Shown here: piece by piece, positions 1 to 64,000 of the stretch
Layout: every line of letters begins with the position of its first letter
Position numbering within the stretch: the first letter of the stretch is position 1
Source of the DNA: Escherichia coli
GTDB taxonomy: Bacteria > Pseudomonadota > Gammaproteobacteria > Enterobacterales > Enterobacteriaceae
DNA length: 64,000 nucleotides
Reading direction: 5' to 3' (one strand)
Assembly (NCBI RefSeq): GCF_045037415.1
Contig: NZ_CP173438.1
Notes under the pieces: model-generated
What the model was told of the DNA's origin: nothing
What the model saw: the letters and a program-made list of their open reading frames with translations, nothing else
The model's database searches: none
Program-made: the position numbers and the translations under genes

Positions 1-1133
1 ACGATGAACGTGAACAGACTCTGAACCAGATGCTGGTTGAGATGGATGGTTTTGAAGGTAACGAAGGTATCATCGTTATCGCTGCGACTAACCGTCCGGA
101 CGTTCTCGACCCAGCCCTGCTGCGTCCTGGCCGTTTCGACCGTCAGGTTGTGGTTGGCTTGCCAGATGTTCGCGGTCGTGAGCAGATCCTGAAAGTTCAC
201 ATGCGTCGCGTACCATTGGCACCCGATATCGACGCGGCAATCATTGCCCGTGGTACTCCTGGTTTCTCCGGTGCTGACCTGGCGAACCTGGTGAACGAAG
301 CGGCACTGTTCGCTGCTCGTGGCAACAAACGCGTTGTTTCGATGGTTGAGTTCGAGAAAGCGAAAGACAAAATCATGATGGGTGCGGAACGTCGCTCCAT
401 GGTGATGACGGAAGCGCAGAAAGAATCGACGGCTTACCACGAGGCGGGTCATGCGATTATCGGTCGCCTGGTGCCGGAACACGATCCGGTGCACAAAGTG
501 ACGATTATCCCACGCGGTCGTGCGCTGGGTGTGACTTTCTTCTTGCCTGAGGGCGACGCAATCAGCGCCAGCCGTCAGAAACTGGAAAGTCAGATCTCCA
601 CGCTGTACGGTGGTCGTCTGGCGGAAGAGATCATCTACGGACCGGAACATGTTTCTACCGGGGCGTCCAACGATATTAAAGTTGCGACCAACCTGGCACG
701 TAACATGGTGACCCAGTGGGGCTTCTCTGAGAAATTGGGTCCACTGCTGTACGCGGAAGAAGAAGGTGAAGTGTTCCTCGGCCGTAGCGTAGCGAAAGCG
801 AAACATATGTCCGATGAAACTGCACGTATCATCGACCAGGAAGTGAAAGCACTGATTGAGCGTAACTATAATCGTGCGCGTCAGCTTCTGACCGACAATA
901 TGGATATTCTGCATGCGATGAAAGATGCTCTCATGAAATATGAGACTATCGACGCACCGCAGATTGATGACCTGATGGCACGTCGCGATGTACGTCCGCC
1001 AGCGGGCTGGGAAGAACCAGGCGCTTCTAACAATTCTGGCGACAATGGTAGTCCAAAGGCTCCTCGTCCGGTTGATGAACCGCGTACGCCGAACCCGGGT
1101 AACACCATGTCAGAGCAGTTAGGCGACAAGTAA
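1..1133 (+). CDS. ftsH: ATP-dependent zinc metalloprotease FtsH, C-terminal part (5' end lies outside window; reading frame enters at nt 3)
   Basis: ORF 30..1133 translation continues in frame to window edge; sequence [47 protein letters not shown] and HEAGHA zinc-binding motif typical of FtsH; ends ...SEQLGDK. Confidence 0.95.
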
Positions 1134-1164
1134 GTTCCCGTATCAGATGACTGTATTTGTACCG

Positions 1165-1196
1165 AAAACCCCGGGGCGTGCTCCGGGGTTTTTTCT
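1165..1196 (+). terminator. Rho-independent terminator after ftsH (GC stem CCCCGG...CCGGGG followed by T-run)
   Basis: hairpin plus TTTTTT directly downstream of ftsH stop. Confidence 0.6.
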
Positions 1197-1222
1197 TATC
1201 AATTCATACCAGGGATAACATC

Positions 1223-2071
1223 ATGAAACTCTTTGCCCAGGGTACTTCACTGGACCTTAGCCATCCTCACGTAATGGGGATCCTCAACGTCACGCCTGAT
1301 TCCTTTTCGGATGGTGGCACGCATAACTCGCTGTTAGATGCGGTGAAACATGCGAATCTGATGATCAACGCTGGCGCGACGATCATTGACGTTGGTGGCG
1401 AGTCCACGCGCCCAGGGGCGGCGGAAGTTTGCGTTGAAGAAGAGTTGCAACGTGTTATTCCTGTGGTTGAGGCAATTGCTCAACGCTTCGAAGTCTGGAT
1501 CTCGGTAGATACATCCAAACCAGAAGTCATCCGTGAGTCAGCGAAAGTTGGCGCTCACATTATTAACGATATCCGCTCCCTTTCCGAACCTGGTGCTCTG
1601 GAGGCGGCTGCAGAAACCGGTTTACCGGTTTGTCTGATGCATATGCAGGGAAATCCAAAAACCATGCAGGAAGCGCCGAAGTATGACGATGTCTTTGCAG
1701 AAGTGAATCGCTACTTTATTGAGCAAATAGCACGTTGCGAGCAGGCGGGTATCGCAAAAGAGAAATTGTTGCTCGACCCCGGATTCGGTTTCGGTAAAAA
1801 TCTCTCCCATAACTATTCATTACTGGCGCGCCTGGCTGAATTTCACCATTTCAACCTGCCGCTGTTGGTGGGTATGTCACGAAAATCGATGATTGGGCAA
1901 TTGCTGAACGTGGGGCCGTCCGAGCGCCTGAGCGGTAGTCTGGCCTGTGCGGTCATTGCCGCAATGCAAGGCGCGCACATCATTCGTGTTCATGACGTCA
2001 AAGAAACCGTAGAAGCGATGCGGGTGGTGGAAGCCACTCTGTCTGCAAAGGAAAACAAACGCTATGAGTAA
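1223..2071 (+). CDS. folP: dihydropteroate synthase
   Basis: ORF 1157..2071; first ATG at 1223 gives [32 protein letters not shown], 282 aa, pterin-binding family. Confidence 0.93.
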
Positions 2072-3401
2072 TCGTAAATATTTCGGTACCGATGGGATTC
2101 GTGGTCGTGTAGGGGATGCGCCGATCACACCTGATTTTGTGCTTAAGCTGGGTTGGGCCGCGGGTAAAGTGCTGGCGCGCCACGGCTCTCGTAAGATTAT
2201 TATTGGTAAAGACACGCGTATTTCTGGCTATATGCTGGAGTCAGCACTGGAAGCGGGTCTTGCGGCTGCCGGTCTTTCCGCGCTCTTCACTGGCCCGATG
2301 CCAACACCGGCCGTGGCTTATCTGACGCGTACCTTCCGCGCAGAGGCTGGAATTGTAATTTCTGCATCGCATAACCCATTCTACGATAACGGCATTAAAT
2401 TCTTTTCTATTGACGGTACTAAGCTGCCGGATGCAGTTGAAGAAGCCATCGAAGCGGAAATGGAAAAAGAGATCAGCTGTGTTGATTCGGCAGAACTGGG
2501 TAAAGCCAGCCGTATCGTTGATGCCGCGGGTCGTTATATCGAGTTTTGCAAAGCCACGTTCCCGAACGAACTTAGCCTCAGTGAACTGAAGATTGTGGTG
2601 GATTGTGCAAACGGTGCGACTTATCACATCGCACCGAACGTGCTGCGTGAACTGGGGGCGAACGTTATCGCTATCGGTTGTGAGCCGAACGGTGTAAATA
2701 TCAATGCCGAAGTGGGGGCTACCGACGTTCGCGCGCTCCAGGCTCGTGTGCTGGCTGAAAAAGCGGATCTCGGTATTGCCTTCGACGGCGACGGCGATCG
2801 CGTGATTATGGTTGACCATGAAGGCAATAAAGTCGATGGCGATCAGATCATGTATATCATCGCGCGTGAAGGTCTTCGTCAGGGCCAGCTGCGTGGTGGT
2901 GCTGTGGGTACATTGATGAGCAACATGGGGCTTGAACTGGCGCTGAAACAGTTAGGTATTCCATTTGCGCGCGCGAAAGTGGGTGACCGCTACGTACTGG
3001 AAAAAATGCAGGAGAAAGGCTGGCGTATCGGTGCAGAGAACTCCGGTCATGTGATCCTGCTGGATAAAACCACTACCGGTGACGGCATTGTTGCTGGCTT
3101 GCAGGTGCTGGCGGCGATGGCGCGTAACCATATGAGCCTGCACGACCTTTGCAGCGGCATGAAAATGTTCCCGCAGATTCTGGTTAATGTGCGTTACACC
3201 GCAGGTAGCGGCGATCCGTTGGAGCATGAATCAGTCAAAGCTGTGACCGCAGAAGTTGAAGCGGCGCTGGGTAGCCGTGGACGTGTGCTGTTGCGTAAAT
3301 CCGGCACCGAACCGTTAATTCGCGTGATGGTGGAAGGCGAAGACGAAGCGCAGGTGACTGAATTTGCACACCGCATCGCCGATGCAGTAAAAGCCGTTTA
3401 A
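2064..3401 (+). CDS. glmM: phosphoglucosamine mutase
   Basis: 445 aa [17 protein letters not shown]..., phosphohexomutase active-site SASHNP motif; overlaps folP stop by 8 nt. Confidence 0.95.
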
Positions 3402-3420
3402 AACGATAAATGGCTGGCTA

Positions 3421-3448
3421 AAAAGGCGGCGATTGTCGCCTTTTTTCT
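3421..3448 (+). terminator. Rho-independent terminator after glmM
   Basis: AAAAGGCGGCGATTGTCGCCTTTTTT hairpin with flanking A and T runs. Confidence 0.6.
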
Positions 3449-3628
3449 CAGCGAACACATCGGTTTTGCTGTTTTTTTCCGCAGTTGATACAATGCAATA
3501 AAATTGCCCTTGCGAAGGTCATTCGCTTTGGTTAGTATTCACACCCGCTTCAGTGGGAAAGGTTAAATATTCCCGCTTTATTGGTTGAAGCATTGGTACG
3601 CGGCAACTCCGCAAGGAACAGGTTGATT

Positions 3629-3961
3629 ATGTACGAAGCTCTTTTAGTAGTTTTCCTTATTGTGGCAATTGGCCTTGTTGGTCTGATCATGCTGCAGCAA
3701 GGTAAAGGCGCTGATATGGGAGCCTCCTTCGGAGCAGGCGCTTCCGCTACGCTGTTTGGTTCAAGTGGTTCTGGTAACTTCATGACTCGCATGACGGCGC
3801 TGCTGGCAACGTTATTCTTCATCATCAGTCTGGTGCTGGGTAACATCAATAGCAACAAAACCAATAAAGGTAGCGAATGGGAAAACCTGAGTGCGCCGGC
3901 GAAAACCGAACAAACTCAGCCAGCTGCTCCGGCTAAGCCGACCAGCGATATCCCGAACTAA
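3629..3961 (+). CDS. secG: protein-export membrane protein SecG
   Basis: ORF 3581..3961; ATG at 3629 gives MYEALLVVFLIVAIGLVGLIMLQQGKGADMGASFGAG..., 110 aa. Confidence 0.93.
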   Translation: MYEALLVVFLIVAIGLVGLIMLQQGKGADMGASFGAGASATLFGSSGSGNFMTRMTALLATLFFIISLVLGNINSNKTNKGSEWENLSAPAKTEQTQPAAPAKPTSDIPN

Positions 3962-3975
3962 AAAGTAGTATCCGT

Positions 3976-4062
3976 GCCGAGGTGGTGGAATTGGTAGACA
4001 CGCTACCTTGAGGTGGTAGTGCCCAATAGGGCTTACGGGTTCAAGTCCCGTCCTCGGTACCA
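3976..4062 (+). tRNA. leuU: tRNA-Leu (GAG anticodon), 87 nt with encoded CCA
   Basis: GCCGAGGTGGTGGAATTGGTAGACACGCTACCTTGAGGTGGTAG...GGTTCAAGTCCCGTCCTCGGTACCA; long variable arm typical of class II tRNA-Leu; immediately 3' of secG. Confidence 0.93.
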
Positions 4063-4071
4063 AATTCCAGA

Positions 4072-4100
4072 AAGACGCTGAAAAGCGTCTTTTTTCGTTT
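4072..4100 (+). terminator. Rho-independent terminator after leuU
   Basis: AGACGCTGAAAAGCGTCT hairpin followed by TTTTTTCGTTTT. Confidence 0.7.
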
Positions 4101-4518
4101 TGGTCCTGGTCTGAGGAATGGTTGTCAGGTATCTGTATCTCGTCCAGTTGTTTTACTCGTAGCTGGTACCTTGAAACGATGGTGCCGGTATGCCTTAGTT
4201 ATAAGCTTTTCCCTTCTGCTGACATAATTGGCACTTTATTGTGTCAACTCCATTTCCGGTACGAATACGGATATGTTTACTTCTCGATAAACCATCCTGC
4301 CCCTGTCAGTATAACTACTGATGGCTACGTTCTGCGTAATGTTTAGAGACGCATTGATAATGTTATTTAATTACTGAGAACGCAATGGCCGCATCATTTA
4401 AAAAGAAAAAATCTAGCAGTGTTTCGGTCTGATATGGATTAGAGTTGAAAAACATGTCTGATATAAAATTGAACATTGTTGATAATTGTTTATATTGGTT
4501 GTGAACTTGGATTTCTGG

Positions 4519-6144
4519 ATGACAGTATTCAACAAATTTGTTAAAAGTTTTAAATCTCATTGGTTGTTGTATCTTTGTGTTATTATTTTTGGTATTACGA
4601 ACTTAGTCGCTTCTTCCGGAGCGCATATGGTTCAGCGATTGCTGTTCTTCGTTCTGACCATCCTGGTTGTTAAACGTATACCATCCCTTCCGCTTCGCCT
4701 GCTTATTGCCGCACCATTTGTGTTACTGACTGCGGCAGATATGAGTATTAGCCTCTATTCATGGTGTATCTTTGGTACAACTTTCAATGATGGATTTGCG
4801 ATTAGTGTGCTGCAGAGTGATCCGGATGAAGTTGTCAAAATGCTGGGAATGTATATCCCTTATCTATGTGCTTTTGCCTTTTTATCCCTTCTTTTTTTGG
4901 CAGTAATAATAAAATATGATGTTTCCTTGCCGACAAAAAAAGTGACAGGAATATTATTGCTGATTGTCATTTCGGGCAGTTTATTTTCCGCTTGTCAATT
5001 TGCTTATAAAGATGCAAAAAATAAAGAGGCGTTCAGTCCATATATACTAGCGTCGCGATTTGCTACCTATACGCCGTTTTTCAATCTCAATTATTTTGCT
5101 TTAGCAGCGAAAGAGCATCAAAGATTACTCTCAATTGCAAACACGGTGCCGTATTTTCAATTATCAGTCAGGGATACAGGTATTGATACCTACGTGTTGA
5201 TTGTGGGGGAGTCTGTACGTGTCGACAATATGTCTTTGTATGGATATACACACTCTACGACACCGCAAGTCGAAGCACAAAGAAAGCAGATCAAACTGTT
5301 TAATCAAGCAATAAGCGGTGCACCTTACACTGCGCTGTCGGTTCCCCTTTCTTTAACTGCTGATTCTGTTTTGAGTCATGACATTCATAATTATCCGGAC
5401 AACATTATTAATATGGCTAATCAAGCAGGATTTCAGACTTTCTGGCTAAGCTCGCAATCCGCTTTTCGGCAGAATGGTACAGCAGTTACCAGTATCGCCA
5501 TGCGCGCCATGGAAACAGTCTATGTCAGAGGATTTGATGAATTGTTGTTGCCGCATTTATCGCAAGCGTTACAGCAAAAGACGCAGCAAAAGAAACTGAT
5601 TGTTCTTCATTTAAATGGAAGCCATGAACCGGCTTGTAGCGCCTATCCGCAATCCAGCGCTGTGTTTCAACCGCAGGACGATCAGGATGCCTGCTATGAC
5701 AACTCCATTCATTACACAGATAGTTTGCTAGGTCAGGTTTTTGAATTATTAAAAGATCGCCGCGCCTCGGTCATGTATTTTGCCGACCACGGCCTGGAAC
5801 GCGACCCTACGAAGAAGAACGTCTATTTTCATGGAGGCAGGGAGGCTAGCCAGCAGGCATATCATGTCCCTATGTTTATCTGGTATAGCCCCGTTCTTGG
5901 GGATGGCGTGGATCGCACAACGGAAAACAACATCTTTTCGACAGCTTACAATAATTACATTATTAATGCGTGGATGGGGGTAACAAAGCCGGAACAGCCG
6001 CAAACGCTTGAGGAAGTGATTGCACACTATAAAGGAGACTCGCGGGTTGTGGATGCAAACCATGATGTTTTCGATTATGTGATGCTCAGAAAGGAGTTTA
6101 CAGAGGATAATCAAGGTAACCCCACCCCTGAAGGGCAGGGTTGA
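4519..6144 (+). CDS. yhbX: putative phosphoethanolamine transferase / sulfatase-domain inner membrane protein YhbX (EptA/OpgE-like)
   Basis: ORF 4486..6144 (TTG); first ATG at 4519 gives 541 aa MTVFNKFVKSFKSHWLLYL...; N-terminal hydrophobic segments then soluble sulfatase-like domain; markedly AT-rich. Confidence 0.85.
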   Translation: MTVFNKFVKSFKSHWLLYLCVIIFGITNLVASSGAHMVQRLLFFVLTILVVKRIPSLPLRLLIAAPFVLLTAADMSISLYSWCIFGTTFNDGFAISVLQSDPDEVVKMLGMYIPYLCAFAFLSLLFLAVIIKYDVSLPTKKVTGILLLIVISGSLFSACQFAYKDAKNKEAFSPYILASRFATYTPFFNLNYFALAAKEHQRLLSIANTVPYFQLSVRDTGIDTYVLIVGESVRVDNMSLYGYTHSTTPQVEAQRKQIKLFNQAISGAPYTALSVPLSLTADSVLSHDIHNYPDNIINMANQAGFQTFWLSSQSAFRQNGTAVTSIAMRAMETVYVRGFDELLLPHLSQALQQKTQQKKLIVLHLNGSHEPACSAYPQSSAVFQPQDDQDACYDNSIHYTDSLLGQVFELLKDRRASVMYFADHGLERDPTKKNVYFHGGREASQQAYHVPMFIWYSPVLGDGVDRTTENNIFSTAYNNYIINAWMGVTKPEQPQTLEEVIAHYKGDSRVVDANHDVFDYVMLRKEFTEDNQGNPTPEGQG

Positions 6145-6151
6145 TGTCGAA

Positions 6152-7510
<1,359 letters not shown>

Positions 7511-7535
7511 TTAATTAACTGATGATGAGCCTGGA

Positions 7536-7578
7536 TTTCTGCTCTCACTGAATTTTTATGCAAAATAAATGAGTTTTC
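7536..7578 (-). promoter_or_regulatory. candidate tandem ARG boxes (ArgR operator) in argG promoter region
   Basis: CTGAATTTTTATGCAAAA and ATAAATGAGTTTTCATTT resemble the ARG box consensus TNTGAATWWWWATTCANW; located just upstream of argG start on minus strand. Confidence 0.45.
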
Positions 7579-7720
7579 ATTTAATCATCTTTTATCGGAG
7601 ACAGGAAGAGTTTAGTGTGTTTTTTGTAAAATAATGCGCTTAAGGGAAAGCAGGAGAAGGTAAAAGTATTCAACAAATGAAAGTGAACTGGATATTCATT
7701 CACGTGATTAGCAATAAACG

Positions 7721-7750
7721 TTGACAAAATGTGGCGTGGATCACTATAAT
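7721..7750 (+). promoter_or_regulatory. candidate sigma70 promoter upstream of metY (TTGACA -35, 18-nt spacer, TATAAT -10)
   Basis: perfect hexamers TTGACA at 7721-7726 and TATAAT at 7745-7750. Confidence 0.5.
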
Positions 7751-7798
7751 GCCCGCAGATTTTACGTCCCGTCTCGGTACACCAAATCCCAGCAGTAT

Positions 7799-7828
7799 TT
7801 GCATTTTTTACCCAAAACGAGTAGAATT
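7799..7828 (+). promoter_or_regulatory. candidate metY-proximal promoter (TTGCAT -35, TAGAAT -10), start site predicted a few nt upstream of the tRNA
   Basis: -10 TAGAAT at 7823-7828 sits about 15 nt upstream of mature tRNA 5' end. Confidence 0.5.
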
Positions 7829-7842
7829 TGCCACGTTTCAGG

Positions 7843-7919
<77 letters not shown>

Positions 7920-8042
7920 CTTTCCCTTAGAGTCCTTTTTCAAATATACTGTGAAGACTTCGGCCTTCGTAGTGGGATTTGAAAAAATCCTTCTGGAAAG
8001 TGCTCCAGACCGCAGTTGCGGTTATAGGGTTCAGTTATATAA

Positions 8043-8066
8043 AGCCCCGATTTATCGGGGTTTTTT
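8043..8066 (+). terminator. Rho-independent terminator/attenuator between metY and rimP
   Basis: AGCCCCGATTTATCGGGGTTTTTT; a second hairpin+T-run (GGGCTTTAGGCCCTTTTTTT) at about 8089-8108. Confidence 0.55.
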
Positions 8067-8125
8067 GTTATCTGACTACAGAATAACTGGGCTTTAGGCC
8101 CTTTTTTTATGTCTTGGGGGTGGGC

Positions 8126-8578
8126 TTGTCCACATTAGAGCAAAAATTAACAGAGATGATTACTGCGCCAGTTGAGGCCCTGGGTTTTGAACTGGTTGGC
8201 ATCGAATTTATTCGCGGTCGCACATCCACACTGCGCATCTATATTGATAGTGAAGATGGCATCAATGTTGATGATTGTGCTGATGTGAGCCACCAGGTAA
8301 GTGCTGTGCTGGATGTTGAAGACCCCATCACCGTTGCTTATAACCTGGAAGTCTCCTCACCGGGTCTCGATCGCCCACTGTTCACGGCTGAACACTACGC
8401 CCGTTTTGTCGGAGAAGAGGTGACTCTGGTTCTCCGTATGGCGGTACAAAACCGTCGTAAATGGCAGGGCGTTATCAAAGCGGTAGACGGTGAAATGATC
8501 ACAGTTACCGTCGAAGGTAAAGATGAAGTGTTCGCGCTGAGTAATATCCAGAAGGCGAACCTGGTTCCCCACTTTTAA
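8126..8578 (+). CDS. rimP: ribosome maturation factor RimP
   Basis: ORF 8114..8578; in-frame TTG at 8126 gives 150 aa (M)[27 protein letters not shown]...; start codon choice follows my recollection of the K-12 protein. Confidence 0.85.
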
Positions 8579-8605
8579 TAGTCTGGATGAGGTGAAAAGC
8601 CCGCG

Positions 8606-10093
<1,488 letters not shown>

Positions 10094-10117
10094 TAAACTG
10101 TAGCAGGAAGGAACAGC

Positions 10118-12790
10118 ATGACAGATGTAACGATTAAAACGCTGGCCGCAGAGCGACAGACCTCCGTGGAACGCCTGGTACAGCAATTTGCTGATGCAGG
10201 TATCCGGAAGTCTGCTGACGACTCTGTGTCTGCACAAGAGAAACAGACTTTGATTGACCACCTGAATCAGAAAAATTCAGGCCCGGACAAATTGACGCTG
10301 CAACGTAAAACACGCAGCACCCTTAACATTCCTGGTACCGGTGGAAAAAGCAAATCGGTACAAATCGAAGTCCGCAAGAAACGCACCTTTGTGAAACGCG
10401 ATCCGCAAGAGGCTGAGCGCCTTGCAGCGGAAGAGCAAGCGCAGCGTGAAGCGGAAGAGCAAGCCCGTCGTGAGGCAGAAGAATCGGCTAAACGCGAGGC
10501 GCAACAAAAAGCTGAACGTGAGGCCGCAGAACAAGCTAAGCGTGAAGCTGCTGAACAAGCGAAACGTGAAGCTGCGGAAAAAGACAAAGTGAGCAATCAA
10601 CAAGACGATATGACTAAAAACGCCCAGGCTGAAAAAGCCCGCCGTGAGCAGGAAGCTGCAGAGCTCAAGCGTAAAGCCGAAGAAGAAGCGCGTCGTAAAC
10701 TCGAAGAAGAAGCACGTCGCGTTGCTGAAGAAGCACGTCGTATGGCGGAAGAAAACAAATGGACTGATAACGCGGAACCGACTGAAGATTCCAGCGATTA
10801 TCACGTCACTACTTCTCAACATGCTCGCCAGGCAGAAGACGAAAGCGATCGTGAAGTCGAAGGCGGCCGTGGCCGTGGTCGTAACGCGAAAGCAGCGCGT
10901 CCGAAGAAAGGCAACAAACACGCTGAATCAAAAGCTGATCGTGAAGAAGCTCGTGCAGCAGTACGTGGCGGTAAGGGCGGAAAACGTAAAGGTTCTTCGC
11001 TGCAGCAAGGCTTCCAGAAGCCAGCTCAGGCCGTTAACCGTGACGTTGTGATCGGCGAAACCATCACCGTTGGCGAACTGGCGAACAAGATGGCGGTTAA
11101 AGGCTCTCAGGTCATCAAAGCGATGATGAAACTGGGCGCAATGGCAACCATCAACCAGGTTATCGATCAGGAAACCGCACAGCTGGTTGCTGAAGAGATG
11201 GGCCACAAAGTTATCCTGCGTCGTGAAAACGAGCTGGAAGAGGCGGTAATGAGCGACCGTGACACGGGTGCTGCGGCTGAACCGCGCGCGCCGGTTGTGA
11301 CCATCATGGGTCACGTTGACCACGGTAAAACCTCTCTGCTGGACTACATTCGTTCAACGAAAGTGGCCTCTGGCGAAGCGGGCGGCATTACCCAGCACAT
11401 TGGTGCATACCACGTTGAAACTGAAAACGGCATGATCACCTTCCTGGACACCCCGGGGCACGCCGCGTTTACTTCAATGCGTGCACGTGGTGCGCAGGCA
11501 ACGGACATCGTAGTCCTGGTTGTTGCTGCAGACGACGGTGTAATGCCGCAGACCATCGAAGCTATCCAGCACGCGAAAGCGGCGGGTGTTCCGGTGGTGG
11601 TTGCTGTGAACAAAATCGATAAACCAGAAGCCGATCCGGATCGCGTTAAGAACGAACTCTCCCAGTACGGCATCCTGCCAGAAGAGTGGGGCGGCGAAAG
11701 CCAGTTCGTACACGTATCTGCAAAAGCGGGTACCGGTATTGATGAACTGCTGGATGCTATCCTGCTGCAGGCGGAAGTTCTGGAGCTGAAAGCGGTACGT
11801 AAAGGTATGGCGAGCGGTGCGGTTATCGAATCCTTCCTCGATAAAGGTCGTGGTCCGGTTGCTACCGTTCTGGTACGTGAAGGTACTCTGCACAAGGGCG
11901 ATATCGTTCTGTGTGGCTTCGAATACGGTCGTGTTCGTGCAATGCGTAACGAACTGGGTCAGGAAGTGCTGGAAGCGGGTCCGTCCATTCCGGTGGAAAT
12001 CCTCGGCCTGTCCGGCGTACCGGCTGCGGGTGATGAAGTTACCGTTGTACGTGACGAGAAGAAAGCGCGTGAAGTTGCACTTTATCGTCAGGGTAAATTC
12101 CGCGAAGTTAAACTGGCGCGTCAGCAGAAATCTAAACTCGAGAACATGTTCGCCAACATGACCGAAGGCGAAGTTCACGAAGTGAATATCGTCCTGAAGG
12201 CAGACGTACAGGGTTCTGTGGAAGCAATTTCTGACTCCTTGCTGAAACTGTCTACTGACGAAGTTAAAGTGAAGATCATCGGTTCTGGCGTAGGTGGTAT
12301 CACCGAAACCGACGCTACCCTGGCTGCGGCGTCCAACGCCATCCTGGTTGGCTTCAACGTACGTGCTGATGCCTCTGCACGTAAAGTGATTGAAGCGGAA
12401 AGCCTGGATCTGCGTTACTACTCCGTCATCTATAACCTGATCGACGAAGTGAAAGCGGCGATGAGCGGTATGCTGTCTCCGGAACTGAAACAGCAGATTA
12501 TCGGTCTGGCGGAAGTTCGTGACGTGTTCAAATCACCGAAATTTGGTGCTATCGCAGGTTGTATGGTTACCGAAGGTGTGGTTAAACGTCACAACCCGAT
12601 CCGCGTTCTGCGCGACAACGTGGTTATCTACGAAGGCGAGCTGGAGTCCCTGCGACGCTTCAAAGATGACGTTAACGAAGTCCGTAACGGTATGGAATGT
12701 GGTATCGGCGTTAAGAACTACAACGATGTCCGCACTGGCGATGTGATCGAAGTATTCGAAATCATCGAGATCCAACGTACCATCGCTTAA
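10118..12790 (+). CDS. infB: translation initiation factor IF-2
   Basis: 890 aa [23 protein letters not shown]...; GTP-binding motifs GHVDHGKT and NKIDK; repetitive charged N-terminal region. Confidence 0.96.
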
Positions 12791-12807
12791 GGTTTTTAGG
12801 GTTCCAT

Positions 12808-12877
12808 GCGGGATAAGGCGTTTATGCCGCATCCTGTATGGATTGCCTGATGCGACGCTGGCGCGTCTTATCAGGCC
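12808..12877. repeat. REP/BIME-type repetitive extragenic palindromes (two REP units) in infB-rbfA spacer
   Basis: GCGGGATAAGGCGTTTATGCCGCATCC and GCCTGATGCGACGCTGGCGCGTCTTATCAGGCC match the E. coli REP family. Confidence 0.75.
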
Positions 12878-12911
12878 AACGTGAACAGCCCTTCCACCTG
12901 AAATTAATTTT

Positions 12912-12937
12912 AAAAAGGGGCTAACAGCCCCTTTTTT
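12912..12937 (+). terminator. hairpin plus T-run upstream of rbfA (internal partial terminator)
   Basis: AAAAAGGGGCTAACAGCCCCTTTTTTG. Confidence 0.5.
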
Positions 12938-12953
12938 GTCAGGAGAATTTATT

Positions 12954-13355
12954 ATGGCGAAAGAATTTGGTCGCCCGCAGCGCGTAGCGCAGGAAATGCA
13001 AAAAGAGATCGCTCTCATCCTGCAGCGTGAAATTAAAGATCCTCGTCTGGGCATGATGACCACCGTTTCCGGTGTCGAAATGTCTCGCGACCTGGCGTAT
13101 GCCAAAGTATATGTGACGTTCCTCAACGACAAAGATGAAGACGCGGTTAAAGCGGGCATCAAAGCGTTGCAGGAAGCTTCTGGTTTCATCCGCAGCCTGC
13201 TGGGGAAAGCGATGCGCCTGCGTATCGTGCCGGAACTGACCTTCTTCTACGACAACTCTCTGGTTGAAGGGATGCGCATGTCAAACCTGGTGACCAGCGT
13301 GGTCAAACATGACGAAGAACGTCGTGTTAACCCGGACGACAGCAAGGAGGACTAA
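12954..13355 (+). CDS. rbfA: 30S ribosome-binding factor A
   Basis: ORF 12936..13355; ATG at 12954 with AGGAG SD gives 133 aa [24 protein letters not shown]... Confidence 0.93.
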
Positions 13356-24855: not shown

Positions 24856-25380
24856 GTGTTGGATAAACTGCGTTCCCGTATTGTGCATTTGGGGCCATCT
24901 CTGTTGAGTGTACCGGTAAAACTGACGCCATTTGCGCTAAAACGCCAGGTTCTTGAGCAGGTCTTAAGCTGGCAATTCCGTCAGGCGCTGGATGATGGCG
25001 AGCTGGAGTTTCTTGAAGGTCGCTGGTTAAGTATTCATGTGCGTGATATTGACCTGCAATGGTTTACCTCGGTGGTGAATGGCAAACTGGTCGTTAGCCA
25101 GAACGCGCAAGCTGATGTGAGTTTTAGTGCCGACGCCAGCGATCTGCTGATGATTGCGGCGCGTAAACAAGATCCGGATACGCTCTTCTTCCAGCGTCGG
25201 CTGGTGATTGAAGGCGATACGGAGCTGGGGCTGTATGTGAAAAACCTGATGGACGCCATTGAACTGGAGCAAATGCCGAAAGCCTTACGCATGATGCTGC
25301 TGCAACTGGCGGATTTTGTTGAGGCGGGAATGAAAACCGCGCCTGAAACCAAACAGACATCGGTAGGTGAACCATGCTAA
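24856..25380 (+). CDS. ubiT: SCP2-domain lipid-binding protein UbiT (formerly YhbT)
   Basis: ORF 24832..25380; GTG at 24856 after GGGAG SD gives 174 aa (M)LDKLRSRIVHLGPSLLSVPVKLTPF... Confidence 0.85.
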   Translation: MLDKLRSRIVHLGPSLLSVPVKLTPFALKRQVLEQVLSWQFRQALDDGELEFLEGRWLSIHVRDIDLQWFTSVVNGKLVVSQNAQADVSFSADASDLLMIAARKQDPDTLFFQRRLVIEGDTELGLYVKNLMDAIELEQMPKALRMMLLQLADFVEAGMKTAPETKQTSVGEPC

Positions 25381-25877
25381 TTCGAGTAGAAATTCCCATT
25401 GATGCGCCGGGTATTGATGCCCTGCTGCGTCGTTCATTCGAAAGTGATGCGGAAGCGAAGCTGGTTCACGATCTGCGTGAAGATGGCTTTCTGACGCTGG
25501 GGCTGGTGGCGACAGATGACGAAGGTCAGGTCATTGGCTATGTGGCTTTTAGTCCGGTTGATGTGCAGGGCGAAGACCTGCAATGGGTCGGCATGGCACC
25601 GCTGGCGGTTGATGAAAAATACCGTGGACAGGGGCTGGCACGCCAACTGGTCTATGAAGGACTCGATTCGCTTAATGAGTTCGGCTATGCCGCAGTGGTG
25701 ACGCTGGGCGATCCGGCGCTGTACAGCCGTTTCGGCTTTGAACTGGCGGCGCATCACGATCTGCATTGCCGCTGGCCGGGCACTGAAAGCGCCTTCCAGG
25801 TACATCGTTTAGCGGATGACGCGCTGAACGGCGTAACTGGTCTGGTCGAGTATCACGAGCATTTCAATCGCTTTTAA
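25374..25877 (+). CDS. yhbS: GNAT-family N-acetyltransferase YhbS
   Basis: 167 aa [39 protein letters not shown]...; overlaps ubiT stop by 7 nt. Confidence 0.88.
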
Positions 25878-26166
25878 TCTCCGGGGTTTGCAGGCTGCTC
25901 AACAGTTCTGCAAACCCTGCGCCTTCCGTTACCAGACGCTCTTTTTGCCGTTTAGTCAGTTGTTTAACGCGATATTCCGCTCGTAGTGCCAGCGAACGGT
26001 CGCCCACTGGCGCGGAAAACGCCAGCGTTAGTTCTCCTTTCCCTCGCAGTGCTTTCGCCCCTTTGCCGCTTTGGTGCTGCTGATAGCGGCGTTCGACATC
26101 CGTGGTGATCCCGGTATAAAGCTTATTGTCGGCGGTACGGATCAAGTAAAGAAACCAGGGTGTCAT
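25864..26166 (-). CDS. yhbQ: GIY-YIG domain protein YhbQ (UPF0213)
   Basis: 100 aa [43 protein letters not shown]... Confidence 0.88.
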
Positions 26167-26216
26167 CGTCTGCGTCGCATGTTAAGGTCAGGCCCACAGT
26201 ATAAAAGAGAACAGCA

Positions 26217-26639
26217 ATGGAAACACTCACCGCCATCAGCCGTTGGCTGGCAAAACAACATGTTGTCACCTGGTGTGTGCAGCAGGAAGGGGAACTGTGG
26301 TGCGCCAATGCCTTTTATCTTTTTGATGCGCAGAAAGTCGCCTTCTACATTTTGACGGAAGAAAAAACGCGTCATGCGCAGATGAGCGGGCCGCAGGCGG
26401 CAATTGCCGGAACGGTAAACGGTCAGCCGAAAACGGTAGCGTTAATTCGCGGCGTGCAGTTTAAAGGTGAGATCCGCAGACTGGAAGGCGAGGAAAGCGA
26501 CCTCGCACGCAAGGCGTACAATCGTCGCTTTCCGGTTGCCAGAATGCTGTCGGCCCCGGTATGGGAAATCCGGCTCGATGAAATCAAATTCACCGACAAC
26601 ACGCTGGGCTTTGGTAAAAAAATGATTTGGCTACGTAAC

Positions 26640-26660
<21 letters not shown>
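26217..26660 (+). CDS. yhbP: UPF0306 protein YhbP (FMN-binding split-barrel-like)
   Basis: 147 aa [40 protein letters not shown]... Confidence 0.85.
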
Positions 26661-27195
<535 letters not shown>

Positions 27196-27196
27196 T

Positions 27197-27246
<50 letters not shown>

Positions 27247-27275
27247 TGGGGAGCGCAAGGCAGACAATTCTGTAA

Positions 27276-27921
<646 letters not shown>

Positions 27922-27993
27922 TTATTCCCAAGAATTGATAGTGAGCGTAATATTCACGCGCTCAATTATCATAACTTATTCCTGGGGAATGCT

Positions 27994-29034
27994 ATGACTG
28001 GTCAGTCTTCATCTCAGGCGGCAACGCCCATTCAGTGGTGGAAACCCGCGCTTTTCTTTCTCGTTGTCATTGCCGGTCTCTGGTATGTGAAATGGCAACC
28101 TTACTACGGCAAAGCGTTTACTGCTGCCGAAACCCACAGTATCGGTAAATCTATCCTTGCGCAGGCGGATGCTAATCCGTGGCAGGCGGCGTTGGATTAC
28201 GCGATGATCTATTTCCTCGCGGTATGGAAAGCGGCGGTGCTGGGGGTGATCCTCGGTTCGTTGATTCAGGTACTGATCCCGCGTGACTGGTTGTTGCGTA
28301 CGCTTGGGCAATCGCGCTTTCGCGGCACGCTGCTGGGAACGCTGTTTTCGCTGCCGGGTATGATGTGTACCTGCTGTGCGGCTCCGGTCGCGGCGGGAAT
28401 GCGTCGCCAACAGGTGTCGATGGGCGGTGCGCTGGCATTCTGGATGGGGAATCCGTTGTTAAACCCGGCGACGCTGGTGTTTATGGGGTTCGTCCTCGGC
28501 TGGGGTTTTGCGGCGATTCGTCTGGTGGCGGGGCTGGTGATGGTGTTGCTGATTGCGACGCTGGTGCAAAAATGGGTGCGTGAAACACCGCAAACGCAGG
28601 CACCGGTCGAAATTGATATACCGGAAGCACAGGGAGGATTTTTTAGCCGCTGGGGCAGGGCGCTATGGACGCTTTTCTGGAGTACGATCCCGGTTTACAT
28701 CCTTGCAGTACTGGTGTTGGGTGCCGCTCGCGTCTGGTTATTCCCCCATGCCGATGGTGCTGTCGATAACAGCCTGATGTGGGTGGTGGCGATGGCGGTG
28801 GCAGGATGCTTGTTTGTCATTCCCACGGCAGCAGAAATTCCGATTGTACAAACGATGATGCTGGCAGGTATGGGAACTGCTCCGGCGCTGGCATTGTTGA
28901 TGACGCTCCCGGCGGTGAGTTTGCCGTCACTGATTATGCTGCGCAAAGCGTTCCCGGCGAAAGCCTTATGGCTGACGGGGGCGATGGTGGCAGTGTCTGG
29001 TGTGATTGTCGGCGGGCTGGCGCTGTTAGTTTGA
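27994..29034 (+). CDS. yraQ: inner-membrane permease YraQ
   Basis: 346 aa hydrophobic ORF MTGQSSSQAATPIQWWKPALFFLVVIAGLWYVKW... Confidence 0.88.
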   Translation: MTGQSSSQAATPIQWWKPALFFLVVIAGLWYVKWQPYYGKAFTAAETHSIGKSILAQADANPWQAALDYAMIYFLAVWKAAVLGVILGSLIQVLIPRDWLLRTLGQSRFRGTLLGTLFSLPGMMCTCCAAPVAAGMRRQQVSMGGALAFWMGNPLLNPATLVFMGFVLGWGFAAIRLVAGLVMVLLIATLVQKWVRETPQTQAPVEIDIPEAQGGFFSRWGRALWTLFWSTIPVYILAVLVLGAARVWLFPHADGAVDNSLMWVVAMAVAGCLFVIPTAAEIPIVQTMMLAGMGTAPALALLMTLPAVSLPSLIMLRKAFPAKALWLTGAMVAVSGVIVGGLALLV

Positions 29035-29050
29035 TTTGAGGGAAAACATG

Positions 29051-29135
29051 TCGGATGCGGCGTAAACGCCTTATCCGACCTACGGTTTGCATCGTTGTAG
29101 GCCTGATAAGACGCTGCAAGCGTCGCATCAGGCAT
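29051..29135. repeat. REP/BIME pair in yraQ-dolP spacer
   Basis: TCGGATGCGGCGTAAACGCCTTATCCGACCTACG and GTAGGCCTGATAAGACGCTGCAAGCGTCGCATCAGGC. Confidence 0.75.
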
Positions 29136-29146
29136 TACAAGGGCTG

Positions 29147-29722
29147 CTATTTAATAAACGTAAACGCCGTAGTTACCCGCTTCACGCCGCTTACCCGGCT
29201 GGCAATATCTGCCGCCGCTTTCGCTTCACGTTCAGTCACCAGCCCCATCAGGAACACTTCACCGTTTTCGGTGGTCACTTTCACGTTGGACGATTTCACC
29301 AGGTCGCTGGTTAACAGCTGCGAACGTACTTTGGTGGTGATCCACGTATCGTTAGACGCTTCGCCCAGACCAATCGGCTGGCCCTGACGAATCTCGTTAT
29401 ACACTTCGTTGGCACCGTCTACGCCCATAGCAATCTGTTTGGCGCGAGCCGAAAGTTCAGCGTTTGGTGACTGCCCAACCAGCAGCACTTTGCCCTGATA
29501 GGCCGTTACATTAATGCGCGCTTCTTTCTTAATTTGTTCGTCTTTCGACAATGCGCTGTTCACGCGCACTTCCAAGGTACCATCGTCTACCTGGGTGCCG
29601 ACACTGCGTGGGTCAGTTGCGGCTTTGGTACCCACAGCAGCAGTACCCACTACGGCAGCGGCAACACAACCTTGCAACAGCAGCGCGGAAATAAGGACTG
29701 CGATTGGCGATAATGCCTTCAT
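29147..29722 (-). CDS. dolP: BON-domain outer-membrane lipoprotein DolP (YraP)
   Basis: 191 aa ORF MKALSPIAVLISALLLQGCVAAAVVGT... with lipobox LQGC. Confidence 0.92.
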   Translation of the reverse strand: MKALSPIAVLISALLLQGCVAAAVVGTAAVGTKAATDPRSVGTQVDDGTLEVRVNSALSKDEQIKKEARINVTAYQGKVLLVGQSPNAELSARAKQIAMGVDGANEVYNEIRQGQPIGLGEASNDTWITTKVRSQLLTSDLVKSSNVKVTTENGEVFLMGLVTEREAKAAADIASRVSGVKRVTTAFTFIK

Positions 29723-29731
29723 GTATTCTCC

Positions 29732-30322
29732 TTAAACATCCTGGTGAGGGAAAAGCGTGTTATCGATCAGATCGCACAGGCAATTTACCGTCAGCATATG
29801 CATTTCCTGAATGCGAGCACTACGATGCGAAGGAATGCGGATCTCCACATCCTGTGGCCCTAACAAACCTGCAAGTTCACCGCCGTCATAGCCGGTTAAT
29901 GCCACAATGGTCATATCACGCGTAACGGCAGCTTCTACCGCTTTTACAATATCGCGGCTGTTGCCACGGGTGGAAATGGCTAACAATACATCTCCCGCAT
30001 GACCCAGCGCCCGCACCTGTTTTGCATACACTTCATCATGTAAGCGATCGTTGGCAATTGCCGTTAAGACAACATTATCAGTATTTAGTGCAATGGCAGG
30101 TAAGCTGGGCCGCTCCGTTTCGAAACGGTTGATCATGCTGGCAGCAAAATGCTGTGCATTGGCAGCGGAAGTTCCATTACCACAACAGAGGATTTTGTTG
30201 CCATTGAGCAGAGACTGAACCAGCGTCATGGCTGCACGGGAGATGGCATCCGGAAGCGCCTCTGCCGCCGCAATTTGAGTTTGAATGCTTTCAGTGAAGC
30301 AAGCTTTAATTCTTTCTTGCAC
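29732..30322 (-). CDS. diaA: DnaA initiator-associating protein DiaA (SIS domain)
   Basis: 196 aa [62 protein letters not shown]... Confidence 0.93.
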
Positions 30323-30341
30323 GCTAATCCTTAAACCTTAA

Positions 30342-30737
30342 TTATGAGTGGTCATTAAAGGCATCCTTAATCCACTCAACCTCATTCCCGGTGAAGGCTA
30401 CCACATCGAACCGGCAATCCACAGTATCAAAACTCCCATTATGACGCGCGAGCCACAAACGGGCAGTCTGTAATAATTTGTGTTGTTTGCTGCGGGTCAC
30501 ACTGGCTGCCGCGCCGCCATAAAGCGCAGAGCGGCGGTAACGCACCTCGATAAAAACGGTGGTCCGGCCTTCACGCATTATCAGATCGATCTCGCCGCCA
30601 CGCTCGTTCACGTTAGCGGCGATAAACCGTAGTCCTTTGCCTTCCAGCCAGCGACGCGCTTGTGCTTCCCACGCATCGCCGGTCTGTTTGGTGGTTAACT
30701 GGCGGGGACTACCTGACCTTGTTGGTACTGTAGCCAT
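30342..30737 (-). CDS. yraN: UPF0102 protein YraN
   Basis: 131 aa [57 protein letters not shown]... Confidence 0.9.
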
Positions 30738-32731
30738 GATAACTTCCTGTTAATCACGCAATCCGGGCTTGCCGTCAGGCTTCCGGTATTACCGTTGATT
30801 TCAAAACCCTGAACCTGGCGCATTTGTGAGAAATGATTTGCCAACGACCAGGCATCGACACCCATCGCATACATGCGAGCCAGCGAATAATCGTTGTTCA
30901 CCGCGCTGAGCGCCTGCTGCATTAACGGCAGATTACCGCCTGCCAGCATCGGGATTTCGCTGTACTGCAAGCCTTCCATCTCCAGGCGGAAATCCGGGCC
31001 AGCGGTCCCTTGCGCACTGCGGGAACTGGCGTACAGCGTTGCACCGCTCTGGCTACCGTTACGCATGGCGATCATCGGTTTGATAAAAGCGATTTCACCC
31101 GGCGTTGCCACAATGTACACCGCATCGACACGACCGCCATTATTGGTGAACTGGTCATCGGTTGGCGTGGTTTGCAGCGTTGGATTGTTGGTCGTCATGC
31201 CGGAGTCGGTTGTCGCTCTGGGAGTAATCGGGCTACCCGTTAAAGCAATACCAGAACCGCCGTTAACACCCGCGCGTAATTCGCTGGTGGAACCAAATTT
31301 TTGTTGCAGAACGGTGCCGCCACCCAGTTTCTGCCACTCTTGCGCAAACGCATTGGCTACGCGATCGCCCAATGAACTGCGCGGGATCAGCACCAGCGGC
31401 GCTTGTTTACCCTGGTCACGAATATGACGCGCTGCATCGCGCGCTTCGTCTTCTGGCGAAAGCGCGAAGTAACAAATATTGACGCGGTTTTCGATATTCT
31501 CCGGCTGGTTCAGTGCCAGCACGTTCAGCGGGGTGTTGCTCTTCAGCAACTCTTCAACGTTATTTTTCAGCAACGGACCGACCACAATACTCGCACCATC
31601 CTGCTGAACCTGGCTTAAGATCTGGCTAAGTGGTTGTGATGAGGTATCGTAGATTTTCAGCTCTGCGGATGGATTTGCGGGTGCGTTTACCGCTGCGGTG
31701 CTTGTCGCCGGGGCGCTTACAGGTACCGGCTGGGCCGCAGGCTGTTCACCGGTCAGATCGCTAACCGAAGCTTGTGCCGGGCTGGCAACGCCATCCACGG
31801 TTTGCGGCTGAGGTTGTTCTGCTACGTCTGCGGCAGGTGCGGCAGCTACCTGGGCCGCCACTGGCTGAGTGCCGATATTTTTCGCCGCTTCAAAGCCTTG
31901 CTGAATAGTGCGACCAAATACCGCTGCCTGGCCATTCAGCGGCAACAGCAGGGCGATTTTGTTGGTCGATGCTGGTTTAAACGCTTTTACGTTAACCAAC
32001 TGCGTTGGCAGCATTTTCGCGCCCGGGTTGTTCGGATAACGTTTCTGCCAGTCGGCGATCCCAGCTTTCATCATGTCAGGATCGTTACGGTTATCAAACC
32101 AGACGCGCTGCAAATCCAGCCAGCCTTGCAGAATATTTTCGTCGGCGTTGATCACCAGCGTATTCGCCTGCTCCTGAGTCATGGAGGAGAGCGCCTGCCA
32201 TGTGGCGTCAATATTCTGCTGCTTTTCTTTCGCACCGAGCAGCGGTTCCTGAGCAATTAACGCGCGCAGTAAATCAATGGAAGGACGCCCCTGGCTGGCA
32301 TCGATTTTTGCCTGCCAGTAACGGGCTTGCTGGTTTTGTTCTAAATCGGCAGGTGTGATTTTCGCCAGCAAGTTTTGCGCGCCAGCAAAATCTTTCTGCG
32401 CCAGTTTAATCTCTGCCGCCAGCAGTGTTTTCTCGCGACGCTGATTATCATTCAGTTCTTGCGGTAGTTGGTTAACCAACTCAACCGCCTGCCCGGTTTT
32501 ACCTTCTTTCACCAGTGCACGAATGGCGAGTAATTGCCAGTTGATCCTGGTATCATCAGAACTTTGCTGCATCTGTTGCAGGTAAAAAGCAGAATCAGCC
32601 TGCGCCGTGCCCTGCATATAAGCAGTGGACTGATCGGGAGTATGGGTGCCACAACCGGCGAAAATCAGGGCTGCCAAAACAACAGGCAGACAACGCGCGG
32701 CTTTCAAACGAGAAAATGTTGAGGGTACCAT
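30695..32731 (-). CDS. lpoA: penicillin-binding protein 1A activator lipoprotein LpoA
   Basis: ORF 30695..32761; ATG at 32731 gives 678 aa [28 protein letters not shown]... with lipobox FAGC; 3' end overlaps yraN start by 43 nt. Confidence 0.9.
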
Positions 32732-32795
32732 AATGTATCCAGTGATATTTTTTTTACGCAATGCTCAATATTAAATCGGCAATACGGACGACACA

Positions 32796-33659
32796 ATGAA
32801 ACAACACCAATCGGCGGATAATTCTCAGGGGCAGCTTTACATTGTACCGACGCCAATCGGCAATCTGGCGGATATCACCCAGCGTGCATTAGAGGTATTA
32901 CAGGCCGTTGATCTGATTGCCGCCGAGGATACGCGTCACACCGGTTTATTGCTGCAACATTTTGGGATTAATGCCCGGTTGTTTGCGCTGCACGATCATA
33001 ACGAACAACAAAAAGCCGAAACGCTGCTGGCGAAGCTGCAAGAGGGGCAAAACATTGCGCTGGTTTCCGATGCCGGAACGCCGCTAATTAACGATCCTGG
33101 CTACCATCTGGTGCGTACCTGTCGTGAAGCGGGGATTCGCGTGGTGCCGCTACCAGGGCCGTGTGCTGCTATCACTGCGTTAAGCGCCGCGGGTTTACCA
33201 TCCGATCGTTTTTGTTATGAAGGCTTTTTACCTGCCAAATCAAAAGGCCGCCGTGATGCGCTAAAAGCTATTGAAGCGGAGCCGCGCACGCTGATTTTTT
33301 ATGAATCTACCCACCGTCTGTTAGATAGCCTGGAAGATATTGTTGCGGTATTAGGCGAATCCCGTTACGTGGTTCTGGCGCGTGAGCTAACCAAAACCTG
33401 GGAAACCATTCACGGCGCGCCCGTTGGCGAGCTGCTGGCGTGGGTAAAAGAAGATGAAAACCGTCGCAAAGGCGAAATGGTGCTGATTGTCGAAGGCCAT
33501 AAAGCGCAGGAAGATGACCTGCCTGCTGATGCCCTGCGCACGCTGGCGCTGTTACAGGCAGAACTGCCGCTGAAAAAAGCGGCGGCGCTGGCCGCAGAAA
33601 TTCACGGCGTGAAGAAAAATGCGCTGTATAAGTATGCGCTGGAGCAGCAGGGAGAGTGA
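32796..33659 (+). CDS. rsmI: 16S rRNA (cytidine1402-2'-O)-methyltransferase RsmI
   Basis: 287 aa [52 protein letters not shown]... Confidence 0.93.
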
Positions 33660-33662
33660 TTA

Positions 33663-33698
33663 CAGGCGTCGCAGCAGGAATAGCGCTGCAACGCCTGT
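33663..33698. terminator. near-perfect 13-bp inverted repeat hairpin between convergent rsmI and agaI (putative bidirectional terminator)
   Basis: CAGGCGTCGCAGC-aggaatagc-GCTGCAACGCCTG, 12 of 13 pairs; no strong T-run. Confidence 0.4.
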
Positions 33699-33708
33699 AC
33701 CAGGCGAG

Positions 33709-34476
33709 TTAACGACGACACATTTCATCAATCACGCATGTGAAATGGTTATGCAGCCATAAAAATGAAGCCGGGATAGCGGTGGAGACTTTAGCCGTGA
33801 GAAAACGTTCTGTCGCATCCTGTTTTCCTTCGCCAGTTATCAGTAACAAAACTTCGCGGGCATTGAGAATATCCTTCAGGCCTAAGGTGATCCCACGAGT
33901 CACGGGACGGTCAGCGGTTTTTAACATCTCATGTTGCTGTGTTCTGGCATCAAGTTGACTGATATGGCAGGCCGGTTGCAGGCTTTCTCCCGGTTCGTTC
34001 AGCCCAAGATGACCGTTTTTCCCCAATCCGAGAACGCATAAGTCCAGACCGCCTTTGCGCGCAATCAGGTTCGTTACCCGTTCGCACTCTGTCTCATTTA
34101 TCTCTTCGGAGTGAAAGCTGATGAGCTGGTCTTCACGTAGCCCCAGCGGCTGCACGATATGCTGTTGAAGGAAAGTTTCGCAGGTACCAGGCATCGTTAA
34201 TGGCAGATCCACCCATTCGTCGAGCTTCACGAAGGTGAGCTGGCTGACATCAACCTGCTGCTGGTGGATTTTTTCTACCAAATAATGATACGTCAGTAAT
34301 GGCGTGGCTCCGGTCGCCAGGCAAATCACGGCATCCGGTTTGCTACGGATCACGGCCAATAAATATTCGCTGGCACGTTCACTTAACGCCGTATAGTTTT
34401 CAACTTGTTGAAGGGTTTGCACAGGATGAAATTCCTTAAGTAAAGAGGCACCGCCAGACGCGGTGCCTCGTTCCAT
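33709..34476 (-). CDS. agaI: putative galactosamine-6-phosphate deaminase/isomerase AgaI (NagB family)
   Basis: 255 aa ORF MERGTASGGASLLKEFHPVQTLQQVENYTALSERASEYLLAVIRSKPDAVICLATGATPL... Confidence 0.88.
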   Translation of the reverse strand: MERGTASGGASLLKEFHPVQTLQQVENYTALSERASEYLLAVIRSKPDAVICLATGATPLLTYHYLVEKIHQQQVDVSQLTFVKLDEWVDLPLTMPGTCETFLQQHIVQPLGLREDQLISFHSEEINETECERVTNLIARKGGLDLCVLGLGKNGHLGLNEPGESLQPACHISQLDARTQQHEMLKTADRPVTRGITLGLKDILNAREVLLLITGEGKQDATERFLTAKVSTAIPASFLWLHNHFTCVIDEMCRR

Positions 34477-35268
34477 TTACAAAATGCCGAATGCAGAACA
34501 AACAATAGAAAGAACAAACGTCACGCCGATTAACAGCACCGGATGCGCTTTTTTCACCCGCAGGAAGTAATACATCAGCAGGGTGTAGGCCATCGGTAAA
34601 ATATTCGGGAAGACTTTATCGAAGAAATCCTGCTGCAGCGCGACGCTGTGGGTACTGTCGATGGCAAACGATGTCACCACGTTAATATGCACATACGAAG
34701 CGATCAGCCCGCCGATTACTGTGATCCCGAGGATGGTTGCCGAACGGGCAATCATCTGCGAGTTCTCTCGCACTTTATCAATAGCCTTCACGCCGACTGA
34801 ATAACCGACGTGGGTCCAGCCGACGCGCAGGAAAAAGATAAGCAGGTAAACGGCGAAAAACAAAATCGGTCCCAACAGGTTCCCCTGACTGGCAAACGAT
34901 GAGCAAATCCCCGCCATAATCGGCAACAAAGTAAACCAGAAAATCGCATCGCCAATCCCGGCGATTGGGCCAAACAGTGCCACTTTGAGGCCTTTAATGG
35001 TGTCGCGGTTTTCTCCTTTTTCTTCCATCGAAATTAATAACCCCATCAGAAATCCGACCAGATTAGGGTGGGTATTAATAAATTCGAGGTTATCTTTCAT
35101 CGCCGCGCTTAGGCCCGGTTTGTCGTTCTTATAAATCTTTTTCAGGATCGGCAACATCGCCCAGGTAAAACCGCCCGCCTGCATCCTTTCGTAGTTAAAG
35201 CTTGCTTGTAGCAGTGACGAACGAAAGCCCAGACGGGTGATATCTTTTTTACTGATTTCAGATCCCAT
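34477..35268 (-). CDS. agaD: PTS mannose-family IID component (galactosamine-specific)
   Basis: ORF 34477..35415; ATG at 35268 gives 263 aa MGSEISKKDITRLGFRSSLLQASFNYERMQAGGF... Confidence 0.9.
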   Translation of the reverse strand: MGSEISKKDITRLGFRSSLLQASFNYERMQAGGFTWAMLPILKKIYKNDKPGLSAAMKDNLEFINTHPNLVGFLMGLLISMEEKGENRDTIKGLKVALFGPIAGIGDAIFWFTLLPIMAGICSSFASQGNLLGPILFFAVYLLIFFLRVGWTHVGYSVGVKAIDKVRENSQMIARSATILGITVIGGLIASYVHINVVTSFAIDSTHSVALQQDFFDKVFPNILPMAYTLLMYYFLRVKKAHPVLLIGVTFVLSIVCSAFGIL

Positions 35269-36061
35269 TGCTGTAGTCCTCTTCTTCATTTTTACTGGCA
35301 ACGGGCTGCGGTTGCGCTTGCTGCCGGGATTTCGCATTGAAAAACTCATACACCGCAAAGCCTGCGCCCAGCACGGCAACCGGCAACAGGTTGCTGACCT
35401 GGATGTAGCAAACAAACAGGAAACCGGCGATCAGGTAAGGGATATATTGCGCTTTGAACATCACGCGCAGCAGCAAGCCAAAACCAACGGCAGGCAGAAT
35501 ACCGCCAGCCACTTCAAAGCCGTGGGTCAGCCAGGCGGGCATCGCTTTCACCAGCGCCTGCATCGCCCCTTGTGCCAGGTAAGTACAGAGGAAAGCAATC
35601 ACCGCATACGCTGAAGCGACGATGAGCATCGTTGTCCAGTTAAGTCGGGAAAACGCTGCCGTATCCGCCTCTTTCGCGCATTTATCGGCTTTGGTCATAA
35701 ATAATGAGAAAGCGGAATAGAAGAACAGAATGACGTACTGCATTAACAAACTAAACGGCAGGCCAAGACCAATTGCCGTTTTGGCATCAACGCCCGTAGA
35801 CCATGCAATGACGGTGGTCATCAGACCCGCCATAATAGGGTTGGGCGGCTGAACACCACCTGCAGGGGTTAATCCGGCGAAAGCCAACTCTGTCAGGCCT
35901 CCGGTAATTAAGCCAGTCTGAATATCACCGAGAATAGCACCTGTAAGGGTACAAACGATTATCGGGCGGAATAAAAATAAGGCTTCCAGCCAAAAATCAA
36001 TCCCCAGAACGAAAACTAACGCCGCCAGGGATAATCCCTGGAGTAGGGTTATTTCATGCAT
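35258..36061 (-). CDS. agaC: PTS mannose-family IIC component (galactosamine-specific)
   Basis: 267 aa hydrophobic ORF MHEITLLQGLSLAALVFVLGIDFWLEALF...; overlaps agaD start by 11 nt. Confidence 0.9.
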   Translation of the reverse strand: MHEITLLQGLSLAALVFVLGIDFWLEALFLFRPIIVCTLTGAILGDIQTGLITGGLTELAFAGLTPAGGVQPPNPIMAGLMTTVIAWSTGVDAKTAIGLGLPFSLLMQYVILFFYSAFSLFMTKADKCAKEADTAAFSRLNWTTMLIVASAYAVIAFLCTYLAQGAMQALVKAMPAWLTHGFEVAGGILPAVGFGLLLRVMFKAQYIPYLIAGFLFVCYIQVSNLLPVAVLGAGFAVYEFFNAKSRQQAQPQPVASKNEEEDYSNGI

Positions 36062-36099
36062 TTTTATTACCTCAAACCAATATTAAGGCGATTTCAGAT

Positions 36100-36576
36100 T
36101 TAGTCAGGGATTTGTTCTTTTTGATCGCCAGGAACGTCCTGAATGAAAACATTCACGCCACGTTGTTTAATATAACGTAAGTCCGTGAGATCCTGGTCAT
36201 CGACATAAACTTTACTGCTGATTTGCTTTTTCCCTTCCGAGAAATGCATATTGCCGACGTTGACATCTTTCAGGTCAATACCACCTTCTACCAATTTACG
36301 TACCGTTTGTGGCGTACGGCAAATCAGGAAGATCTTCTGATGTGGTGCAGCTTTGCCGATGACGTTAATGGTTTTTTCGATAGTAAAGAAACGAATGCCA
36401 AAGCCGTAGGTTTCTGCGGTAATACCCATTAATTTCTGTTGAATATCATCGTTAGCGACAACATCATCCACGACTACCAACAGATTCGCACCGATGGTGG
36501 ATGTCCAGGTCACGCCAACCTGACCGTGAACCAGACGGTTATCAATACGGGTTAAGAGAATATTTGGACTGCTCAT
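36100..36576 (-). CDS. agaB: PTS mannose-family IIB component (galactosamine-specific)
   Basis: 158 aa ORF MSSPNILLTRIDNRLVHGQVGVTWTSTIGANLLVVVDD... Confidence 0.9.
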   Translation of the reverse strand: MSSPNILLTRIDNRLVHGQVGVTWTSTIGANLLVVVDDVVANDDIQQKLMGITAETYGFGIRFFTIEKTINVIGKAAPHQKIFLICRTPQTVRKLVEGGIDLKDVNVGNMHFSEGKKQISSKVYVDDQDLTDLRYIKQRGVNVFIQDVPGDQKEQIPD

Positions 36577-36742
36577 TGTGTAATCCTCACCATAAAGTTG
36601 AATAATATAATATTTTTAAATATATTATTGTTGCGATATTGTACTGATGTATTTATTAATGTTTGGTTATCTCCTTTGCCATTAAGGTACTACCCGATAT
36701 TAATCGGGCAGTGCATTCTGAAAAAACGTATAAAATTAATGA

Positions 36743-37615
<873 letters not shown>

Positions 37616-38770
37616 TTATGCCTGCCACGGATGAATAGTTACGCCTTGCACCACGCGGTTTACGGTGCCACTGGCTGATGGGGTATCCGGCGTATTGCCC
37701 ATGTGCAGCGACTGCATCAGTGCAAACGTCTGGGCGTACATCAGGAAGCAAAATGCTTGTTCAACGTCGATAAAGTGACGGGACGGCGGCAGGATGATAT
37801 GCGGGCCAGCGGCGATAACGTCGTTGCTTTCAGCGGTGATGGCGATCACGCGCATTGCCTGGTTGTCACGGCGGAGTTCTGCCAGCAGGTCAAGATCGTA
37901 CTGACGGGTGTAAGGGTGACTGGAGACAAACACCACTACCAGCGTTTCGTCATCGACCAGCGATTTCGGGCCATGACGGAATCCGGTCGGGGAATCATAG
38001 AAGGCCGCCAGTTTACCCGCTGTCAGTTCCAGCACTTTCAGCGCCGACTCGCGTGCTGCGCCCTGTAAGCCACCGCTGCCGAGATAAACGATCCGTTTCC
38101 ACGGTGCGTAACCAAACACACCTTCGCTGAAATCGCCCAGTGAGGTCAGGATCGCCTGGCAACGATCCGCCACGTCGCGGAAGGTTTGGCTGTTGATCGT
38201 CTCAGGTGCGAAAACCGCGAGGCAGCTGGCCATCATGGTGGTAATGCTGCTGGTCATCGCAAAGCCGCGATCGTGCGTTTCTGCGGGCATCAGCAGGGCA
38301 AACGCGTTGTCGCTGTTGATCGCGTTTTGGTAAAGAGCGCCCGCTTCGTTGCAGGTGATCGGCAGGTGATAGCATTCTGGTACAAATTGATTTGCCAGTT
38401 CCACGGCGGCGACGCTTTCCGGGCTGTTGCCGGAGCGACCGAAGGAGATCAACAGTAGCGGATGAGCTGGGTTCAGGTAGTCCATTGGATTGGTGACCAG
38501 ATCGGTGGTTGGTACGGCGCTGAAGTTTTTACCGGTATGGCTGGCGAGCCACGGCGCGATGATGTCACCGATAAATGCCGATGTTCCGGCTCCGGTCAGG
38601 ATGATTTGCAGATTCTCTTTGCGCAGTAACGGTTCAAGGAAGTTATTGAGCGCGGAACGTAGCGCGTCAATGTTGGTGAGTGAACGGATCCATGCGCGAG
38701 GCTGATGGCGGATCTCTTCTTCAGTCCATGTACCGGTTGCGGCAGCAGCAGGGGTGTAATTTTCTGGCAT
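37616..38770 (-). CDS. agaS: SIS-domain sugar-phosphate isomerase/deaminase AgaS
   Basis: 384 aa ORF MPENYTPAAAATGTWTEEEIRHQPRAWIRSLTNIDALRSALNNFLEPLL... Confidence 0.92.
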   Translation of the reverse strand: MPENYTPAAAATGTWTEEEIRHQPRAWIRSLTNIDALRSALNNFLEPLLRKENLQIILTGAGTSAFIGDIIAPWLASHTGKNFSAVPTTDLVTNPMDYLNPAHPLLLISFGRSGNSPESVAAVELANQFVPECYHLPITCNEAGALYQNAINSDNAFALLMPAETHDRGFAMTSSITTMMASCLAVFAPETINSQTFRDVADRCQAILTSLGDFSEGVFGYAPWKRIVYLGSGGLQGAARESALKVLELTAGKLAAFYDSPTGFRHGPKSLVDDETLVVVFVSSHPYTRQYDLDLLAELRRDNQAMRVIAITAESNDVIAAGPHIILPPSRHFIDVEQAFCFLMYAQTFALMQSLHMGNTPDTPSASGTVNRVVQGVTIHPWQA

Positions 38771-38774
38771 AACT

Positions 38775-38945
38775 CAATCCTTAGTCTGATGAACTTGACG
38801 TCGGCGTTGTCGCTTTCGCTTGCCTTTCGTTTCATTTCACTTGGTGATTTCTTTCGTTGGTTAAAATCTATAGAAAAGAAACTGAAAGTTCAATGGAGAA
38901 AAAGGAAATAAAACGAAATCTGTGATCGTTGAAAGAAAAGACAAG
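38775..38945 (-). promoter_or_regulatory. agaS promoter region with CTTTC/GAAAG-rich direct repeats (candidate AgaR operators)
   Basis: GCCTTTCGTTTCATTTCACTT... and repeated GAAA(G) units seen in sequence; AgaR operators are known to be built on such repeats. Confidence 0.45.
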
Positions 38946-38962
38946 GGAAGTAAAAGGGATTG

Positions 38963-39043
38963 CTGGATGCGGCGTAAATACTTTATCCGGCCTTACGGTC
39001 ACCAACCGTAGGTCGGATAAGGCGCATTAGCGTCGCATCCGAC
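38963..39043. repeat. REP/BIME pair between agaA and agaS
   Basis: CTGGATGCGGCGTAAATACTTTATCCGGCC and GTAGGTCGGATAAGGCGCATTAGCGTCGCATCCGAC. Confidence 0.7.
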
Positions 39044-39060
39044 ACCGCTGCACAGATCAA

Positions 39061-39106
39061 AAAGAAAGAAAAAGAAAGGCCTTACGGGGGAAGTGAAGGC
39101 CTAATA
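39061..39106 (-). terminator. Rho-independent terminator after agaA (end of agaZVWEFA transcription unit)
   Basis: minus-strand reading AGGCCTTCACTTCCCCCGTAAGGCCT followed by TTTCTTTTTCTTTC. Confidence 0.55.
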
Positions 39107-39119
39107 AAGGAGCAAACCA

Positions 39120-40253
39120 TCAAAACGAAGCTAATTGACCCTGAATCCAGATTTGTTGCACATGCAGCCCGCTATCCAGCGCAACGACGCTGGCGCGTTT
39201 GCCCGGTTTAAGCGATCCCAGAACACCATCAACACCCAGCATTCGCGCCGGATGCAGCGACGCCATATGGATGGCTTCCGCAGGCGTTACGCCCGTCAAC
39301 TCGACCATGTTGCGCACTGCCGCATCGACAGACAGCGTACTGCCCGCCAGCCCACCGAACGCGGTACGGACAATGCCACCGTGCATCTGCACTTCTTCAC
39401 CACATAACGTATAGTGACCATCCGGCATCCCGGCTGCCTGCATCGCGTCGGTGATCAGTACGATCCTCTCTTTCGCACAGCAACAACAGAGCGACATTGC
39501 CGCCGGATGTACATGATGACCATCGGCTATCAGTTCCAGCCAGGCGCGCTTGTCCGTTAATCCCGCGCCAACCATTCCCGGTTCGCGGTGATGTAAACCT
39601 GTCATCCCGTTATAGCAATGCACCAGGCCGTCGGCACCAGCATCAAACGCGGCACGGGTTTGTTGCCAGGTCGCCGCGCTATGCCCCAGCATCACCCGTA
39701 CGTTTTGCTGTTTAAGATGGCGGATGGCCTGCAATGCCCCTTCTTTTTCTGGTGCCAGCGCTACCACGCGTAAGGTCTGCTGAGAAACGGCAATCAATTG
39801 ATCCAGCTCGGCAATTTCCAGCTCGCGAAACAGCTCCGGCGGATGTGCGCCTTTATTCTGCGGCGTGAAGTACGGTCCTTCGAGATAACTCCCCAGCACT
39901 TGCGCACCAGGCCCACCGCGCTGGCAGCGTAGAGCAATACGTTTCAGCGCCGCATGAATGGTATTAAGCGGCGCGGTTACGGTGGTCGGTAACCAACTGC
40001 CGACACCTTCGCGTGCCTTGTGCATTGCCAGCTTGTCGAGCGCATCCGGCGCGTCATCCATTACATCAACGCCCGCACCACCGTGTACATGGGTGTCGAT
40101 GTAAGCGGGGCAGAGCAGTTCCGCATCGCGTTCAGTCACGCCCACTGGAATCGGTTCGATTGCTGCGATTACACCGTCAGCAATACGCAACTGATGGTCA
40201 TCGAGCCATCCCTCTTCAGTCAGCAGCCTTCTGGCGCGCAGAACGTGTGTCAT
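39120..40253 (-). CDS. agaA: N-acetylgalactosamine-6-phosphate deacetylase AgaA, full length
   Basis: ORF 39120..40274; ATG at 40253 (ATGA overlap with agaF stop) gives 377 aa MTHVLRARRLLTEEGWLDDHQLRIADGVIAAIEPI...; amidohydrolase HxH motif; alternative start at 40274. Confidence 0.88.
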   Translation of the reverse strand: MTHVLRARRLLTEEGWLDDHQLRIADGVIAAIEPIPVGVTERDAELLCPAYIDTHVHGGAGVDVMDDAPDALDKLAMHKAREGVGSWLPTTVTAPLNTIHAALKRIALRCQRGGPGAQVLGSYLEGPYFTPQNKGAHPPELFRELEIAELDQLIAVSQQTLRVVALAPEKEGALQAIRHLKQQNVRVMLGHSAATWQQTRAAFDAGADGLVHCYNGMTGLHHREPGMVGAGLTDKRAWLELIADGHHVHPAAMSLCCCCAKERIVLITDAMQAAGMPDGHYTLCGEEVQMHGGIVRTAFGGLAGSTLSVDAAVRNMVELTGVTPAEAIHMASLHPARMLGVDGVLGSLKPGKRASVVALDSGLHVQQIWIQGQLASF

Positions 40254-40684
40254 ATTCCTTCCTCGACCGGACATTCCTCATGGCAGCGACCAAGTTCGTC
40301 CACCAGACTGGTTAGCCCACGGTGTCCACACTCCAGCGCCTGCACACGGAACTCTTCACCGCTTAACCCTTCGCGTTCCAGCACCATTTCCAGTAATAGT
40401 TGCAAATTTGTGCCGGTGATCACTTCACAGCCCGGTTTTTGCATCGCCAGCGTTGAAGCTACGCGAAACGGCGTGCCGCCCAGCAAATCCGTCAGAAAAA
40501 CAATGCCGTCTTCACAATCCAGTTGGGCGATGGCCTCTTCAAGCTGCGATGTAAGCAGCGCGGTGCTTGAGGTTTCTGGAAAATCGATGGCGATAAACTG
40601 CGATTGCTCGCCGAGGATTTGCTTCATTGCTTTTTCCATGCCGCTGGCAAATCCGCCATGCCCTGTCAAAATAATACTTAACAT
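40250..40684 (-). CDS. agaF: PTS mannose-family IIA component (N-acetylgalactosamine/galactosamine)
   Basis: 144 aa ORF MLSIILTGHGGFASGMEKAMKQILGEQSQFIAIDFPE... Confidence 0.88.
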   Translation of the reverse strand: MLSIILTGHGGFASGMEKAMKQILGEQSQFIAIDFPETSSTALLTSQLEEAIAQLDCEDGIVFLTDLLGGTPFRVASTLAMQKPGCEVITGTNLQLLLEMVLEREGLSGEEFRVQALECGHRGLTSLVDELGRCHEECPVEEGI

Positions 40685-40701
40685 CTAATACCTCATTGTA
40701 T

Positions 40702-41586
40702 TTAAAGGAAATGGCAGAATTTACCGACGATGCCGAGAACCACTGTCACTGCAATCAGGCGCAGCGGACTCCAGCCGCGGCGTACCAGCCAGAACATGGT
40801 CAGGGTGTAGACCAGCGGTAAGAAGGCAGGCATCAGTTTGTCGATAACATCAGCCTGTAACTTAACCACTGCGTCGCCCGCCGTGATTTCCAGCGTGGTG
40901 CTTAAACGAACATAGGTTGCCACCAGCGCGCCGATCACCGTCATCCCAACGATAGACGCCGCATGGCCGACTTTTTTGGTATTTGCTTTAATGAGTGGAA
41001 TAGCCGCCACGCCCATGCGGTAAGCATAATGCGCCAGACCAAAACGCAGCCCCAGGTGCACCACGTTGAACAGCACAATAAAGACGACAGCGCCAAGAAT
41101 AGAGCCTTGTAGCGCGAGGCTTGCGCCTATCCCGCCACAAATCGGCAGTAGCGTTAGCCAGAACATCGCATCGCCAATCCCGCCGAGCGGCGCACCGACG
41201 GCAATTTTGGTGCTCTGAATACTGTTAACGTCCTGCTTAGAACGCTCCATCGCAAGGATAATGCCGATAACAAACGTCACCAGAAACGGATGGGTATTGA
41301 AGAAACCCATATGCCCCTTCATGGCGCGCGCCAGGTCCCGTTTATTAGTGTGGATCTTTTTCAGAGCAGGCAGCAGACCGTACAACCAGCCGGAAGCCTG
41401 CATACGTTCGTAGTTGAAAGACGCTTGTAACAGCATGGAGCGCCAGGCGACGCGGTTGATATCTTTTTTCGTCAGCTCTGCGCCAATGCTCTGATCTTCA
41501 TACACGTTTTCATTGACGCCAGTCAGCAGTGTTTCTTCATTTTCGCTGACGTTCGGCAGGGTGGTTTGATTAGATGCCATCTTCAA
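40702..41586 (-). CDS. agaE: PTS mannose-family IID component (N-acetylgalactosamine-specific)
   Basis: 294 aa ORF MKMASNQTTLPNVSENEETLLTGVNENVYEDQSIGAELTKKDINRVAWRSMLLQASFNYERMQ... Confidence 0.88.
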   Translation of the reverse strand: MKMASNQTTLPNVSENEETLLTGVNENVYEDQSIGAELTKKDINRVAWRSMLLQASFNYERMQASGWLYGLLPALKKIHTNKRDLARAMKGHMGFFNTHPFLVTFVIGIILAMERSKQDVNSIQSTKIAVGAPLGGIGDAMFWLTLLPICGGIGASLALQGSILGAVVFIVLFNVVHLGLRFGLAHYAYRMGVAAIPLIKANTKKVGHAASIVGMTVIGALVATYVRLSTTLEITAGDAVVKLQADVIDKLMPAFLPLVYTLTMFWLVRRGWSPLRLIAVTVVLGIVGKFCHFL

Positions 41587-42349
41587 ATTCCTCTTTCTGT
41601 GCCGCAGGTTGAGTCGGTTCAGGAGATTTACGCAGCAGGTCGATCAGCGCCATCGCCAGCGCAGCGGCAGCAATAGCCAGCACCGGTAACTTGAGCCAGG
41701 CTGCGGCAACAAAGCCCAGGATGAAGTAGGGGATGTAGACGTTTTTCATCATGATTTTCAGCAGCACGGCAAAACCGATTGCTGGCATGATGCCGCCCGC
41801 GACGCCGAGGCCATCAATTAATCGTTGCGGCAGGACATCAATGATGGTTTTTGCATGTTCCGCGCCGAAGTAGATAGGCAGGAAAGCGCAGAGAAAATAG
41901 AAAGTGCCGAGTGCCAGCAGTGCCAGATAGTTCACGCGTTCAATGCCGCGAGTATCGGCGTTCTCCGCCATCCGGTCGCAGCGGGACATCACGCCGGACA
42001 TCACCGAGAACAGGAAGGTAATCCCCATCTGTACTGCAACAGCGAAAGGTACGGCGACACCGACCGCGACATCGGGTTTCACGCCAGTAGTAATGGCAAA
42101 CGCCGTGCCGACGATAGTACCGATAATCACGTTAGGCGGCTGTGCGCCCGCCAGCGGGGCCAGCCCCATCCACACCAGTTCCAGCGTACCGCCGGTTAAA
42201 ATACCGGTATGCAGATCGCCAAGTACCAGCCCGACCAACGGGCCGAGAACCACCGGGCGGTGCATATGGGTTAAGCCGTTAAACATATCCAGGCCAGCGA
42301 TAAAGGCGATAATGCCCAACGCAAATGCCTGCAACAGACTGATTTCCAT
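41570..42349 (-). CDS. agaW: PTS mannose-family IIC component (N-acetylgalactosamine-specific), full length
   Basis: 259 aa hydrophobic ORF MEISLLQAFALGIIAFIAGLDMFNGLTHMHRPVVLGPL...; overlaps agaE start by 17 nt. Confidence 0.88.
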   Translation of the reverse strand: MEISLLQAFALGIIAFIAGLDMFNGLTHMHRPVVLGPLVGLVLGDLHTGILTGGTLELVWMGLAPLAGAQPPNVIIGTIVGTAFAITTGVKPDVAVGVAVPFAVAVQMGITFLFSVMSGVMSRCDRMAENADTRGIERVNYLALLALGTFYFLCAFLPIYFGAEHAKTIIDVLPQRLIDGLGVAGGIMPAIGFAVLLKIMMKNVYIPYFILGFVAAAWLKLPVLAIAAAALAMALIDLLRKSPEPTQPAAQKEEFEDGI

Positions 42350-42359
42350 GATGAATCCC

Positions 42360-42833
42360 TCAAAGTAATTTAAAGAGGTCCACAGCAGGCTCTGTCGGGA
42401 CGCCCTGAACGAAGCATTCCACCCCAGCGGCTTTCAGGTCGTTAAATGCTGCGATATCACCCGCATCCACAGAAACCGTTTTGGCGATTTGTTGCTTGCC
42501 ATTGGCGTAGTGCATATTGCCAACGTTAATGCGATTCACCGGAACGCCACCTTTCACCAGCGTCAGGAAATCGGCCGGTGTTTTACAAACCAGCAGGATT
42601 TTCTGTCGATCGGCGGCGCGATGGATGTTGTCGATGACTTTTTGCAGCGTCCAGAAACGTACGGCGATCCCTTCTGCCAGTACCATTTCCATCAGGTTTT
42701 GTTGTACCGGATCTTCGGCAACCTCATCGTTGGCTACCAGCACCAGATTTGCCCCCGCAAATCCTACCCACTGAACGCCGACCTGACCGTGAATCAAGCG
42801 TTCATCAATCCGACTTAAAACAATATTTGGCAT
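42360..42833 (-). CDS. agaV: PTS mannose-family IIB component (N-acetylgalactosamine-specific)
   Basis: ORF 42360..42869; ATG at 42833 gives 157 aa MPNIVLSRIDERLIHGQVGVQWVGFAGANLVLVANDE... Confidence 0.9.
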   Translation of the reverse strand: MPNIVLSRIDERLIHGQVGVQWVGFAGANLVLVANDEVAEDPVQQNLMEMVLAEGIAVRFWTLQKVIDNIHRAADRQKILLVCKTPADFLTLVKGGVPVNRINVGNMHYANGKQQIAKTVSVDAGDIAAFNDLKAAGVECFVQGVPTEPAVDLFKLL

Positions 42834-42855
42834 AGCGTGTTCCTCTTTGTTTTGC

Positions 42856-44136
42856 TTATTGGCCTTCACAGGCTGTGTGGTACTGCGCCAGGATGTCCTG
42901 AATATGGTTGATAATGAGTTCCCGTGGCGTTGGCTGCAGCTCGCCGGAGCGAACTTTCACGTACTGCAGCGGCAGATACTGACTGATCAGCGGCAGCGGA
43001 ATTGGTGAATCCGCCAGATTACGAACCAGATGAGCGAAAGCGTCATCAATCTGGCTGTCCGGCCAGTAATAGCGCACGCGATCCGAGTAGCTATAACCAC
43101 GCGCCAGACGACGCGCGTTGCCGTCACCGTGGTAGTGGCTTTGCCAGTATTCCGGGCGGTCGAGCATCACGTTTTCCAGCACCTGACGCAGACCAGAACA
43201 GGCTTTTGCTGGCACTAGTTCTTCTTCAATCGCTGCCAGAGAGAACAGAGCTTCACGCAGAGCAAAGGTCAGCGCCGGGCCAACTTTCAGAATGGCAAAG
43301 TGGTCAATCACCAGCTGGCGCAGCGATTGCGGCGTTTGATAATCGGTAGAGTGCGCTTCGAAAATCAGCGTTTCGTAGTTTTCGACCATCTGGCTTAAGG
43401 CGGTCGCTTTGGCGGGCTGATAATCAATAACGTTGGTGTGATCGAATTCGACGCCGGGTTGAACCACCAGGGCAATGATGCGTGGCCAGATGGCATTCAG
43501 ACCCTGCTTTTCAAAAGCGTGACGATGGGCTTCCAGCGTGGCGCGGGCGGCATCCGGCGTGGTGACCGCCAGCTCGCTTAAGGTTTCATGCGCGCCGCCA
43601 GGCACCGGCACTTCGGTACCAATGACATACTCCAGATCGGCTTCGCCAAAATGTTCACGGCAGGTTTCTTCCGCCACTTTCGCCAAACGAGCGGCGCGTT
43701 CGGCCACGATGCCATCGGTTAAGGGAATCGGATCGTCCTGACAGGACATGCTGCAATCAAGGTGAATTTTTTTGAATCCTGCCGCCACGTAGCTTTTAAT
43801 CAAATCATCGGCATTGGCCATTGCCTGAGCGGCAGGCAGATTTTGCCAGCGGTTTGGCCCCAGATGGTCGCCACCCAGAATCAGCGCATCCTGCGGGAAA
43901 TTCAACGAGTCGGCGAGCTGACAAACAAAGCCGCGAAAACCGGCGGGCGTCATTCCGGTATAACCGCCAAACTGGTCCACCTGATTGGAGGTAGCTTCAA
44001 TCAGTAACGGCGTTTGGTTTGCACTGGCGTAGCGGATTGCAGCTTCCAGCACCAGCGGATGTGCGGAACAAACGGCATAAATCCCATTTGTTTTGCCCGC
44101 TTTGTGCTGTCTCACCATTTCTGTCAGATGTTTCAC
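42856..44136 (-). CDS. kbaZ: tagatose-bisphosphate aldolase non-catalytic subunit KbaZ (AgaZ)
   Basis: 426 aa [64 protein letters not shown]... Confidence 0.92.
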
Positions 44137-44384
44137 TTTCCTCTCCAGTTCAGATTACTGCGACATTAATCTTTCGTTTTGTTTCAGTTGATACTGCGTC
44201 ATGGTGAGATAAAAATAAAACGAAAGATAATAGTTTTCTGATCTGATTCACAAAAGAAACATAATGAAAGCCACTGAAACGAGAGTAGCTTGCGCCAATG
44301 GGTAAGGTGGGCTTGCATTTGCTTAATAGAAAGGCGTTAATAGGCAAAACGAAATGAAACGAAAGTTTTACGAAAGGACTTACT
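44137..44384. promoter_or_regulatory. divergent kbaZ / agaR control region with repeated (A)AACGAAA(G/T) units (candidate AgaR operators)
   Basis: AAACGAAAGATAATAG..., AACGAAATGAAACGAAAGTTTTACGAAAGG seen between divergent start codons. Confidence 0.45.
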
Positions 44385-45194
44385 ATGAGTAATACCGACG
44401 CTTCAGGTGAGAAGCGAGTGACAGGCACCAGCGAGCGACGAGAACAGATCATTCAGCGTCTGCGACAGCAAGGGAGTGTGCAGGTTAACGATCTGTCGGC
44501 ATTGTATGGCGTATCTACTGTGACGATCCGCAACGATCTGGCGTTTCTGGAAAAGCAGGGGATCGCCGTGCGTGCCTATGGTGGCGCGTTGATCTGCGAT
44601 AGCACAACGCCGTCAGTCGAGCCATCAGTGGAAGATAAAAGCGCACTGAACACCGCGATGAAACGCAGCGTTGCGAAAGCTGCCGTTGAGTTGATTCAGC
44701 CTGGTCATCGGGTGATCCTCGACTCCGGGACCACCACTTTTGAGATTGCTCGTCTGATGCGCAAGCACACCGACGTAATTGCGATGACCAACGGTATGAA
44801 CGTGGCTAATGCGTTGCTGGAAGCGGAAGGCGTTGAGCTGCTGATGACCGGGGGGCATTTGCGCCGTCAGTCGCAATCTTTTTACGGTGATCAGGCTGAG
44901 CAATCGCTGCAAAATTACCACTTCGATATGCTGTTTCTTGGTGTAGATGCGATCGATCTGGAGCGTGGCGTCAGCACGCATAATGAAGATGAAGCCCGTT
45001 TAAACCGTCGGATGTGCGAAGTTGCGGAACGGATCATCGTGGTCACCGATTCCAGTAAGTTCAACCGTTCCAGTTTACATAAGATCATTGATACTCAACG
45101 TATCGACATGATCATTGTTGATGAAGGCATTCCTGCGGATAGTCTGGAAGGACTGCGAAAGGCTGGGGTTGAAGTGATTCTGGTCGGGGAATGA
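44385..45194 (+). CDS. agaR: DeoR-family transcriptional repressor of the aga regulon
   Basis: 269 aa [62 protein letters not shown]...; N-terminal HTH. Confidence 0.93.
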
Positions 45195-45199
45195 GAAAG

Positions 45200-45238
45200 G
45201 ATGCCCGCTGGTCAACACCAATGCGTTCGGCGGGCATT
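45200..45238. terminator. inverted repeat ATGCCCGC...GCGGGCAT between convergent agaR and yhaV (putative bidirectional terminator)
   Basis: 8-bp perfect arms with about 21-nt loop. Confidence 0.35.
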
Positions 45239-45248
45239 GTGAACACCA

Positions 45249-45713
45249 TCAATGGTTTTCTTCTGTCTCTTGGGTGAGGCTTTCCCAGTCGGCAGGAGGA
45301 TGTCCTCTTTTTAACATTTTACTGAATACGGTATAGGCATCTGTTTTTTTACCGTAGGTGCGCAGCGTGTTTTCATCGTTCATCCATCCCAGAATGATGA
45401 CTTTCTCTTTTTCACTGTAACGAAAGAAGAGACGATAGCGACCAGCACCAAATTTTACCCGTGACCAGTCTTTATTTTTCCCAGAGCCTAACGACTTGCC
45501 ATGACGGAATGCCGGTGATGATGGATTGACCGTGATATGCTCCTCAATCACTTTATGGACCACCGCCAATAACTTTGTGGCAGCTTTTCTCTGATAATTT
45601 TCAGGATCTTTTCCCTTTAATGCCTCGACTTCGGCAACTAAAGCATCGTAGGTTTCCTGAAAACAGGGATGAGCATATAGCGCCCAACCATTAACCCTTT
45701 GTGGAAAATCCAT
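45249..45713 (-). CDS. yhaV: type II toxin YhaV (ribosome-dependent mRNA endoribonuclease)
   Basis: 154 aa ORF MDFPQRVNGWALYAHPCFQETYDALVAEVEALKGKDPENYQRKAATKLLAVVHKVIEEH... Confidence 0.9.
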   Translation of the reverse strand: MDFPQRVNGWALYAHPCFQETYDALVAEVEALKGKDPENYQRKAATKLLAVVHKVIEEHITVNPSSPAFRHGKSLGSGKNKDWSRVKFGAGRYRLFFRYSEKEKVIILGWMNDENTLRTYGKKTDAYTVFSKMLKRGHPPADWESLTQETEENH

Positions 45714-46048
45714 TATTCGTCGTCGCCAATCTCATCGTCAATGTTGACGTCCATGCCAGCGACAAGTTTCTTTCCTTGTTGAATGTCGAATGGACGAGTT
45801 TTTTGCGGATTGTTCTGGATATCTGCATCCAGAAAACGCAAAAATGCATTCATAGTATGATCCTCCTGTTCATCTCCCAGTCGGCACATAAATACTTGCC
45901 CACCAGGCAGAATTTCGTAATGAATGCTGTCCAGGCCTGGCTTCAGTTTTAAGGCCTCACGCACTGGCGCGGGGATAGTTGTTTGTCCGCGTATAGTGAC
46001 CTTTGATTCAGTGGTCAGTACAGCGTTAGAGCGAGCATTAGCGGGCAT
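45713..46048 (-). CDS. prlF: type II antitoxin PrlF (SohA), AbrB/SpoVT-type DNA-binding domain
   Basis: 111 aa ORF MPANARSNAVLTTESKVTIRGQTTIPAPVREALKLKPGLDSIHYEILPGGQVFMC... with acidic C-terminus; 1-nt overlap with yhaV start. Confidence 0.9.
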   Translation of the reverse strand: MPANARSNAVLTTESKVTIRGQTTIPAPVREALKLKPGLDSIHYEILPGGQVFMCRLGDEQEDHTMNAFLRFLDADIQNNPQKTRPFDIQQGKKLVAGMDVNIDDEIGDDE

Positions 46049-46140
46049 TATTTACTGTCCTTTTACAGCCTGTTTTCTGCTCAAATTATAAGCTTGAACT
46101 AAGGTAATGCAAATGCATTATTAATGGATGTGTGGACTTT
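46049..46140 (-). promoter_or_regulatory. prlF-yhaV promoter region with palindromic candidate operator
   Basis: near-palindrome TAATGCAAATGCATTA at about 46107-46122 upstream of prlF start. Confidence 0.4.
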
Positions 46141-46171
46141 AAACAATAAAAACATGGCACTAAGGCCATGT
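46141..46171 (-). terminator. Rho-independent terminator after garD
   Basis: stem ACATGGC/GCCATGT with T-rich tract TTTTTATTGTTT on minus strand. Confidence 0.55.
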
Positions 46172-46196
46172 TTTGCGAGGGACGTTCCAAAAGAAA

Positions 46197-58580: not shown

Positions 58581-60875
58581 ATGAAGGTAGATATTGATAC
58601 CAGCGATAAGCTGTACGCCGACGCATGGCTTGGCTTTAAAGGTACGGACTGGAAAAACGAAATTAATGTCCGCGATTTTATTCAACATAACTATACACCT
58701 TATGAAGGCGATGAATCTTTTCTCGCCGAAGCGACGCCTGCCACCACGGAATTGTGGGAAAAAGTCATGGAAGGCATCCGTATCGAAAATGCGACTCACG
58801 CGCCATTGGATTTCGATACCAATATTGCCACCACAATTACCGCTCATGACGCGGGATATATTAACCAGCCGCTGGAAAAAATAGTGGGTCTGCAAACGGA
58901 TGCGCCATTAAAGCGTGCGCTGCATCCGTTCGGCGGCATTAATATGATTAGAAGTTCATTCCACGCGTATGGTCGTGAAATGGATAGCGAATTTGAATAC
59001 ATCTTTACCGATCTGCGTAAAACCCATAATCAGGGCGTATTTGATACTTACTCACCGGATATGCTGCGCTGCCGTAAATCTGGTGTACTGACCGGTTTAC
59101 CAGATGGTTATGGTCGTGGGCGTATCATCGGTGACTATCGCCGTGTGGCACTGTACGGCATCAGTTATCTGGTACGTGAACGCGAACTGCAGTTTGCCGA
59201 TCTCCAGTCCCGTCTGGAAAAAGGCGAAGATCTCGAAGCCACCATTCGTCTGCGTGAGGAACTGGCAGAACATCGCCGTGCGCTGTTACAGATTCAGGAA
59301 ATGGCGGCGAAATATGGCTTTGATATCTCTCGTCCAGCGCAGAATGCACAAGAAGCCGTGCAGTGGCTCTACTTCGCTTACCTGGCGGCAGTGAAATCGC
59401 AAAATGGCGGCGCGATGTCGCTGGGGCGCACGGCATCGTTCCTCGATATCTACATTGAGCGCGACTTTAAAGCAGGCGTACTCAATGAGCAGCAGGCACA
59501 GGAACTGATCGACCACTTCATCATGAAGATCCGTATGGTGCGCTTCTTGCGTACGCCGGAATTTGATTCGCTGTTCTCCGGCGACCCGATCTGGGCGACG
59601 GAAGTGATCGGCGGGATGGGGTTGGACGGTCGAACCCTGGTGACCAAAAACTCCTTCCGCTATTTACACACCCTGCACACTATGGGGCCTGCACCGGAAC
59701 CTAACCTGACTATTCTGTGGTCGGAAGCCTTGCCGATTGCCTTCAAAAAATATGCCGCGCAGGTGTCTATCGTCACATCCTCTTTGCAGTATGAAAACGA
59801 CGATCTGATGCGTACTGACTTCAATAGCGACGATTACGCGATTGCCTGTTGCGTCAGCCCAATGGTGATTGGTAAGCAGATGCAGTTCTTCGGTGCGCGC
59901 GCTAACCTGGCGAAAACGCTACTGTACGCAATCAACGGCGGAATGGACGAGAAGCTGAAGATTCAGGTTGGCCCGAAAACGGCTCCGTTGATGGATGACG
60001 TGCTGGACTACGACAAAGTGATGGATAGCCTCGACCACTTCATGGACTGGCTGGCGGTACAGTACATCAGCGCGCTGAATATCATTCACTACATGCACGA
60101 CAAGTACAGCTACGAAGCTTCGCTGATGGCGCTACATGATCGTGATGTCTATCGCACCATGGCGTGCGGCATCGCGGGCCTGTCGGTGGCAACGGACTCC
60201 CTGTCTGCCATCAAATATGCTCGTGTGAAACCAATCCGTGATGAAAACGGCCTGGCGGTGGATTTCGAGATTGACGGCGAATATCCGCAGTATGGCAACA
60301 ACGACGAGCGCGTAGACAGCATTGCCTGCGATCTGGTTGAACGCTTTATGAAGAAAATTAAAGCTTTGCCAACCTATCGCAATGCTGTGCCGACCCAATC
60401 GATTCTGACTATCACCTCTAACGTGGTGTACGGTCAGAAAACCGGGAACACGCCGGACGGTCGCCGCGCCGGAACACCGTTCGCGCCGGGCGCTAACCCG
60501 ATGCACGGTCGTGATCGCAAAGGTGCCGTGGCCTCATTGACGTCGGTGGCGAAACTGCCGTTCACCTACGCCAAAGATGGGATCTCGTACACCTTCTCCA
60601 TCGTCCCTGCGGCGCTGGGCAAAGAAGATCCAGTACGTAAAACCAACCTTGTCGGCCTGCTGGATGGGTATTTCCACCACGAAGCGGATGTCGAAGGCGG
60701 TCAACACCTCAACGTCAACGTAATGAATCGGGAAATGCTGCTGGATGCCATCGAGCACCCGGAAAAATATCCTAACCTGACAATCCGTGTCTCTGGCTAC
60801 GCCGTGCGCTTCAACGCACTGACCCGTGAACAGCAACAGGATGTTATTTCACGTACCTTTACCCAGGCGCTCTGA
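58581..60875 (+). CDS. tdcE: 2-ketobutyrate formate-lyase / pyruvate formate-lyase 4 (glycyl radical enzyme)
   Basis: 764 aa [62 protein letters not shown]...; C-terminal glycyl radical motif RVSGYAV. Confidence 0.95.
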
Positions 60876-60888
60876 CGCCGGAGGATGT

Positions 60889-61278
60889 ATGAAAAAGATT
60901 ATCGAAACGCAACGTGCCCCAGGCGCAATCGGCCCTTATGTTCAGGGCGTTGATTTAGGCAGCATGGTCTTCACCTCCGGGCAAATTCCGGTTTGCCCAC
61001 AGACCGGTGAGATCCCGGCTGATGTGCAAGATCAGGCGCGTTTAAGCCTCGAAAACGTCAAAGCGATCGTGGTTGCTGCCGGGCTGAGTGTGGGCGATAT
61101 CATCAAGATGACCGTGTTCATCACCGATCTGAATGATTTTGCCACCATCAATGAAGTCTATAAGCAGTTCTTCGATGAACATCAGGCGACCTACCCGACC
61201 CGGAGCTGTGTGCAGGTCGCGCGTTTGCCGAAAGATGTGAAGCTGGAAATTGAAGCCATCGCAGTACGTAGTGCGTAA
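60889..61278 (+). CDS. tdcF: RidA/YjgF-family enamine/imine deaminase TdcF
   Basis: ORF 60826..61278; ATG at 60889 gives 129 aa MKKIIETQRAPGAIGPYVQGVDLGSMVFTSGQIPV... Confidence 0.93.
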   Translation: MKKIIETQRAPGAIGPYVQGVDLGSMVFTSGQIPVCPQTGEIPADVQDQARLSLENVKAIVVAAGLSVGDIIKMTVFITDLNDFATINEVYKQFFDEHQATYPTRSCVQVARLPKDVKLEIEAIAVRSA

Positions 61279-61349
61279 AGCCTCGTGAGCGGGACGGTCG
61301 CAAGGTCGTTCCGCTCCACTTCACTGAACGGCAATCCGAGGGTGTGGAT

Positions 61350-62714
61350 ATGATTAGTGCATTCGATATTTTCAAAATTGGGATTGGTCCCTCCAGTTCG
61401 CATACTGTGGGGCCAATGAATGCCGGAAAAAGTTTTATTGATCGGCTGGAAAGTAGCGGCTTATTAACCGCGACGAGCCATATTGTGGTCGATCTGTACG
61501 GGTCGTTGTCACTGACGGGCAAAGGCCATGCCACGGATGTCGCCATCATCATGGGACTGGCAGGAAACAGTCCGCAGGATGTTGTCATTGATGAGATCCC
61601 TGCATTTATAGAGTTAGTGACGCGCAGCGGGCGGTTGCCGGTGGCTTCTGGCGCGCATATTGTTGATTTTCCTGTAGCAAAGAACATTATCTTCCATCCC
61701 GAAATGTTGCCTCGCCATGAGAACGGAATGCGGATCACTGCCTGGAAGGGACAGGAAGAGCTATTAAGCAAAACCTATTACTCTGTCGGCGGCGGGTTTA
61801 TTGTCGAAGAAGAACACTTCGGCCTGTCGCACGATGTCGAAACACCCGTACCTTACGATTTCCACTCAGCAGGTGAACTGCTGAAAATGTGTGATTACAA
61901 CGGCCTGTCTATATCTGGCCTGATGATGCACAACGAGCTGGCGCTGCGCAGTAAAGCGGAAATTGACGCAGGGTTTGCCCGTATCTGGCAAGTGATGCAT
62001 GACGGTATTGAACGTGGAATGAATACTGAAGGCGTGCTGCCTGGTCCGCTCAATGTGCCGCGCCGTGCCGTAGCGCTGCGTCGTCAACTGGTTTCCAGCG
62101 ATAACATCTCTAACGATCCGATGAATGTCATCGACTGGATCAACATGTACGCGCTGGCGGTTAGTGAAGAAAACGCAGCTGGCGGGCGCGTGGTAACGGC
62201 ACCGACTAACGGTGCGTGCGGCATTATTCCGGCAGTGCTGGCTTATTACGATAAGTTCCGTCGTCCGGTAAACGAGCGGTCAATTGCCCGCTATTTTCTG
62301 GCAGCGGGGGCAATTGGCGCGCTGTATAAAATGAACGCCTCCATCTCTGGCGCGGAAGTCGGCTGTCAGGGGGAGATTGGCGTGGCCTGTTCAATGGCAG
62401 CGGCAGGGTTAACTGAACTACTGGGTGGCAGTCCGGCGCAGGTATGCAATGCGGCGGAAATCGCGATGGAGCATAACCTTGGGCTGACCTGCGATCCGGT
62501 TGCCGGACAGGTACAAATCCCGTGCATTGAACGTAATGCCATTAATGCCGTGAAAGCAGTAAACGCCGCGCGGATGGCGATGCGCCGCACCTCGGCACCG
62601 CGTGTTTCACTCGATAAAGTGATCGAGACGATGTATGAAACCGGCAAAGATATGAACGATAAATACCGCGAAACATCACGCGGAGGACTGGCTATTAAAG
62701 TGGTCTGCGGCTGA
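61350..62714 (+). CDS. tdcG: L-serine dehydratase (Fe-S, TdcG/SdaA family)
   Basis: ORF 61344..62714 (GTG); ATG at 61350 gives 454 aa [33 protein letters not shown]... Confidence 0.93.
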
Positions 62715-62737
62715 CATTGCTGTCAGCTATCATCCTT

Positions 62738-62766
62738 GGGTGCACAAAATGTGCACCCTTTTTTAT
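62738..62766 (+). terminator. Rho-independent terminator after tdcG
   Basis: GGGTGCACAAAATGTGCACCCTTTTTTATT. Confidence 0.75.
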
Positions 62767-62991
62767 TGTGATCTGCCGCAAATAGAGAATAATTATTTCT
62801 ATTAACTCAATTTAATAGAAAATTATTACCCACAATTGCTATTTAAAAGTCTTGATTGTGAAGATTTTCTCTGATCTCACGCGTATCATTTCTTTATTCT
62901 AATAACTCGCCTGCAAAAACGTAGACCGCATATCGCCTTGATGCGGCTCGGAAAAAAATAATAAGCCCTACAAAATATTGAGCGAGAAATT

Positions 62992-63447
62992 ATGGAAATT
63001 GCATCGAATAAAGGCGTCATTGCAGACGCTTCGACCCCGGCGGGTCGTGCTGGAATGAGTGAGAGCGAGTGGCGAGAAGCGATCAAATTCGACAGTACTG
63101 ACACTGGCTGGGTGATTATGAGTATCGGGATGGCGATTGGCGCGGGGATTGTTTTTCTCCCGGTGCAGGTCGGTTTGATGGGATTGTGGGTATTTTTGCT
63201 CTCATCGGTGATTGGTTACCCGGCAATGTATCTGTTTCAGCGGTTGTTTATTAATACGCTGGCAGAATCACCAGAATGTAAAGATTACCCGAGCGTCATC
63301 AGCGGTTATTTAGGTAAAAACTGGGGCATCCTGTTAGGTGCACTCTATTTCGTAATGCTGGTGATTTGGATGTTCGTCTATTCCACCGCCATCACCAACG
63401 ATAGTGCTTCCTACCTGCATACCTTCGGCGTGACGGAAGGGTTGCTG

Positions 63448-63450
<3 letters not shown>
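62992..63450 (+). pseudogene. yhaO: yhaO (cyuP) serine/cysteine transporter gene, truncated after about 151 codons by IS insertion
   Basis: ORF MEIASNKGVIADASTPAGRAGMSESEWREAIKFDSTDTGWVIMSIGMAIGAGIVFLPVQ... is the N-terminus of a HAAAP-family transporter expected to be about 440 aa (paralog of tdcC); stop codon TGA at 63448 is supplied by the IS terminus. Confidence 0.85.

Positions 63451-64000
<550 letters not shown>

Follow-up and report, generated by a model that had tools for sequence, protein, structure and literature searches.

The gene yhbX was examined in a 64,000-nucleotide stretch of Escherichia coli DNA (the window), where it is located between leuU and the 3' end of argG. The coordinates of yhbX and argG were taken from an E. 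coli genome of 100% identity, whose RefSeq annotation was mapped to the window, and leuU was located using ARAGORN; both agree with the placement of yhbX in the first-pass annotation. The gene is already known and annotated, as is the published overlap between argG and yhbX. The features of the locus are as follows.

3976–4062, + strand: leuU, tRNA-Leu(GAG) (ARAGORN; Rfam tRNA, 52.8 bits)
4069–4101, + strand: intrinsic terminator of secG-leuU (stem at 4069–4094 plus T-run; terminator scan)
4102–4518, + strand: AT-rich non-coding leader of the yhbX cassette, between the leuU terminator and the yhbX CDS
4519–6144, + strand: yhbX CDS, 541 aa, phosphoethanolamine-transferase-family inner-membrane protein (RefSeq annotation)
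4519–5139, + strand: predicted helical membrane domain at the N-terminus, residues 1 to ~207, the third of the gene richest in AT (AF2 helices; alignment to NmEptA 5fgn and MCR-1 9nww)
5188–5916, + strand: predicted periplasmic catalytic domain of the alkaline-phosphatase/sulfatase type, residues 224–466 (Pfam)
6118–6142, - strand: candidate argG 3'-end or terminator stem-loop, in the last 8 codons of yhbX (RNA fold)
6145–6151, no strand: spacer tgtcgaa, 7 nt, separating the convergent stop codons (sequence)
6152–7495, - strand: argG, argininosuccinate synthase, 447 aa, C-terminus ...LENKGQ* (annotation)

Sequence and composition of the interval

The only ORF longer than 74 aa in 4063–6151 is yhbX, and RefSeq annotates nothing else there. 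The leuU sequence is 100% identical among E. coli, the Salmonella enterica locus, and the Citrobacter koseri locus. In the leader (4102–4518), the ORF list contained no convincing ORF; a promoter scan returned consensus-only sigma-70-like sites at 4458–4486 and 4469–4496 (9/12 matches). No RNA family or small RNA was detected in 4063–6151 by Rfam at a permissive threshold. In K-12, the spacer between yhbX and leuU contains a genomic SELEX peak of a minor sigma factor, reported in a heat-shock section (PMC5493296). A 20-nt leuU-like match at 4167–4186 was considered as a tRNA remnant and rejected as a chance occurrence; 212 of 500 shuffles scored as well in local alignments over 4104–4518. At the other end of the interval, the TGA of yhbX occupies 6142–6144 and the stop codon of argG (TTA on the + strand) occupies 6152–6154. 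Direct reading of 6145–6151 thus gave a gap of exactly 7 nt, as had been stated previously.

Base composition and codon usage were calculated for the 57 ORFs of the window. For yhbX, the GC content is 0.427 (mean 0.521, sd 0.035; z = -2.7), GC3 is 0.419 (mean 0.555, sd 0.062), and the codon-usage index is 0.578 (mean 0.695, sd 0.059); the gene is second-lowest of the 57 in each. When GC was calculated over 300-bp windows, values of 0.32–0.36 were reached at 4201–4650 and 4801–5100, compared to 0.50–0.56 in glmM and argG. The first-pass annotation had described yhbX as more AT-rich than its neighbors, especially in its 5' third and the ~450 bp upstream, and had proposed a sliding-window GC and codon-adaptation check; usage was indeed non-uniform relative to the flanks. 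GC is 0.386 in the upstream region (4063–4518; 0.437 at 4104–4300 and 0.339 at 4301–4518), and GC3 rises from 0.350 in codons 1–200 to 0.400 in codons 201–370 and 0.517 in codons 371–542. Because this 5'-to-3' gradient is present at synonymous sites, more than the amino-acid composition of a membrane domain is at work. The K-12 paralogs eptA, eptB, eptC, and opgE have GC3 values of 0.56–0.61.

Family, predicted fold and relatives of YhbX

Residues 224–466 of YhbX match the Pfam Sulfatase domain (PF00884; E = 3.8e-55), and no Pfam match was obtained for the N-terminal domain. A search of PDB sequences identified EcEptC and NmEptA (E ~5e-23), and phmmer aligned residues 41–460 to residues 56–489 of NmEptA, covering the full-length architecture. 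The AF2 model (pLDDT 82) matches EptC, EptA, and MCR-1. Helices in the model span residues 2–207 (from 2–13 to 189–207), as expected of a multi-helix membrane domain. Foldseek aligned ~550 columns to 5fgn and 9nww, and its top 24 PDB matches were phosphoethanolamine (pEtN) transferases except for two PbgA/YejM entries. The YhbX residues E231, T271, H369, D423, H424, and H438 correspond to E240, T280, H383, D452, H453, and H465 of NmEptA; the codon for T271 is ACT at 5329–5331. All six are invariant in a 10-member family alignment that reaches down to 31% identity; between them they supply the Thr nucleophile, the Glu, Asp, and His ligands of Zn, and two additional His residues. By its domain, catalytic residues, and predicted membrane domain, YhbX can be assigned to the EptA/EptB/EptC/OpgE/MCR-type pEtN transferases, as judged from sequence and modeling.

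None of the known subfamilies accommodated the protein. Its NCBIfam scores were below the curated cut-offs for CptA (141 vs. 404), EptA (117 vs. 561 and 87 vs. 660), EptB (105 vs. 493), and MCR-1 (35 vs. 1100), and its 30% identity to OpgE over 268 residues did not establish orthology. OpgE was nonetheless the nearest E. coli paralog by BLASTP (30%, residues 198–454, 124 bits). In a neighbor-joining tree (no bootstrap), YhbX was found in a clade with proteins from Leminorella, Hafnia, Buttiauxella, and Proteus, beside OpgE and separate from it.

Three groups of characterized enzymes were used for comparison. OpgE (YbiP), the osmoregulated periplasmic glucan pEtN transferase of E. coli, belongs to the same two-domain family, and some YhbX relatives are named “glucan phosphoethanolaminetransferase” by JGI. 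It differs from YhbX in that the 30% identity is confined to the catalytic domain, in its host-like GC3 (0.564, compared to 0.419 for yhbX), and in its location at the ompX-opgE locus. EptC (CptA), the LPS-core heptose-phosphate pEtN transferase, is the best match of solved structure (5zzu, E = 4e-23 by sequence; 6a82 against the YhbX model, Foldseek E = 1.7e-20, target-normalized TM-score 0.74–0.76) and the second-best NCBIfam family, but it is only 25% identical and the CptA cut-off was not reached. The lipid A enzymes EptA and MCR-1 share with YhbX the full-length architecture and the Glu/Thr/Asp/His set with two extra His residues; however, the identity is 18–27%, the scores are far under the cut-offs, and nothing points to polymyxin resistance.

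By homology, YhbX would be an enzyme held in the inner membrane by its helical N-terminal domain, with a Zn-dependent domain of the alkaline-phosphatase type exposed to the periplasm. The pEtN group of phosphatidylethanolamine would be loaded onto Thr271 and then passed to a periplasm-exposed acceptor. YhbX has no established function (PMC4013655), and no functional study of yhbX (b3173) was found in the literature, in keeping with the undefined substrate noted in the first-pass annotation. Since OpgE is the sister of the YhbX clade, and EptC is closer to that clade than EptA and EptB are, the most probable acceptor would be a glycan, such as the periplasmic glucan, the LPS core, or some other glycan of the envelope, and not the lipid A phosphates. 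That choice is a guess, drawn from 30% identity and an unbootstrapped neighbor-joining tree, and is held at somewhat less than even odds.

Relatives were also sought outside of the locus. The next 50%-identity cluster is only 46–48% identical to YhbX, and named relatives are found in Buttiauxella, Pectobacterium, Mixta, Microvirgula, and Proteus. In species genomes, the best loci were from Leminorella (66%) and a metagenome-assembled genome (MAG; 64%). The Leminorella copy adjoins dndB and dndC. In the MAG, a P4-type integrase and tRNA-Phe come after the copy, and this integrase island is 95.7% identical to an island in one E. coli genome, where it lies beside glnH-dps. An island-borne yhbX-like paralog was detected in 634 of 5426 E. 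coli genomes and was often truncated. This paralog (loci L004 and L107) is 64% identical to YhbX at the amino-acid level, is of equal length, retains the catalytic motifs, and is one of the two closest relatives found. It differs from the solitary yhbX in traveling with five other genes and an integrase, the latter being absent from yhbX. The island paralog shows that the YhbX clade travels on mobile islands.

Among 80 homologous loci retrieved from other species, none had secG, leuU, or argG within 6 kb. Because the underlying scan of species genomes was incomplete (the yhbX-carrying type strain of E. coli was not among its hits), no claim of absence is made for E. albertii, E. fergusonii, E. 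ruysiae, or others. A SecG-based contig look-up for outgroup loci gave only yhbX-carrying loci of E. coli. Two sets of candidate homologs were discarded. YhbX fragments at 68–90% identity, considered as orthologs from other Escherichia, were traced to noisy or chimeric contigs and to one bisulfite-converted E. coli assembly (C-to-T in 1285 of 1407 mismatches). The 32% match labeled “E. coli E69” (L054) is a separate paralog beside an MprF-like gene and is neither opgE nor yhbX.

Two haplotypes and the junction with argG

The flanks of the locus were present in 5425 of 5426 E. coli genomes. The yhbX cassette occupies the interval in 5178 of the 5426 complete genomes, and a cassette carrying a 317-aa helix-turn-helix (HTH) gene occupies the same slot in 237; MS14386 and ECC-1470 are examples of this haplotype, and MG1655 of the yhbX haplotype. 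Expressed as a share, 4.4% of the genomes lack yhbX and have this other gene in its place. Between argG and leuU-secG, an ortholog of the HTH gene is present in S. enterica (71% at the amino-acid level), C. koseri (73%), and an E. marmotae-like contig (89%). This contig is ~91% identical to E. coli in nucleotide sequence, and the 90%-identity cluster that contains its HTH protein bears the name Escherichia marmotae. The Salmonella and Citrobacter copies are 81% identical to each other, and the divergence of the HTH gene roughly tracks that of its hosts. A presence/absence comparison had been suggested in the first-pass annotation; over the loci covered here, yhbX is not universal, and it is the HTH gene that holds the slot in S. 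enterica, C. koseri, and the E. marmotae-like contig.

The interval appears to have held this HTH gene ancestrally; the gene is regulator-like, of the XRE/MBF1 type (317–319 aa), and is oriented in the same direction as argG. PADLOC and Pfam gave only a short N-terminal HTH match for its product. The gene has a GC3 of 0.30–0.36 in all four hosts; because it is even more AT-rich than yhbX, AT-richness by itself is weak evidence of foreignness at this locus. The HTH gene also evolves fast, and it could be an accessory gene that repeatedly landed in the slot, in which case the term “ancestral” would be uncertain.

The left breakpoint is at ~4101/4102, where alignments of the window, K-12, and the HTH haplotype diverge directly past CGTCTTTTTTCGTTTT. 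The leuU terminator is therefore the final sequence common to both haplotypes, and the boundary is 39 nt beyond the tRNA. The right breakpoint, defined by comparison to the E. marmotae-like locus, is 2 nt beyond the argG stop codon. A breakpoint within argG was ruled out; it would have counted the last two codons (GQ, vs. VK in the E. coli HTH allele) as part of the cassette. Since argG of the E. marmotae-like HTH locus also ends in GQ, the boundary is placed 2 nt past the stop codon and VK is taken to have arisen locally in that E. coli allele.

The two haplotypes differ in the sequence that follows argG. A terminator of the form GGCCGC-N4-GCGGCC followed by T6-7 is found there in the E. coli HTH haplotype, the E. 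marmotae-like locus, and S. enterica; the C. koseri locus has no such canonical element directly behind argG. Comparison of argG 3' ends showed that the canonical terminator is absent from the yhbX haplotype, including the window. The first-pass annotation had noted that the 7-bp gap left no room for separate terminators. A consensus scan of both strands of the yhbX/argG junction indeed found no terminator-like site, and the argG-yhbX pair is among the 165 convergent excludons of MG1655, which have overlapping transcripts in RNA-seq and were defined from at least 50% of 58 transcriptomes (PMC12288877). The missing space is attributed to the replacement, which would have taken out the conserved canonical terminator of argG, and this loss would explain why argG-yhbX appears as an overlapping pair. 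The pair resembles other convergent excludons in its 7-nt stop-to-stop gap, confirmed here, and its published overlap. It would differ from them in owing its overlap to a gene replacement in which the ancestral terminator was lost.

A hairpin is predicted at 6118–6142, starting 9 nt downstream of the argG stop codon; in the argG sense it reads AACCCUGCCCU-UCA-GGGGUGGGGUU, with a GC-rich stem of 11 bp. In the argG sense, it folds with an energy of -17.1 kcal/mol (z = -2.76; 1 of 200 shuffles was equally good), compared to -11.9 kcal/mol in the yhbX sense (z = -0.64). Of the two elements of a Rho-independent terminator, the stem-loop is present and the U-tract is not: the 3' tail is ACCUUGAUUAUCC, and the terminator scan made no call. 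The 43 nt comprising the hairpin and spacer were invariant in 13 of 13 E. coli loci, which is weak evidence because only ~1 substitution is expected in 43 nt. The hairpin also encodes NPTPEGQG, an E. coli-specific, disordered tail of YhbX.

Origin of yhbX and its bearing on envelope biology

The explanation that we favor, with a probability of about 0.7, is that yhbX encodes a catalytically competent pEtN transferase that is specific to the E. coli lineage and was acquired horizontally, on a cassette that replaced the HTH gene and the terminator of argG. An AT-rich cassette of ~2.05 kb (~4102–6150) would have been swapped in for the content of the leuU-argG interval, from directly past the leuU terminator to 2 nt beyond the argG stop codon. 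The HTH gene and the canonical intrinsic terminator of argG would have been lost together, leaving argG to end 7 nt from yhbX with the U-tract-less hairpin as the only structure downstream, and with transcripts that overlap according to the published RNA-seq. Given that neither an integrase nor att repeats are present, an illegitimate event is the likely route, after which homologous recombination in the conserved flanks presumably carried the cassette to near fixation (~95% of complete E. coli genomes, with the HTH allele in ~4%). Between this strain and K-12, dS is 0.058 for yhbX, 0.129 for argG, and 0.157 for glmM; the yhbX value, less than half that of the flanks, could mean that the cassette spread later by recombination. 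The timing of acquisition depends on a single E. marmotae-like contig. The first-pass annotation's proposal of an old, horizontally acquired gene is borne out by the composition, the 4.4% absence, the synteny of the HTH gene, and the accessory contexts of the closest relatives. A foreign, fairly old origin is supported, as is arrival by replacement of an ancestral gene rather than by insertion into an empty tRNA-flanking site.

The position of yhbX, 457 nt downstream of leuU, had led to the suggestion that a classic tRNA integration site was used. On this view, the gene would be cargo of an element whose integrase, now lost, inserted it site-specifically at the 3' end of leuU. The location next to a tRNA stands, as do the atypical composition and strain polymorphism expected of an island, and the 64% homolog in L004 adjoins a P4-type integrase and tRNA-Phe in an island that is also found in E. 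coli. The integration itself does not stand, however. Neither an integrase ORF nor a fragment of one was found in 4063–6151, no att-type direct repeat of the leuU 3' end or tRNA remnant was detected, and the left boundary lies past the leuU terminator, 39 nt outside of the tRNA. Moreover, a resident gene was removed up to 2 nt from the argG stop codon, which is unlike the product of attB/attP recombination; tRNA-targeted entry is accordingly considered improbable. It was also considered that yhbX was ancestral to the enterics at this site and was lost to the HTH gene in Salmonella, Citrobacter, E. marmotae, and some E. coli. Its carriage by 95% of E. coli, the incompleteness of the genome scan, and the AT-richness of the HTH gene, which might itself be foreign, are in keeping with this idea. 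It would, however, require the HTH gene to have replaced yhbX independently in three or more lineages, each time with the same boundaries, and the divergence of that gene tracks its hosts (89% for the E. marmotae-like copy and 71–73% for the Salmonella and Citrobacter copies, which are 81% identical to each other). Salmonella and the Escherichia HTH haplotypes have the canonical argG terminator in common, and no syntenic yhbX was found in other genera (80 loci, incomplete scan). An ancestral yhbX would have its low GC put down to membrane-protein composition or to local mutation bias; the low GC persists at third codon positions, and the paralogs are not AT-rich. This is the least probable of the alternatives, and very little weight is given to it.

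The remaining alternative concerns function rather than origin: yhbX could be a silenced, dispensable relic that is drifting toward a pseudogene and has no enzymatic role. Its dN/dS is 0.06–0.28 (mostly 0.12–0.28), about ten-fold higher than that of argG and glmM (0.00–0.02 in informative comparisons). IS1 or IS1203 insertions and partial deletions of the gene occur in some lineages, 237 genomes manage without it, the argG-yhbX junction serves as a neutral insertion site (PMC12421378), and no clear yhbX phenotype was found in the published literature. On the other hand, the ORF is intact in 11 of 11 comparison genomes, at least 80% of its length is covered in 5181 of 5426, and dN/dS is well under 1, indicating purifying selection, with the six catalytic residues invariant down to 31% identity. 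Keio ΔyhbX mutants have also surfaced in two envelope- or drug-related screens (PMC4551910, PMC9765716), which is weak evidence. A relic is therefore regarded as quite unlikely, slightly more so than entry at the tRNA.

A further-reaching proposal can be built on a replacement origin. YhbX may form, with the proteins from Leminorella, Hafnia, and Buttiauxella, the PMI3040-like protein of Proteus, and the island paralog, a distinct clade of pEtN transferases that is repeatedly mobile or accessory and is sister to OpgE. The acceptor of that clade may be none of lipid A, Kdo, heptose phosphate, and periplasmic glucan; candidates are enterobacterial common antigen (ECA), O-antigen or capsule, and a periplasmic protein. 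Expression of yhbX may be tied antagonistically to arginine biosynthesis through the terminator deletion and the forced transcript overlap. Taken jointly, these three suppositions are speculative and unlikely to hold together, with a standing just above that of the tRNA-targeted entry.

Specialists would find these results unsurprising; they are of modest interest and open no major question. Among the five pEtN-transferase paralogs of K-12, yhbX is the last without an assigned substrate, and leads regarding its origin and acceptor are useful to envelope biology for that reason. The grouping of YhbX with OpgE and EptC, and not with the lipid A enzymes, would narrow the search for that substrate. 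The gene appears to lie outside of the ancestral enteric backbone, having displaced a conserved HTH gene, and the closest relatives found have accessory surroundings, one in an integrase/tRNA-Phe island and one beside dnd genes. Its acquisition would also have rewired the 3' end of argG, a housekeeping gene, and the natural yhbX and HTH haplotypes provide a ready-made comparison for effects on argG expression.

Layout and composition of the leuU-argG interval

The window is Escherichia coli chromosomal DNA. A 4.2-kb query around yhbX matched 5425 of 5426 complete E. coli genomes, several of them at 100% identity. In the RefSeq annotation of an identical genome, the gene order is folP, glmM, secG, tRNA-Leu, yhbX, argG (convergent), tRNA-Met, rimP and nusA. 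The features at issue are as follows:

3976-4062, + strand: leuU, tRNA-Leu, anticodon GAG
4069-4094 plus a T-run: leuU terminator
4519-6144, + strand: yhbX, 541 aa
6152-7495, - strand: argG

The coordinates and gene names of the first-pass annotation were correct; as it had reported, exactly 7 nt separate the yhbX TGA (6142-6144) from the argG stop codon (6152-6154). Three nucleotides (AAG) are missing from the 5' arm region of the leuU terminator (4072-4074) compared to K-12 and to the helix-turn-helix (HTH) haplotype described below. When 3400-7600 was used as the query, most other E. coli genomes aligned only from query base 15 (window 3400-3414), a pattern suggestive of a small indel directly downstream of glmM. 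A perfect sigma-70 consensus (12/12, TTGACA-18-TATAAT) is located upstream of tRNA-Met (metY), and the leader of rimP (Rfam RF01770, 102 bits) comes next; these features fall at 7721-7750, 7843-7919, and 8008-8108.

yhbX and its upstream region had been described as more AT-rich than their neighbors, and sliding-window GC, GC3, and codon index were indeed all low. For yhbX, GC was 0.427, GC3 0.419, and the window-referenced codon index 0.578; the means over the window's 57 long ORFs were 0.521 (sd 0.035), 0.555 (sd 0.062), and 0.695 (sd 0.059), and yhbX ranked second-lowest in each. The sole ORF below it in GC is 53934-54872 (0.424); other low-GC ORFs are 45249-46048 (0.44-0.47) and 36100-36576 (0.436). 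In 300-bp windows, GC was 0.32-0.36 at 4201-4650 and 4801-5100 versus 0.50-0.56 in the flanking genes. The value for non-coding 4063-4518 was 0.386, and that for its 4301-4518 part was 0.339. GC3 in successive thirds of yhbX was 0.350, 0.400, and 0.517; because this gradient persists at synonymous sites, it is more than an effect of the hydrophobic membrane domain. GC3 of the other four K-12 phosphoethanolamine (pEtN)-transferase paralogues was 0.56-0.61. Because the HTH gene that occupies the same slot elsewhere is itself highly AT-rich, with GC3 of 0.30-0.36 in each of four hosts, a low GC value says little on its own about recent transfer at this site.

Apart from yhbX, 4063-6151 contains no substantial ORF, and no Rfam family was matched in that interval. 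A direct repeat of the leuU tRNA 3' end was sought and not found. A 20-nt leuU-like match at 4167-4186 was ascribed to chance, as 212 of 500 shuffles scored as well. Of the idea of tRNA-adjacent integration, the horizontal acquisition is supported and the tRNA-integration signature is not; the route of cassette replacement is therefore one that we infer.

Two alleles between leuU and argG

The yhbX cassette (4104-6150) is present in 5178 of the 5426 E. coli genomes, and 237 others have a 317-aa HTH gene on the argG strand in the same interval. Alignments placed the left breakpoint directly after the leuU terminator (window ~4101) and the right one at the argG stop codon. The interval is a two-allele replacement polymorphism. 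Neither cassette was matched by megablast in about 10 complete E. coli genomes, and in 25 records of a blastn search of the E. coli genome collection the best yhbX match was only 60-90% identical; these may represent a third haplotype, or only matches to the island paralogue described below.

The HTH gene was located in four hosts:

L002:2224-3177: E. coli MS14386
L098:1904-2857: E. marmotae-like contig
L096:5001-5960: Citrobacter koseri
L094:5001-5960: Salmonella enterica

Orthologues of the E. coli HTH protein with 89%, 73%, and 71% identity are each encoded between argG and leuU-secG. The first is on a contig ~91% nucleotide-identical to E. coli; in clustering at 90% identity, its protein groups with members that, where named, are Escherichia marmotae. 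The second is from C. koseri and the third from S. enterica, with one cluster member on at least 1000 contigs. Identity was 89% for E. coli vs. E. marmotae-like, 81% for Citrobacter vs. Salmonella, and 70-74% across these groups. As divergence among these syntenic orthologues follows host relationships, it was concluded from the sequences that the HTH gene would be the ancestral occupant and yhbX its displacer on the E. coli lineage.

In the HTH protein (317-319 aa), only a short N-terminal XRE/MBF1-type HTH was recognizable; the remaining ~270 residues had no Pfam, NCBIfam, or PADLOC match. The family is large (745 matches), with proteins of 52-58% identity in Pseudomonas, Serratia, Photorhabdus, Acinetobacter, and others.

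For this strain compared with K-12, dS was 0.058 for yhbX, 0.129 for argG (6152-7495), and 0.157 for glmM (2064-3401); the foreign gene is thus less diverged at synonymous sites than its housekeeping flanks. Later recombinational spread of the cassette may account for the low value.

Relatives and predicted activity of YhbX

A profile-free exhaustive search was carried out against 1.84 billion cluster representatives. The next cluster after YhbX was only 46-48% identical, and only 118 clusters were below 1e-30; named relatives were from Buttiauxella, Pectobacterium, Mixta, Microvirgula, and Proteus. Apparent intermediates (68-90% identity) were rejected as artefacts, one being a bisulfite-converted E. 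coli assembly. The Logan SRR3359616 contig (L101) was colinear with window 1-7872 at 82% identity and with just 4 gaps; of 1407 mismatches, 1285 were C-to-T. It stems from an E. coli library that had been bisulfite-converted but was assembled as native sequence. This assembly seeds spurious "divergent" protein clusters, e.g. P0157 (73% identity to YhbX).

A scan of species-representative genomes gave matches in Leminorella grimontii (66%), an Enterobacteriaceae MAG (64%), and Hafnia paralvei (48%), and also in Buttiauxella, Kluyvera, Proteus, Photorhabdus, certain species of Enterobacter and Citrobacter, and others. In none of the 80 loci was secG, leuU, or argG within 6 kb of the homologue. 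The scan did not return E. coli ATCC 11775, the type strain, in which yhbX is at the locus (NZ_CP033092.2 563687-565312, equivalent to L099:3688-5313) with both search motifs intact; therefore, absence from the scan does not equate to absence of the gene, other Escherichia species included. The two closest relatives are in accessory contexts. The Leminorella copy adjoins dndB and dndC, and immediately after the MAG copy come a P4-type integrase and tRNA-Phe:

L004:5908-7581: island yhbX-like gene, 64% aa identity to YhbX
L004:7678-8940: island integrase
L004:9138-9213: tRNA-Phe

An island in an E. coli urinary isolate matches the MAG island at 95.7% identity. The cargo of L004 and L107 (E. coli CNR20180903) comprises, beside the yhbX-like gene, an HTH regulator, two unknown proteins, and a YkgJ-family protein. 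Of 5426 E. coli genomes, 634 have the island paralogue, 455 of them with near-full coverage, and it is often truncated.

Pfam assigned a Sulfatase domain to YhbX residues 224-466 (E = 3.8e-55) and matched nothing in the N-terminal third. A PDB sequence search returned the E. coli EptC periplasmic domain and full-length Neisseria EptA (NmEptA, 5fgn) at ~5e-23, and the lipid A pEtN transferase MCR-1 (9nww) at 1e-12. YhbX residues E231, T271, H369, D423, H424, and H438 align with the zinc-site and nucleophile residues of NmEptA (E240, T280, H383, D452, H453, and H465) and are invariant in ten family members, down to 31% identity. The AlphaFold2 model (pLDDT 82, pTM 0.77) features an N-terminal helical domain and an alpha/beta domain; its best Foldseek matches were EptC (target-normalised TM-score 0.74-0.76), NmEptA, and MCR-1. 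YhbX has a complete catalytic site and, in the model, the family fold. It scored far below the curated cut-off for every NCBIfam equivalog and subfamily, and is therefore in the family but in none of the characterised subfamilies.

Among K-12 paralogues, similarity was highest for OpgE (30%, 124 bits), followed by EptC (110), EptB (99), and EptA (81 bits), and a neighbor-joining tree placed the YhbX clade beside OpgE. K-12 eptB (L104:1285-2976) also adjoins a tRNA gene, proK (tRNA-Pro, L104:1117-1193), 91 nt from its 3' end. In a ping-pong transfer, pEtN would pass from phosphatidylethanolamine to Thr271 and thence to a periplasm-exposed acceptor. Given the affinity of YhbX to OpgE and EptC, our guess, at somewhat less than even odds, is that this acceptor is a glycan rather than lipid A phosphates. 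The substrate had been called undefined, in keeping with the literature, which gives YhbX no established function (PMC4013655).

The ORF is intact in all 11 E. coli genomes compared. dN/dS was 0.06-0.28 for yhbX and, in the informative comparisons, 0.00-0.02 for argG and glmM, which indicates purifying but relaxed selection on yhbX. A yhbX deletion was among six reporter-screen hits, five of which were discounted for envelope/permeability effects or a restored native rpoN locus; the reason applicable to yhbX is not stated (PMC4551910). A deletion also appeared in an antidepressant-resistance screen (PMC9765716). These screens hint weakly at an envelope role. Upstream of yhbX, genomic SELEX gave a peak for a minor sigma factor, listed in the heat-shock section of the paper (PMC5493296).

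The 3' end of argG

A canonical terminator (GGCCGC-N4-GCGGCC plus six or seven T's), within ~20-30 nt after argG, is conserved in the E. coli HTH haplotype and the E. marmotae-like and S. enterica loci; the C. koseri locus has no such terminator directly after argG. The 86-nt region of the MS14386 locus containing it folds at -27.9 kcal/mol. In the yhbX haplotype, this terminator is lost. The ArgG C-terminus ...LENKGQ* is common to the window and the E. marmotae-like locus, placing the cassette boundary 2 nt beyond the argG stop. That ArgG ends in ...VK* in the E. coli HTH allele was regarded as a local change, as the HTH-bearing E. marmotae-like locus has GQ.

The only structure now downstream of argG is a hairpin at 6118-6142. 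Its stem, read in the argG sense, spans 11 bp (AACCCUGCCCU-UCA-GGGGUGGGGUU; -17.1 kcal/mol, z = -2.76); read in the yhbX sense, it has C-A mismatches in place of the G-U pairs (-11.9 kcal/mol, z = -0.64). It has no U-tract and was not called by the terminator scan. The hairpin is within the last eight yhbX codons and encodes the tail ...NPTPEGQG, which is missing from all YhbX relatives compared; residues 532-541 are disordered in the structural model (pLDDT below 50). Hairpin and spacer (43 nt) were identical in 13 of 13 E. coli loci checked, which is weak evidence given ~2% divergence.

The argG-yhbX pair is among 165 convergent overlapping transcript pairs of MG1655 in an RNA-seq analysis (PMC12288877), and the junction has been used as a neutral insertion site for synthetic operons bracketed by added terminators (PMC12421378). 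The first-pass annotation rightly saw no room for separate terminators; the gene replacement accounts for this. The gene, its protein family, and the transcript overlap were already known. The proposed horizontal acquisition is supported and can be refined: the arrival of yhbX was the replacement of an ancestral HTH gene together with the terminator of argG.

Follow-up and report, generated by a model that had tools for sequence, protein, structure and literature searches.

Translation of Escherichia coli rimP probably starts at a UUG codon

Comparative analysis of the rimP locus of Escherichia coli indicates that the main translation start of this gene is very probably the UUG codon at positions 8126-8128 of a 64,000-nucleotide stretch of genomic DNA (referred to below as the window; all positions are counted in it). 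We infer the corresponding N-terminus in the cell from Shine-Dalgarno (SD) geometry, conservation, the onset of coding-type substitutions, stop codons in orthologues, the N-termini of homologues and the RimP profile. All of these favour the UUG at 8126 over the one at 8114, as the original prediction had anticipated. The same start is already used in RefSeq MG1655 and by PGAP; the finding is therefore already known.

Reading frame, ribosome-binding site and leader

Between approximately 7.5 and 10 kb, the window holds the argG (minus strand) / metY-rimP-nusA-infB region of E. coli. The 801 bp from 7900 to 8700 matched 5424 of 5426 complete E. coli genomes, with at least 99% identity in 5418, and the features annotated under these matches were tRNA-Met, rimP and nusA. 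The gene is directly upstream of nusA-infB (nusA starting at 8606 and infB, downstream of nusA, at 10118). It is the same gene as K-12 rimP (b3170, formerly yhbC or P15a), with the same operon position in metY-rimP-nusA-infB and the same annotated TTG start. No difference of substance from K-12 rimP was found, the strain being other than MG1655 and carrying insertions and deletions elsewhere in the window.

Three further observations concern the locus. In a comparison with NC_000913.3 3276200-3326131, collinearity of the window with MG1655 extended between yhbX (about 4.5 kb) and yraQ (about 28 kb). Toward both ends the window was out of register, which implies that it differs there by insertions or deletions specific to the strain. 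Upstream of metY, the plus strand carries a perfect match to the sigma-70 consensus promoter at 7721-7750 (TTGACA and TATAAT, separated by an 18-nt spacer), presumably the known operon promoter P-1 or P0. Finally, rimP is 465 bp long in E. coli T309.Ta3 (L004, NZ_CP128255.1) through a 12-bp tandem duplication, GTCGAAGGTAAA, at the equivalent of about 8510. The duplication repeats Val-Glu-Gly-Lys in the C-terminal domain, and the start region of this strain is the same as in the window.

The features discussed below are the following, all on the plus strand.

7843-7919, plus strand: metY, initiator tRNA gene and first gene of the operon (MG1655 annotation mapped on the window; direct reading)
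8041-8070, plus strand: terminator t1, hairpin AAAGCCCCGATTTATCGGGGTTTT (8041-8064) with a T-rich tail (terminator scan)
8084-8086, plus strand: in-frame TAA opening the rimP frame (direct reading)
8089-8108, plus strand: terminator t2, hairpin GGGCTTTAGGCCC (8089-8101) with a run of seven T, directly 5' of the SD (terminator scan)
8114-8116, plus strand: in-frame TTG, 154-aa candidate, rejected (SD absent, -2.4 kcal/mol; poorly conserved)
8116-8123, plus strand: Shine-Dalgarno sequence GGGGGUGG (8-bp duplex with the 3' end of 16S rRNA, -13.2 kcal/mol)
8120-8122, plus strand: in-frame GTG, 152-aa candidate, rejected (part of the SD duplex)
8126-8128, plus strand: UUG start codon of rimP, best supported (conservation; SD; predicted unpaired probability 0.87)
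8126-8578, plus strand: rimP coding sequence, 150 codons and TAA stop (ORF listing; coordinates match RefSeq/PGAP; NF000927 and Pfam)
8156-8158, plus strand: first in-frame ATG, internal Met11, 140-aa candidate (SD absent, -2.1 kcal/mol)
8606-10093, plus strand: nusA, the gene after rimP in the operon (ATG start, SD -11.5 kcal/mol)

After the TAA, the rimP frame reads CTG GGC TTT AGG CCC TTT TTT TAT GTC TTG GGG GTG GGC TTG TCC ACA TTA GAG CAA AAA TTA ACA GAG ATG. The two in-frame TTGs of the original prediction were found by direct reading at 8114-8116 and 8126-8128. The first is also the first canonical start after the TAA and opens an ORF (8114-8578) of 154 aa; a product of 150 aa does, as stated, need the second. 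The claim that the frame lacks an ATG near its 5' end holds between the TAA and 8156 but not beyond, since an ATG occurs at 8156, 30 nt 3' of TTG 8126, where it encodes residue 11 of the 150-aa protein. A further candidate, GTG 8120 (152 aa), had been missed. The other non-AUG starts put forward for the window, TTG for pnp (14964) and GTG for ubiT (24856), coincide with the starts annotated in MG1655. The GTG at 10589 (plus strand), the internal start of IF2-beta, also agrees with the MG1655 annotation.

The four candidate starts were scored by the best pairing of the 20 nt upstream of each with the 3' end of 16S rRNA. The energy was -13.2 kcal/mol for TTG 8126, -4.3 for GTG 8120 (at zero spacing), -2.4 for TTG 8114 and -2.1 for ATG 8156. 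As background, approximately 1.25% of window positions score -11 kcal/mol or better. The SD before 8126 exceeds the chance expectation, while bare start codons are trivial. Its GGAGG-equivalent core (8116-8120) is separated from the UUG by 5 nt, and this codon is predicted to be mostly unpaired (0.87) in the structural ensemble. UUG 8126 is thus a canonical start-class codon with 16S-complementary sequence at a workable spacing, the combination that characterizes SD-directed initiation. The duplex itself contains GTG 8120, and its 5' edge overlaps TTG 8114, so it can serve neither of them.

The two terminators had been positioned upstream of rimP by Brandi et al. 2019 (PMC6511841). A 48-codon ORF starting with GTG (7951-8097, plus strand) lies between metY and rimP; it overlaps t1, and its stop codon falls in the loop of the t2 hairpin. 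This ORF corresponds to "CDS115" of the PIRT-Seq study, where it was proposed to encode a rimP leader peptide and where validation by western blot failed (PMC12350097). Many genera have C or T as the third base of this stop codon. Given this variability and the position of the stop in the t2 loop, conservation of the ORF may reflect RNA structure rather than coding. CDS115 was considered for its relevance to the choice of start and set aside, as it is in a different frame from rimP. A mini-ORF starting with ATG (8109-8138, plus strand, MSWGWACPH*), out of frame and overlapping the rimP SD and start, was rejected because its ATG is not conserved. Indeed, some Enterobacteriaceae have ACG or ATT in its place, and two of the distant loci described below (L090 and L091) lack it; judging by this variation, the mini-ORF is probably fortuitous.

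Conservation of the start region

A scan of species-representative genomes yielded 80 loci, mostly from Enterobacteriaceae and with 92-99% protein identity, 77 of which aligned without gaps. TTG 8126 was invariant in all 77 of these Enterobacteriaceae loci. Just upstream, codon -1 (GGC) was also found as GGT, GCC, GCG or GAC, coding for Gly, Ala or Asp, and codon -3 (GGG 8117) was GAG (Glu) in two loci, where the change G8118A produces the consensus SD GGAGGTG. Over the whole rimP coding sequence, the variable sites at codon positions 1, 2 and 3 numbered 30, 16 and 127. The first 13 codons gave 3, 1 and 9, and the 13 codons upstream displayed a flat distribution (4, 5 and 5). Third-position variability thus starts at 8126, indicating that the coding signature begins there. 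As judged from these substitutions, the block 8114-8125 is conserved as a signal rather than as coding sequence.

DNA was also read for 11 divergent gammaproteobacterial lineages, with 45-66% protein identity. Positions are given below as codon offsets, 0 being the equivalent of 8126, -2 that of 8120 and -4 that of 8114.

L089 (Ca. Profftia tarda): TTG GGA GCA TGA TTG TCC; TGA directly before the aligned TTG, GGGAG 5 nt upstream
L087: aligned GTG; TAG four codons upstream, the three codons between without a start codon
L091: CTT at -4, GTA at -2, TTG at 0; start codon at offset 0 only, GGGG upstream
L092: ACA at -4, GAT at -2, TTG at 0; start codon at offset 0 only, AGGAG 5 nt upstream
L090: GTG at -4, GTT at -2, TTG at 0; GGGAG 5 nt before the TTG
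L098: TTG start behind GGAGG
L095 and L096: GTG start
L093 and L097: ATG start
L085/L086 (Glaciecola-type): ATG GAG TTG GGA TTG TCA; ambiguous, GGAG 6 nt before the second TTG

Offset 0 was the sole position with a start codon in all 11 lineages. Upstream in-frame starts fail to explain these orthologues, given the TGA at -1 in Ca. Profftia, the TAG at -4 in L087 and, in L091 and L092, the absence of a start codon at both -4 and -2. The Glaciecola-type locus is annotated in two ways, NCBI using the second TTG (MSQLEKKL, 152 aa) and JGI the ATG. The latter is at the equivalent of 8114, and on this reading of the codons a longer form of RimP may be made there.

Two features of the surroundings were also kept. 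Wherever the contig was long enough (L085-L093, L097 and L098), nusA was found 3' of rimP. A t2-like hairpin, with a GGGC-loop-GCCC structure and a T-run before the rimP SD, was observed in L085, L087, L089-L092 and L097. It is kept down to approximately 45-55% protein identity, including in the Glaciecola-type lineage (Alteromonadales), which indicates that the arrangement of a terminator followed by a ribosome-binding site is old.

Database annotation and alternative starts

In RefSeq, MG1655 rimP (b3170, NP_417639.6) spans 453 bp and 150 aa, corresponding to a start at window position 8126. PGAP gives the same rimP start in other strains (WP_001300397.1). That NP_417639.6 is at version 6 fits earlier revisions of the record. 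When the 154-aa translation was compared with the RimP equivalog profile NF000927, it scored 264 bits, against a cutoff of 162, with positions 1-151 of 151 aligned on residues 5-154. Pfam placed PF02576 (RimP_N) on residues 15-86 and PF17384 (RimP_C, SH3-like) on residues 89-154 of the same translation, both well above gathering scores. The database annotations and NF000927 are not independent of earlier decisions on the start of rimP itself. The 150-aa sequence MSTLEQKL... is identical in nine PDB entries (7AFI and eight others) from cryo-electron microscopy of E. coli 30S assembly intermediates; these entries indicate that the 150-aa form is competent for 30S binding, the native N-terminus being a separate matter. 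A more diverse set of RimP homologues was drawn from a search of 1.84 billion cluster representatives. Among approximately 135 such representatives, the modal annotated N-terminus was at offset 0 (49 entries), and about 100 lay within -3 to +3.

The remark about frequent errors of automated annotation at such starts is supported by the rimP homologues. Indeed, only 59 of 120 homologues with at least 85% identity carry the offset-0 start. The GTG in the SD is used in 19 others, such as Serratia and Yersinia entries beginning with MGLS, and approximately 35 have 11 to 70 additional residues upstream; seven could not be placed by motif search. Annotated lengths in this set range from 142 to 219 aa. 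The homologues of 187-219 aa were considered as a longer RimP and rejected: they are gene-caller extensions into leader-derived sequence, including residues resembling those of CDS115. From their sequence, some of these long entries would fit loss of the CDS115 TAG combined with a one-base change in the T-run. Many metagenome and older pipelines err in two ways, starting either from the GTG inside the SD (152 aa) or from the leader (160-219 aa).

Four alternatives to initiation at UUG 8126 alone were weighed. In the first, UUG 8126 is the main start and minor initiation at 8114, 8120 or 8156 yields low-abundance N-terminal proteoforms. E. coli genes often have alternative starts a short distance apart, and all three positions hold usable start codons. 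Ribosome profiling with tetracycline (TetRP) gave signals at two sites in 22 genes (PMC4909307), and the TRAINSPOTTER study assigned 14.6% of start-site coordinates to alternative sites. However, none of the three codons has a usable SD or is kept as a start in distant orthologues. We therefore consider minor initiation at these codons unlikely.

The second alternative places the start at GTG 8120, giving a protein of 152 aa. This triplet is invariant in the 77 Enterobacteriaceae loci and, as described above, is the start in 19 of the 120 database homologues. Its invariance is nevertheless expected, since it sits inside the SD; the only pairing available upstream of it is GGGG. In distant orthologues its position is occupied by the non-start codons GCA, GTT, GTA, GAT or TTA, and in Ca. 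Profftia it is followed by the TGA. Moreover, the codon after it (GGC) takes Ala or Asp, unlike the tightly conserved residues that come next, and the curated RimP profile begins two codons later. A start at GTG 8120 is thus very improbable.

The third alternative is TTG 8114, the first start of the open frame, giving 154 aa. It corresponds to the longest ORF with a canonical start, and its position is ATG in the Glaciecola-type orthologue and GTG in L090. Against it, TTG 8114 has no SD of its own and overlaps the one that serves 8126. It is CTG in five of the 77 Enterobacteriaceae loci, is annotated as the start in none of the 120 close homologues, is excluded by the in-frame stops of L089 and L087, and is replaced by CTT in L091 and ACA in L092. 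This reading has almost no chance of being correct.

Finally, a start at ATG 8156 (140 aa), the sole ATG close to the beginning of the frame and one that gives a protein about as short as database entry P0089 (142 aa), deserves hardly any weight: it lacks an SD, many Enterobacterales have Leu or Ile in place of Met11, the ten codons upstream of the ATG are conserved at the protein level with most of their variation at third positions, the residues that they encode are included in homologues and in the NF000927 profile, and P0089 itself begins with MSTLEQKL and is therefore not truncated at its N-terminus.

Initiation at UUG and the non-AUG start as a conserved trait

With UUG 8126 as the main start, initiation would be of the ordinary SD-directed type. 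The 3' end of 16S rRNA would pair with GGGGGUGG at 8116-8123, and this pairing would position UUG 8126, which lies 5 nt past the GGAGG-equivalent core, in the P site. Initiator tRNA would then read UUG as fMet, giving the 150-residue RimP (MSTLEQKL...). The apparent Leu-Gly-Val-Gly codons TTG-GGG-GTG-GGC (8114-8125) would be non-coding and would form the ribosome-binding site directly after t2, which would account for their conservation. Residue 2 of RimP is Ser, and methionine aminopeptidase specificity leads to removal of Met before such a residue; therefore, the mature protein probably begins at Ser2.

Published start-site data were searched for rimP. The available texts of the literature contained no rimP N-terminal peptide, initiating-ribosome footprint or other start-site evidence. 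The main text and three supplements of the TRAINSPOTTER N-terminomics study, in their available form, made no mention of rimP, P0A8A8, b3170 or STLEQKL, and the TetRP paper and its supplements (PMC4909307) mentioned neither rimP nor yhbC. Trypsin would release an N-terminal peptide of only six residues, STLEQK, which may be one reason for this negative result on RimP.

The start codon of rimP is non-AUG in 9 of the 11 divergent lineages (TTG in six, GTG in three and ATG in two), in addition to TTG in 77/77 Enterobacteriaceae. An SD, usually of GGAG type, precedes it in all of these loci, and most have a t2-like hairpin and T-run just upstream. In TRAINSPOTTER, ATG accounts for 91% of confirmed E. 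coli starts. At non-ATG rates of 10-30%, finding 9 of 11 would have a probability of approximately 5e-8 to 6e-4, assuming independent draws, which the lineages are not. The excess of non-ATG starts in rimP, uncorrected for phylogeny and for the start-codon usage of each lineage, is to be taken as a lead rather than as an established result.

Three systems invite comparison. The pnp gene (14964), which is in the same chromosomal cluster and is also ribosome/RNA-related, has an annotated UUG start like rimP. Expression of pnp is autoregulated via RNase III processing of its leader; to our knowledge, no comparable regulation through the start codon exists for rimP. Like rimP, infC is linked to translation and has a conserved non-AUG start, in this case AUU. 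IF3 discriminates against AUU in the autoregulation of its own gene, and accepts AUG, GUG and UUG. As UUG belongs to the accepted class, IF3-type autoregulation with the feedback logic of infC, considered for rimP by analogy, is not expected. The third system is that of ftsH and other genes whose UUG starts, passed over by automated annotation for other codons, were re-mapped by tetracycline-inhibited ribosome profiling at a time when only 81 UUG starts were annotated in E. coli (PMC4909307). These starts resemble that of rimP in lying behind functional ribosome-binding sites. In contrast to rimP, which the re-mapped set does not include and whose K-12 annotation is UUG already, they have experimental backing from footprints and lacZ fusions.

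NusA, IF2 and RimP are made from the same mRNA. It is conceivable, though we hold it to be somewhat doubtful, that the weak non-AUG start of rimP is itself selected and deeply conserved, and that the combination of terminator, SD and weak start could set RimP low relative to NusA and IF2. The same combination could make RimP synthesis depend on read-through and on initiation capacity. A description of this conserved combination for rimP was not found in the literature searched.

Altogether, these results confirm the current K-12/PGAP start of rimP, and their practical value is small in that respect. The comparative arguments used here (stop codons in orthologues, SD geometry and the onset of codon periodicity) are reusable for other non-AUG starts. 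If selection for a non-AUG start in rimP is true, it would be a modest addition to what is understood of expression ratios in the metY-rimP-nusA-infB operon.

Follow-up and report, generated by a model that had tools for sequence, protein, structure and literature searches.

A probable octad-repeat helical spacer, a predicted internal-start hinge and rare whole-unit length alleles in Domain I of Escherichia coli IF2

The 64,000-nucleotide stretch of Escherichia coli DNA analysed here (the window; contig NZ_CP173438.1) carries infB, in which a tandem array of 24-nucleotide units encodes eight-residue repeats that probably form a helical spacer. The array is followed by a predicted hinge at the two internal translation starts of initiation factor IF2, and the number of units varies among strains through rare alleles that presumably arose by slippage. 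We give this account as a whole a probability of roughly 85%. The interval singled out by an earlier sequence-only reading, 10410-10620, falls at the 3′ end of the E. coli infB sequence that encodes Domain I. The gene, the repetitive helical segment of Domain I and the internal starts are all already known and are textbook material. Relative to known E. coli infB, the allele in the window shows no differences, and what is added is how the repeat register lines up with the isoform starts, together with a census of unit-number alleles in other strains.

Table 1. Coordinates of infB features and neighbouring or overlapping reading frames in the window.
Feature	Position	Strand	Details
nusA	8606-10093		upstream of infB; ORF list
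infB CDS	10118..12790	+	translation initiation factor IF2, 890 aa; full-length IF2-alpha / IF2-1 from ATG 10118; ORF list
N1 subdomain	10118..10270	+	Pfam IF2_N, residues 1-51; PDB 1nd9 match at residues 2-50
IF2_assoc region	10283..10399	+	residues 56-94; Pfam PF08364, E = 2.6e-17
Repeat array 1	10403..10588	+	~7.75 tandem 24-nt (8-codon) units, codons 96-157; IF2-alpha only
Most accessible mRNA stretch (predicted)	10580..10639	+	within the first 1.2 kb of infB; holds both internal starts
Non-helical hinge (predicted)	10589..10609	+	seven codons, VSNQQDD; AlphaFold2 break at 158-164, pLDDT <50 at 160-163
GTG codon 158	10589..10591	+	in-frame internal start of IF2-beta (IF2-2)
ATG codon 165	10610..10612	+	in-frame internal start of IF2-gamma (IF2-3)
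Repeat array 2	10652..10753	+	24- and 21-nt units, codons ~179-212; in predicted helix 165-215; common to all isoforms
Spurious antisense ORF	10277..10921	-	214 aa from first start; 216-codon stop-free run; ORF list
Spurious antisense ORF	10267..10596	-	109 aa; ORF list

The product aligns over the full length of its residues 1-300 to the E. coli IF2 chain 3jcj_f (E = 4.9e-172), and the 369 N-terminal residues that were compared show no differences from K-12. Pfam domains occur in the order IF2_N (1-51), IF2_assoc (56-94) and IF2_N (314-364), with a beta hairpin predicted by AlphaFold2 at residues 58-92. ORFs resembling RbfA, TruB and S15 lie downstream, which is the expected operon context. 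Both nusA and infB are annotated in each genome retrieved, and an infB annotation is present in 5,425 of 5,426 E. coli genomes. The locus corresponds to the known Domain I region with its three isoforms (alpha from ATG1, beta from GTG158 and gamma from ATG165), whose starts lie at their published positions. An interaction with NusA has been reported for Domain I/N1, and the layout of N1 and linker found here agrees with that report (PMC12297416).

The units of array 1 read PQEAERLA, AEEQAQRE, AEEQARRE, AEESAKRE, AQQKAERE, AAEQAKRE, AAEQAKRE and AAEKDK, giving the octad consensus A-E-E-x-A-K/R-R-E, and those of array 2 read EAAELKRK, AEEEARRK, LEEEARRV and AEEARRM. The ORF, repeat, Pfam and 3jcj_f evidence thus bears out the proposal of the sequence-only reading that in-frame tandem repeats encode a charged stretch in the N-terminal region of IF2. 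The interval it gave covers a real array, although this array begins slightly earlier (10403) and a second one (10652-10753) lies beyond the end. It had also quoted two DNA strings as repeated; GCGGAAGAGCAAGC occurs exactly twice (10427 and 10451), whereas the second occurs once (10550), with a partner at 10526 that differs at 3 of 26 bases.

The expected repeat structure is evident on self-comparison, where a 24-nucleotide periodicity emerges with a lag-24 identity of 0.70 against 0.38 after shuffling. More exactly, DNA self-identity at this lag across codons 96-157 is 0.704 compared to 0.377 ± 0.039 in codon-order shuffles (z = 8.4), and none of 20,000 such shuffles attains the observed identity at this or any other lag. 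Tandem Repeats Finder reports arrays with a 24-nucleotide period at 10426-10482 and 10469-10583, and a repeat search finds eight copies in 24-nucleotide register starting at 10403, with further copies at 10652 and 10676. At the protein level, array 1 has an identity of 0.63 at lag 8, octad positions 1, 5, 7 and 8 are nearly invariant among 26 homologues, and the best period is eight residues in every genus with an array that can be delimited. The units vary at synonymous sites, their DNA identity ranging from 65 to 84%, and they have exact 5-15-nucleotide matches in common in 24-nucleotide (or 21-nucleotide) register; the longest exact DNA repeat is 15 nucleotides. When the protein is held fixed and synonymous codons are resampled, the lag-24 identity is 0.65 versus the 0.70 observed (p ~0.004-0.016). 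It is thus chiefly the protein sequence that maintains the periodicity, the DNA identity being slightly higher than the protein requires.

Structurally, AlphaFold2 predicts an uninterrupted helix at residues 96-157 (pLDDT ~80-86) and a second helix at 165-215 that contains array 2, in a model of low pTM (0.26) and mean pLDDT 70.9 from a class of methods that inclines to long helices for E/K/R-rich sequence. NMR work by Laursen and colleagues (J Biol Chem, 2003) reportedly found residues 98-157 to be helical with a repetitive hydrophilic sequence, and published CD and NMR work is said to describe the helicity of the segment as substantial but mobile and temperature-sensitive. The composition of array 1 is 30% Ala, 32% acidic and 23% basic. 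Array 1 has 17 charged i/i+4 pairs and array 2 has 20, and in every one of them the two charges are opposite in sign. Read modulo 4, the octad forms columns A, E-K, E-R and Q-E, with Ala at 12 of 12 positions of its column in array 1, and because this arrangement yields an Ala stripe flanked by alternating acid and base stripes, each i/i+4 charged pair could form a salt bridge.

These features resemble those of the single alpha-helix (SAH, ER/K-motif) spacers of myosin VI/X, caldesmon and some bacterial proteins, in the high content of Glu and Lys/Arg and in the opposite signs of the i/i+4 charged pairs; the only candidate here for a hydrophobic seam is the Ala stripe, and the predicted unbroken helix of ~60 residues lies between two functional modules. 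Unlike classical E4K4 SAH motifs, the IF2 segment has an unusually high Ala content (30%), a perfect Ala stripe and fewer basic residues. This continuous stripe could mediate helix-helix packing, in which case the helix might not be solitary. We infer that array 1 would behave in solution as a single ER/K-like helix of ~60 residues, about 9 nm long at ~1.2 nm per unit, and that this spacer would connect the ribosome-binding body of the protein to the N1 subdomain, which binds NusA and occurs in IF2-alpha alone. Against this reading, a recent preprint classes the Domain I region as an IDR on the basis of disorder predictors (bioRxiv 10.1101/2025.02.02.631968).

A more speculative extension, which we consider unlikely though worth stating, is that the octad array serves as a modular molecular ruler, each 24-nucleotide unit adding ~1.2 nm to the tether between N1 and ribosome-bound IF2. 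If this were true, natural alleles of 858-906 residues (-4 to +2 units) should measurably alter the early coupling of transcription to translation, adaptation to cold or tolerance of DNA damage, and would form a ready-made series with which to probe the recently proposed bridge between IF2-alpha and NusA. Given the role of Domain I in NusA binding and cold-induced condensation, the same alleles could show at little cost whether the length of the tether is important. In the same preprint, IF2 lacking its first 158 residues shows reduced phase separation (bioRxiv 10.1101/2025.02.02.631968). More generally, that preprint and a second source describe IF2 N-terminal extensions that are disordered or helical, promote phase separation and differ in length by lineage (PMC12919033; bioRxiv 10.1101/2025.02.02.631968). 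These extensions are the same region as the one described here, and the available text of both sources covers length differences between species, with neither the octad unit nor copy-number alleles within a species appearing in it.

The sequence-only reading had expected internal starts near codon 158 without placing them. They lie inside its interval, with GTG158 at 10589 and ATG165 at 10610, and their positions are equivalent to g474 and t494, where the mutations g474c (third base of codon 158) and t494c (second base of codon 165) abolish the IF2-2 and IF2-3 starts, respectively (PMC3334882). Ribosome profiling by Ribo-RET has likewise detected an internal initiation site in infB (bioRxiv 10.1101/520783). 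Outside E. coli, conservation of these start codons was judged from Val and Met residues in protein fragments. The boundaries of the isoforms coincide with those of the predicted structure, since helix 1 of the model ends at GTG158 and helix 2 begins at ATG165, and this precise match is a modest addition to a known gene.

The mRNA in this region is predicted to be exceptionally open. The mean unpaired probability of 20-mers is 0.019 at 10580-10639 versus at most 0.006 in all other 60-nucleotide bins, and the accessibilities of ATG165 and GTG158 fall at the 99.7th and 94.7th percentiles. The Shine-Dalgarno duplexes of the internal starts have energies of -3.5 and -2.3 kcal/mol, compared to -6.5 kcal/mol for ATG1, and because these pairings are weak, accessibility is likely to matter. 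The prediction is consistent with initiation at the internal starts, and the A-rich, unstructured mRNA of the hinge probably permits such initiation despite the weak Shine-Dalgarno pairing.

The same data raise the possibility that the repeats are kept mainly for a role in RNA, with structured arrays that bracket, insulate and expose an internal ribosome-entry site. Predicted accessibility is very low inside both arrays (0.0001-0.0008) and maximal between them at 10580-10639, as such an arrangement would have it, and the weakness of the internal Shine-Dalgarno pairings also fits. However, the units diverge freely at synonymous sites, and inter-unit DNA identity is almost wholly accounted for by the protein repeat. 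The strain SNPs seen in 10385-10790 are all synonymous and scattered, and thus give no sign that specific RNA pairs are constrained. Losses and gains of whole units as near as 25 nucleotides to GTG158 are tolerated, and a deletion that extends down to 32 nucleotides upstream of the IF2-2 start leaves expression of IF2-2/3 (PMC3334882). We therefore regard an RNA role as the main reason for the repeats as improbable and prefer a repeat maintained for its protein product.

Searching for junctions in 5,426 complete E. coli genomes revealed at least 13 distinct alleles with in-frame gains or losses of whole units. The 890-residue IF2 is the dominant form, and variants of 858, 882, 883, 897, 898 and 906 residues account for ~57 of the 5,426 records (~1%), about half of them from a single clone, comprising the Esc1-29 and CNR20191027 series. 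Changes of -96, -24, -21, +21, +24 and +48 nucleotides and a double +24 are represented, the +24, +48, -24 and -96 alleles falling in array 1 and the -24, -21 and +21 alleles in array 2. Fifteen loci were verified by annotated infB length and alignment; all are in-frame, whole-unit changes with an intact CDS, and every one has its breakpoints in direct repeats of 5-15 nucleotides. The internal start region is intact in all of the length alleles (858-906 residues). In some cases the same event is found on different SNP backgrounds: DETEC-S565 and M15 both have +24 at 10541, and AR_0149 and AH21H025 both have -21 at 10706. The protein accession WP_000133053.1 is common to O157 Al Ain, DETEC-S565 and 02B17CRGN002. 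Among the matches, no association of variants with host or source is evident.

The position of these breakpoints fits slippage, and we infer that replication slippage or unequal exchange between 5-15-nucleotide matches now and then adds or removes whole units in frame. The arrays resemble coding minisatellites (VNTRs) that change by slipped-strand mispairing, in having head-to-tail units, in-frame whole-unit changes, breakpoints in short direct repeats and identical events that recur in unrelated lineages. They differ from typical VNTRs in residing in an essential housekeeping gene rather than one for a surface or virulence protein, and in lacking phase-variable on/off switching. Because the infB units are only 65-84% identical in DNA, slippage would be rare, in keeping with ~1% of genomes being variant. 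The expected length polymorphism among strains is present (858-906 residues), and the description of the repeats as hotspots of in-frame length variation is supported in kind, with at least 13 whole-unit alleles and some on different SNP backgrounds, but not in scale, at ~1% of 5,426 genomes in which the 890-residue form dominates. IF2 length in E. coli is not strictly invariant, and these rare recurrent whole-unit alleles of 858-906 residues are mildly new.

The census covers in-frame events with at least 5-6 nucleotides of microhomology inside 10385-10790 of infB, and its count is a lower bound because DUST masking hides some duplication junctions, to an extent that varies with the adjacent sequence. 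The two junction searches are complementary, the CNR/Esc clone being found in one and lost from the other. The indel carrier N68 is among the listed matches of a megablast search with this region in E. coli genomes. Most of the 550 genomes that match the second junction query are false positives with synonymous SNP alleles (10495 C>T and 10690 G>A), which make units resemble each other and were removed with a nine-allele panel. The H208 junction match is likewise a SNP false positive. Two experimental-evolution papers that name infB concern the substitution K717E and an IS10 element inserted between this gene and rbfA, and have no bearing here.

Independent gains and losses recur, which might suggest an adaptive contingency or tuning locus whose unit number is often changed and selected, setting the tether between NusA/RNA polymerase and the initiating ribosome, or the IF2-alpha:IF2-beta ratio, by niche. 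Domain I has a distinct partner in NusA as well as cold and DNA-damage phenotypes, and array 1 differs by whole units between genera, from 65 residues in E. coli and the closest relatives to 73 in Atlantibacter and 85 in Proteus, as measured on homologues that are mostly N-terminal fragments and so give array length but not total IF2 length. However, a contingency locus is defined by high-frequency on/off or frame switching, whereas the verified alleles are in frame with the CDS intact, amount to ~1% of records and come about half from a single clone, with no host or source pattern among the matches. Array length is also held at 65 residues in the closest relatives despite divergence in sequence, which indicates stabilising selection. 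This constancy argues for a length constraint and does not by itself point to a function. Frequent adaptive tuning is therefore quite unlikely.

Work by Steffensen and colleagues on ten clinical isolates (FEBS Lett, 1997) reportedly concluded that IF2 is invariant at 890 residues, and the length variants could accordingly be sequencing or assembly artefacts of a repetitive region. Such errors do occur: the protein database holds frameshifted infB fragments that resemble homopolymer errors, and the match in Nissle 1917 (CP007799.1) was rejected as an assembly artefact, since it falls within a partial pseudo-copy that is marked 'incomplete, middle of a contig' and another Nissle assembly is wild type. 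In contrast, the changes counted here are of exactly 21, 24, 48 or 96 nucleotides at microhomologies, unlike homopolymer errors, and all variants have an intact annotated CDS. Several long-standing non-redundant protein accessions recur over unrelated strains, hosts and countries. Moreover, the 24-nucleotide units are sufficiently different from each other that ordinary reads span them unambiguously. An origin of the variants in artefact is very improbable, and for infB-based typing schemes and annotators these length variants are real.

The idea that there is no true repeat, only a low-complexity E/A/R/K/Q composition that is periodic by chance, draws on the strong bias of the segment and on exact DNA repeats that reach only 15 nucleotides, but it is refuted by composition-preserving codon shuffles that never match the lag-24 identity, a register that is exact across seven units and an eight-residue period that recurs across genera.

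The two antisense reading frames had been attributed to the repeats. This is right only in part: long antisense runs do exist (109 and 216 codons), but their length is unrelated to repeat structure. When synonymous codons are resampled with the protein fixed, the antisense run has a mean of 201 codons versus the 216 observed (p = 0.38), and longer antisense runs of 352 and 494 codons face parts of infB and nusA outside the repeats. Because runs of similar length persist under resampling and longer ones occur away from the arrays, repeat structure is not the cause. The cause of the antisense ORFs is the T-poor composition of the sequence (10.5% T).

Because the gene at 10118-12790 is infB, the stretch 10410-10620 that a sequence-only reading had singled out as tandem in-frame repeats corresponds to infB codons 98-168. 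The ORF list of the window contains the nusA-infB-rbfA-truB-rpsO cluster of E. coli, and infB is annotated on the same DNA in 5,425 of 5,426 complete E. coli genomes. Residues 1-300 of IF2 give a full-length match to the E. coli IF2 chain of PDB 3jcj, and residues 2-50 match the structure of the N1 domain (1nd9). The N-terminal 369 residues are identical to those of K-12, with only synonymous nucleotide differences. The assignment to a charged segment of the IF2 N-terminal domain is correct, although this feature was already known. Published work already covers infB, the repetitive helical part of its Domain I, all three isoforms, and the differences in the N-terminal extension between species (PMC3334882, PMC12297416, PMC12919033, bioRxiv 10.1101/2025.02.02.631968, bioRxiv 10.1101/520783). 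The additions made here are small, namely the exact register of the repeats, predicted helices and isoform starts, and a verified catalogue of natural unit-number alleles.

A repeat search finds eight copies in exact 24-nt register from 10403, and Tandem Repeats Finder reports 24-nt-period arrays at 10426-10482 and 10469-10583, with more at 10670-10753. DNA self-identity of the first array (array 1) is 0.704 at lag 24 and 0.62 at lag 48, compared to ~0.3-0.4 at other in-frame lags. Codon-order shuffles yield 0.377 +/- 0.039 at lag 24, and none of 20,000 reached 0.704 at this or any other lag, which bears out the claim of tandem repetition. One of two strings quoted as repeated does occur twice exactly (10427 and 10451), whereas the other has a single exact occurrence and a partner matching 23 of 26 bases. 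The longest exact repeat in array 1 is only 15 nt. Since synonymous resampling with the protein held fixed already gives an expected lag-24 identity of 0.65 (observed 0.70, p ~0.004-0.016), the DNA repeat is mostly a shadow of the protein repeat, and any extra DNA-level similarity is slight. Tandem Repeats Finder also reports a weak third repeat at 10835-10871 (18-nt period, 2.1 copies, 78% match).

At the protein level, Ala at positions 1 and 5, Arg at position 7, and Glu at position 8 of the octad, the 8-codon repeat unit, are nearly invariant among 26 homologues. Read modulo 4, the E. coli array resolves into four columns: AAAAAAAAAAAA, EQEREKQEAKAK, ERERERQRERER, and QEQESEKEQEQE. All charged i/i+4 pairs are of opposite sign (17/17 in array 1 and 20/20 in array 2), and the arrays thus have the charge pattern by which single alpha-helix (ER/K-type) spacers are built. 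AlphaFold2, supplied with an alignment of 26 sequences, places an uninterrupted helix at residues 96-157 (pLDDT ~80-86) that coincides exactly with array 1, a low-confidence gap at residues 158-164, and a second helix at residues 165-215 that includes array 2. Global confidence is modest (mean pLDDT 70.9, pTM 0.26), and therefore we treat the helix as predicted. In NMR work by Laursen et al. (2003), residues 98-157 reportedly form a helix of repetitive hydrophilic sequence. A flexible linker joins N1, the N-terminal subdomain of Domain I, to the remainder of IF2 (PMC12297416), and a 2025 preprint describes strongly reduced phase separation upon removal of the first 158 residues (bioRxiv 10.1101/2025.02.02.631968). 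We infer that array 1 is the semi-rigid portion of a tether linking N1 to the ribosome-binding body of IF2, and that it would span roughly 9 nm, or ~1.2 nm per unit.

Internal in-frame starts had been expected near codon 158, and both GTG158 and ATG165 were located at positions that fit the mutations g474c and t494c, which abolish the truncated IF2 isoforms (PMC3334882); g474 is the third base of codon 158 and t494 the second base of codon 165. An internal infB start site has also been seen by Ribo-RET profiling (bioRxiv 10.1101/520783). Given the predicted helices, the IF2-beta start would mark the end of the first and the IF2-gamma start the beginning of the second. In an RNAplfold-type calculation, accessibility over the first 1.2 kb of infB peaks in the 60-nt bin 10580-10639, ATG165 and GTG158 rank at the 99.7th and 94.7th percentiles, and low accessibility is predicted for the arrays on both sides. 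Anti-Shine-Dalgarno pairing at the internal starts is weak even in the best duplexes (-3.5 and -2.3 kcal/mol versus -6.5 for ATG1).

The repeats had also been proposed as a hotspot for in-frame length variation. Among the matches listed, sampled evenly across 5,425 genomes, the wild-type length was found throughout except in strain N68. For a census of rare alleles, we relied on a synthetic query comprising the junction sequences of all in-frame deletions and duplications in 10385-10790 that have direct repeats of 5-6 nt or more at their ends, with flanks too short for the wild type to seed a 28-mer. In a local simulation, 219 of 225 variants were detectable and the wild type gave 0 matches. 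The first database search matched 550 genomes, most of them false positives caused by synonymous SNP alleles, but it brought out one genuine class, the 24-nt array 2 deletion of CNR20191027 and 28 near-identical Esc genomes. A second run, omitting junctions seeded by a nine-allele panel, returned 30 records, and at least one representative of every junction class was checked by annotated CDS length and alignment. The H208 record proved to be a SNP false positive, and a Nissle 1917 record (NZ_CP007799.1, 5112066-5113503) a pseudo-copy in a poor assembly. The latter, a partial nusA-infB pseudo-copy in a 5.44-Mb assembly, is annotated 'incomplete, middle of a contig' and has the junction of a 24-nt deletion; because another Nissle assembly is wild type, it probably arose in assembly.

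The proposal holds in part. There are at least 13 distinct length alleles, in frame and whole-unit without exception, a lower bound biased by a design blind to events without microhomology, out of frame, or elsewhere in the gene. However, variants total only ~57 records (~1%), roughly half from a single clone. This clone comprises CNR20191027 and 28-29 near-identical 5.156-Mb Esc genomes (Esc1-Esc29, NZ_OZ3692xx-OZ3694xx). In CNR20191027 (the one Esc-series genome aligned), the first 1.3 kb of infB is identical to the window apart from the 24-nt deletion, and the strain behind the window may be of this lineage too. The N68 deletion removes four units cleanly and in frame at a junction within 10-nt microhomology, and its IF2 is annotated as intact. 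Different SNP backgrounds share the +24 event at 10541 (DETEC-S565 and M15) and the -21 event at 10706 (AR_0149 and AH21H025), which indicates that length events are recurrent. Independent records are more numerous in classes with longer microhomology (11-15 nt), as slippage would predict. None of the alleles found touches 10565-10612, around the internal starts. SNPs within 10385-10790 are all synonymous in the nine E. coli alleles compared (loci L002, L003, and L005-L011). Several (10495 C>T, 10690 G>A, and 10540 G>A) bring one unit closer to its neighbour, whether by chance or perhaps through short gene-conversion tracts between units. Ten isolates in an older survey reportedly had invariant N-terminal domains. 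Our literature search for the octad unit or within-species copy-number reports gave nothing relevant, and neither is described in the accessible portions of recent comparative papers (PMC12919033, bioRxiv 10.1101/2025.02.02.631968).

Features of infB and its length alleles (wild-type IF2, 890 aa; interval of the sequence-only reading, 10410-10620)
Feature	Position	Strand	Details
infB	10118-12790	+	890-codon ORF
IF2_N (Pfam)	residues 1-51
IF2_assoc (Pfam)	residues 56-94
Second IF2_N (Pfam)	residues 314-364
Array 1	10403-10588, codons 96-157	+	PQEAERLA / AEEQAQRE / AEEQARRE / AEESAKRE / AQQKAERE / AAEQAKRE / AAEQAKRE / AAEKDK
GTG, codon 158	10589-10591	+	within 10410-10620
ATG, codon 165	10610-10612	+	within 10410-10620
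Array 2	10652-10753	+	EAAELKRK / AEEEARRK / LEEEARRV / AEEARRM; outside 10410-10620
Array 1, -96	10443		N68; 858 aa
Array 1, -24	10426		Z1323PEC0008; 882 aa
Array 1, -24	10517		2824; 882 aa
Array 1, -24	10529		APEC E19025; 882 aa
Array 1, -24	10541		bR_120_Kylling; 882 aa
Array 1, +24	10426		BS74R-D; 898 aa
Array 1, +24	10517		02B17CRGN002; 898 aa
Array 1, +24	10529		O157 Al Ain; 898 aa
Array 1, +24	10541		DETEC-S565; 898 aa
Array 1, +48	10515		OkiPb01695; 906 aa
Array 1, two separate +24 events			M15; 906 aa
Array 2, -24	10691		CNR20191027 (L004) and Esc clones; 882 aa, WP_032325647.1
Array 2, -21	10706		AR_0149, AH21H025; 883 aa
Array 2, +21	10706		CMZE046; 897 aa

Between genera, array length was measured in N-terminal protein-database fragments, with the conserved VRKKRTF motif and the Lys-Val of the IF2-beta start as end points, and an 8-residue period fits best in every fragment where the array can be delimited. 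E. coli and its eight closest matches (84-95% identity; some labelled Citrobacter or Leclercia) have a segment of 65 residues; Atlantibacter and another lineage have 73, or one extra unit, a Pantoea-like group 58-67, and Proteus-like sequences 76-85. Array length thus stays the same among the closest relatives although their sequences have diverged, and shifts by about whole units farther off. This pattern, together with a variant frequency of only 1% within E. coli, favours mutational input that stabilising selection filters over an adaptive switch. Compared with E. coli, a Citrobacter MAG fragment (P0009) lacks VAEE in array 2, which amounts to 12 nt in frame, and so small in-frame array indels also occur in other genera.

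The repeats had further been held to create long antisense ORFs. Stop-free antisense runs of 216 and 109 codons do exist there, but their cause is composition, not repetition, and there is no sign that they are genes. The sense strand is only 10.5% T in this region, and there is consequently almost no TTA, CTA, or TCA to act as a stop codon on the antisense strand. When synonymous codons are resampled for the same protein, the longest run averages 201 codons (p = 0.38). Runs that exceed those of the repeat region lie opposite non-repeat DNA in nusA (494 codons, 8795-10276, -) and the infB G-domain region (352 codons, 11477-12532, -), and they look like a general property of these highly expressed genes rather than a sign of antisense genes.

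Several database products break within the arrays. E. coli 'IF-2 associated domain' products of 165-166 aa (P0067, P0070, and P0071), some on complete chromosomes, diverge past codon 131 after losing one A from an A5 run, and the A5 run that follows has another -1 change (10504-10508 and 10578-10582 in the window). Such a pair of homopolymer changes, both within 80 nt, suggests sequencing errors; were they real, these strains would make IF2-beta and IF2-gamma only. Truncated E. coli products of 268-310 aa (P0041, P0032, and P0025) have frameshifts within the GAA runs of array 2 (about 10700-10750). These are very likely assembly errors because, unlike the array 1 frameshifts, they would also destroy the beta and gamma isoforms. 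Finally, a 523-aa product from a Logan assembly (P0043) joins IF2 residues 1-196, breaking inside array 2, to an unrelated C-terminal region that presumably resembles argininosuccinate synthase, and is probably an assembly chimera.

Follow-up and report, generated by a model that had tools for sequence, protein, structure and literature searches.

The locus described here lies in a stretch of 64,000 nucleotides of Escherichia coli DNA (the window) and consists of four genes on alternating strands, arranged as two adjacent convergent pairs. The preceding gene, ubiT (yhbT; 24856..25380, plus strand, from the RefSeq annotation and the list of open reading frames), is the first of the ubiT-yhbS unit and overlaps the start of yhbS on the same strand by 7 nt (25374–25380). 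yhbS (25374..25877, plus strand) encodes a GNAT acetyltransferase and shares its last 14 nt (25864..25877) with yhbQ (25864..26166, minus strand), which encodes a GIY-YIG nuclease. A spacer of 50 nt (26167..26216), which separates the start codons of the divergent genes yhbQ and yhbP, is the sole non-coding stretch of the yhbS-yhbO block in the sequence and its annotation. This is followed by yhbP (26217..26660, plus strand; YhbP family, PNPOx-like), which shares 21 nt (26640..26660) with yhbO (26640..27158, minus strand), the gene for a DJ-1/PfpI deglycase. The listed open reading frame of yhbO is longer (26640..27200, minus strand), the RefSeq start being the ATG at 27158. The next plus-strand gene, yraR, occupies 27286..27921 according to RefSeq and to the comparison of loci. 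The extents of the four genes come from the list of open reading frames, RefSeq and domain or family searches, and those of the two overlaps from the same list and the sequence itself. In both pairs each stop codon falls within the reading frame of the partner gene, so that the overlaps are of the tail-to-tail kind.

An earlier note on this DNA had given the two overlaps with these lengths and positions, and they are exact. The same two overlaps are annotated by RefSeq in a 100%-identical E. coli chromosome (where the coordinate of the locus is that of the window minus 4799) and in MG1655, with yhbO at 3298974..3299492 (plus), yhbP at 3299472..3299915 (minus), yhbQ at 3299966..3300268 (plus) and yhbS at 3300255..3300758 (minus); window and MG1655 positions add up to 3326132. 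The locus is present in 5424 of 5426 complete E. coli genomes. Revised stop codons, which the earlier note had considered, do not come into play: the stops are unambiguous in the sequence, so the overlaps stand. YhbS contains a GNAT domain (residues 19–124), YhbQ a GIY-YIG domain (residues 4–76), YhbP matches the NCBIfam YhbP equivalog and the PfpI/DJ-1 match of YhbO spans residues 4–171 of 172. An annotation artefact (through a misassigned stop codon, or through a pseudogene or non-coding frame taken for a gene) can be dismissed with near certainty, given these unambiguous stops, the domain or family matches of all four proteins, the 70–100% identity over 80 loci with stop codons at homologous positions, and the same RefSeq annotation in two strains.

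For comparison, 80 Enterobacteriaceae loci were collected, in which all four proteins have orthologues at 70–100% identity and of which 79 hold both yhbS and yhbQ. These two genes are adjacent in all 79, and strict adjacency of this kind would fit a selected regulatory coupling too. Their overlap measures 14 nt in 76 of the 79 loci and 4 nt in the other three, which are from Citrobacter and each contain a 1-nt insertion. The carboxy-terminus of YhbS, Y-H/S-D/E-H-F-N-R-F, is nearly invariant (F 100%, N 97% and R 100% over 73 loci), and the Phe-Asn codons of yhbS, TT[C/T]-A, give the yhbQ stop codon (TGA or TAA) when read in antisense. The carboxy-terminal tail of YhbQ is located outside the GIY-YIG domain and is variable in both length and sequence.

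The second pair is constructed along the same lines. Wherever yhbO is intact (53 loci), it overlaps yhbP, by 21 nt in 40 of these loci and by 15 nt in the remaining 13, and the codons of the two genes are exactly antisense to one another. The carboxy-terminus of YhbO, E-A-L-R-L-L-G-A, is nearly invariant and falls inside the PfpI profile. A Leu codon of yhbO (TTA or CTA), read in antisense, provides the stop codon of yhbP (TAA or TAG); of the Leu codons at positions −6 and −4 of yhbO, exactly one is TTA or CTA in each of the 53 loci. The conserved core of YhbP stops at GFGKKxxWLR, beyond which there is a variable tail (NSGTEQA in our sequence). In 24 of the 80 loci yhbO has been lost and yhbP kept; where yhbO is absent, the tail is missing as well and yhbP ends directly after WLR. 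In these lineages yraR directly follows yhbP in the same direction, with a gap of 3–42 nt. Position by position, the YhbS and YhbO tails are conserved at 84–100% and those of YhbQ and YhbP at 25–89%; we therefore refer to yhbS and yhbO as the ‘masters’ and to yhbQ and yhbP as the ‘slaves’ of their pairs. Judged from these alignments, both overlaps are old, and the evidence for their age is that from the Enterobacteriaceae, a protein database search with YhbQ aimed at distant taxa having returned relatives of at least 76% identity.

Overlaps of this geometry form a known class. Lillo & Krakauer (2007; PMC2174442) counted 58 convergent coding sequence overlaps in E. coli. Among those of more than 4 nt, the two phases met with most often are the ones of our locus, (123:132) in yhbS/yhbQ and (123:321) in yhbP/yhbO. 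What sets our locus apart from the general class is that two overlaps are adjacent within 0.8 kb, that their lengths are fixed family-wide and that, in a clear asymmetry, one partner of each pair is constrained and the other is not. Within 43 kb around the site, two of the seven convergent junctions overlap, the remaining gaps being 7, 49, 54, 112 and 117 nt; by a rough estimate, two neighbouring overlapping junctions are slightly unusual locally, yet expected a few times per genome. At the level of transcripts, overlap has been described for 276 of 370 convergent E. coli operons (75%), with a mean of 286 nt. The tail-to-tail overlaps are thus real, ordinary and already known, with the class counted and both pairs catalogued.

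Each mRNA must include its own stop codon and hence has a minimum of 14 or 21 nt that are antisense to the partner gene. The earlier note went further, proposing that transcripts from either side extend into the partner gene and that terminators cannot fit between them. The first part is borne out by published data for both pairs. Both yhbO-yhbP and yhbQ-yhbS are themselves entries among the 165 convergent excludons of the ‘excludome’ compiled with ExcludonFinder (Sanmartin et al., NAR 2025; PMC12288877), a list that requires transcription to overlap in 50% or more of 58 RNA-seq data sets of MG1655; it also includes argG-yhbX and yhaV-agaR from the neighbourhood. A Rho region about 370 nt into antisense yhbO points the same way. 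On this literature evidence, the mRNAs of both pairs overlap in vivo. The excludome catalogue is defined by RNA-seq coverage and not by function, and at our locus the coding sequences overlap besides the untranslated regions. The second part of the proposal does not follow, because structures that form 3′ ends can be situated within the coding sequence of the partner. For such pairs terminators must be inside a coding sequence, and of the 116 E. coli genes concerned 23 have a predicted intrinsic terminator (Lillo & Krakauer 2007; PMC2174442). The most stable fold of the window is in fact located inside yhbQ, 5 nt past the yhbS stop codon.

This fold is a hairpin at 25882..25919, GGGTTTGCAG-N14-CTGCAAACCC, identified by folding and by comparison of loci and contained within yhbQ codons ~82–95, beyond the GIY-YIG domain. 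It can be folded on both strands, with energies of −23.6 kcal/mol for the plus-strand RNA and −19.8 kcal/mol for the minus-strand RNA (z-scores of −3.2 and −2.8), and ranks first of 15,990 40-nt windows over the 64 kb. The stem-loop is rich in G and C; on neither strand is it followed by a U-tract, the 3′ flanks being CGCCUUCCGUUA in the plus-strand RNA and GGAGAUUAAAAG in the minus-strand RNA, and the intrinsic-terminator scan makes no call there. From the missing U-tract, canonical intrinsic termination after yhbS appears absent, although the hairpin could still bound the transcript overlap. Its core stem is paired in about 84% of cells over 47 loci, with GC/CG covariation; these pairs were counted for structures that we specified, and the covariation concerns mainly one pair, among related sequences. 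RNAalifold on the 47 aligned junctions returned no consensus structure. G-U and A-C cells at the hairpin are about equally frequent, and for this reason the wobble asymmetry gives no pointer to the strand on which it acts. A strong fold past the yhbS stop codon, at the top-1% level, is present in 39 of the 80 loci, compared with 6.4% at control positions, an enrichment that spans several genera. A REP or other repeat was considered and rejected, since 5409 genomes have just one copy of the 100-nt junction and no repeat is annotated there in MG1655; an Rfam scan of 24600–28100 with E up to 1 gave just two sub-threshold chance matches. We regard the hairpin as a candidate 3′-end-defining or protective stem-loop, or a candidate bidirectional pause element.

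The hairpin shows similarity to two kinds of known 3′-end element. The protective 3′ stem-loops of Dar & Sorek (2018; PMC6061677) are likewise stable, lack a U-tract, are located just past the stop codon and are followed by RNA with more C than G; the yhbS stem-loop differs from them in that it doubles as coding sequence of the opposite gene, and it is known from its sequence, where theirs have mapped 3′ ends. Bidirectional collision terminators (Ju et al. 2019, as described by Wang et al. 2022, bioRxiv 10.1101/2022.10.23.513370) also have a hairpin on both strands at a convergent boundary and do not resemble intrinsic terminators. That class is, in the same description, defined by overlapping SEnd-seq 3′ ends, whereas our hairpin is likened to it by folding, and the mechanism is said there to work best for highly expressed pairs, while the yhb genes are weakly expressed. 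The curated Term-seq lists of Adams et al. (2021) contain no entry between MG1655 positions 3298900 and 3300699, an interval that includes the hairpin, perhaps due to low expression, and for the yhbS direction the same study gives neither a 3′ end nor a Rho region.

At the yhbP/yhbO junction the folds are not significant (z about −1). A weak terminator-like site, CGGCTGGTAACCAGCTG then ATCTTTATCG, was found by the terminator scan on the plus strand at 26698..26724, which is 38 nt past the yhbP stop codon and inside yhbO. It has a 7-bp stem (26698–26714) and a fold z-score of −1.06, and is probably inefficient. The scan as a whole yielded seven sites against 4.1 ± 2.2 in shuffled sequences, which is not significant, and a consensus promoter scan gave counts not above shuffles, with no promoter called near the yhb genes. 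On the minus strand, a run of seven U past the yhbO stop codon stands 7 nt from the nearest stem. A Rho termination region has been published for the plus strand of this segment (Adams et al. 2021, Supplementary file 2), at MG1655 3299102 (minus strand), equivalent to about 27030 in the window. It is located about 370 nt past the yhbP stop codon and ahead of yraR, in the antisense of the 5′ portion of yhbO, and has a Rho score of 4.79 (p 2.7e-9). The score is built on 800-nt windows, by which the site is resolved to hundreds of nucleotides, and the reads per 800 nt are low: 77/20 in untreated cells and 115/143 with BCM. The downstream window of the score takes in yraR on the same strand, so induction of yraR’s own promoter by BCM could contribute to it. 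RNA antisense to the coding sequences at the locus has a C/G ratio of 1.2–2.1.

The explanation that we favour, and consider likely, is that both overlaps are ancient products of compaction, in which the tail and stop codon of one gene are set by the constrained carboxy-terminus of its partner and read-through is ended by Rho, with no dedicated regulation. Each pair contains one functionally constrained carboxy-terminus, HFNRF in YhbS and EALRLLGA in YhbO, and the weakly constrained tail of the partner (YhbQ or YhbP) is the antisense reading of it up to the first antisense stop. The comparative data show that the yhbQ stop is fixed by the Phe-Asn codons of YhbS, and that the yhbP stop is kept through the one yhbO Leu codon held as TTA or CTA. 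Since the coding sequences abut, there is no space for an intergenic terminator, and each mRNA therefore runs, untranslated, into the antisense of its partner. Rho would end this antisense run-on, as the literature indicates for yhbP into antisense yhbO and as we infer for the other three transcripts. The 3′ end of the ubiT-yhbS mRNA would probably be set or protected by the U-tract-less hairpin. With both strands poorly expressed, any reciprocal repression is likely to be slight under the conditions studied.

As reported, the overlaps themselves add little: they are in every E. coli annotation, their class has been counted and both pairs are published as overlapping transcription units. The locus neatly illustrates how the tail and stop codon of one gene are dictated by a constrained carboxy-terminus on the opposite strand, to the point that yhbO is forced to use rare Leu codons (TTA or CTA) for the sake of the yhbP stop. 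The hairpin, being the strongest in 64 kb, hidden in the yhbQ tail and directly past the yhbS stop codon, is a good test case for whether compact convergent junctions routinely carry 3′-end-forming or protective structures within the partner gene.

The compaction account has to be weighed against the reading of the pairs as functional convergent excludons, in which transcription of one gene represses the partner by head-on polymerase collision or by RNase III cleavage of the duplex. We consider this unlikely, and equally so its consequence that YhbS and YhbQ, and YhbP and YhbO, would be expressed in a mutually exclusive manner, for example upon stress induction of yhbO. Comparable mechanisms are established elsewhere, excludon pairs as a class have higher synteny and are enriched in stress genes, and at our locus both pairs are present in the published excludome, the yhbS-yhbQ adjacency and 14-nt overlap are kept in nearly all sampled Enterobacteriaceae and read-through that extends about 370 nt into the antisense of yhbO is on record. 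However, membership of the excludome rests on overlap of coverage, and the authors of ExcludonFinder could not validate convergent pairs by p19 dsRNA capture (PMC12288877). In the Lybecker study, as cited by Toledo-Arana & Lasa (2020; PMC7154746), 0.5% of the dsRNA regions of E. coli are at 3′ regions. Published plasmid deletions of yhbQ or yhbP left the yhbS-dependent phenotype unchanged. The loss of yhbO from loci that retain yhbP argues against a regulatory bond between the two, and the coding constraint of master on slave accounts for the conserved overlap lengths with no need for regulation. Transcriptional interference needs a strong aggressor promoter, which also counts against functional excludons, as do the low read counts at the locus. 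Our literature search found no pair-specific data on reciprocal repression for yhbS/yhbQ or yhbP/yhbO, and we have seen no evidence that the two overlaps form a dedicated regulatory device. If reciprocal regulation were true, YhbQ, a DNA-damage nuclease, would be linked to the sRNA-silencing acetyltransferase YhbS, and the deglycase YhbO to YhbP, which is speculation.

More doubtful still is an arrangement as interleaved noncontiguous operons, with ubiT-yhbS and/or yhbP joined to yraR-yraQ on the plus strand and yhbO joined to yhbQ across yhbP on the minus strand. The plus-strand transcripts would then cross the opposite yhbQ and yhbO, with Rho and the hairpin as conditional gates, for which we see a similarly small chance. 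The strand-alternating genes with almost no spacer between them fit such an arrangement, as do the co-directional yhbP and yraR, 3–42 nt apart, of the lineages in which yhbO is absent; with BCM the plus-strand signal on the yraR side of the Rho region rises from 20 reads to 143, and the architecture has been described and suggested for E. coli too (Toledo-Arana & Lasa 2020, PMC7154746). The Staphylococcus aureus example from the same paper, menE-menC-MW1733-ytkD-MW1731, likewise has an opposite-strand gene amid co-directional ones; at our locus these are yhbO amid yhbP and yraR-yraQ, which adjoin in relatives that do not have yhbO. Unlike in S. aureus, transcription across yhbO is confined to BCM-dependent read-through, that is, it has been observed under Rho inhibition only. 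ExcludonFinder gives just three noncontiguous operons for E. coli, our locus not being among them, and the 127 nt of intergenic DNA upstream of yraR could carry a promoter of its own. The SMRT-Cappable-seq supplements and TERMITe do not mention the yhb genes.

In its most elaborate form, which we judge improbable to much the same degree, the entire 4-kb block of ubiT-yhbS, yhbQ, yhbP, yhbO and yraR-yraQ would be a zipper-like interleaved transcription unit with two conditional gates, the hairpin and Rho inside antisense yhbO, on which the passage of long plus-strand transcripts through the genes of opposite orientation would depend; expression of YhbS, YhbP and YraR would thereby be coupled to the silencing of yhbQ and yhbO, which are genes of stress and DNA damage. 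If true, this would be a noncontiguous-operon or excludon switch lying wholly in coding sequence. In the block, the 3′ ends of the genes overlap, their 5′ ends nearly abut and the strands alternate.

The segment at 24.8–27.95 kb is E. coli chromosome, found in 5424 of 5426 complete genomes and 100% identical in several strains. It carries ubiT (24856–25380, + strand), yhbS (25374–25877, +; GNAT domain, residues 19–124), yhbQ (25864–26166, −; GIY-YIG domain, residues 4–76), yhbP (26217–26660, +; matching the NCBIfam YhbP equivalog), yhbO (26640–27158, −; PfpI/DJ-1 match over residues 4–171 of 172) and yraR (27286–27921, +), in a layout identical to that of MG1655. The genes yhbS, yhbQ, yhbP and yhbO are real. 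The two convergent overlaps described in the earlier note, of 14 nt between yhbS and yhbQ (25864–25877) and of 21 nt between yhbP and yhbO (26640–26660), are exact to the base in the ORF list, RefSeq and MG1655. Only 50 nt of the yhbS–yhbO block are non-coding (26167–26216), serving two divergent starts; a consensus scan called no promoter there. The same-strand overlap of ubiT and yhbS (7 nt, 25374–25380) suggests translational coupling.

Every stop codon was located in 80 orthologous loci from Enterobacteriaceae species, and comparison of these sequences shows that the constraint on both overlaps is one-sided. Of 79 loci, 76 have a yhbS/yhbQ overlap of 14 nt; in the other three, all Citrobacter, a 1-nt insertion moves yhbQ to a frame ending in TTAA, giving a 4-nt overlap. 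The YhbS tail, Y-H/S-D/E-H-F-N-R-F-stop, is almost invariant, and that of YhbQ varies in sequence and length. Read on the opposite strand, the YhbS Phe-Asn codons (TT[C/T]-A) give the yhbQ stop, TGA or TAA, which is therefore immovable while YhbS retains these residues. Four E. coli YhbQ variants (P0079, P0081, P0038 and P0094) are 88–92 amino acids long through internal in-frame deletions within or beside the GIY-YIG domain, with the carboxy-terminal tail and the overlap unaltered.

Every locus with an intact yhbO has a yhbP/yhbO overlap, of 21 nt in 40 cases and 15 nt in 13. Here the almost invariant tail is that of YhbO (E-A-L-R-L-L-G-A-stop), and the YhbP tail differs between loci in both sequence and length. 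A yhbO leucine codon, read in antisense, supplies the yhbP stop (26652–26660, yhbO codons −6 and −4 from the stop). All 53 loci have TTA or CTA at exactly one of these two codons: loci of the 21-nt form at codon −6, those of the 15-nt form at codon −4. The remaining codon is mostly CTG or TTG; among the 21-nt loci, codon −4 is isoleucine (ATT/ATC) in seven and CTT in one. TTA and CTA are rare in E. coli, accounting for about one sixth of leucine codons, and their retention in yhbO suggests selection against a longer YhbP, which in this strain would otherwise continue for about 90 codons to the next in-frame stop. Twenty-four of the 80 loci lack yhbO (C. freundii complex, Kluyvera, Trabulsiella, E. 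albertii and E. whittamii); yhbP then ends directly past WLR, so its overlapping part is a dispensable extension, and yhbO, in turn, is evolutionarily dispensable for its partner. Coding is a sufficient explanation of the conserved overlap geometry, since one-sided constraint accounts for the fixed lengths and a regulatory function is not needed.

As a side observation, yhbO behaves as a nested gene, lying antisense between its neighbours yhbP and yraR (26640–27285). Where it is missing and yraR is retained, yhbP and yraR are co-directional and operon-like, only 3–42 nt apart (loci L006, L012, L008, L009, L014–L016, L019–L023, L029, L031, L070 and L071 of the comparative set). A 7-nt deletion between short TCCGG repeats (L003 and L004, both at about 3990; window ~26690–26700), common to E. 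coli SCPM-O-B-8794 and Escherichia sp. MOD1-EC7003, frameshifts the yhbO 3′ end.

As a class, tail-to-tail overlaps are nothing unusual. In E. coli, Lillo & Krakauer (PMC2174442) found 58 coding overlaps between convergent genes. They had already asked where the terminators of such genes sit, and for 23 of the 116 genes they reported a predicted intrinsic terminator lying within the coding sequence of the partner. Conway et al. found complementary 3′ ends from 276 of 370 convergent operons, with a mean overlap of 286 nt. By RefSeq annotation, two of the seven convergent junctions in the 43 kb around yhbS–yhbO overlap, and that the two are adjacent is curious locally but not anomalous.

It had been claimed that no intrinsic terminator can fit. 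There is indeed no intergenic room, and no canonical terminator was found, but structures can sit within the partner gene, as a hairpin at 25882–25919 does. In the terminator scan, terminator-like sites were no commoner than in shuffles and the best candidate (26698–26724, +) was weak; folds of the yhbP/yhbO junction were unremarkable.

The hairpin, GGGTTTGCAG-N14-CTGCAAACCC plus outer pairs, begins 5 nt past the yhbS stop, inside the yhbQ tail codons, and folds with an energy of −23.6 kcal/mol as plus-strand RNA and −19.8 kcal/mol as minus-strand RNA. It ranks most stable among the 15,990 40-nt windows of the 64 kb (best window −24.3 kcal/mol), where REP elements and obvious terminators fold less stably. 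There is no U-tract on either side. In these features it resembles the hairpins of bidirectional collision terminators as well as protective 3′ stem-loops, and it may belong to one class or to neither. When 47 loci are aligned without gaps, about 84% of core-stem cells are paired, and 76% over the whole hairpin versus at most 51% with the partners slid. One pair is G-C in 23 loci and C-G in 13, its 5′ member being the synonymous third position of a yhbQ threonine codon. Genera that have lost the segment from the YhbQ tail contain another strong stem, ACGAGGCGC...GCGCTTCGT, slightly further in. The best fold just past the yhbS stop is in the top 1% of its locus in 39 of 80 loci (6.4% at control positions) and in the top 5% in 71 of 80 (23% at control positions). 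The loci are related, RNAalifold predicted no structure, and the numbers of G-U and A-C cells do not tell which strand carries the hairpin; the alignment therefore offers only moderate evidence for structural conservation. This exceptional coding-embedded hairpin, right after the yhbS stop, is the one thing worth further study. On the minus strand, the yhbQ stop sits 16–18 nt 3′ of the stem, so 3′-to-5′ trimming to the stem would give a non-stop yhbQ mRNA. Most complete E. coli genomes, K-12 derivatives included, are only 95–96% identical to this strain over the 100-nt junction 25850–25949; the MG1655-like differences preserve the hairpin, for example turning a G-U pair into A-U.

That the overlaps entail antisense transcripts, as also proposed, holds, though it is trivial or already published, in the excludome and in a Rho region antisense to yhbO. 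Table 1 of the ExcludonFinder paper (PMC12288877) includes both yhbO-yhbP and yhbQ-yhbS among its 165 convergent pairs, for which overlapping transcription is seen in 50% or more of 58 MG1655 RNA-seq sets. The Rho termination region of Adams et al. (2021), at MG1655 3299102 (− strand, "antisense yhbO"; Rho score 4.79, p 2.7e-9), has upstream/downstream reads of 77/20 untreated and 115/143 with the Rho inhibitor bicyclomycin, at 800-nt resolution and with a downstream window that takes in yraR. It maps to window ~27030 (+), 370 nt past the yhbP stop, which implies that yhbP transcripts extend far into antisense yhbO before Rho halts them. The curated Term-seq 3′ ends of Adams et al. (2021) include none across the whole yhbO–yhbS block.

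The feature is already known and ordinary, a real observation with a partly supported interpretation, and it is probably explained by compaction with 3′-end formation by Rho or a hairpin. Mutual regulation, as a further step, is unsupported, and a functional excludon is unlikely: the ExcludonFinder authors give no pair-specific function, their dsRNA validation failed for convergent pairs (PMC12288877), and the only quantitative data show low expression from both strands. An interleaved noncontiguous operon is somewhat less likely again. The genes alternate in strand, with divergent starts separated by just 50 nt (yhbQ/yhbP) and 127 nt (yhbO/yraR), the distance from yhbP to yraR is 3–42 nt wherever yhbO is missing, and bicyclomycin raises the signal towards yraR, but the locus is not among the three reported for E. 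coli (ExcludonFinder, PMC12288877). Gene coordinates are concordant between the ORF list and RefSeq, and an annotation artefact is hardly conceivable.

Two other convergent junctions in the window are also on the excludome list: yhbX/argG, with a 7-nt gap (1345/1353 in L001, a 100%-identical E. coli chromosome; window ~6144–6152), and agaR/yhaV, with a 54-nt gap (L001 40395/40450, window ~45194–45249). Same-strand coding overlaps occur between lpoA and yraN (43 nt; L001 25896–25938, window ~30695–30737) and between yrbN and deaD (8 nt; L001 13473–13480, window ~18272–18279).

Follow-up and report, generated by a model that had tools for sequence, protein, structure and literature searches.

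The locus raises the question of why, in one strain of Escherichia coli, the convergent genes rsmI and agaI should lie only 49 bp apart when in strain K-12 a fimbrial operon stands between them, and whether the close arrangement precedes the fimbrial one or is derived from it. The original prediction, made from the sequence of the window (the whole stretch of 64,000 nucleotides that was analysed), held that the yraHIJK operon expected from the K-12 map was missing, that the junction was a clean empty site, and that the operon had been inserted in K-12-like strains rather than deleted here.

The yraHIJK genes encode gamma-1 chaperone-usher fimbriae, with a fixed position beside agaI in strains K-12, B, W and Crooks (PMC3032704). 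Yra determinants are significantly associated with non-B2 lineages (PMC11565901) and are present in all phylogroups except B2, being rarer in D (PMC8767327); for clade-specific chaperone-usher operons, Wurpel et al. (2013) described a single acquisition at one locus, followed by inheritance or loss (PMC3559732). With respect to this clade-specific distribution of Yra, the window is a straightforward case of a yra-negative strain, and the published absence of Yra from B2 means that the absence of yra from a B2-type genome was already known. The papers cited here deal with gene presence and absence; what is added is the anatomy of the junction, where 99 bp stand against 5,484 bp, both genes end differently and the spacer contains a hairpin, together with the further haplotypes. 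A limited literature search on the rsmI/agaI junction returned presence/absence reports and unrelated matches only, and no description of the junction among them.

The following features of the window were identified:

32796 to 33659, plus strand: rsmI, encoding the 16S rRNA (cytidine1402-2'-O)-methyltransferase; open reading frame of 287 amino acids, matching NCBIfam PRK14994 over its full length with 629.5 bits (cut-off 502)
33709 to 34476, minus strand: agaI, galactosamine-6-phosphate isomerase; open reading frame of 255 amino acids, matching NCBIfam PRK09762 with 472 bits (cut-off 271)
33660 to 33708, no strand: spacer of 49 bp from the stop codon of rsmI to that of agaI, the two genes being convergent
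33653 to 33751, no strand: haplotype-specific segment of 99 bp, delimited by ungapped comparison with K-12 from both sides
33661 to 33675 and 33685 to 33699, no strand: arms of a stem-loop with a 9-nt loop and a stem that reaches 15 bp through TA/TA pairs
30695 to 32731, minus strand: lpoA, the left flanking core gene, identified by tblastn and by its annotation in strain AVS0543, where this stretch is identical
34477 to 35268, minus strand: agaD, the right flanking gene, identified by NCBIfam and from the annotation of the identical AVS0543 stretch

The open reading frames of rsmI and agaI agree with the predicted convergent arrangement and 49-bp spacing. By NCBIfam, lpoA, yraN and diaA lie to one side of the pair and agaD, agaC, agaB and kbaY to the other, and lpoA is syntenic in all haplotypes examined. 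Positions 12796-47813 of the window are identical to strain AVS0543, and the 100% matches to the 99-bp segment include O25b:H4-ST131 strains; the E. coli of the window is ST131-like, of phylogroup B2-type.

Several further features of the two genes and their surroundings were noted. According to the annotation of the identical AVS0543 stretch, the window has a complete aga/gam cluster (33709-45194) of 13 genes, from agaI to agaR (44385-45194), which includes agaW, agaE, agaF and a full-length agaA (annotated as nagA); the K-12 cluster is without agaE and agaF, and its agaW and agaA genes are truncated. A perfect 10-bp palindrome, GAGGCACCGC cagac GCGGTGCCTC, is found at 34445-34469, at about codons 3-11 of the annotated agaI and just past the agaD stop codon. 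The match to the NCBIfam AgaI model begins only at residue 17, so the true agaI start may be further downstream; the palindrome may be intercistronic. In E. coli FXCREC145 (NZ_CM135823.1, 2717425-2720177), a copy of ISApl1 (IS30 family) splits agaI into two annotated pieces, the rsmI-agaI region being otherwise 100% identical. The terminator scan flagged a terminator-like G+C stem followed by TTTTTT on the minus strand at 33579-33595, antisense within the 3' part of rsmI, and found it in K-12 as well (locus L001, 9784-9800); it could halt read-through from agaI or yra into rsmI, or could be a chance match in coding sequence.

The comparison with K-12 was made with its derivative RR1 (locus L001), in which the order lpoA, rsmI, yraK, yraJ, yraI, yraH, agaI, agaD bears out the map from which the missing operon had been predicted. 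Its absence here was confirmed by tblastn with the four K-12 proteins (usher YraJ, chaperone YraI, subunits YraH and YraK), none of which has a match in the 64-kb window at E<=1e-10. When the ungapped alignment is walked inward from each side, homology with K-12 stops at 33652 on the rsmI side and restarts at 33752 on the agaI side, and the indel boundaries are thereby set at 33653-33751 in the window (99 bp) versus 9858-15341 in L001 (5,484 bp). The 99 bp take in 7 nt from the end of rsmI and 43 nt from the end of agaI, with the whole 49-bp spacer between them; sequence that strictly lacks homology is confined to the interval from one stop codon to the other, which measures 49 bp in the window and 5,449 bp in K-12.

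The description of the junction as a clean empty site does not survive this comparison. In K-12, 99 bp are swapped for 5,484 bp, the ends of both genes are altered, and there is no flanking direct repeat or target-site duplication at the borders of the island. The hairpin of the window is neither split nor duplicated at the K-12 site, no arm of it being found at L001 9858 or 15341. K-12 has its own hairpin behind rsmI, of unrelated sequence and with the tail CTTCTTTT, which the scan called terminator-like; the window hairpin loosely resembles the terminators behind rsmI in K-12 and E. whittamii, but the shared GCGTTGC / GCAACGC is too short to count as homology. The island consists of the four yra genes only, with an AT-rich regulatory region upstream of yraH. 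It has 45% G+C, compared with 53.6% in the left flank, and the 430-bp stretch from yraH to the point where homology restarts (L001 14911-15341) has 27%; such a composition is typical of horizontally acquired fimbrial DNA. The recombinase, tRNA or att site and flanking repeats by which a mobile island is recognised are all missing from the K-12 island. Yra itself is a cryptic adhesin of K-12 without a defined receptor.

The direction of change was examined in outgroups, for which GTDB species representatives were scanned with the AgaI peptide. Only six loci were obtained, none of which bore the name E. fergusonii, E. marmotae or E. ruysiae. The state of each is as follows:

Escherichia albertii (L005): 49-bp spacer with a hairpin identical to that of the window
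Escherichia sp. E1V33 (L003): perfect 13-bp stem
divergent strain E69 (L004): hairpin with a compensated change of a G-C to an A-T pair
Trabulsiella odontotermitis (L008): agaI adjoins rsmI, with a different spacer containing REP-like palindromes
Escherichia whittamii (L006): yraHIJK, with the same junctions as K-12
Escherichia sp. MOD1-EC7003 (L007): chaperone-usher operon of the same gene order, with 53-65% protein identity

A spacer of 49 bp is found in E. albertii, E1V33 and E69 and in four other E. coli alleles. E. albertii is 89-92% identical to the window in lpoA, rsmI and agaI and 96% in agaD. On the basis of one E. albertii, one Trabulsiella and two divergent Escherichia, outgroup taxa appear to be unoccupied, with an orthologous junction. 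The Trabulsiella spacer (L008 8705-8810) has REP-like GCCGGATAAGGCG ... GCCTAC palindromes and no Escherichia hairpin; the spacer of the convergent genes is palindromic in both genera, and the elements are not the same.

These loci bear on the possibility that yraHIJK was simply deleted from a K-12-like arrangement and that the 49-bp spacer is the scar. Fimbrial operons of E. coli are often lost or disrupted, and some yra copies proved to be truncated or interrupted by IS elements (H64, H72, H74-H79), as would suit such a history; however, nothing in the K-12 allele corresponds to the 99-bp segment, which could not have arisen from that allele by deletion, the segment is orthologous to the E. 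albertii spacer with its identical hairpin, and the AgaI tail that it encodes is common to E. albertii, E1V33 and E69. Simple deletion is therefore refuted in practice and is scarcely credible. Because the 99 bp cannot be created by deletion from a K-12-like allele and have an orthologue in E. albertii, the unoccupied allele is of ancestral type. The predicted direction, insertion and not deletion, was thus supported by the spacer and hairpin of E. albertii, E1V33 and E69 and by the adjacency of agaI and rsmI in Trabulsiella, but the attribution of the insertion to K-12-like strains has to be given up, since the event is much older: yraHIJK is found in E. whittamii and in about 65% of complete E. 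coli genomes. The E. whittamii Yra proteins are 83-90% identical to those of K-12, and the nucleotide identity of the yra genes (80.5-85.3%) compares with 89-93.6% (about 89-94%) in the flanks. Its location in E. whittamii at the same junctions indicates that the yra haplotype is old and not specific to K-12.

The distribution of alleles was then counted in 5,426 complete E. coli genomes. At least five haplotypes were found at what had been treated as a site of two states:

yraHIJK: 3,523 genomes (3,264 with at least 80% of the island)
hairpin spacer, unoccupied: about 1,830 genomes (a continuous rsmI-agaI junction in 1,835)
MBL/LysR: 64 genomes; 2.4 kb, encoding an MBL-fold metallo-hydrolase and a LysR regulator
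toxin-antitoxin: 13 genomes; 851 bp, encoding a RelE/ParE-family toxin and an HTH antitoxin
alternative chaperone-usher operon: 2 genomes (from an ivory gull and a dog); gene order as in yraHIJK

In the 3,523 genomes that have it, the yra island is always chromosomal, with a median of one place per genome. The 99-bp segment is present in 1,861 of the 5,426 genomes, once in each, and spacer alleles differ from that of the window by up to about 9%. As the haplotype counts sum to approximately 5,426, unoccupied genomes would not carry yra elsewhere in any number, and from the same arithmetic we infer that yra is absent from the rest of the window's own genome.

The minor haplotypes have boundaries of their own. 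The toxin-antitoxin cassette (L013 3151-4001, E. coli 23CRST031, NZ_AP045800.1) has taken the place of the 49-bp spacer precisely, from the rsmI stop codon to that of agaI, and so has the MBL/LysR cassette (L014 4702-7122, E. coli VE-T9; L015 7001-12131, O145 strain RM9872); the two share a border of 66 bp by rsmI and one of 122 bp by agaI. The MBL/LysR cassette of O145 strains adjoins a further swap, of agaBCDI for malX-like and malY-like (MalY/PatB-like) genes. The alternative chaperone-usher operon (L016 2447-7461, E. coli 18KM2445; compare L007 9137-14149 in Escherichia sp. MOD1-EC7003) has 64-70% nucleotide identity to yra and 80% to the operon of MOD1-EC7003, and 53-65% protein identity to yra; the fimbrial operons at this site, at least two, differ by 30-35% of their nucleotides. 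No integrase, transposase or tRNA/att target accompanies the yra, toxin-antitoxin, MBL/LysR or alternative chaperone-usher cargo.

The rsmI-agaI interval behaves as a hotspot for accessory genes between convergent genes. Integration hotspots without a link to tRNA genes are familiar in E. coli (e.g. Touchon et al. 2009, as cited in PMC3559732), with varied modules between core genes, no integrase or att site, and exchange by recombination in the flanks. The rsmI-agaI interval resembles these in having different accessory modules in different strains and no integrase or att sites, and differs from them in that its boundaries extend a few codons into both flanking genes.

The extent of that intrusion is seen in the encoded proteins. 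RsmI ends in EQQGE in the window versus EQQG, one residue shorter, in K-12, and AgaI ends in WLHNHFTCVIDEMCRR in the window (255 amino acids) versus WLHSNFICLINT in K-12 (251 amino acids). The AgaI tails (to the stop codon, or continuing where dots are shown) are:

window, E1V33 and E69: NHFTCVIDEMCRR
E. albertii: NHFTCLTDEMCRR
toxin-antitoxin haplotype: NHFTCMIDEICRH
MBL haplotype: NHFTCMFDEICRH
K-12: SNFICLINT
E. whittamii: RNFICLIDRNKA
E. coli with the alternative chaperone-usher operon: SNFICLIERSKA
MOD1-EC7003: NNFTCLFDKL...
Trabulsiella: PDVTCLYDG...

A motif WLH-x-x-(F/V)-(T/I)-C-(V/L/M) is common to all AgaI tails examined, in Trabulsiella in part. The idea that the K-12 tail is foreign DNA was rejected on account of this motif, the presence of which in every tail indicates that the K-12 tail is diverged agaI sequence. 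The hairpin, toxin-antitoxin and MBL haplotypes have an rsmI end of ...GGGAGAGTGA and AgaI tails of the NHFTC(V/M)IDE type; the chaperone-usher haplotypes have an rsmI end of ...GGGGTAA, AgaI tails of the SNFICLI type and AT-rich codons in the agaI tail. The site has two allele lineages, one with the hairpin and one with chaperone-usher operons.

E. whittamii and MOD1-EC7003 have chaperone-usher operons at this site, and either polymorphism or occupation may therefore have been the state of the common ancestor of E. coli; B2 could then have regained the unoccupied allele by recombination. The corresponding alternative, that the B2 ancestor had yraHIJK and later lost it by recombination in rsmI/lpoA and agaI/agaD with a donor of the unoccupied allele, draws on the same two operons, which make the occupied state at least as old as E. 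coli. It draws also on the mosaic nature of the flanks, where the identity of blocks of 107 bp or 90 bp to the window versus K-12 switches from block to block among strains, a pattern that implies frequent recombination at the rsmI-agaI region, and on E1V33, in which agaI and the spacer are close to those of E. coli (96-99%) beside a more divergent 5' part of rsmI (90-92%), so that rsmI-agaI alleles evidently cross the borders of lineages. The window, however, bears no mark of recent import, and both the lack of Yra from B2 as a whole (PMC11565901, PMC8767327) and the divergence of spacer alleles by up to that same 9% fit long residence better than a recent swap. Replacement in B2 is consequently considered unlikely, and long residence of the unoccupied allele is preferred.

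The spacer of that allele is almost wholly hairpin, beginning 1 nt past the rsmI stop codon and 9 nt past that of agaI. The near-perfect 13-bp inverted repeat of the original prediction was confirmed as arms CAGGCGTCGCAGC (33663-33675) and GCTGCAACGCCTG (33685-33697), complementary at 12 of 13 positions; the single mismatch is C.A on the plus strand and a G.U wobble in RNA from the minus strand. The predicted fold energy is -25.0 kcal/mol on the plus strand (z -3.2) and -29.7 kcal/mol on the minus strand (z -4.6), and the inverted-repeat pattern, found once in the window, did not occur in any of 100 shuffles. When eight alleles were aligned, 92.5% of pair cells were paired and 10 of the 15 pairs were invariant; some E. 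coli alleles have two stem mismatches. The one compensatory change, G-C to A-U in E69, was equalled or exceeded in 233 of 500 shuffles and is therefore uninformative.

Like intrinsic or bidirectional terminators between convergent genes, the element is a stable G+C-rich stem-loop right behind both stop codons; unlike them, it has no U-tract 3' of the stem on either strand (the tails being CCAGGCGAGUUAACG on the plus strand and AUCACUCUCCCUGC on the minus strand), for which reason it was not called as a canonical terminator in the consensus scan of the window. In this it also differs from the rsmI terminator of K-12, which has another sequence and possesses a U-tract. A search of Rfam with the hairpin gave no family at E<=1. 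REP elements are common in spacers between convergent genes, where they stabilise upstream mRNA. The hairpin is like REP/BIME elements in being an imperfect palindrome in such a spacer, but by eye has no resemblance to the REP consensus, and membership of a REP-like repeat family was rejected because the sequence is single-copy, the window having a single site even when 3 mismatches are allowed and all 1,861 matching genomes one place each. Between ST131 and E. albertii, hairpin identity is 100% though the flanks differ by 8-11%, and a stable stem-loop lies directly behind rsmI in every other haplotype as well; both facts suggest that the hairpin has a function. Most likely, the hairpin would act as a shared 3'-end structure of the rsmI and agaI transcripts, in termination and/or in protection from 3'-exonucleases.

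Its replacement in each haplotype might instead mean that the hairpin is an att-like or hairpin-recognised recombination target through which cargos integrate. The occurrence of at least four unrelated cargos at one position accords with this, as do the toxin-antitoxin and MBL/LysR cassettes, which replace precisely the 49 bp between the stop codons and have common 66-bp and 122-bp borders; but no integrase, transposase, tRNA or direct repeat was found with any cargo, no half-hairpin is left at any junction, a sequence that is single-copy per genome gives no repeated family of targets, and spacers of convergent genes generally permit insertions because nothing essential is broken. We regard a target of this kind as very improbable.

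A more speculative proposal, which is rather doubtful but is prompted by the 100% identity of the hairpin between ST131 and E. albertii in spite of their divergent flanks, is that the rsmI-agaI interval may be a long-lived trans-species cassette position. Ancient hairpin and chaperone-usher lineages would then have been co-maintained across Escherichia by selection (e.g. for or against a surface adhesin), the hairpin type later also taking up a toxin-antitoxin or an MBL/LysR pair and the chaperone-usher type at least two fimbrial operons, and the conserved hairpin, which has no U-tract, would work as a 3'-end element in both directions.

The explanation that we favour, with a probability of roughly 80%, is that the window has an unoccupied, ancestral-type, never-filled allele of a multi-allelic accessory hotspot. 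In the unoccupied allele, the hairpin spacer would serve as the common 3'-end structure of both transcripts. In the yra allele of K-12 and its many counterparts in E. coli, the spacer would have been swapped for a gamma-1 chaperone-usher operon of 5.4 kb together with the AT-rich stretch upstream of it, with diverged last codons of agaI and rsmI and a canonical terminator behind rsmI of its own. This acquisition would have taken place long before K-12, at least around the divergence of E. coli and E. whittamii, and would have left no mobile-element signature. Thereafter, homologous recombination in the conserved flanks would have transferred occupied and unoccupied alleles as entire haplotypes, and the B2/ST131-type lineage of the window would hold the allele that was never occupied.

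The anatomy of the junction, the evidence of polarity and the extra haplotypes are incremental detail, the biology is ordinary, and there is little significance beyond bookkeeping. What is added to the known distribution of Yra is that the unoccupied allele is ancestral; that the occupied allele is old, evolves separately and changes the last residues of RsmI and AgaI; and that at least three cargos besides yra have taken the place of the 49-bp spacer. The ends of rsmI and agaI are markers of haplotype and are thus useful to pangenome and adhesin-typing tools, and the site illustrates, neatly and on a small scale, a hotspot that lies between convergent genes and bears no mobile-element signature.

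Follow-up and report, generated by a model that had tools for sequence, protein, structure and literature searches.

The repeat array upstream of agaS in Escherichia coli as a very probable cluster of AgaR operators

Repressors of the DeoR/GlpR family, such as GlpR, DeoR, UlaR, SrlR and TagR of E. coli Nissle, act through multiple operators located around a promoter, often with CRP, and the agaS control region follows the same arrangement. The operators of DeoR and GlpR are palindromic. The sites of AgaR differ from the single palindrome of other DeoR/GlpR-family operators, as they consist of runs of 5-bp direct repeats. Such AgaR operators were reportedly described by Ray and Larson in 2004 at the agaZ (kbaZ), agaS and agaR promoters of E. 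coli K-12. These repressors are oligomeric, UlaR and AgaR being cited as tetramers and DeoR as an octamer (PMC10991401). The predicted operators of TagR also hold CTTTC/GAAAG, and CRP and repressor are arranged in the aga cluster in a way that resembles the TagR system (PMC12226905).

AgaR, a member of the DeoR family, is autoregulated and binds directly at agaZ and agaS, which it represses; its ligand is described as unclear (PMC4694137). The protein binds upstream of agaS and represses the promoter Ps (PMC3668189, PMC4694137, PMC8265036), and according to the RegulonDB summary the repression of agaSp involves several AgaR sites (PMC8265036). The induction of a Ps-lacZ fusion by GalNAc is approximately 20-fold, and agaS is expressed constitutively in agaR-deletion strains of E. 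coli C (PMC3668189). The regulators named AgaR in Streptococcus (AgaR1 and AgaR2 of S. suis, AgaR of S. pneumoniae) share the name and the pathway, the utilisation of GalNAc/GalN (PMC4694137, PMC5018945). They belong, however, to the GntR family rather than to DeoR, and bind palindromic operators of 14–24 bp (PMC4694137), which are unrelated to the motif considered here.

The window, which is the whole analysed DNA stretch of 64,000 nucleotides, carries the aga cluster on the minus strand, with agaR on the plus strand. Over positions 31600–46300, 14700 of 14701 bases agree with the annotated aga/gam cluster of E. coli SK1144. The genes that frame the two control regions are the following.

37616–38770, minus strand: agaS, which opens the regulated agaS-kbaY-agaBCDI unit (annotation; NCBIfam TIGR02815 agaS_fam, 634 bits)
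39120–40274, minus strand: agaA, named nagA by the NCBI annotation pipeline and a NagA-type deacetylase in NCBIfam
39122–39120, minus strand: agaA stop codon
42856–44136, minus strand: kbaZ
44385–45194, plus strand: agaR (annotation; NCBIfam NF040755 AgaR equivalog, 465 bits, cut-off 260)

The cluster further includes agaV, agaW, agaE and agaF, as well as kbaY, agaBCD and agaI. The cognate DeoR/GlpR-family repressor is thus encoded in the same cluster, 5.5 kb from the repeat stretch (38775–38945), which lies inside the 349-bp agaA–agaS spacer (38771–39119) and is carried by 5313 of 5426 complete E. coli genomes (~98%). The same locus is found in the K-12 aga regulon; MG1655 carries it at 3281626–3281975, the counterpart of 39119–38771 on the minus strand of the window. 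The agaA'-agaS spacer of MG1655 is 97% identical, and the five substitutions and one 1-bp indel within the stretch (at 38920, 38904, 38860, 38849, 38818 and near 38805) all fall outside the two 14-nt operator cores, which are identical. The motif known from K-12 is also present in the kbaZ/agaR spacer of the window. Upstream of the stretch, full-length agaW, agaE, agaF and agaA are kept, whereas in K-12 they are lost.

The initial annotation had described this spacer as an array of CTTTC/GAAAG-type repeats accompanied by a REP pair and the agaA terminator. By direct reading, all of the quoted repeat strings are found at their places:

38812–38842: quoted repeat GCTTTCGCTTGCCTTTCGTTTCATTTCACTT
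38874–38889: quoted repeat GAAAAGAAACTGAAAG
38911–38921: quoted repeat AAAACGAAATC
38932–38941: quoted repeat GAAAGAAAAG

The REP pair and the predicted terminator exist as well, outside the coordinates 38775–38945 given for the array. On the plus strand the stretch contains six TTTC and eight GAAA tetramers, and this total of 14 is the maximum over all 171-nt segments of the 64 kb (mean 2.1, sd 1.5). The second-densest segment of that length, with 10 TTTC/GAAA tetramers, is the kbaZ-agaR spacer. The strand partition is perfect, with all TTTC copies (38814–38852) located to the left of all GAAA copies (38873–38935), for which the chance probability with 6+8 items is ~0.0007. This switch of strand coincides with the predicted agaS core promoter. 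The elements of the region, from upstream to downstream of agaS transcription, are as follows.

38931–38941, minus strand: pyrimidine tract TCTTTTCTTTC, upstream of the CRP-like half-site (direct reading)
38921–38936, minus strand: candidate CRP site TCTTTCAACGATCACA
38899–38922, minus strand: O-up, CAGATTTCGTTTTATTTCCTTTTT, with the core TTTCGTTTTATTTC at 38918–38905, in the same orientation as agaS
38865–38893, minus strand: predicted agaS core promoter, with the -35 hexamer TTGAAC at 38893–38888 and the -10 hexamer TAGATT at 38870–38865
38846–38858, plus strand: extra repeats GATTTCTTTCGTT, covering +1 to +13 from the predicted start, downstream of the -10 hexamer and ahead of O-down
between A38858 and O-down, minus strand: leader segment AACGAAAGAAATC
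38821–38844, plus strand: O-down, TGCCTTTCGTTTCATTTCACTTGG, with the core TTTCGTTTCATTTC at 38825–38838, inverted relative to agaS
38812–38820, plus strand: extra copy GCTTTCGCT, with the first TTTC of O-down 11 bp away
between O-down and the Shine-Dalgarno sequence, minus strand: leader segment GCGAAAGCG
38778–38782, minus strand: agaS Shine-Dalgarno sequence AAGGA, invariant in 24 loci
38770–38768, minus strand: agaS ATG

The stretch very probably represents the AgaR operator cluster of the agaS-kbaY-agaBCDI promoter, within the N-acetylgalactosamine/galactosamine regulon. The 24-nt AgaR consensus used for comparison is WRMMTTTCRTTTYRTTTYNYTTKK, which reportedly goes back to Ray and Larson 2004 and EcoCyc. 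With up to three mismatches allowed, it has six matches in the 64 kb against 0.17 expected. All six are located in the agaA-agaS and kbaZ-agaR spacers, and the perfect ones lie at 38821–38844 and 44345–44368. The former is O-down, with 0 mismatches, which on the minus strand (38844–38821) reads CCAAGTGAAATGAAACGAAAGGCA, an inverted copy of the motif. O-up differs from the consensus at two positions here and at one in MG1655, and the two operators are 93% complementary over 14 nt (inverted repeat I2). The window has seven copies of the pattern TTTCNTTTYNTTTY, where 0.07 would be expected, and none lies outside the two aga spacers.

The motif was expected by the initial annotation to be shared with the kbaZ/agaR control region (44137–44384), and this is the case, independently of the consensus: the 15-mer CTTTCGTTTCATTTC and the 13-mer AAATAAAACGAAA are common to both spacers, which share six 12-mers against 0.02 expected and one 15-mer against 0. 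The copy of CTTTCGTTTCATTTC at 38824–38838, in O-down, is identical to 44351–44365. It also matches the first 14 bases of the PkbaZ AgaR site CTTTCGTTTCATTTTCGTTT, the printed sequence having one T more than the window at this point (PMC8667592, Table S3). The 20-nt PkbaZ binding sequence represses a synthetic promoter in an AgaR-dependent manner (PMC8667592, Table S3). The consensus matches, the shared k-mers and the published binding of AgaR upstream of agaS together support the proposal of multiple DeoR-type repressor sites. The repetitive promoter architecture is likewise present, but it is not unusual for the aga regulon, whose layout is already described. The AgaR operator system of agaS is a known one, described since 2004; it is real, conserved and ordinary.

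The agaS and kbaZ promoters are alike in their arrangement, with sense-oriented sites upstream and one inverted site downstream. The kbaZ/agaR spacer (44137–44384) is laid out like the agaS region, with sense TTTC triples at 44364–44346 and 44225–44212, a weaker consensus match at 44273–44250, and one inverted triple at 44172–44185, just upstream of the kbaZ start.

The search with AgaS gave 71 loci from about 20 enterobacterial genera, including Escherichia, Citrobacter, Enterobacter, Klebsiella, Raoultella, Kluyvera, Lelliottia, Yokenella, Pluralibacter, Salmonella enterica subsp. diarizonae, Yersinia, Buttiauxella, Cedecea, Kosakonia and others, and 24 of the loci were aligned. With up to three mismatches allowed, the density of consensus matches is 7.8 per kb over the 200 nt that precede agaS, compared with 0.029 per kb elsewhere in the loci. 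Two sites are fixed relative to the ATG, the sense one spanning about -153 to -130 and the inverted one about -77 to -54. In 70 of 71 loci the O-down core pattern keeps its position, -51 to -62 from the ATG; the O-up core pattern stands at about -150 in 52 of 71, and the distance between the outer edges of the two operators is 92–94 bp in 49 of these 52. The conserved islands of the 24-locus alignment are GATCACA, the nearly invariant block TTTCGTTTTATTTC, TTGA(A/C)C, CTTTCgaTTTCTTTTC, TAnATT, an invariant A, GTGAAAyGAAACGAAAG and AAGGA. The islands coincide with O-up, the -35, the -10 and O-down, and the sequence between them varies.

The agaS promoter was placed by this conservation, in which the columns TTGA...TAnATT are followed by the invariant A, and the agaA terminator was placed by folding. 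The promoter and terminator scan of 38700–39200 listed nothing under its 9-of-12 promoter rule and with the terminator loop over the limit of the tool; the agaS hexamers match the consensus at 8 of 12 positions. Transcription is predicted to start at A38858. O-up would then span about -64 to -41 and adjoin the -35 hexamer, and O-down would occupy about +15 to +38 of the transcribed leader. The 17-nt spacer between the hexamers, TTTCAGTTTCTTTTCTA, has TTTC repeats inside, and in Yersinia, Buttiauxella and some Kluyvera (18 of 71 loci) this spacer fits the triple-pentamer pattern exactly, as TTTCGTTTTCTTTT.

AgaR recognises 5-bp direct repeats in runs of three to four, with the form TTTCR-TTTYR-TTTYN-YTTKK. 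Here two opposed operators flank a weak predicted sigma-70 promoter, with O-up ending at the -35 and O-down located in the early transcribed region, and degenerate TTTC repeats fill the -35/-10 spacer and, in Escherichia, positions +1 to +13. The occupancy by AgaR would block the binding of RNA polymerase and/or promoter escape, and it would probably be cooperative between O-up and O-down through the oligomeric repressor. Growth on GalNAc or GalN lifts the repression. The centres of O-up and O-down are separated by 78 bp, or ~7.4 helical turns; this distance is non-integral, and therefore simple in-phase looping is not obviously favoured. No conserved helical phasing for looping is seen either in the 78 bp between the operators or in the distance from O-up to a candidate distal site, S1 (see below), which varies among genera.

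Class I CRP sites follow the pattern TGTGA-N6-TCACA and are centred near -61.5, -71.5 and similar positions. The candidate CRP site at 38921–38936, noted by direct reading, is centred at about -70.5 of the inferred start and matches this pattern at 7 of 10 positions. Only its right half, GATCACA (38927–38921), is conserved, with GATCAC present in at least 90% of the alignment, and this part may represent a CRP half-site beside O-up. An additional binding of CRP at this position is compatible with the AgaR operator cluster and is not a rival to it. A good CRP-like site, TGTGAATCAGATCAGA at 44237–44252 on the minus strand, is also present in the kbaZ promoter region, between two AgaR-type sites; this fits the requirement of the agaZ promoter for cAMP-CRP. 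In the literature, CRP is linked to the aga promoters in general terms (PMC12226905, PMC8265036).

The nature of the binding protein can also be considered from the opposite side, as the array could mainly serve another binder, such as an amino-sugar regulator of the NagC/Mlc type, CRP, or the nucleoid proteins H-NS or Fis, instead of AgaR. The AT-rich composition would be favoured by H-NS or Fis, the conserved GATCACA beside O-up looks like a CRP half-site, and TTTC/GAAA also occurs in the predicted TagR operators (CTTTCAAAATGAAAG, PMC12226905). Nevertheless, such a binder is very unlikely to be the main one: within the 64 kb the motif occurs in the two aga control regions only, and it accompanies agaS from genus to genus, the 20-nt piece described above is sufficient for AgaR-dependent repression of a synthetic promoter (PMC8667592), and the literature credits AgaR with the binding upstream of agaS (PMC3668189, PMC4694137, PMC8265036), where repression is lost upon agaR deletion in E. 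coli C (PMC3668189).

The repeats could, in turn, be a product of compositional low complexity, in which slippage creates purine and pyrimidine tracts of no function in an AT-rich spacer. The GC content is indeed 0.37 in the spacer against 0.51 in the window, and the copies at 38812–38820, 38846–38858 and 38931–38941 are not conserved outside Escherichia. Dinucleotide shuffling of the stretch, which controls for its AT-rich composition, gave on average only 6.8 ± 1.8 tetramers with a maximum of 13, and the observed 14 was reached in 0 of 5000 shuffles. Moreover, the cores are nearly invariant at fixed positions in about 20 genera while their flanks vary, and the same 15-mer stands in the other aga control region. 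Low complexity as an account of the array is thus extremely improbable, and for the two core operators it is effectively refuted by the shuffles and the conservation; it is possible for the lineage-specific extra copies.

Not all of the repeats belong to the conserved operators: those at 38812–38820, 38846–38858 and 38931–38941 are largely Escherichia-specific, and several repeats of the initial annotation are among the non-conserved ones. In the alignment, the repeats at 38846–38858 are found in Escherichia and partly in Pluralibacter, and are not conserved in most other genera. The copy at 38812–38820, which forms the direct repeat D6 with 38824–38832, is conserved in one other lineage only. 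C/T-rich tracts similar to that at 38931–38941 are seen in Enterobacter and Kosakonia, and Citrobacter and Klebsiella have none. These non-conserved extra repeats may be non-functional.

The explanations at the RNA level, namely that the inverted arrays UUUCGUUUUAUUUC and GAAAUGAAACGAAA pair into a long-range hairpin in the agaA read-through transcript and affect processing or agaS translation, or that the purine-rich leader is a translational element, are very improbable and were rejected after folding tests. The 14-nt inverted repeat I2 is 93% complementary, the read-through RNA folds the arrays together at -18.7 kcal/mol, and the hairpin-like shape even yields a spurious sub-threshold Rfam match to a plant miRNA precursor. 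Yet compared with shuffles this fold shows no significant advantage (z = -1.6), no notable structure is seen in the leader that begins at the predicted +1 (z = +0.28), and positions 9–10 of the O-down core vary between genera (CA, CG, TG) while O-up stays TA, without compensation. The motif also recurs in one orientation, both in the tail of the terminator and, in several copies, in the kbaZ/agaR spacer, as would be predicted for a protein-binding motif and not for a hairpin.

The AgaR operator cluster may extend further upstream, into the predicted terminator of agaA. Three elements lie in this part of the spacer.

39058–39102, minus strand: predicted agaA intrinsic terminator, with the hairpin at 39102–39077 by folding and the tail TTTCTTTTTCTTTCTTTTT
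39064–39077, minus strand: S1, candidate distal AgaR site in the terminator T-tract, a TTTC triple with 5-bp spacing, TTTCTTTTTCTTTC
38961–39050: REP pair in inverted orientation (BIME), between the agaA terminator and the agaS promoter, with inverted repeats I3, I5 and I7

The hairpin consists of 7+2 pairs followed by the T-rich tail, and the fold of the 73-nt segment is no better than shuffles (z = -1.1). The stems differ among genera with the pairing kept, which supports a real hairpin. Directly after it, the sequence CCTTTCTTTTCCTTTC is present in 57 of 71 loci (among them L006, L043 and L047) despite the differing stems, at about -250 from the agaS ATG; examples in which the stems are entirely different and CCTTTCTTTTCCTTTC is kept are Yersinia, Buttiauxella, Kluyvera sichuanensis and RIT691. 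Where the tail varies, its middle pentamer reads TTTTC instead of TTTCC, a change that the Y of the consensus allows. In Klebsiella michiganensis (locus L057) the tail, CCTTTACTTTCTTTTCCTTTCG, holds one extra pentamer, TTTAC, with the 5-bp register kept.

Such conservation of the tail suggests selection on more than the U-run, and hence a distal AgaR site. S1 is one of the seven TTTCNTTTYNTTTY matches of the window and differs from the consensus at three positions. On the other hand, its pentamers lack the purine at position five, a conserved tail is expected for a terminator anyway, and the position of the site follows the terminator and not the promoter, with S1–O-up distances of 47, 86, 101 or 159 bp depending on the genus. 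A three-part agaS control region, with S1 as the third AgaR site in the agaA terminator T-tract, is a tentative and rather doubtful proposal. If it were true, AgaR bound at S1 could cooperate with O-up and O-down, or could couple the read-through from the agaZ promoter to the occupancy of the repressor, so that one sequence would serve as terminator tail and operator. The presence of S1 in the tail is possibly a new detail.

REP elements are extragenic imperfect palindromes, about 35 nt long, that recur in the genome and share a conserved core. The REP core CTTATCCGACCTAC of the pair is located at 39008–39021 and has four further copies in the window against 0.44 expected. The Rfam family naRNA4, which presumably derives from REP elements, gives weak sub-threshold matches at 38957–39081. 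Among the compared loci, the REP pair is absent from the non-Escherichia genera, which have other sequence at this place; between terminator and promoter, the pair was thus inserted in Escherichia. An AT-rich block, ATCAATAAGATA, is common to the genera whose spacer is about 300 nt long, and lies approximately 40 nt upstream of GATCACA (about -190 from the ATG; loci L006, L008, L011, L015, L022, L043 and L047). E. coli is without this block and has the REP pair (38961–39050) at that place.

These results matter mainly for annotation, as they concern an operator cluster which controls the genes of galactosamine and N-acetylgalactosamine catabolism. The footprint across genera adds to the known system a distinction between the conserved core TTTC copies and the Escherichia-specific extras, as well as the recognition of the REP pair as an Escherichia insertion and of a candidate third site in the terminator tail.

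Several further features of the locus were noted. The genes agaW, agaE, agaF and agaA are intact here (40250–42349), while MG1655 carries an agaW'-agaA' deletion (locus L073, 6702–7626); by genotype, therefore, the strain is a GalNAc utiliser like E. coli C. On the other side of the cluster (region ~32700–34476), agaI (33709–34476) is directly followed by rsmI (32796–33659) and lpoA. The fimbrial genes yraHIJK, which separate agaI from rsmI in MG1655, are absent at this place. Immediately past agaR, the prlF-yhaV toxin-antitoxin pair is present at 45249–46048, as in K-12.

Follow-up and report, generated by a model that had tools for sequence, protein, structure and literature searches.

The closest described systems are the aga/gam loci of E. 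coli C, O157:H7 and K-12, for use of N-acetylgalactosamine (GalNAc, Aga) and galactosamine (GalN, Gam), and the mannose permease ManXYZ. The aga deletion of K-12 was reportedly published by Brinkkotter et al. in 2000. Strain C is experimentally Aga+ Gam+; agaS encodes an essential step, agaI is not required, and agaA is dispensable, its role being taken over by nagA (PMC3668189). O157:H7 strains EDL933 and Sakai have an intact agaVWEFA and are expected to be Aga+; O157:H7 is Gam- and carries amber codons at agaC codon 8 and agaI codon 72 (PMC3668189). K-12 is Aga- Gam- due to a 2.3-kb deletion (PMC3668189; PMC2808357), and strain C was turned Aga- by transfer of the K-12 delta-agaWEFA region (PMC9628945). 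Earlier publications describe both the deletion of K-12 and the resulting phenotype (Brinkkotter 2000; Hu 2013, PMC3668189).

We have analyzed a stretch of 64,000 nucleotides from an E. coli genome (contig NZ_CP173438.1; hereafter the window), and we are highly confident that the aga/gam regulon in it is complete and represents the ancestral state of E. coli. As the first-pass annotation had stated, the whole regulon comprises thirteen genes, all present and open. Open reading frames and annotation give the order agaR / kbaZ-agaV-agaW-agaE-agaF-agaA / agaS-kbaY-agaB-agaC-agaD-agaI, the same as in E. coli C. This is annotated gene content and not a statistical pattern, so that chance is not at issue. 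Comparison with EC15 showed a single 1-bp indel in the garD-garP spacer (at about 47.9 kb), with the aga genes unaffected.

The central block lies on the minus strand and consists of agaV (42360-42833; PTS EIIB(Aga), 157 residues), agaW (41570-42349; EIIC(Aga), 259 residues), agaE (40702-41580; EIID(Aga), 292 residues from the ATG at 41580), agaF (40250-40684; the EIIA common to the Aga and Gam systems, 144 residues) and agaA (39120-40253; GalNAc-6-P deacetylase, 377 residues, labeled "nagA" in RefSeq). All five frames are full length and tightly packed with zero internal stops, as first proposed, and they agree with the RefSeq annotation of a strain that is identical to the window at the aga block. 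Frameshifts, which the first-pass annotation allowed it might have missed in these frames, were not found. The agaF/agaA ATGA overlap is also as described, with the agaA ATG at 40253 and the agaF stop at 40250-40252. The 17-nt agaW/agaE overlap, on the other hand, has to be corrected: it arises only from the longest reading frame, with a TTG start at 41586. The supported ATG at 41580 is the RefSeq start, lies 7 nt 3' of GAGGAA and gives an AgaE that its equivalog model covers end to end; the overlap is then 11 nt, as between agaC and agaD.

The remaining genes flank this block. The repressor gene agaR (44385-45194, plus strand) encodes a DeoR-family protein of 269 residues, with no stops. The others are on the minus strand: kbaZ (agaZ; 42856-44136, GTG start), for the non-catalytic subunit of tagatose-bisphosphate aldolase (426 residues); agaS (37616-38770), for GalN-6-P deaminase/isomerase (384 residues); kbaY (agaY; 36743-37603), for tagatose-1,6-bisphosphate aldolase (286 residues); agaB (36100-36576), agaC (35258-36061) and agaD (34477-35268), for EIIB, EIIC and EIID of the galactosamine PTS, all open and together spanning 34477-36576; and agaI (33709-34476), for a NagB-like protein of 255 residues and uncertain role.

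Flanking genes and eight of the thirteen aga genes have orthologs in K-12 at approximately 97-98% nucleotide identity; the AgaR and AgaC proteins are the same in both. The block itself accounts for the known difference, which the first-pass annotation had given as a gap of roughly 2 kb that takes out agaE and agaF and leaves agaW and agaA truncated. In alignment with a K-12 derivative there is indeed a single gap, of 2,305 bp, corresponding to 39675-41979 of the window. These limits come from blastn, in which the window and a close relative with an intact locus were each compared with K-12, and their position is ambiguous within the 6-bp sequence GGTCGC. K-12 derivatives lack agaE and agaF and carry the pseudogenes agaW' and agaA': the 5' 370 nt of agaW are left and the 3' 410 nt are gone, while agaA keeps its 3' 555 nt and has lost its 5' 579 nt. 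The Aga-negative phenotype assigned to K-12 by the same annotation is that of the literature cited above.

The same blastn searches place a repeat at each end of the deletion, GGTCGCCGCG within agaA (39669-39678) and GGTCGCAGCG within agaW (41974-41983). Together they form an imperfect 10-bp direct repeat, GGTCGC[C/A]GCG, of which 6 bp are exact. Such ends would fit illegitimate recombination at microhomology, or slippage during replication, better than the "site-specific recombination" to which secondary sources ascribe the K-12 deletion. The K-12 state is most probably the derived one, produced by loss of 2,305 bp between the repeat copies in agaA and agaW. The converse, that the 3' part of agaW, agaE, agaF and the 5' part of agaA were acquired by insertion in most E. 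coli and that K-12 is original, is extremely improbable. With a GC content of 54.4%, the segment slightly exceeds its flanks (50.8% and 52.7%), which would suit such a gain, as would the bare presence/absence polymorphism, but both GC and GC3 fall within the range of other aga genes. Moreover, the pseudogenes annotated in K-12 are halves of agaW and agaA, out of frame and colinear with the complete genes; the gap length, 2,305, cannot be divided by 3; a short direct repeat such as that at its ends is typical of deletions; and on both sides of the gap the closest intact relatives of K-12 are 99.9% identical to it.

The distribution of the two arrangements agrees with a deletion. Of 5,426 complete E. 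coli genomes, 4,930 contain the segment missing from K-12, across lineages, 371 contain the K-12 junction, and roughly 125 have neither. Among the matches listed (65 genome rows from two overlapping listings) the junction is 100% identical and confined to K-12-type genomes; most are named K-12 derivatives, and the recognisably named junction carriers in these listings are all of this kind. The intact arrangement is accordingly the ancestral one, as had been proposed. We therefore reject the block as an insertion, a reading that is effectively refuted by the pseudogene halves of K-12, the repeat ends and the junction distribution.

Profile searches with NCBIfam models covered AgaV, AgaW, AgaE, AgaF, AgaA, AgaS, KbaZ, KbaY, AgaI and AgaR. 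All ten proteins, including the five of the block, scored above the curated cut-offs: AgaV with NF008508 (320 bits against a cut-off of 180, aligned over 1-157 of 157), AgaW with NF040757 (411 against 300), AgaE with NF040760 (618 against 500, aligned over 1-292 of 292), AgaF with NF040761 (219 against 130), AgaA with TIGR00221 (286 against 226), AgaR with NF040755 (465 against 260), KbaZ with NF012002 (893 against 707), AgaS with TIGR02815 (634 against 529), KbaY with NF009375 (666 against 542) and AgaI with NF007291 (472 against 271). AgaA reached 222 bits with PRK11170, the E. coli NagA model, which is below the cut-off of 483. Its HxH, LEGP, GHS, H..YN and TDA motifs align with the solved NagA structures 2vhl and 7nut. 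AgaA is thus predicted to be a NagA-type amidohydrolase deacetylase of the TIGR00221 family, distinct from the housekeeping NagA ortholog.

The PTS subfamily models TIGR00824, TIGR00854, TIGR00822 and TIGR00828 were all matched, with only TIGR00854 (IIB) above its curated cut-off. His9 of AgaF aligns with the phospho-histidine of ManX IIA-Man, and His15 of AgaV, in the motif RLIHGQV, aligns with the IIB histidine of the solved AgaB and mannose IIB structures; the reference histidines carry their customary numbering. From these matches, agaVWE and AgaF are predicted to form a mannose-family PTS permease with IIA, IIB, IIC and IID and a phosphorylatable histidine in both IIA and IIB. The system shares its PTS family, four-domain IIA/IIB/IIC/IID architecture and conserved phospho-histidines with ManXYZ of E. 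coli; it differs in having IIA and IIB on separate polypeptides, in scoring under the cut-offs of the mannose models and also in substrate specificity.

Two control regions stand out. A scan of the 64 kb with an AgaR-operator consensus, which we take to be that of Ray & Larson 2004, gave six matches where 0.17 were expected, all within these two regions. Three are in the divergent kbaZ-agaR region (44168-44368), at 44168-44191, 44250-44273 and 44345-44368, and three in the 349-nt agaA-agaS intergenic region (38821-39081), at 38821-38844, 38899-38922 and 39058-39081. Tandem AgaR sites upstream of agaS have been reported (PMC5018945). A simple sigma-70 consensus scan of 33400-45400, which is insensitive to activator-dependent promoters, gave 7 promoter-like sites (10.3 expected), none of them convincing as a minus-strand promoter 5' of kbaZ or agaS. 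A terminator consensus scan of the same interval gave 22 terminator-like sites (15.1 expected), and an Rfam search of the whole window at gathering thresholds found nothing inside the aga region.

The mechanism proposed for this locus follows work on E. coli C and O157:H7. AgaR would repress three promoters, its own and those of the kbaZ-agaVWEFA and agaS-kbaY-agaBCDI operons. With inducer present, AgaV (IIB), AgaW (IIC) and AgaE (IID) together with AgaF (IIA) would import and phosphorylate N-acetylgalactosamine, and AgaBCD, using the same AgaF, would do so for galactosamine. GalNAc-6-P would be deacetylated by AgaA or NagA, and the resulting GalN-6-P would be deaminated and isomerised by AgaS to tagatose-6-P. 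After a phosphorylation step, KbaY/KbaZ would cleave tagatose-1,6-bisphosphate. Because the K-12 deletion removes AgaF, the EIIA common to both systems, it abolishes Aga and Gam uptake alike.

Comparison with the aga locus of strain C (at 0.63 Mb of its record) bears on whether the locus of the window works. The same thirteen genes are found in the same order and orientation and with the same overlaps, and the twelve proteins of matching length are 97.9-100% identical (98.7-100% for AgaB, AgaC and AgaD). We infer that the source strain expresses the locus and can grow on GalNAc and GalN by means of it. A locus that is intact in sequence and phenotypically silent, with a missense or regulatory change blocking use of GalNAc and/or GalN, has a precedent: a single missense change, AgaF Gly91Ser in spinach-outbreak O157:H7, abolishes Aga use in an otherwise intact locus (PMC3668189). 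AgaA, AgaS, KbaZ and AgaI each differ from their strain C counterparts by 5-11 residues (8 substitutions in AgaA and 6 in AgaS), and identity in the agaA-agaS intergenic region reaches only 94.8% (kbaY-agaB spacer, 90%; kbaZ-agaR region, 98.4%). No substitution in AgaA or AgaS, however, falls within the conserved metal-binding motifs of the structure alignment. AgaE, AgaF, AgaC and AgaR are identical to the strain C proteins, AgaW, AgaV, AgaB and AgaD differ from them by 1-2 residues, and the AgaR-operator matches are kept.

None of the three published null alleles (AgaF Gly91Ser, the agaC codon-8 amber and the agaI codon-72 amber; PMC3668189) was found in the window: AgaF has Gly91, agaC has CAG at codon 8 and agaI lacks an amber at position 72. 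With this agaC codon and a stop-free agaI, the window is predicted to be Gam+ as well, in contrast to O157:H7. Compared with a phylogroup-A isolate, pN/pS over agaVWEFA is 0.038, indicating strong purifying selection, and AgaE and AgaF are protein-identical. The aga alleles of the window are, furthermore, common to approximately 550 genomes at an identity of at least 99%, which argues against a recent lesion. Taken with the matches to strain C, this makes a silent locus very unlikely, and a functional regulon is the reading that we prefer.

The thirteenth protein, AgaI, has 255 residues in the window and 251 in strain C; its C-terminus differs from that of K-12 too. In strains C and K-12 the yraHIJK fimbrial operon lies 3' of agaI. 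This operon is missing from about a third of E. coli genomes, the window included, with the breakpoint inside agaI, and its absence explains why the C-terminus differs from that of strain C. Should AgaI, at present of uncertain role, prove functional, the alternative C-terminus could be of consequence. It is unlikely that anything here goes beyond published work; the candidates are the repeat-mediated mechanism of the K-12 deletion and the yraHIJK-linked AgaI C-terminus, details that are not obviously in the literature consulted.

The value of these results is practical and not conceptual, since the strain difference is at textbook level and opens no new question. As a reference for the metabolism of amino sugars and mucin sugars K-12 is atypical, the intact locus being the E. 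coli norm, and annotation or metabolic models based on K-12 would wrongly deny GalNAc and GalN use to most E. coli. The source strain of the window is predicted to be Aga+ Gam+, a phenotype that bears on growth on the sugars of intestinal mucin.

The window is chromosomal E. coli DNA. The thirteen genes of the aga regulon for N-acetylgalactosamine (GalNAc) and galactosamine (GalN) use were placed by direct translation, which revealed no internal stops in any of them, and from the RefSeq annotation of EC15, a strain with the same sequence as the window throughout these genes. The agaR gene (44385-45194) is on the plus strand, and the remaining twelve are on the minus strand: kbaZ (42856-44136), agaV (42360-42833), agaW (41570-42349), agaE (40702-41580), agaF (40250-40684), agaA (39120-40253), agaS (37616-38770), kbaY (36743-37603), agaB (36100-36576), agaC (35258-36061), agaD (34477-35268) and agaI (33709-34476). 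The interval 39120-42833, which the first-pass annotation had described as an intact agaVWEFA block, is bounded exactly by the stop of agaA and the start of agaV. Junctions within the first operon, from kbaZ to agaA, measure 22, 10, -11, 17 and -4 nt. The agaF/agaA ATGA overlap had been read correctly; agaW and agaE also overlap as claimed, by 11 nt rather than 17 nt, the larger figure being a product of the longest agaE open reading frame (TTG start at 41586). The ATG at 41580, which yields the 11-nt overlap, is the better-supported agaE start, because GAGGAA lies 7 nt upstream, RefSeq uses the same start, the resulting protein covers positions 1-292 of 292 in the AgaE equivalog model, and the paralogous agaC/agaD pair has an 11-nt overlap as well. 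As in K-12, the aga locus is separated from the gar (galactarate) locus by the prlF-yhaV type II toxin-antitoxin pair (45249-46048), which directly adjoins agaR.

AgaV, AgaW, AgaE and AgaF each score above the curated cut-off of their own NCBIfam equivalog, as do AgaS, KbaZ, KbaY, AgaI and AgaR, and we consider the family membership of the scanned aga proteins firm. His9 of AgaF aligns with the phospho-histidine region of a solved mannose IIA domain, and His15 of AgaV (RLIHGQV) with solved AgaB and IIB-Man structures. The AgaA motifs HxH (residues 55-57, aligned with Bacillus subtilis NagA), LEGP, GHS, H..YN and TDA align with solved NagA enzymes. In all genomes listed, RefSeq/PGAP gives agaA the label "nagA: N-acetylglucosamine-6-phosphate deacetylase". 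Since AgaA exceeds the cut-off of the broad TIGR00221 model but scores 222 with the model specific to E. coli NagA, whose cut-off is 483, this label is an artefact of naming, the protein being the AgaA paralogue, and its systematic use could mislead automated pathway calls.

Comparison of the window with K-12 by blastn gave two colinear blocks with offsets 2,305 bp apart, in agreement with the gap of roughly 2 kb that the first-pass annotation had described as specific to K-12. The segment absent from K-12 is 39675-41979, and its loss therefore leaves K-12 with a 370-nt remnant of agaW fused out of frame to a 555-nt remnant of agaA. In the same interval, the annotation of a Keio-collection K-12 derivative has two pseudogenes, a PTS IIC lacking its C-terminus and a deacetylase lacking its N-terminus, and neither agaE nor agaF. 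The deletion ends fall within an imperfect 10-bp direct repeat, GGTCGC[C/A]GCG, with 6 bp exact (left copy GGTCGCCGCG, 39669-39678; right copy GGTCGCAGCG, 41974-41983). The same one-mismatch repeat is found in a phylogroup-A pig isolate, the closest intact relative of K-12 and 99.9% identical to it on both sides of the gap, which places the K-12 crossover within the exact 6-bp GGTCGC. Judged from its ends, the event appears to resemble a microhomology-mediated deletion; secondary literature has termed it "site-specific recombination", and the repeat anatomy looks more like the former.

The intact block is the species norm and not unusual. Of 5,426 complete E. coli genomes, 5,425 match the 14-kb stretch around it, and in several isolates from humans and wastewater the identity is 100%. 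The segment absent from K-12 was found, at a coverage of at least 80%, in 4,930 of the 5,426, whereas a 300-bp probe across the K-12 junction was contiguous in only 371; in all other genomes it aligned in two parts, with the 10-bp repeat common to both. The two counts sum to 5,301, exactly the number of genomes in which coverage of the 14-kb query was 80% or more, and approximately 125 genomes have neither arrangement. Among the best 60 of the 371 junction carriers, all are 100% identical at the junction, and every carrier whose name can be recognised is a laboratory derivative of K-12 (MG1655, C600, J53, DH5alpha, DH1, NCM3722, RR1 and others). Once the K-12-junction genomes are set aside, 97.5% carry the segment, the GC content of which is unremarkable. 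Against the phylogroup-A isolate, agaVWEFA shows 96 synonymous and 11 non-synonymous differences (pN/pS = 0.038), and the AgaE and AgaF proteins are unchanged despite 34 and 18 nucleotide differences, respectively. Compared with E. coli C, an experimentally Aga+ Gam+ strain (growing on GalNAc and GalN), protein identity is 97.9-100% for the 12 products of equal length, with AgaR, AgaE, AgaF and AgaC the same in both. None of the published null alleles listed in PMC3668189 that we looked for is present here: AgaF has Gly91, agaC codon 8 is CAG, and agaI lacks the amber codon.

The remaining protein, AgaI, differs at its C-terminus. K-12 and E. coli C have 5,484 bp between agaI and rsmI, with the yraHIJK chaperone-usher fimbrial operon following agaI; this operon is absent from the window, which has an unrelated 99 bp (33653-33751) instead. 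Homology breaks at 33752, inside the last codons of agaI, whose 3' end is 33709-33751, so that AgaI has 255 residues ending in ...HNHFTCVIDEMCRR rather than 251 ending in ...HSNFICLINT. This yra-less junction is shared by 1,821 of the 5,426 complete genomes. An inverted repeat spotted by eye in the spacer between the convergent rsmI and agaI genes (ACAGGCGT...ACGCCTGT, ~33661-33698) might be a bidirectional terminator or a REP-like element. Elsewhere, EC15 differs from the window by one mismatch in 1-35799 and a single 1-bp indel in the garD-garP intergenic region (~47945, a site inferred from the change in alignment offset). K-12 homology ends at 52873, just past rnpB (52459-52835). From ~52874 to tdcR, the annotation of a window-identical strain shows nothing but two short fragments called "hypothetical protein", and its tdcR (~53401-53619) is an annotated pseudogene with an internal stop; in K-12, yhaB/yhaC occupy the position between rnpB and tdcR. 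A truncated hypothetical gene (~62992-63447) 3' of tdcG adjoins a frameshifted IS3-like ISEc52 transposase pseudogene at the window end (~63456-64000). Rfam gathering-threshold matches outside the aga region (entered under 3976-14905) were tRNA-Leu, tRNA-Met, the rimP leader, naRNA4, the S15 leader, SraG and RNase P RNA, all expected for a conserved region.

An AgaR-operator consensus, reportedly that of Ray & Larson 2004, matches the 64-kb window six times where 0.17 matches would be expected, and the kbaZ-agaR spacer and the agaA-agaS spacer (349 nt) hold three of these matches each. The positions of these putative operators agree with the tandem AgaR sites at agaZ (kbaZ), agaR and agaS (PMC5018945). 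GalNAc is taken up by a PTS of AgaVWE and AgaF, and GalN by AgaBCD with the same AgaF; AgaA is the GalNAc-6-P deacetylase, for which NagA can stand in, the essential GalN-6-P deaminase/isomerase is AgaS and not the dispensable AgaI, and tagatose-1,6-bisphosphate is cleaved by KbaY/KbaZ (PMC3668189). The 2.3-kb deletion is the cause of the Aga- Gam- phenotype of K-12 (PMC3668189; PMC2808357). Strain C lost growth on GalNAc when it received the K-12 region (delta-agaWEFA) by P1, whereas a clean agaR deletion left such growth intact (PMC9628945). The difference between intact loci and K-12 has been known since its publication in 2000, and many genome papers restate it. Overall, what the first-pass annotation observed is confirmed and its interpretation is supported: given the intact locus, the published pathway and the genetics of K-12, the strain carrying the window is predicted to be Aga+ and also, unlike O157:H7, Gam+.

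Follow-up and report, generated by a model that had tools for sequence, protein, structure and literature searches.

The genes kbaZ and agaR of Escherichia coli are transcribed divergently, and a sequence-only reading of the DNA between them had noted several copies of an (A)AACGAAA(G/T) unit in both orientations, likened them to repeats upstream of agaS, and proposed that they provide autoregulation and operon control from a shared operator array. The locus raises the questions of which of these units are operators, which protein binds them, and whether they act as a single array. We conclude, with a probability of about 0.93, that the repeats are AgaR operator sites of the E. coli N-acetylgalactosamine/galactosamine (aga) regulon, and that the spacer carries four operators (O1, O2, O3, and O5) in an autoregulated arrangement. 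The AgaR operator array between kbaZ and agaR is already known and holds nothing to surprise a specialist. AgaR operators of the K-12 aga/gam regulon (promoters PZ, PR, and PS) were reportedly described experimentally by Ray and Larson in 2004, and Leyn et al. are said to have published a comparative analysis of AgaR operators in 2012.

AgaR binds to the agaR, kbaZ, and agaS promoters, deletion of agaR makes agaA and agaS constitutive, and PZ and PS are induced by GalNAc (PMC3668189). AgaR is an autoregulator (PMC4694137), and a passage of a further article, which cites Leyn 2012, describes it as binding in tandem to several repeats in aga spacers (PMC5018945). An AgaR binding sequence placed at +1 of a synthetic promoter confers AgaR-dependent repression that responds to titrated AgaR (PMC8667592), and an arrangement of CRP and repressor sites has been attributed to the aga cluster (PMC12226905).

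The kbaZ-agaR Spacer and Its Surroundings

The window (the whole stretch of DNA that we analyzed, 64 kb in length) contains the aga/gam cluster in an orientation that is reversed relative to K-12, with the annotated order agaI-agaDCB-kbaY-agaS / agaA-agaFEWV-kbaZ / agaR / yhaV-prlF / gar genes. The spacer is bounded exactly by the GTG start codon of kbaZ (at 44136 on the minus strand) and the ATG start codon of agaR (at 44385 on the plus strand), and its features are listed in Table 1. A cognate DeoR-family AgaR gene adjoins the sites: its product exceeded the cut-offs of two NCBIfam equivalogs (NF040755, "AgaR," 465 bits against a cut-off of 260, and NF007316, 577 bits against 351), and both the HTH_DeoR (PF08220) and DeoRC (PF00455) domains were found in it with Pfam. 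By megablast, the kbaZ-agaR region was matched at an identity of at least 95% in 5318 of 5426 complete E. coli genomes, always with the annotation kbaZ next to agaR. A few genomes carried up to 4 copies of the spacer, and 3 of the places were on plasmids; the region is sometimes duplicated or mobilized.

The spacer is identical to that of K-12 MG1655 at 243 of 248 positions. Because none of the 5 differences falls in an operator, a promoter block, or the CRP site, experimental results obtained with K-12 transfer to this spacer. The operators on the agaS side (OS1, OS2, and OS3) are also identical to those of K-12.

Comparison of window positions 39120-42349 with L082:4202-5126 showed that the kbaZ-agaV-agaW-agaE-agaF-agaA operon is intact in this strain; K-12 MG1655 carries a known deletion that turned agaW and agaA into pseudogenes and removed agaE and agaF. 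Directly 3′ of agaR lies, as in K-12, the yhaV-prlF toxin-antitoxin pair (45249-46048, minus strand), and a lone AACGAAA at 45419, inside yhaV, belongs to no operator.

Table 1. Features of the kbaZ-agaR Spacer, Its Flanking Genes, and the agaS-Side Control Region
Feature	Position	Strand	Conservation (mean identity)	Sequence and remarks
kbaZ (agaZ)	42856-44136	-		GTG start; heads the kbaZ-agaVWEFA operon; RefSeq annotation of identical DNA
kbaZ-agaR divergent intergenic control region	44137-44384	.		248 bp, 37% G+C; ORFs and RefSeq annotation
kbaZ ribosome-binding region	44137-44146	-	0.98	GGAGAGGAAA
Variable segment	44147-44168		0.51	
O1	44171-44185	-	0.95	GAAACAAAACGAAAG; 0 mismatches to RAAAYRNAAYGAAAG
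Variable segment	44197-44209		0.62	
O2	44212-44226	+	0.96	AAAATAAAACGAAAG; overlaps predicted -35 zone of kbaZ promoter
CRP-like site	44237-44252	.	0.84	TCTGATCTGATTCACA; TGTGA-N6-TCAGA on minus strand; between O2 and O3
O3	44256-44270	+	0.96	GAAACATAATGAAAG; 0 mismatches to 15-mer
Variable segment	44271-44308		0.28	
Motif-like unit	44275-44285	+		TGAAACGAGAG; Escherichia rows only; inside the 44271-44308 segment
Predicted agaR -35	44313-44318	+	0.95	TTGCAT
GAAAG half-site in agaR promoter spacer	44329-44333	+	0.97 (block 44328-44334)	
Predicted agaR -10-like element	44336-44341	+	0.98 (block 44336-44342)	GTTAAT
O5	44346-44365	+	0.93	AAAACGAAATGAAACGAAAG; four 5-bp units; overlaps predicted agaR transcription start
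Variable segment	44366-44372		0.49	
Third unit	44369-44378	+		TACGAAAGGA; ACG part not conserved, AAAGGA conserved
AAAGGA	44373-44378	+	0.92	
agaR	44385-45194	+		DeoR-family repressor gene; NCBIfam and Pfam profile matches
OS3	38821-38844 (core 38824-38838)	+		GAAATGAAACGAAAG read toward agaS; 0 mismatches to 24-mer
OS2	38873-38888	+		CTTTCAGTTTCTTTTC read toward agaS; conserved block (56-sequence alignment) and repeat D1
OS1	38899-38922	-	conserved	ATTTCGTTTTATTTC read toward agaS; 2 mismatches to 24-mer

Clustering of the Repeats in the Two aga Control Regions

Counted on both strands of the whole 64 kb, AACGAAA shows no excess over chance (16 observed, 13 expected). Its occurrences are clustered: four lie in the 248 bp of the kbaZ-agaR spacer and three within 95 bp upstream of agaS, and the other 248-bp windows in the 64 kb contain at most one each. 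When the spacer was shuffled with its dinucleotides preserved, the expected number of AACGAAA was 0.14 and none of 5000 shuffles reached four; CGAAAG, which also occurs four times, was expected 0.23 times. The units that had been quoted are present in both orientations (AAACGAAAGATAAT at 44218, AACGAAATGAAACGAAAGTTTTACGAAAGG at 44348, and TCTTTCGTTTTGTTTCAG at 44170), the last of them being written as the plus strand and therefore representing a AAACGAAAGA unit on the minus strand.

Motif discovery over both aga control regions, with unbiased 12-mers and up to 2 mismatches, returned variants of AAAC/TGAAACGAAAG as the top common words, and 9 of 15 window-wide matches fall inside the 597 bp of the two aga spacers. 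The suggested likeness to the repeats upstream of agaS was confirmed by a 15-mer, GAAATGAAACGAAAG, which is identical at 44351 (plus strand) and 38824 (minus strand) and is oriented alike with respect to agaR at the first position and agaS at the second.

The Operator Unit and the AgaR Consensus

The copies of the (A)AACGAAA(G/T) unit are real, but this 8-mer is only the 3′ part of a longer operator. The operator unit reads RAAAY-RNAAY-GAAAG, with three 5-bp sub-units; GAAAG, the terminal one, hardly varies, and conservation is weaker in the flanks. Judged by this repeat structure, the functional unit is not the 8-mer but an operator of 15-24 bp that contains three to four RAAAY sub-repeats of 5 bp each. 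The 15-mer RAAAYRNAAYGAAAG, with up to 1 mismatch, has 7 matches in the 64 kb (0.52 expected), all of them in the two aga control regions. The AgaR consensus published by Ray and Larson in 2004 is said to be the 24-mer WRMMTTTCRTTTYRTTTYNYTTKK. With up to 3 mismatches, this 24-mer has 6 matches (0.17 expected), of which two are perfect (44345-44368 and 38821-38844) and four are near; O1 is matched at 44168-44191 with 3 mismatches and O3 at 44250-44273 with 2, and O2 seldom passes this threshold (9 of 74 sequences). All consensus matches lie within 44168-44368 and 38821-39081, with none elsewhere in the 64 kb, and sites are found in the promoter regions of agaR, kbaZ (agaZ), and agaS.

The three strings quoted in the sequence-only reading are present in the spacer, but its list was incomplete: the CRP-like site was missed, and O3 was absent because its sequence, GAAACATAATGAAAG, contains no CG.

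An AgaR binding sequence designated PkbaZ has been reported as CTTTCGTTTCATTTTCGTTT (PMC8667592, Table S3). The reverse complement of O5 (minus strand, 44365-44346) is CTTTCGTTTCATTTCGTTTT, which is nearly identical to this published 20-mer with a shift of one base (PMC8667592). If the main binder were instead a paralogous DeoR-type repressor (TagR- or GatR-like) or an A-tract-preferring nucleoid protein, this would be in keeping with the similar words used by related DeoR regulators, such as the TagR operators, which read CTTTCAAAATGAAAG (PMC12226905), and with the presence in some Citrobacter of a second AgaR-like gene and a similar site. We consider another main binder very unlikely: across genera, the motif is strictly tied to the presence of agaR and the aga genes, direct binding of AgaR and derepression upon deletion of agaR are found in the literature (PMC4694137, PMC5018945, PMC3668189), and a synthetic promoter carrying the O5 sequence is responsive to AgaR titration (PMC8667592).

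Conservation across Enterobacterial Genera

A search for AgaR in 100,044 species genomes returned 80 loci, with AgaR identities of 81-99%, from genera including Escherichia, Klebsiella, Kluyvera, Citrobacter, Raoultella, Enterobacter, Lelliottia, Kosakonia, Mixta, and Pantoea, as well as Salmonella arizonae and diarizonae, Buttiauxella, Yersinia, Serratia, Cedecea, and Ewingella. We used the 73 loci in which kbaZ and agaR are divergent neighbors and both N termini are present; these represent more than 20 enterobacterial genera. The earlier proposal had been made to hinge on conservation of the repeats in orthologous regions, and the operators proved to be conserved in the 73 spacers, from Escherichia to Yersinia and Serratia. 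In these 73 orthologous spacers, the mean identity to the window base was 0.95 in operator columns and 0.64 in the remaining columns (Mann-Whitney p = 1e-11). Three to five matches to the 15-mer were found in 69 of the 73 orthologous spacers. The 15-mer occurred at a density of 16 per kb within the spacer; the density in 860 kb of flanking DNA was 0.18 per kb, with nearly all of the matches there located upstream of agaS.

The geometry of the spacer is also conserved. Of 74 sequences (the window and 73 orthologues), 72 have a spacer of 245-251 bp, and the offsets between O1 and O2 (41 bp) and between O2 and O3 (44 bp) are the same in every orthologue in which both sites were scored. The offset between O3 and O5 is 91-98 bp among genera and mostly 95-96 bp, which corresponds to about 9 helical turns.

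The low G+C content of the spacer (37%) and the near-expected number of AACGAAA in the whole window would suit an explanation in which the repeats are low-complexity, A/T-rich promoter sequence that arose by chance and has no specific function. We regard this explanation as having next to no probability, since local dinucleotide shuffles never reached the observed count, all consensus matches lie in aga control regions, and conservation across more than 20 genera is about 95% at the sites but does not extend to the neighboring bases.

Conservation also served to reject candidate operators within the spacer. The unit TGAAACGAGAG at 44275-44285 is found in Escherichia only and is probably not functional. 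The unit TACGAAAG at 44369-44376, which had been taken for a third copy of the repeat, was rejected for lack of conservation across genera: its A, C, and G columns have a conservation of 0.2-0.5, and only the AAAGGA part is kept (0.7-1.0), with TGAAAGGA, CTAAGGA, or TAAAGGA at this position in other genera. From its sequence, AAAGGA at 44373-44378 is probably the Shine-Dalgarno sequence, or ribosome-binding site, of agaR.

Predicted Promoters and the CRP-like Site

Read toward kbaZ, the elements follow in the order O5, about 95 bp, O3, the CRP-like site (TGTGAATCAGATCAGA), O2, CAGTATC, O1, the ribosome-binding site, and GTG. The conserved CAGTATC offers a -10 candidate (CAGTAT at 44196-44191), around which O1 and O2 form an inverted pair with 16-nt arms that are 94% complementary. 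From this predicted -10, we infer that transcription of kbaZ would start near 44183, so that O1, which lies downstream of the -10, would cover the start, and O2 would cover the -35 zone; on the same basis, CRP would be centered near -61, a class I position, at the kbaZ promoter. The CRP-like site has 1 mismatch to TGTGA-N6-TCACA, at which stringency the window contains 4 matches against 2 expected. Most orthologues keep its TCACA half, a few have TCGCA instead, and its left half varies.

On the other side of the spacer, TTGCAT, a 17-bp spacer, and GTTAAT constitute a predicted agaR promoter with a start near 44348. This predicted start lies inside O5, which is the geometry expected for autorepression. 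O5 is the autoregulatory site of agaR.

A scan with the sigma-70 consensus did not call the conserved promoter-like blocks of the spacer, and it called no promoter upstream of agaS. Its plus-strand matches at 44188-44216 and 44204-44231 were rejected as promoters: they lie off the conserved -35/-10-like blocks, and their GATAAT is the conserved 3′ flank of O2. A terminator-like hairpin at 44291-44268 was also rejected, as it lies inside the nonconserved segment.

The agaS-Side Control Region

Upstream of agaS, the order is OS1, the predicted -35 TTGAAC (38894-38889), OS2 in the promoter spacer, the predicted -10 TAGATT (38870-38865), and OS3, which has the opposite orientation and lies downstream of the predicted agaS promoter. 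Transcription of agaS is predicted to start near 38858 on the minus strand. OS3 is conserved, at the same offset, in 52 of 56 orthologues. Three further candidates were rejected as extra sites, each being present in Escherichia only: AACGAAAGA at 38850-38858, GCGAAAG at 38813-38819, and the distal match to the 24-mer at 39058-39081.

Directly before OS1, nearly all genera have a GATCACA half-site (38920-38926, minus strand), which could be half of a CRP site; the left half is not conserved. The E. coli agaA-agaS spacer (349 bp) contains REP/BIME-like palindromic units of the GCCGGATAAGGCG type (window positions 38960-39085), and it matches the Rfam family naRNA4 weakly at 39011-39081, where 26 bits fall short of the gathering score of 59.5. 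This insert is absent from the other genera, whose agaA-agaS spacers are about 245-305 bp long.

In O1, O5, and OS3, the promoter-proximal sites, GAAA...GAAAG runs in the same sense as the gene that follows, consistently for kbaZ, agaR, and agaS, and an identical 15-mer is present in the agaR and agaS leaders. These are properties that would be expected if the three sites also served as an RNA-level element in the mRNA leaders. There is only a slight chance of such a role: an Rfam scan of 38600-44600 at E-values of up to 1 found no family that matches the kbaZ-agaR spacer and only the REP-like, sub-threshold naRNA4 matches in the agaA-agaS spacer, O2, O3, OS1, and OS2 carry the same motif at positions that are not transcribed in that sense, and a DNA operator accounts for all copies.

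A Model for AgaR Regulation

As a DNA operator array, these sites suggest the following mechanism. Three operators would surround the kbaZ promoter: O1 would follow the -10 immediately, O2 would cover the -35 zone, and O3 would lie on the far side of the CRP site. A fourth, O5, would cover the start of the agaR transcript. In the absence of inducer, oligomeric AgaR bound to these operators would block RNA polymerase at both divergent promoters, and agaR would therefore be autoregulated; AgaR would probably also interfere with the activation of kbaZ by CRP. During growth on GalNAc or GalN, AgaR would be released by an inducer derived from these sugars. The agaS promoter would be controlled by the same kind of operator array.

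The proposal of autoregulation and operon control from a shared array is supported by the literature as regards AgaR binding and autoregulation (PMC3668189, PMC4694137), and only in part as regards the sharing of the array. The operators fall into two groups about 95 bp apart, one (O1-O3) located at the kbaZ promoter and the other (O5) at the agaR promoter, and the two may cooperate, perhaps by looping. The constrained length of the spacer and the separation of about 9 helical turns hint that O5 may cooperate with O1-O3; we draw no conclusion on this point because of the 91-98-bp spread and the relatedness of the sequences.

A possible alternative, to which we give tentative credence, is that there are two independent sets of AgaR operators, in which O1-O3 serve the kbaZ promoter alone, O5 serves the agaR promoter alone, and neither looping nor cooperativity connects them. 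Each set lies on its own predicted promoter, the 38-bp segment that parts O3 from O5 is unconserved (identity 0.28), and the spacing of 91-98 bp among genera is not locked to one helical phase, all of which is consistent with independence. The near-constant length of the spacer (245-251 bp in 72 of 74) and the prevalence of the 95-96-bp spacing, about 9 helical turns, argue for a connection between the two sets, as does the attribution of the O5 sequence to PkbaZ (PMC8667592, Table S3); moreover, repressors of the DeoR family are oligomers that often bridge several operators (see also PMC12226905).

At the other extreme, the four operators and the CRP site might constitute one complex of fixed geometry, in which one AgaR oligomer, by looping the DNA, would hold both promoters, and possibly CRP, locked together. 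This stronger proposal, which we consider doubtful, is suggested by the invariant 41- and 44-bp offsets, the position of the CRP site between O2 and O3, the distance of about 95-96 bp between O3 and O5, and the combination of free sequence with constrained length. Within such a complex, the 5-bp sub-repeats would allow alternative binding registers.

Comparison with Known Systems

The AgaR operator array in the window shares its locus, repressor gene, three control regions, and consensus with the K-12 aga/gam AgaR operators, and its binding sequence is almost identical to the experimental one. It differs from K-12, where kbaZ-agaVWEFA is deleted in part, in nothing else of substance. The extra units confined to Escherichia and the cross-genus spacing data add detail to the K-12 system and do not amount to a different system.

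E. coli DeoR and GlpR resemble AgaR in being oligomeric, in having an N-terminal HTH_DeoR domain and a C-terminal sugar-phosphate sensor domain, and in using several spaced operators at a catabolic, CRP-dependent promoter, but their operator sequences are unrelated to those of AgaR. Looping is established for E. coli DeoR. Among close relatives of AgaR, we found no solved complex with DNA, only the structure of the DeoR C-terminal domain (7L6L).

The TagR/CRP region of the tagatose cluster of E. coli Nissle 1917 is also a divergent regulator/operon spacer with a DeoR-family repressor, and its operators contain CTTTC...GAAAG words, with one operator over the transcription start and a CRP site upstream of the -35 (PMC12226905). 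It differs in its repressor and inducer and in having two operators rather than four or more, and its sites are palindrome-like (CTTTC-N-GAAAG), whereas the aga sites consist of 5-bp direct sub-repeats (PMC12226905).

The sequence-only reading recognized a genuine operator array and connected it with the further copy found upstream of agaS. Our analysis leaves the understanding of aga regulation as it was and adds a fine-scale comparative map. Derived from the cross-genus footprint, this compact map of the aga control regions shows the conserved cores, the invariant 41- and 44-bp spacings, and the constraint on spacer length; it also marks the decoy units confined to Escherichia and the predicted promoter elements, and it could guide work with reporters or synthetic promoters.

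Variants of the Locus in Other Genera

Four loci from Serratia spp. and Phytobacter massiliensis (L053, L062, L074, and L076) keep the layout and length of the spacer and have degenerate operators (for example, GCATGAAACGAAAGG and GAAACAAAGG) that do not reach the 15-mer threshold, perhaps as a result of drift or of co-evolution of AgaR specificity. The spacer of Citrobacter sp. NCU1 (L017, about 5732-6000) is 269 bp long, against about 250 bp, and the GTTTT sub-unit of its O1 is repeated about seven times. Here the 5-bp operator sub-repeat has apparently expanded by slippage where transcription of kbaZ is predicted to start.

A second DeoR gene is present directly downstream of agaR in several Citrobacter-type loci (L028:7067-7902 and also L014, L019, L031, L039, and L061). 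Its product is a protein of 256 aa that scores 367 bits against the AgaR equivalog NF040755 (cut-off 260), and an AgaR-like 15-mer, AAAAGAAAACGAAAG, lies just upstream of the gene. Two genes follow on the other strand: one is ROK-kinase-like, and the other matches oxidoreductases only weakly, below the cut-offs. The second DeoR gene may belong to a paralogous regulon with a similar operator.

Follow-up and report, generated by a model that had tools for sequence, protein, structure and literature searches.

The window (the whole 64,000-nucleotide stretch of Escherichia coli DNA analysed here) carries, with a probability of roughly 0.93, the prlF-yhaV operon of the E. coli chromosome, a type II toxin-antitoxin module whose palindromic promoter is reportedly self-repressing. 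The finding is correct, already known and ordinary: prlF-yhaV is a classical type II toxin-antitoxin locus of E. coli K-12 and has been annotated automatically in thousands of genomes. Both the module and its operator are recognisable from raw sequence, and an earlier sequence-only reading of the same DNA had proposed both. The sole mildly new element is the conservation of the operator across the PrlF family.

Chromosomal context of the prlF-yhaV locus

The two genes of the module lie on the minus strand between agaR and garD, with a predicted hairpin on either side:

44385..45194: agaR, one flank of the module, convergent with yhaV
45200..45238, both strands: hairpin within the 54 nt that separate the convergent genes agaR and yhaV (RNA fold)
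45249..45713, minus strand: yhaV, 154 aa (open reading frame, Pfam PF11663, fold model)
45713..46048, minus strand: prlF, 111 aa (open reading frame, NCBIfam, Pfam, SK1144 annotation)
46149..46174, minus strand: terminator-like hairpin of the upstream gene garD (terminator scan plus inverted repeat, a 10-bp stem followed by a T-run)
46197..47768: garD, the other flank of prlF-yhaV

From 45150 to 46250 (1.1 kb), sequence identity is 100% to E. coli SK1144 and 97.6% to K-12 MG1655, and the SK1144 annotation gives yhaV (45249..45713) and prlF (45713..46048) the same coordinates as the open reading frames of the window. At least 80% of this interval is present in 5132 out of 5426 complete E. coli genomes, where the genes are annotated as agaR, yhaV, prlF and garD everywhere. 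The gene order kbaZ-agaR-yhaV-prlF-garD is also the same as in K-12. The module thus occupies the orthologous chromosomal position (garD-prlF-yhaV-agaR), between the aga and gar loci where the sequence-only reading had placed it, and it is the same locus as K-12 prlF-yhaV, in keeping with the earlier statement that the system is a known one.

The hairpin between agaR and yhaV has RNA folding energies of -20.7 kcal/mol on the plus strand and -18.7 kcal/mol on the minus strand, and is likely a bidirectional terminator. The terminator-like hairpin of garD (-13.3 kcal/mol, z -2.25) lies just upstream of the predicted prlF promoter, which it is predicted to insulate.

We further note several features of the surrounding DNA. 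Up to position 47814 the window and SK1144 differ at three bases; an indel at that position, in the garD-garP intergenic region, shifts the register between the two sequences, which are otherwise separated by three SNPs over 47.8 kb. The aga cluster (39120..42349, SK1144 annotation) seems complete, with agaW, agaE, agaF and a full-length deacetylase gene; K-12 lacks part of the aga region. The SK1144 annotation also lists tdcR as a pseudogene with an internal stop (L032, 3449..3667; near window position 53,400, which is approximate given the indel) and two small 'hypothetical protein' fragments between rnpB and tdcR.

No other toxin-antitoxin or defence module is annotated in the stretch of SK1144 that is collinear with the window. 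The claim that prlF-yhaV is the only stress or defence-type module therefore holds, for this collinear stretch, as far as the word 'only' is concerned. The 'defence-type' label is not supported, and the defence-system reading was dropped because neither PrlF nor YhaV matches any family of the PADLOC models at E <= 0.01.

Family assignment and predicted folds of PrlF and YhaV

PrlF matches the NCBIfam equivalog NF007429 over its full length with 167.6 bits (cut-off 125) and Pfam PF15937 with an E-value of 4.8e-41, and these two matches make it a member of the PrlF family. The protein is 97% identical to K-12 PrlF, with the substitutions H8N, Q39L and N88D, and it ends in the acidic C-terminal tail (DVNIDDEIGDDE) that had been described from the sequence. 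YhaV is likewise assigned to its family by Pfam PF11663 (E 7.5e-54, covering positions 1-137 of the 138 in the model); the NCBIfam profile search returned no model that matches it. It shares 150 out of 154 residues (97%) with K-12 YhaV, from which it differs by T31A, T145S, R148Q and T153N. Profile searches, which the sequence-only reading had proposed as a check, thus recovered both families that it had named.

Since PDB sequence searches with PrlF and with YhaV found no relevant entry, the folds were tested on models. The AlphaFold model of YhaV, built with 55 diverse homologues, has a pLDDT of 96.5 and a pTM of 0.91. Its top PDB matches in Foldseek are PfiT (E 1.5e-4) and RelE (4fxh_B, E 1.5e-3), and further matches include RelE 4fxe_E (TM-score 0.79 on the target), HigB2, M. 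tuberculosis RelE1 and RelE2, and ParE-type chains. At the sequence level the superfamily is indicated weakly, by a match to Pfam ParE_toxin with an E-value of 0.41. By its modelled structure YhaV is a member of the RelE/ParE (BECR-fold) superfamily, and the RelE/ParE-like fold anticipated for the toxin is recovered.

The model of PrlF, a monomer with a pLDDT of 77, is weaker than that of YhaV. Its first eight Foldseek matches all come from SpoVT (2w1t), the N-domain of AbrB (1yfb), MazE (2mrn) and a Sso7c4-like 'histone-like' protein (5itm, 5itj), with Foldseek probabilities of 0.97-1.00 and rmsd values of 1.5-4.4 Å, and with E-values of only 0.03-0.25. The N-terminal ~45 residues (about 15-60) superpose on SpoVT with an rmsd of 1.5 Å over 42 columns. 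Two profile matches remain below threshold, namely the AbrB domain TIGR01439 (26.4 bits, cut-off 28.3) and MazE_antitoxin (E 0.0095). As modelled, the N-terminal domain of PrlF is an AbrB/MazE/SpoVT swapped-hairpin fold, in agreement with the AbrB/SpoVT domain claimed earlier. The C-terminal part, with the acidic tail, is the part that binds the toxin.

Integrity of the toxin gene and variation in prlF

The toxicity, neutralisation, hexamer formation and DNA binding of the system are taken from the literature, and for the window proteins the analysis covered the integrity of the sequences and the conserved residues. K-12 YhaV is reportedly toxic and is said to be neutralised by PrlF (Schmidt 2007, as related in reviews). 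The nine family-invariant residues of YhaV (P64, R85, R94, F96, W110, N112, R118, D125 and Y127) are all present in the window protein, in a family that comprises ~984 clusters at 50% identity (E <= 0.001). According to a review, the activity of YhaV needs conserved arginines and is lost when two of them are replaced (PMC5408214). The toxin had been called a ribosome-dependent RNase, which is the current literature view; in that literature YhaV cleaves at the A-site and in phase with the codons, as RelE and HigB do. This description stands with a qualification, as the earliest study had observed cleavage in vitro in the absence of ribosomes (PMC5408214).

The locus could instead be a decaying or silent remnant, with a toxin that is defunct as in B-lineage strains and with PrlF as the only product that matters. 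Losses of this kind do occur elsewhere. In the B-lineage strain BLR(DE3), yhaV is a pseudogene with W10*, Q41* and R85W (L002, 300..764), and in Enterobacter sp. BIGb0383 it is a pseudogene with a stop at codon 2, a second in-frame stop and a frameshift (L011, 2836..3305). Both strains have an intact prlF and operator and keep the antitoxin as an orphan. Pseudogenes of yhaV beside an intact prlF fit the observation that chemostats select yhaV loss-of-function mutations (PMC5960147). The yhaV gene of the window, by contrast, is full-length, its product shares 97% identity with K-12 YhaV, whose toxicity has been shown by experiment, and retains all family-invariant residues, and SK1144 and two further E. 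coli records among those examined carry the same protein (WP_000347251.1) in their annotation. We consider a remnant highly unlikely on this evidence and retain the reading of an intact prlF-yhaV operon.

One difference from K-12 falls within a short repeat in the antitoxin gene:

45778..45791, minus strand: interrupted 7-bp tandem repeat ATTCGAC ATTCAAC, prlF codons 87-91 (DNA alignment with K-12 and O157)

The repeat is perfect in the prlF genes of K-12 and O157 (ATTCAAC ATTCAAC), whereas the window and BLR have ATTCGAC ATTCAAC, in which the interrupting G encodes D88 instead of N88. A recurrent 7-bp duplication of TTCAACA at this repeat, which is its hotspot in K-12, constitutes the prlF1 allele, which has been selected repeatedly in K-12 evolution experiments (PMC7686311). 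The prlF1-type frameshift route may be less accessible in a lineage with the interrupted repeat.

We also note that E. coli and Shigella sonnei PrlF entries of 130, 137, 144 and 151 aa correspond to 7, 10, 13 and 16 copies of the 7-mer. These long entries contain HSTFNIQ repeats, and their shifted frame crosses the prlF stop and the yhaV start. Judged by such entries, prlF behaves as a simple-sequence variable locus in some lineages.

Predicted operon structure and promoter

The region upstream of prlF contains three predicted elements:

46058..46062, minus strand: Shine-Dalgarno-like AAGGA, 9 nt upstream of the prlF start codon (direct sequence reading)
46085..46113, minus strand: predicted sigma-70 promoter (consensus scan, 10/12 matches)
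46105..46120, no strand assigned: candidate operator TAATGCA-AA-TGCATTA, the predicted binding site of PrlF (PrlF-YhaV)

The 1-nt overlap reported between the two minus-strand genes is borne out by the SK1144 annotation and falls on the single base 45713. The sequence of the minus strand is GAA TAA TGG at this point (TAATG), where one A both ends the stop codon of prlF and begins the ATG of yhaV. This overlap of stop and start probably couples the translation of prlF and yhaV. The antitoxin gene comes first and the toxin gene second on the same strand, a single predicted promoter lies upstream of prlF, and the pair is predicted to form a single operon.

The predicted promoter consists of a -35 element TTTGCA (46113..46108), a 17-nt spacer and a -10 element TATAAT (46090..46085) on the minus strand. 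Its geometry is shared by the Pseudocitrobacter, Enterobacter, Salmonella and metagenomic homologues. The operon contains a single internal promoter-like match (45741..45712, in prlF), which was treated as chance and cannot serve yhaV because its -10 falls on the yhaV start codon. The prlF leader also contains the CpxR-box-like sequence GTAAA-AGGACA-GTAAA (46051..46066, minus strand), which overlaps the ribosome-binding site; its halves are spaced by 6 nt rather than by 5 nt, and the second half is GTGAA in K-12.

A predicted palindromic operator conserved across the PrlF family

The palindrome noticed upstream of prlF in the sequence-only reading is a perfect inverted repeat (TAATGCAAATGCATTA, 46105..46120) with 7-nt arms and a 2-nt spacer, and its arm nearer the -10 coincides with the predicted -35. 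A review, with reference to Schmidt 2007, describes binding of the PrlF-YhaV complex, PrlF2-YhaV4, to a palindromic sequence of the prlF promoter (PMC7781912), and the toxin is reported to act as a co-repressor (PMC8138530). We infer that 46105..46120 is the palindrome bound in the published experiments. The earlier suggestion of a plausible autoregulatory operator is supported by the overlap with the predicted -35 and by the literature, and also by the occurrence of the site upstream of prlF homologues.

The repeat at 46105..46120 is, by itself, within chance expectation, and its weight comes from position and conservation. The window contains 26 perfect inverted repeats with arms of at least 7 nt and spacers of 0-4 nt, compared with 20 +/- 6 in shuffled sequence; when the 148-nt intergenic region is shuffled, such a repeat turns up in 5.6% of cases. 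The palindrome does not vary among the five E. coli lineages compared, and three out of the twelve bases immediately 5' of it vary between lineages. Several bases between the palindrome and the -10 differ in BLR(DE3), and the five SNPs that distinguish the intergenic region of the window from that of K-12 all fall outside the operator and the -10.

Two further candidate sites were rejected. TAATGC at the prlF start codon, considered as a second half-site, is not conserved in K-12, and a second match to the operator, with one mismatch, at 57531..57544 can be explained by chance, as 4 of 100 shuffles contain at least two matches.

For the wider comparison, PrlF-family loci were gathered from GTDB genomes, assemblies and plasmids, giving 16 loci and 63,329 bases. 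The core ATGCA-N2-TGCAT occurs 18 times in these bases, always upstream of a prlF homologue; a back-of-envelope chance expectation for a 10-base motif is 63,329 / 4^10, or ~0.06 occurrences. Fifteen out of the sixteen loci have the core upstream of prlF, down to a protein identity of 30%. Among the loci compared, protein identity is 63% in Salmonella, 59% in a prophage-like neighbourhood with genes for holin and lysozyme, 35-41% on plasmids of Roseobacter and Bradyrhizobium, ~35% in a genome of the Deinococcota and 30% in one of Rhizobium. The flanks of the core are mostly kept as well, in the form (T/C)AATGCA-NN-TGCATT(A/G).

The relation of the site to the promoter varies among these loci. 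In enterobacterial chromosomal loci the promoter-proximal half-site is the -35, with TATAAT or TATATT 16-18 nt further on. In alphaproteobacterial plasmids TTGACA lies directly 5' of the motif and the operator fills the spacer, so that the promoter register moves while the site stays. In three plasmid modules from gammaproteobacteria (E. marmotae IncF and two from Pantoea) the operator is present as two tandem copies 17-18 bp apart. On the E. marmotae IncF plasmid (L018, 1253..1288) and that of Pantoea sp. JZ2 (L019, 1151..1186) the copies are 18 bp apart and precede the annotated start of prlF by 194-329 nt. No convincing small ORF was found between operators and prlF in these two plasmid loci, where the leader may be long or the start mis-annotated.

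The motif is absent at an orphan PrlF on a K. pneumoniae plasmid, a protein without the conserved RxQTT loop. It is also absent at the YhaV homologue of Vibrio phage O395 (L033, 1226..1909), the only one encoded in a collection of 50,697 phage records. This phage protein is paired with one of 64 aa (phrog_18497) that does not resemble PrlF and may be another kind of antitoxin. The motif thus tracks the DNA-binding domain of PrlF, as it is missing where the RxQTT loop or PrlF itself is missing.

These patterns bear on whether the palindrome is a repressor site at all. It could be only a -35 region, or an inverted repeat that arose by chance in the AT-rich DNA between the genes, given that similar repeats are as common in the window as in shuffles and that the promoter-proximal arm is the predicted -35. 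Both arms are conserved, however, beyond the one that forms the -35, and the same 12-16 bp are kept at 30-37% PrlF identity in Rhizobium, Deinococcota and alphaproteobacterial plasmids, where the promoter register is another one. The tandem copies 17-18 bp apart in some plasmid loci and the binding of the complex to the promoter palindrome reported in the literature (PMC7781912) argue in the same direction, and we regard a chance repeat or a bare -35 as less probable still than a remnant. Least probable is that the palindrome belongs to another regulator such as CpxR, for which CpxR-dependent repression of prlF has been reported (PMC9600279) and the leader contains GTAAA-N6-GTAAA (46066..46051), as that element is separate from the palindrome, and the palindrome accompanies prlF genes into unrelated contexts (plasmids, a prophage-like lysis-gene neighbourhood, different phyla) and is lost with the PrlF DNA-binding loop or with PrlF, a pattern expected of the cis-site of a neighbour-encoded protein. 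The conservation of the palindrome is strong support for its role as an operator.

Comparison with related systems

The K-12 prlF(sohA)-yhaV locus (Schmidt et al. 2007, J Mol Biol 372:894) has the same garD and agaR flanks, the same one-base overlap and an identical operator. It differs from the window by the three PrlF and four YhaV substitutions listed above, by the five intergenic SNPs and by the interruption of the 7-bp repeat.

The RelBE and HigBA systems resemble prlF-yhaV in their toxins, as the YhaV model superposes on RelE (4fxh_B, 4fxe_E), HigB2 and M. tuberculosis RelE. The identity is only 8-17%, however, and YhaV is ~60 residues longer and has extra helices. The antitoxins also differ, PrlF being of the AbrB/MazE type and RelB and HigA of another type. 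Conversely, residues ~15-60 of PrlF model onto SpoVT, the AbrB N-domain and MazE, including the MazE-DNA complex 2mru, but the HMM scores of PrlF are below threshold, its partner is a RelE-type toxin and not MazF, and the operator TAATGCA-N2-TGCATTA is specific to the PrlF family.

Plasmid PrlF-YhaV modules (IncF, Pantoea, Roseobacter, Bradyrhizobium) share both protein families and the operator core with the chromosomal locus. They differ from it in protein identity (30-46%) and, in some cases, in having ~22 nt between the genes and no overlap; the gammaproteobacterial ones are further distinguished by two tandem operators. Toxicity in E. coli has been reported for a YhaV homologue from Bradyrhizobium (PMC5082802). 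In addition, an assembly of SRR16693535 contains a PrlF-YhaV homologue with an operator (L026, 1028..3315; 59% PrlF identity) directly after holin (Phage_holin_2_1), phage lysozyme and DUF2570 genes, an arrangement that resembles prophage cargo.

Proposed mechanism and implications

In the mechanism that we propose for the intact operon, the sigma-70 promoter (-35 TTTGCA, -10 TATAAT) would give rise to one bicistronic mRNA, from which prlF would be translated first and yhaV next, with translation coupled through the TAATG overlap. YhaV, as a RelE-fold endoribonuclease, would cleave mRNA (on the ribosome, according to the current literature) and growth would stop, unless the C-terminal part of PrlF neutralises the toxin. 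A PrlF dimer would bind the 16-bp TAATGCA-N2-TGCATTA through its N-terminal AbrB/MazE-type domain. As this operator overlaps the -35, bound PrlF and the co-repressor YhaV would occlude RNA polymerase, and the operon would turn off its own promoter. The occlusion of RNA polymerase and the coupling of translation are the steps that we infer.

The literature searched contained no description of family-wide operator conservation or of cross-regulation between PrlF-family modules. With an operator that is near-invariant across the family, a PrlF encoded on a plasmid or prophage could repress the chromosomal promoter, and the reverse could also occur. We put this forward tentatively, as a combined proposal that is more likely to be wrong than right and of which the cross-regulation part is conjecture. 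If true, it would mean regulatory cross-talk or anti-addiction between modules that have otherwise diverged. The conservation of the operator exceeds what would be expected from protein identities of 30-45%, and it provides a ready motif for annotating the promoters of the PrlF family.
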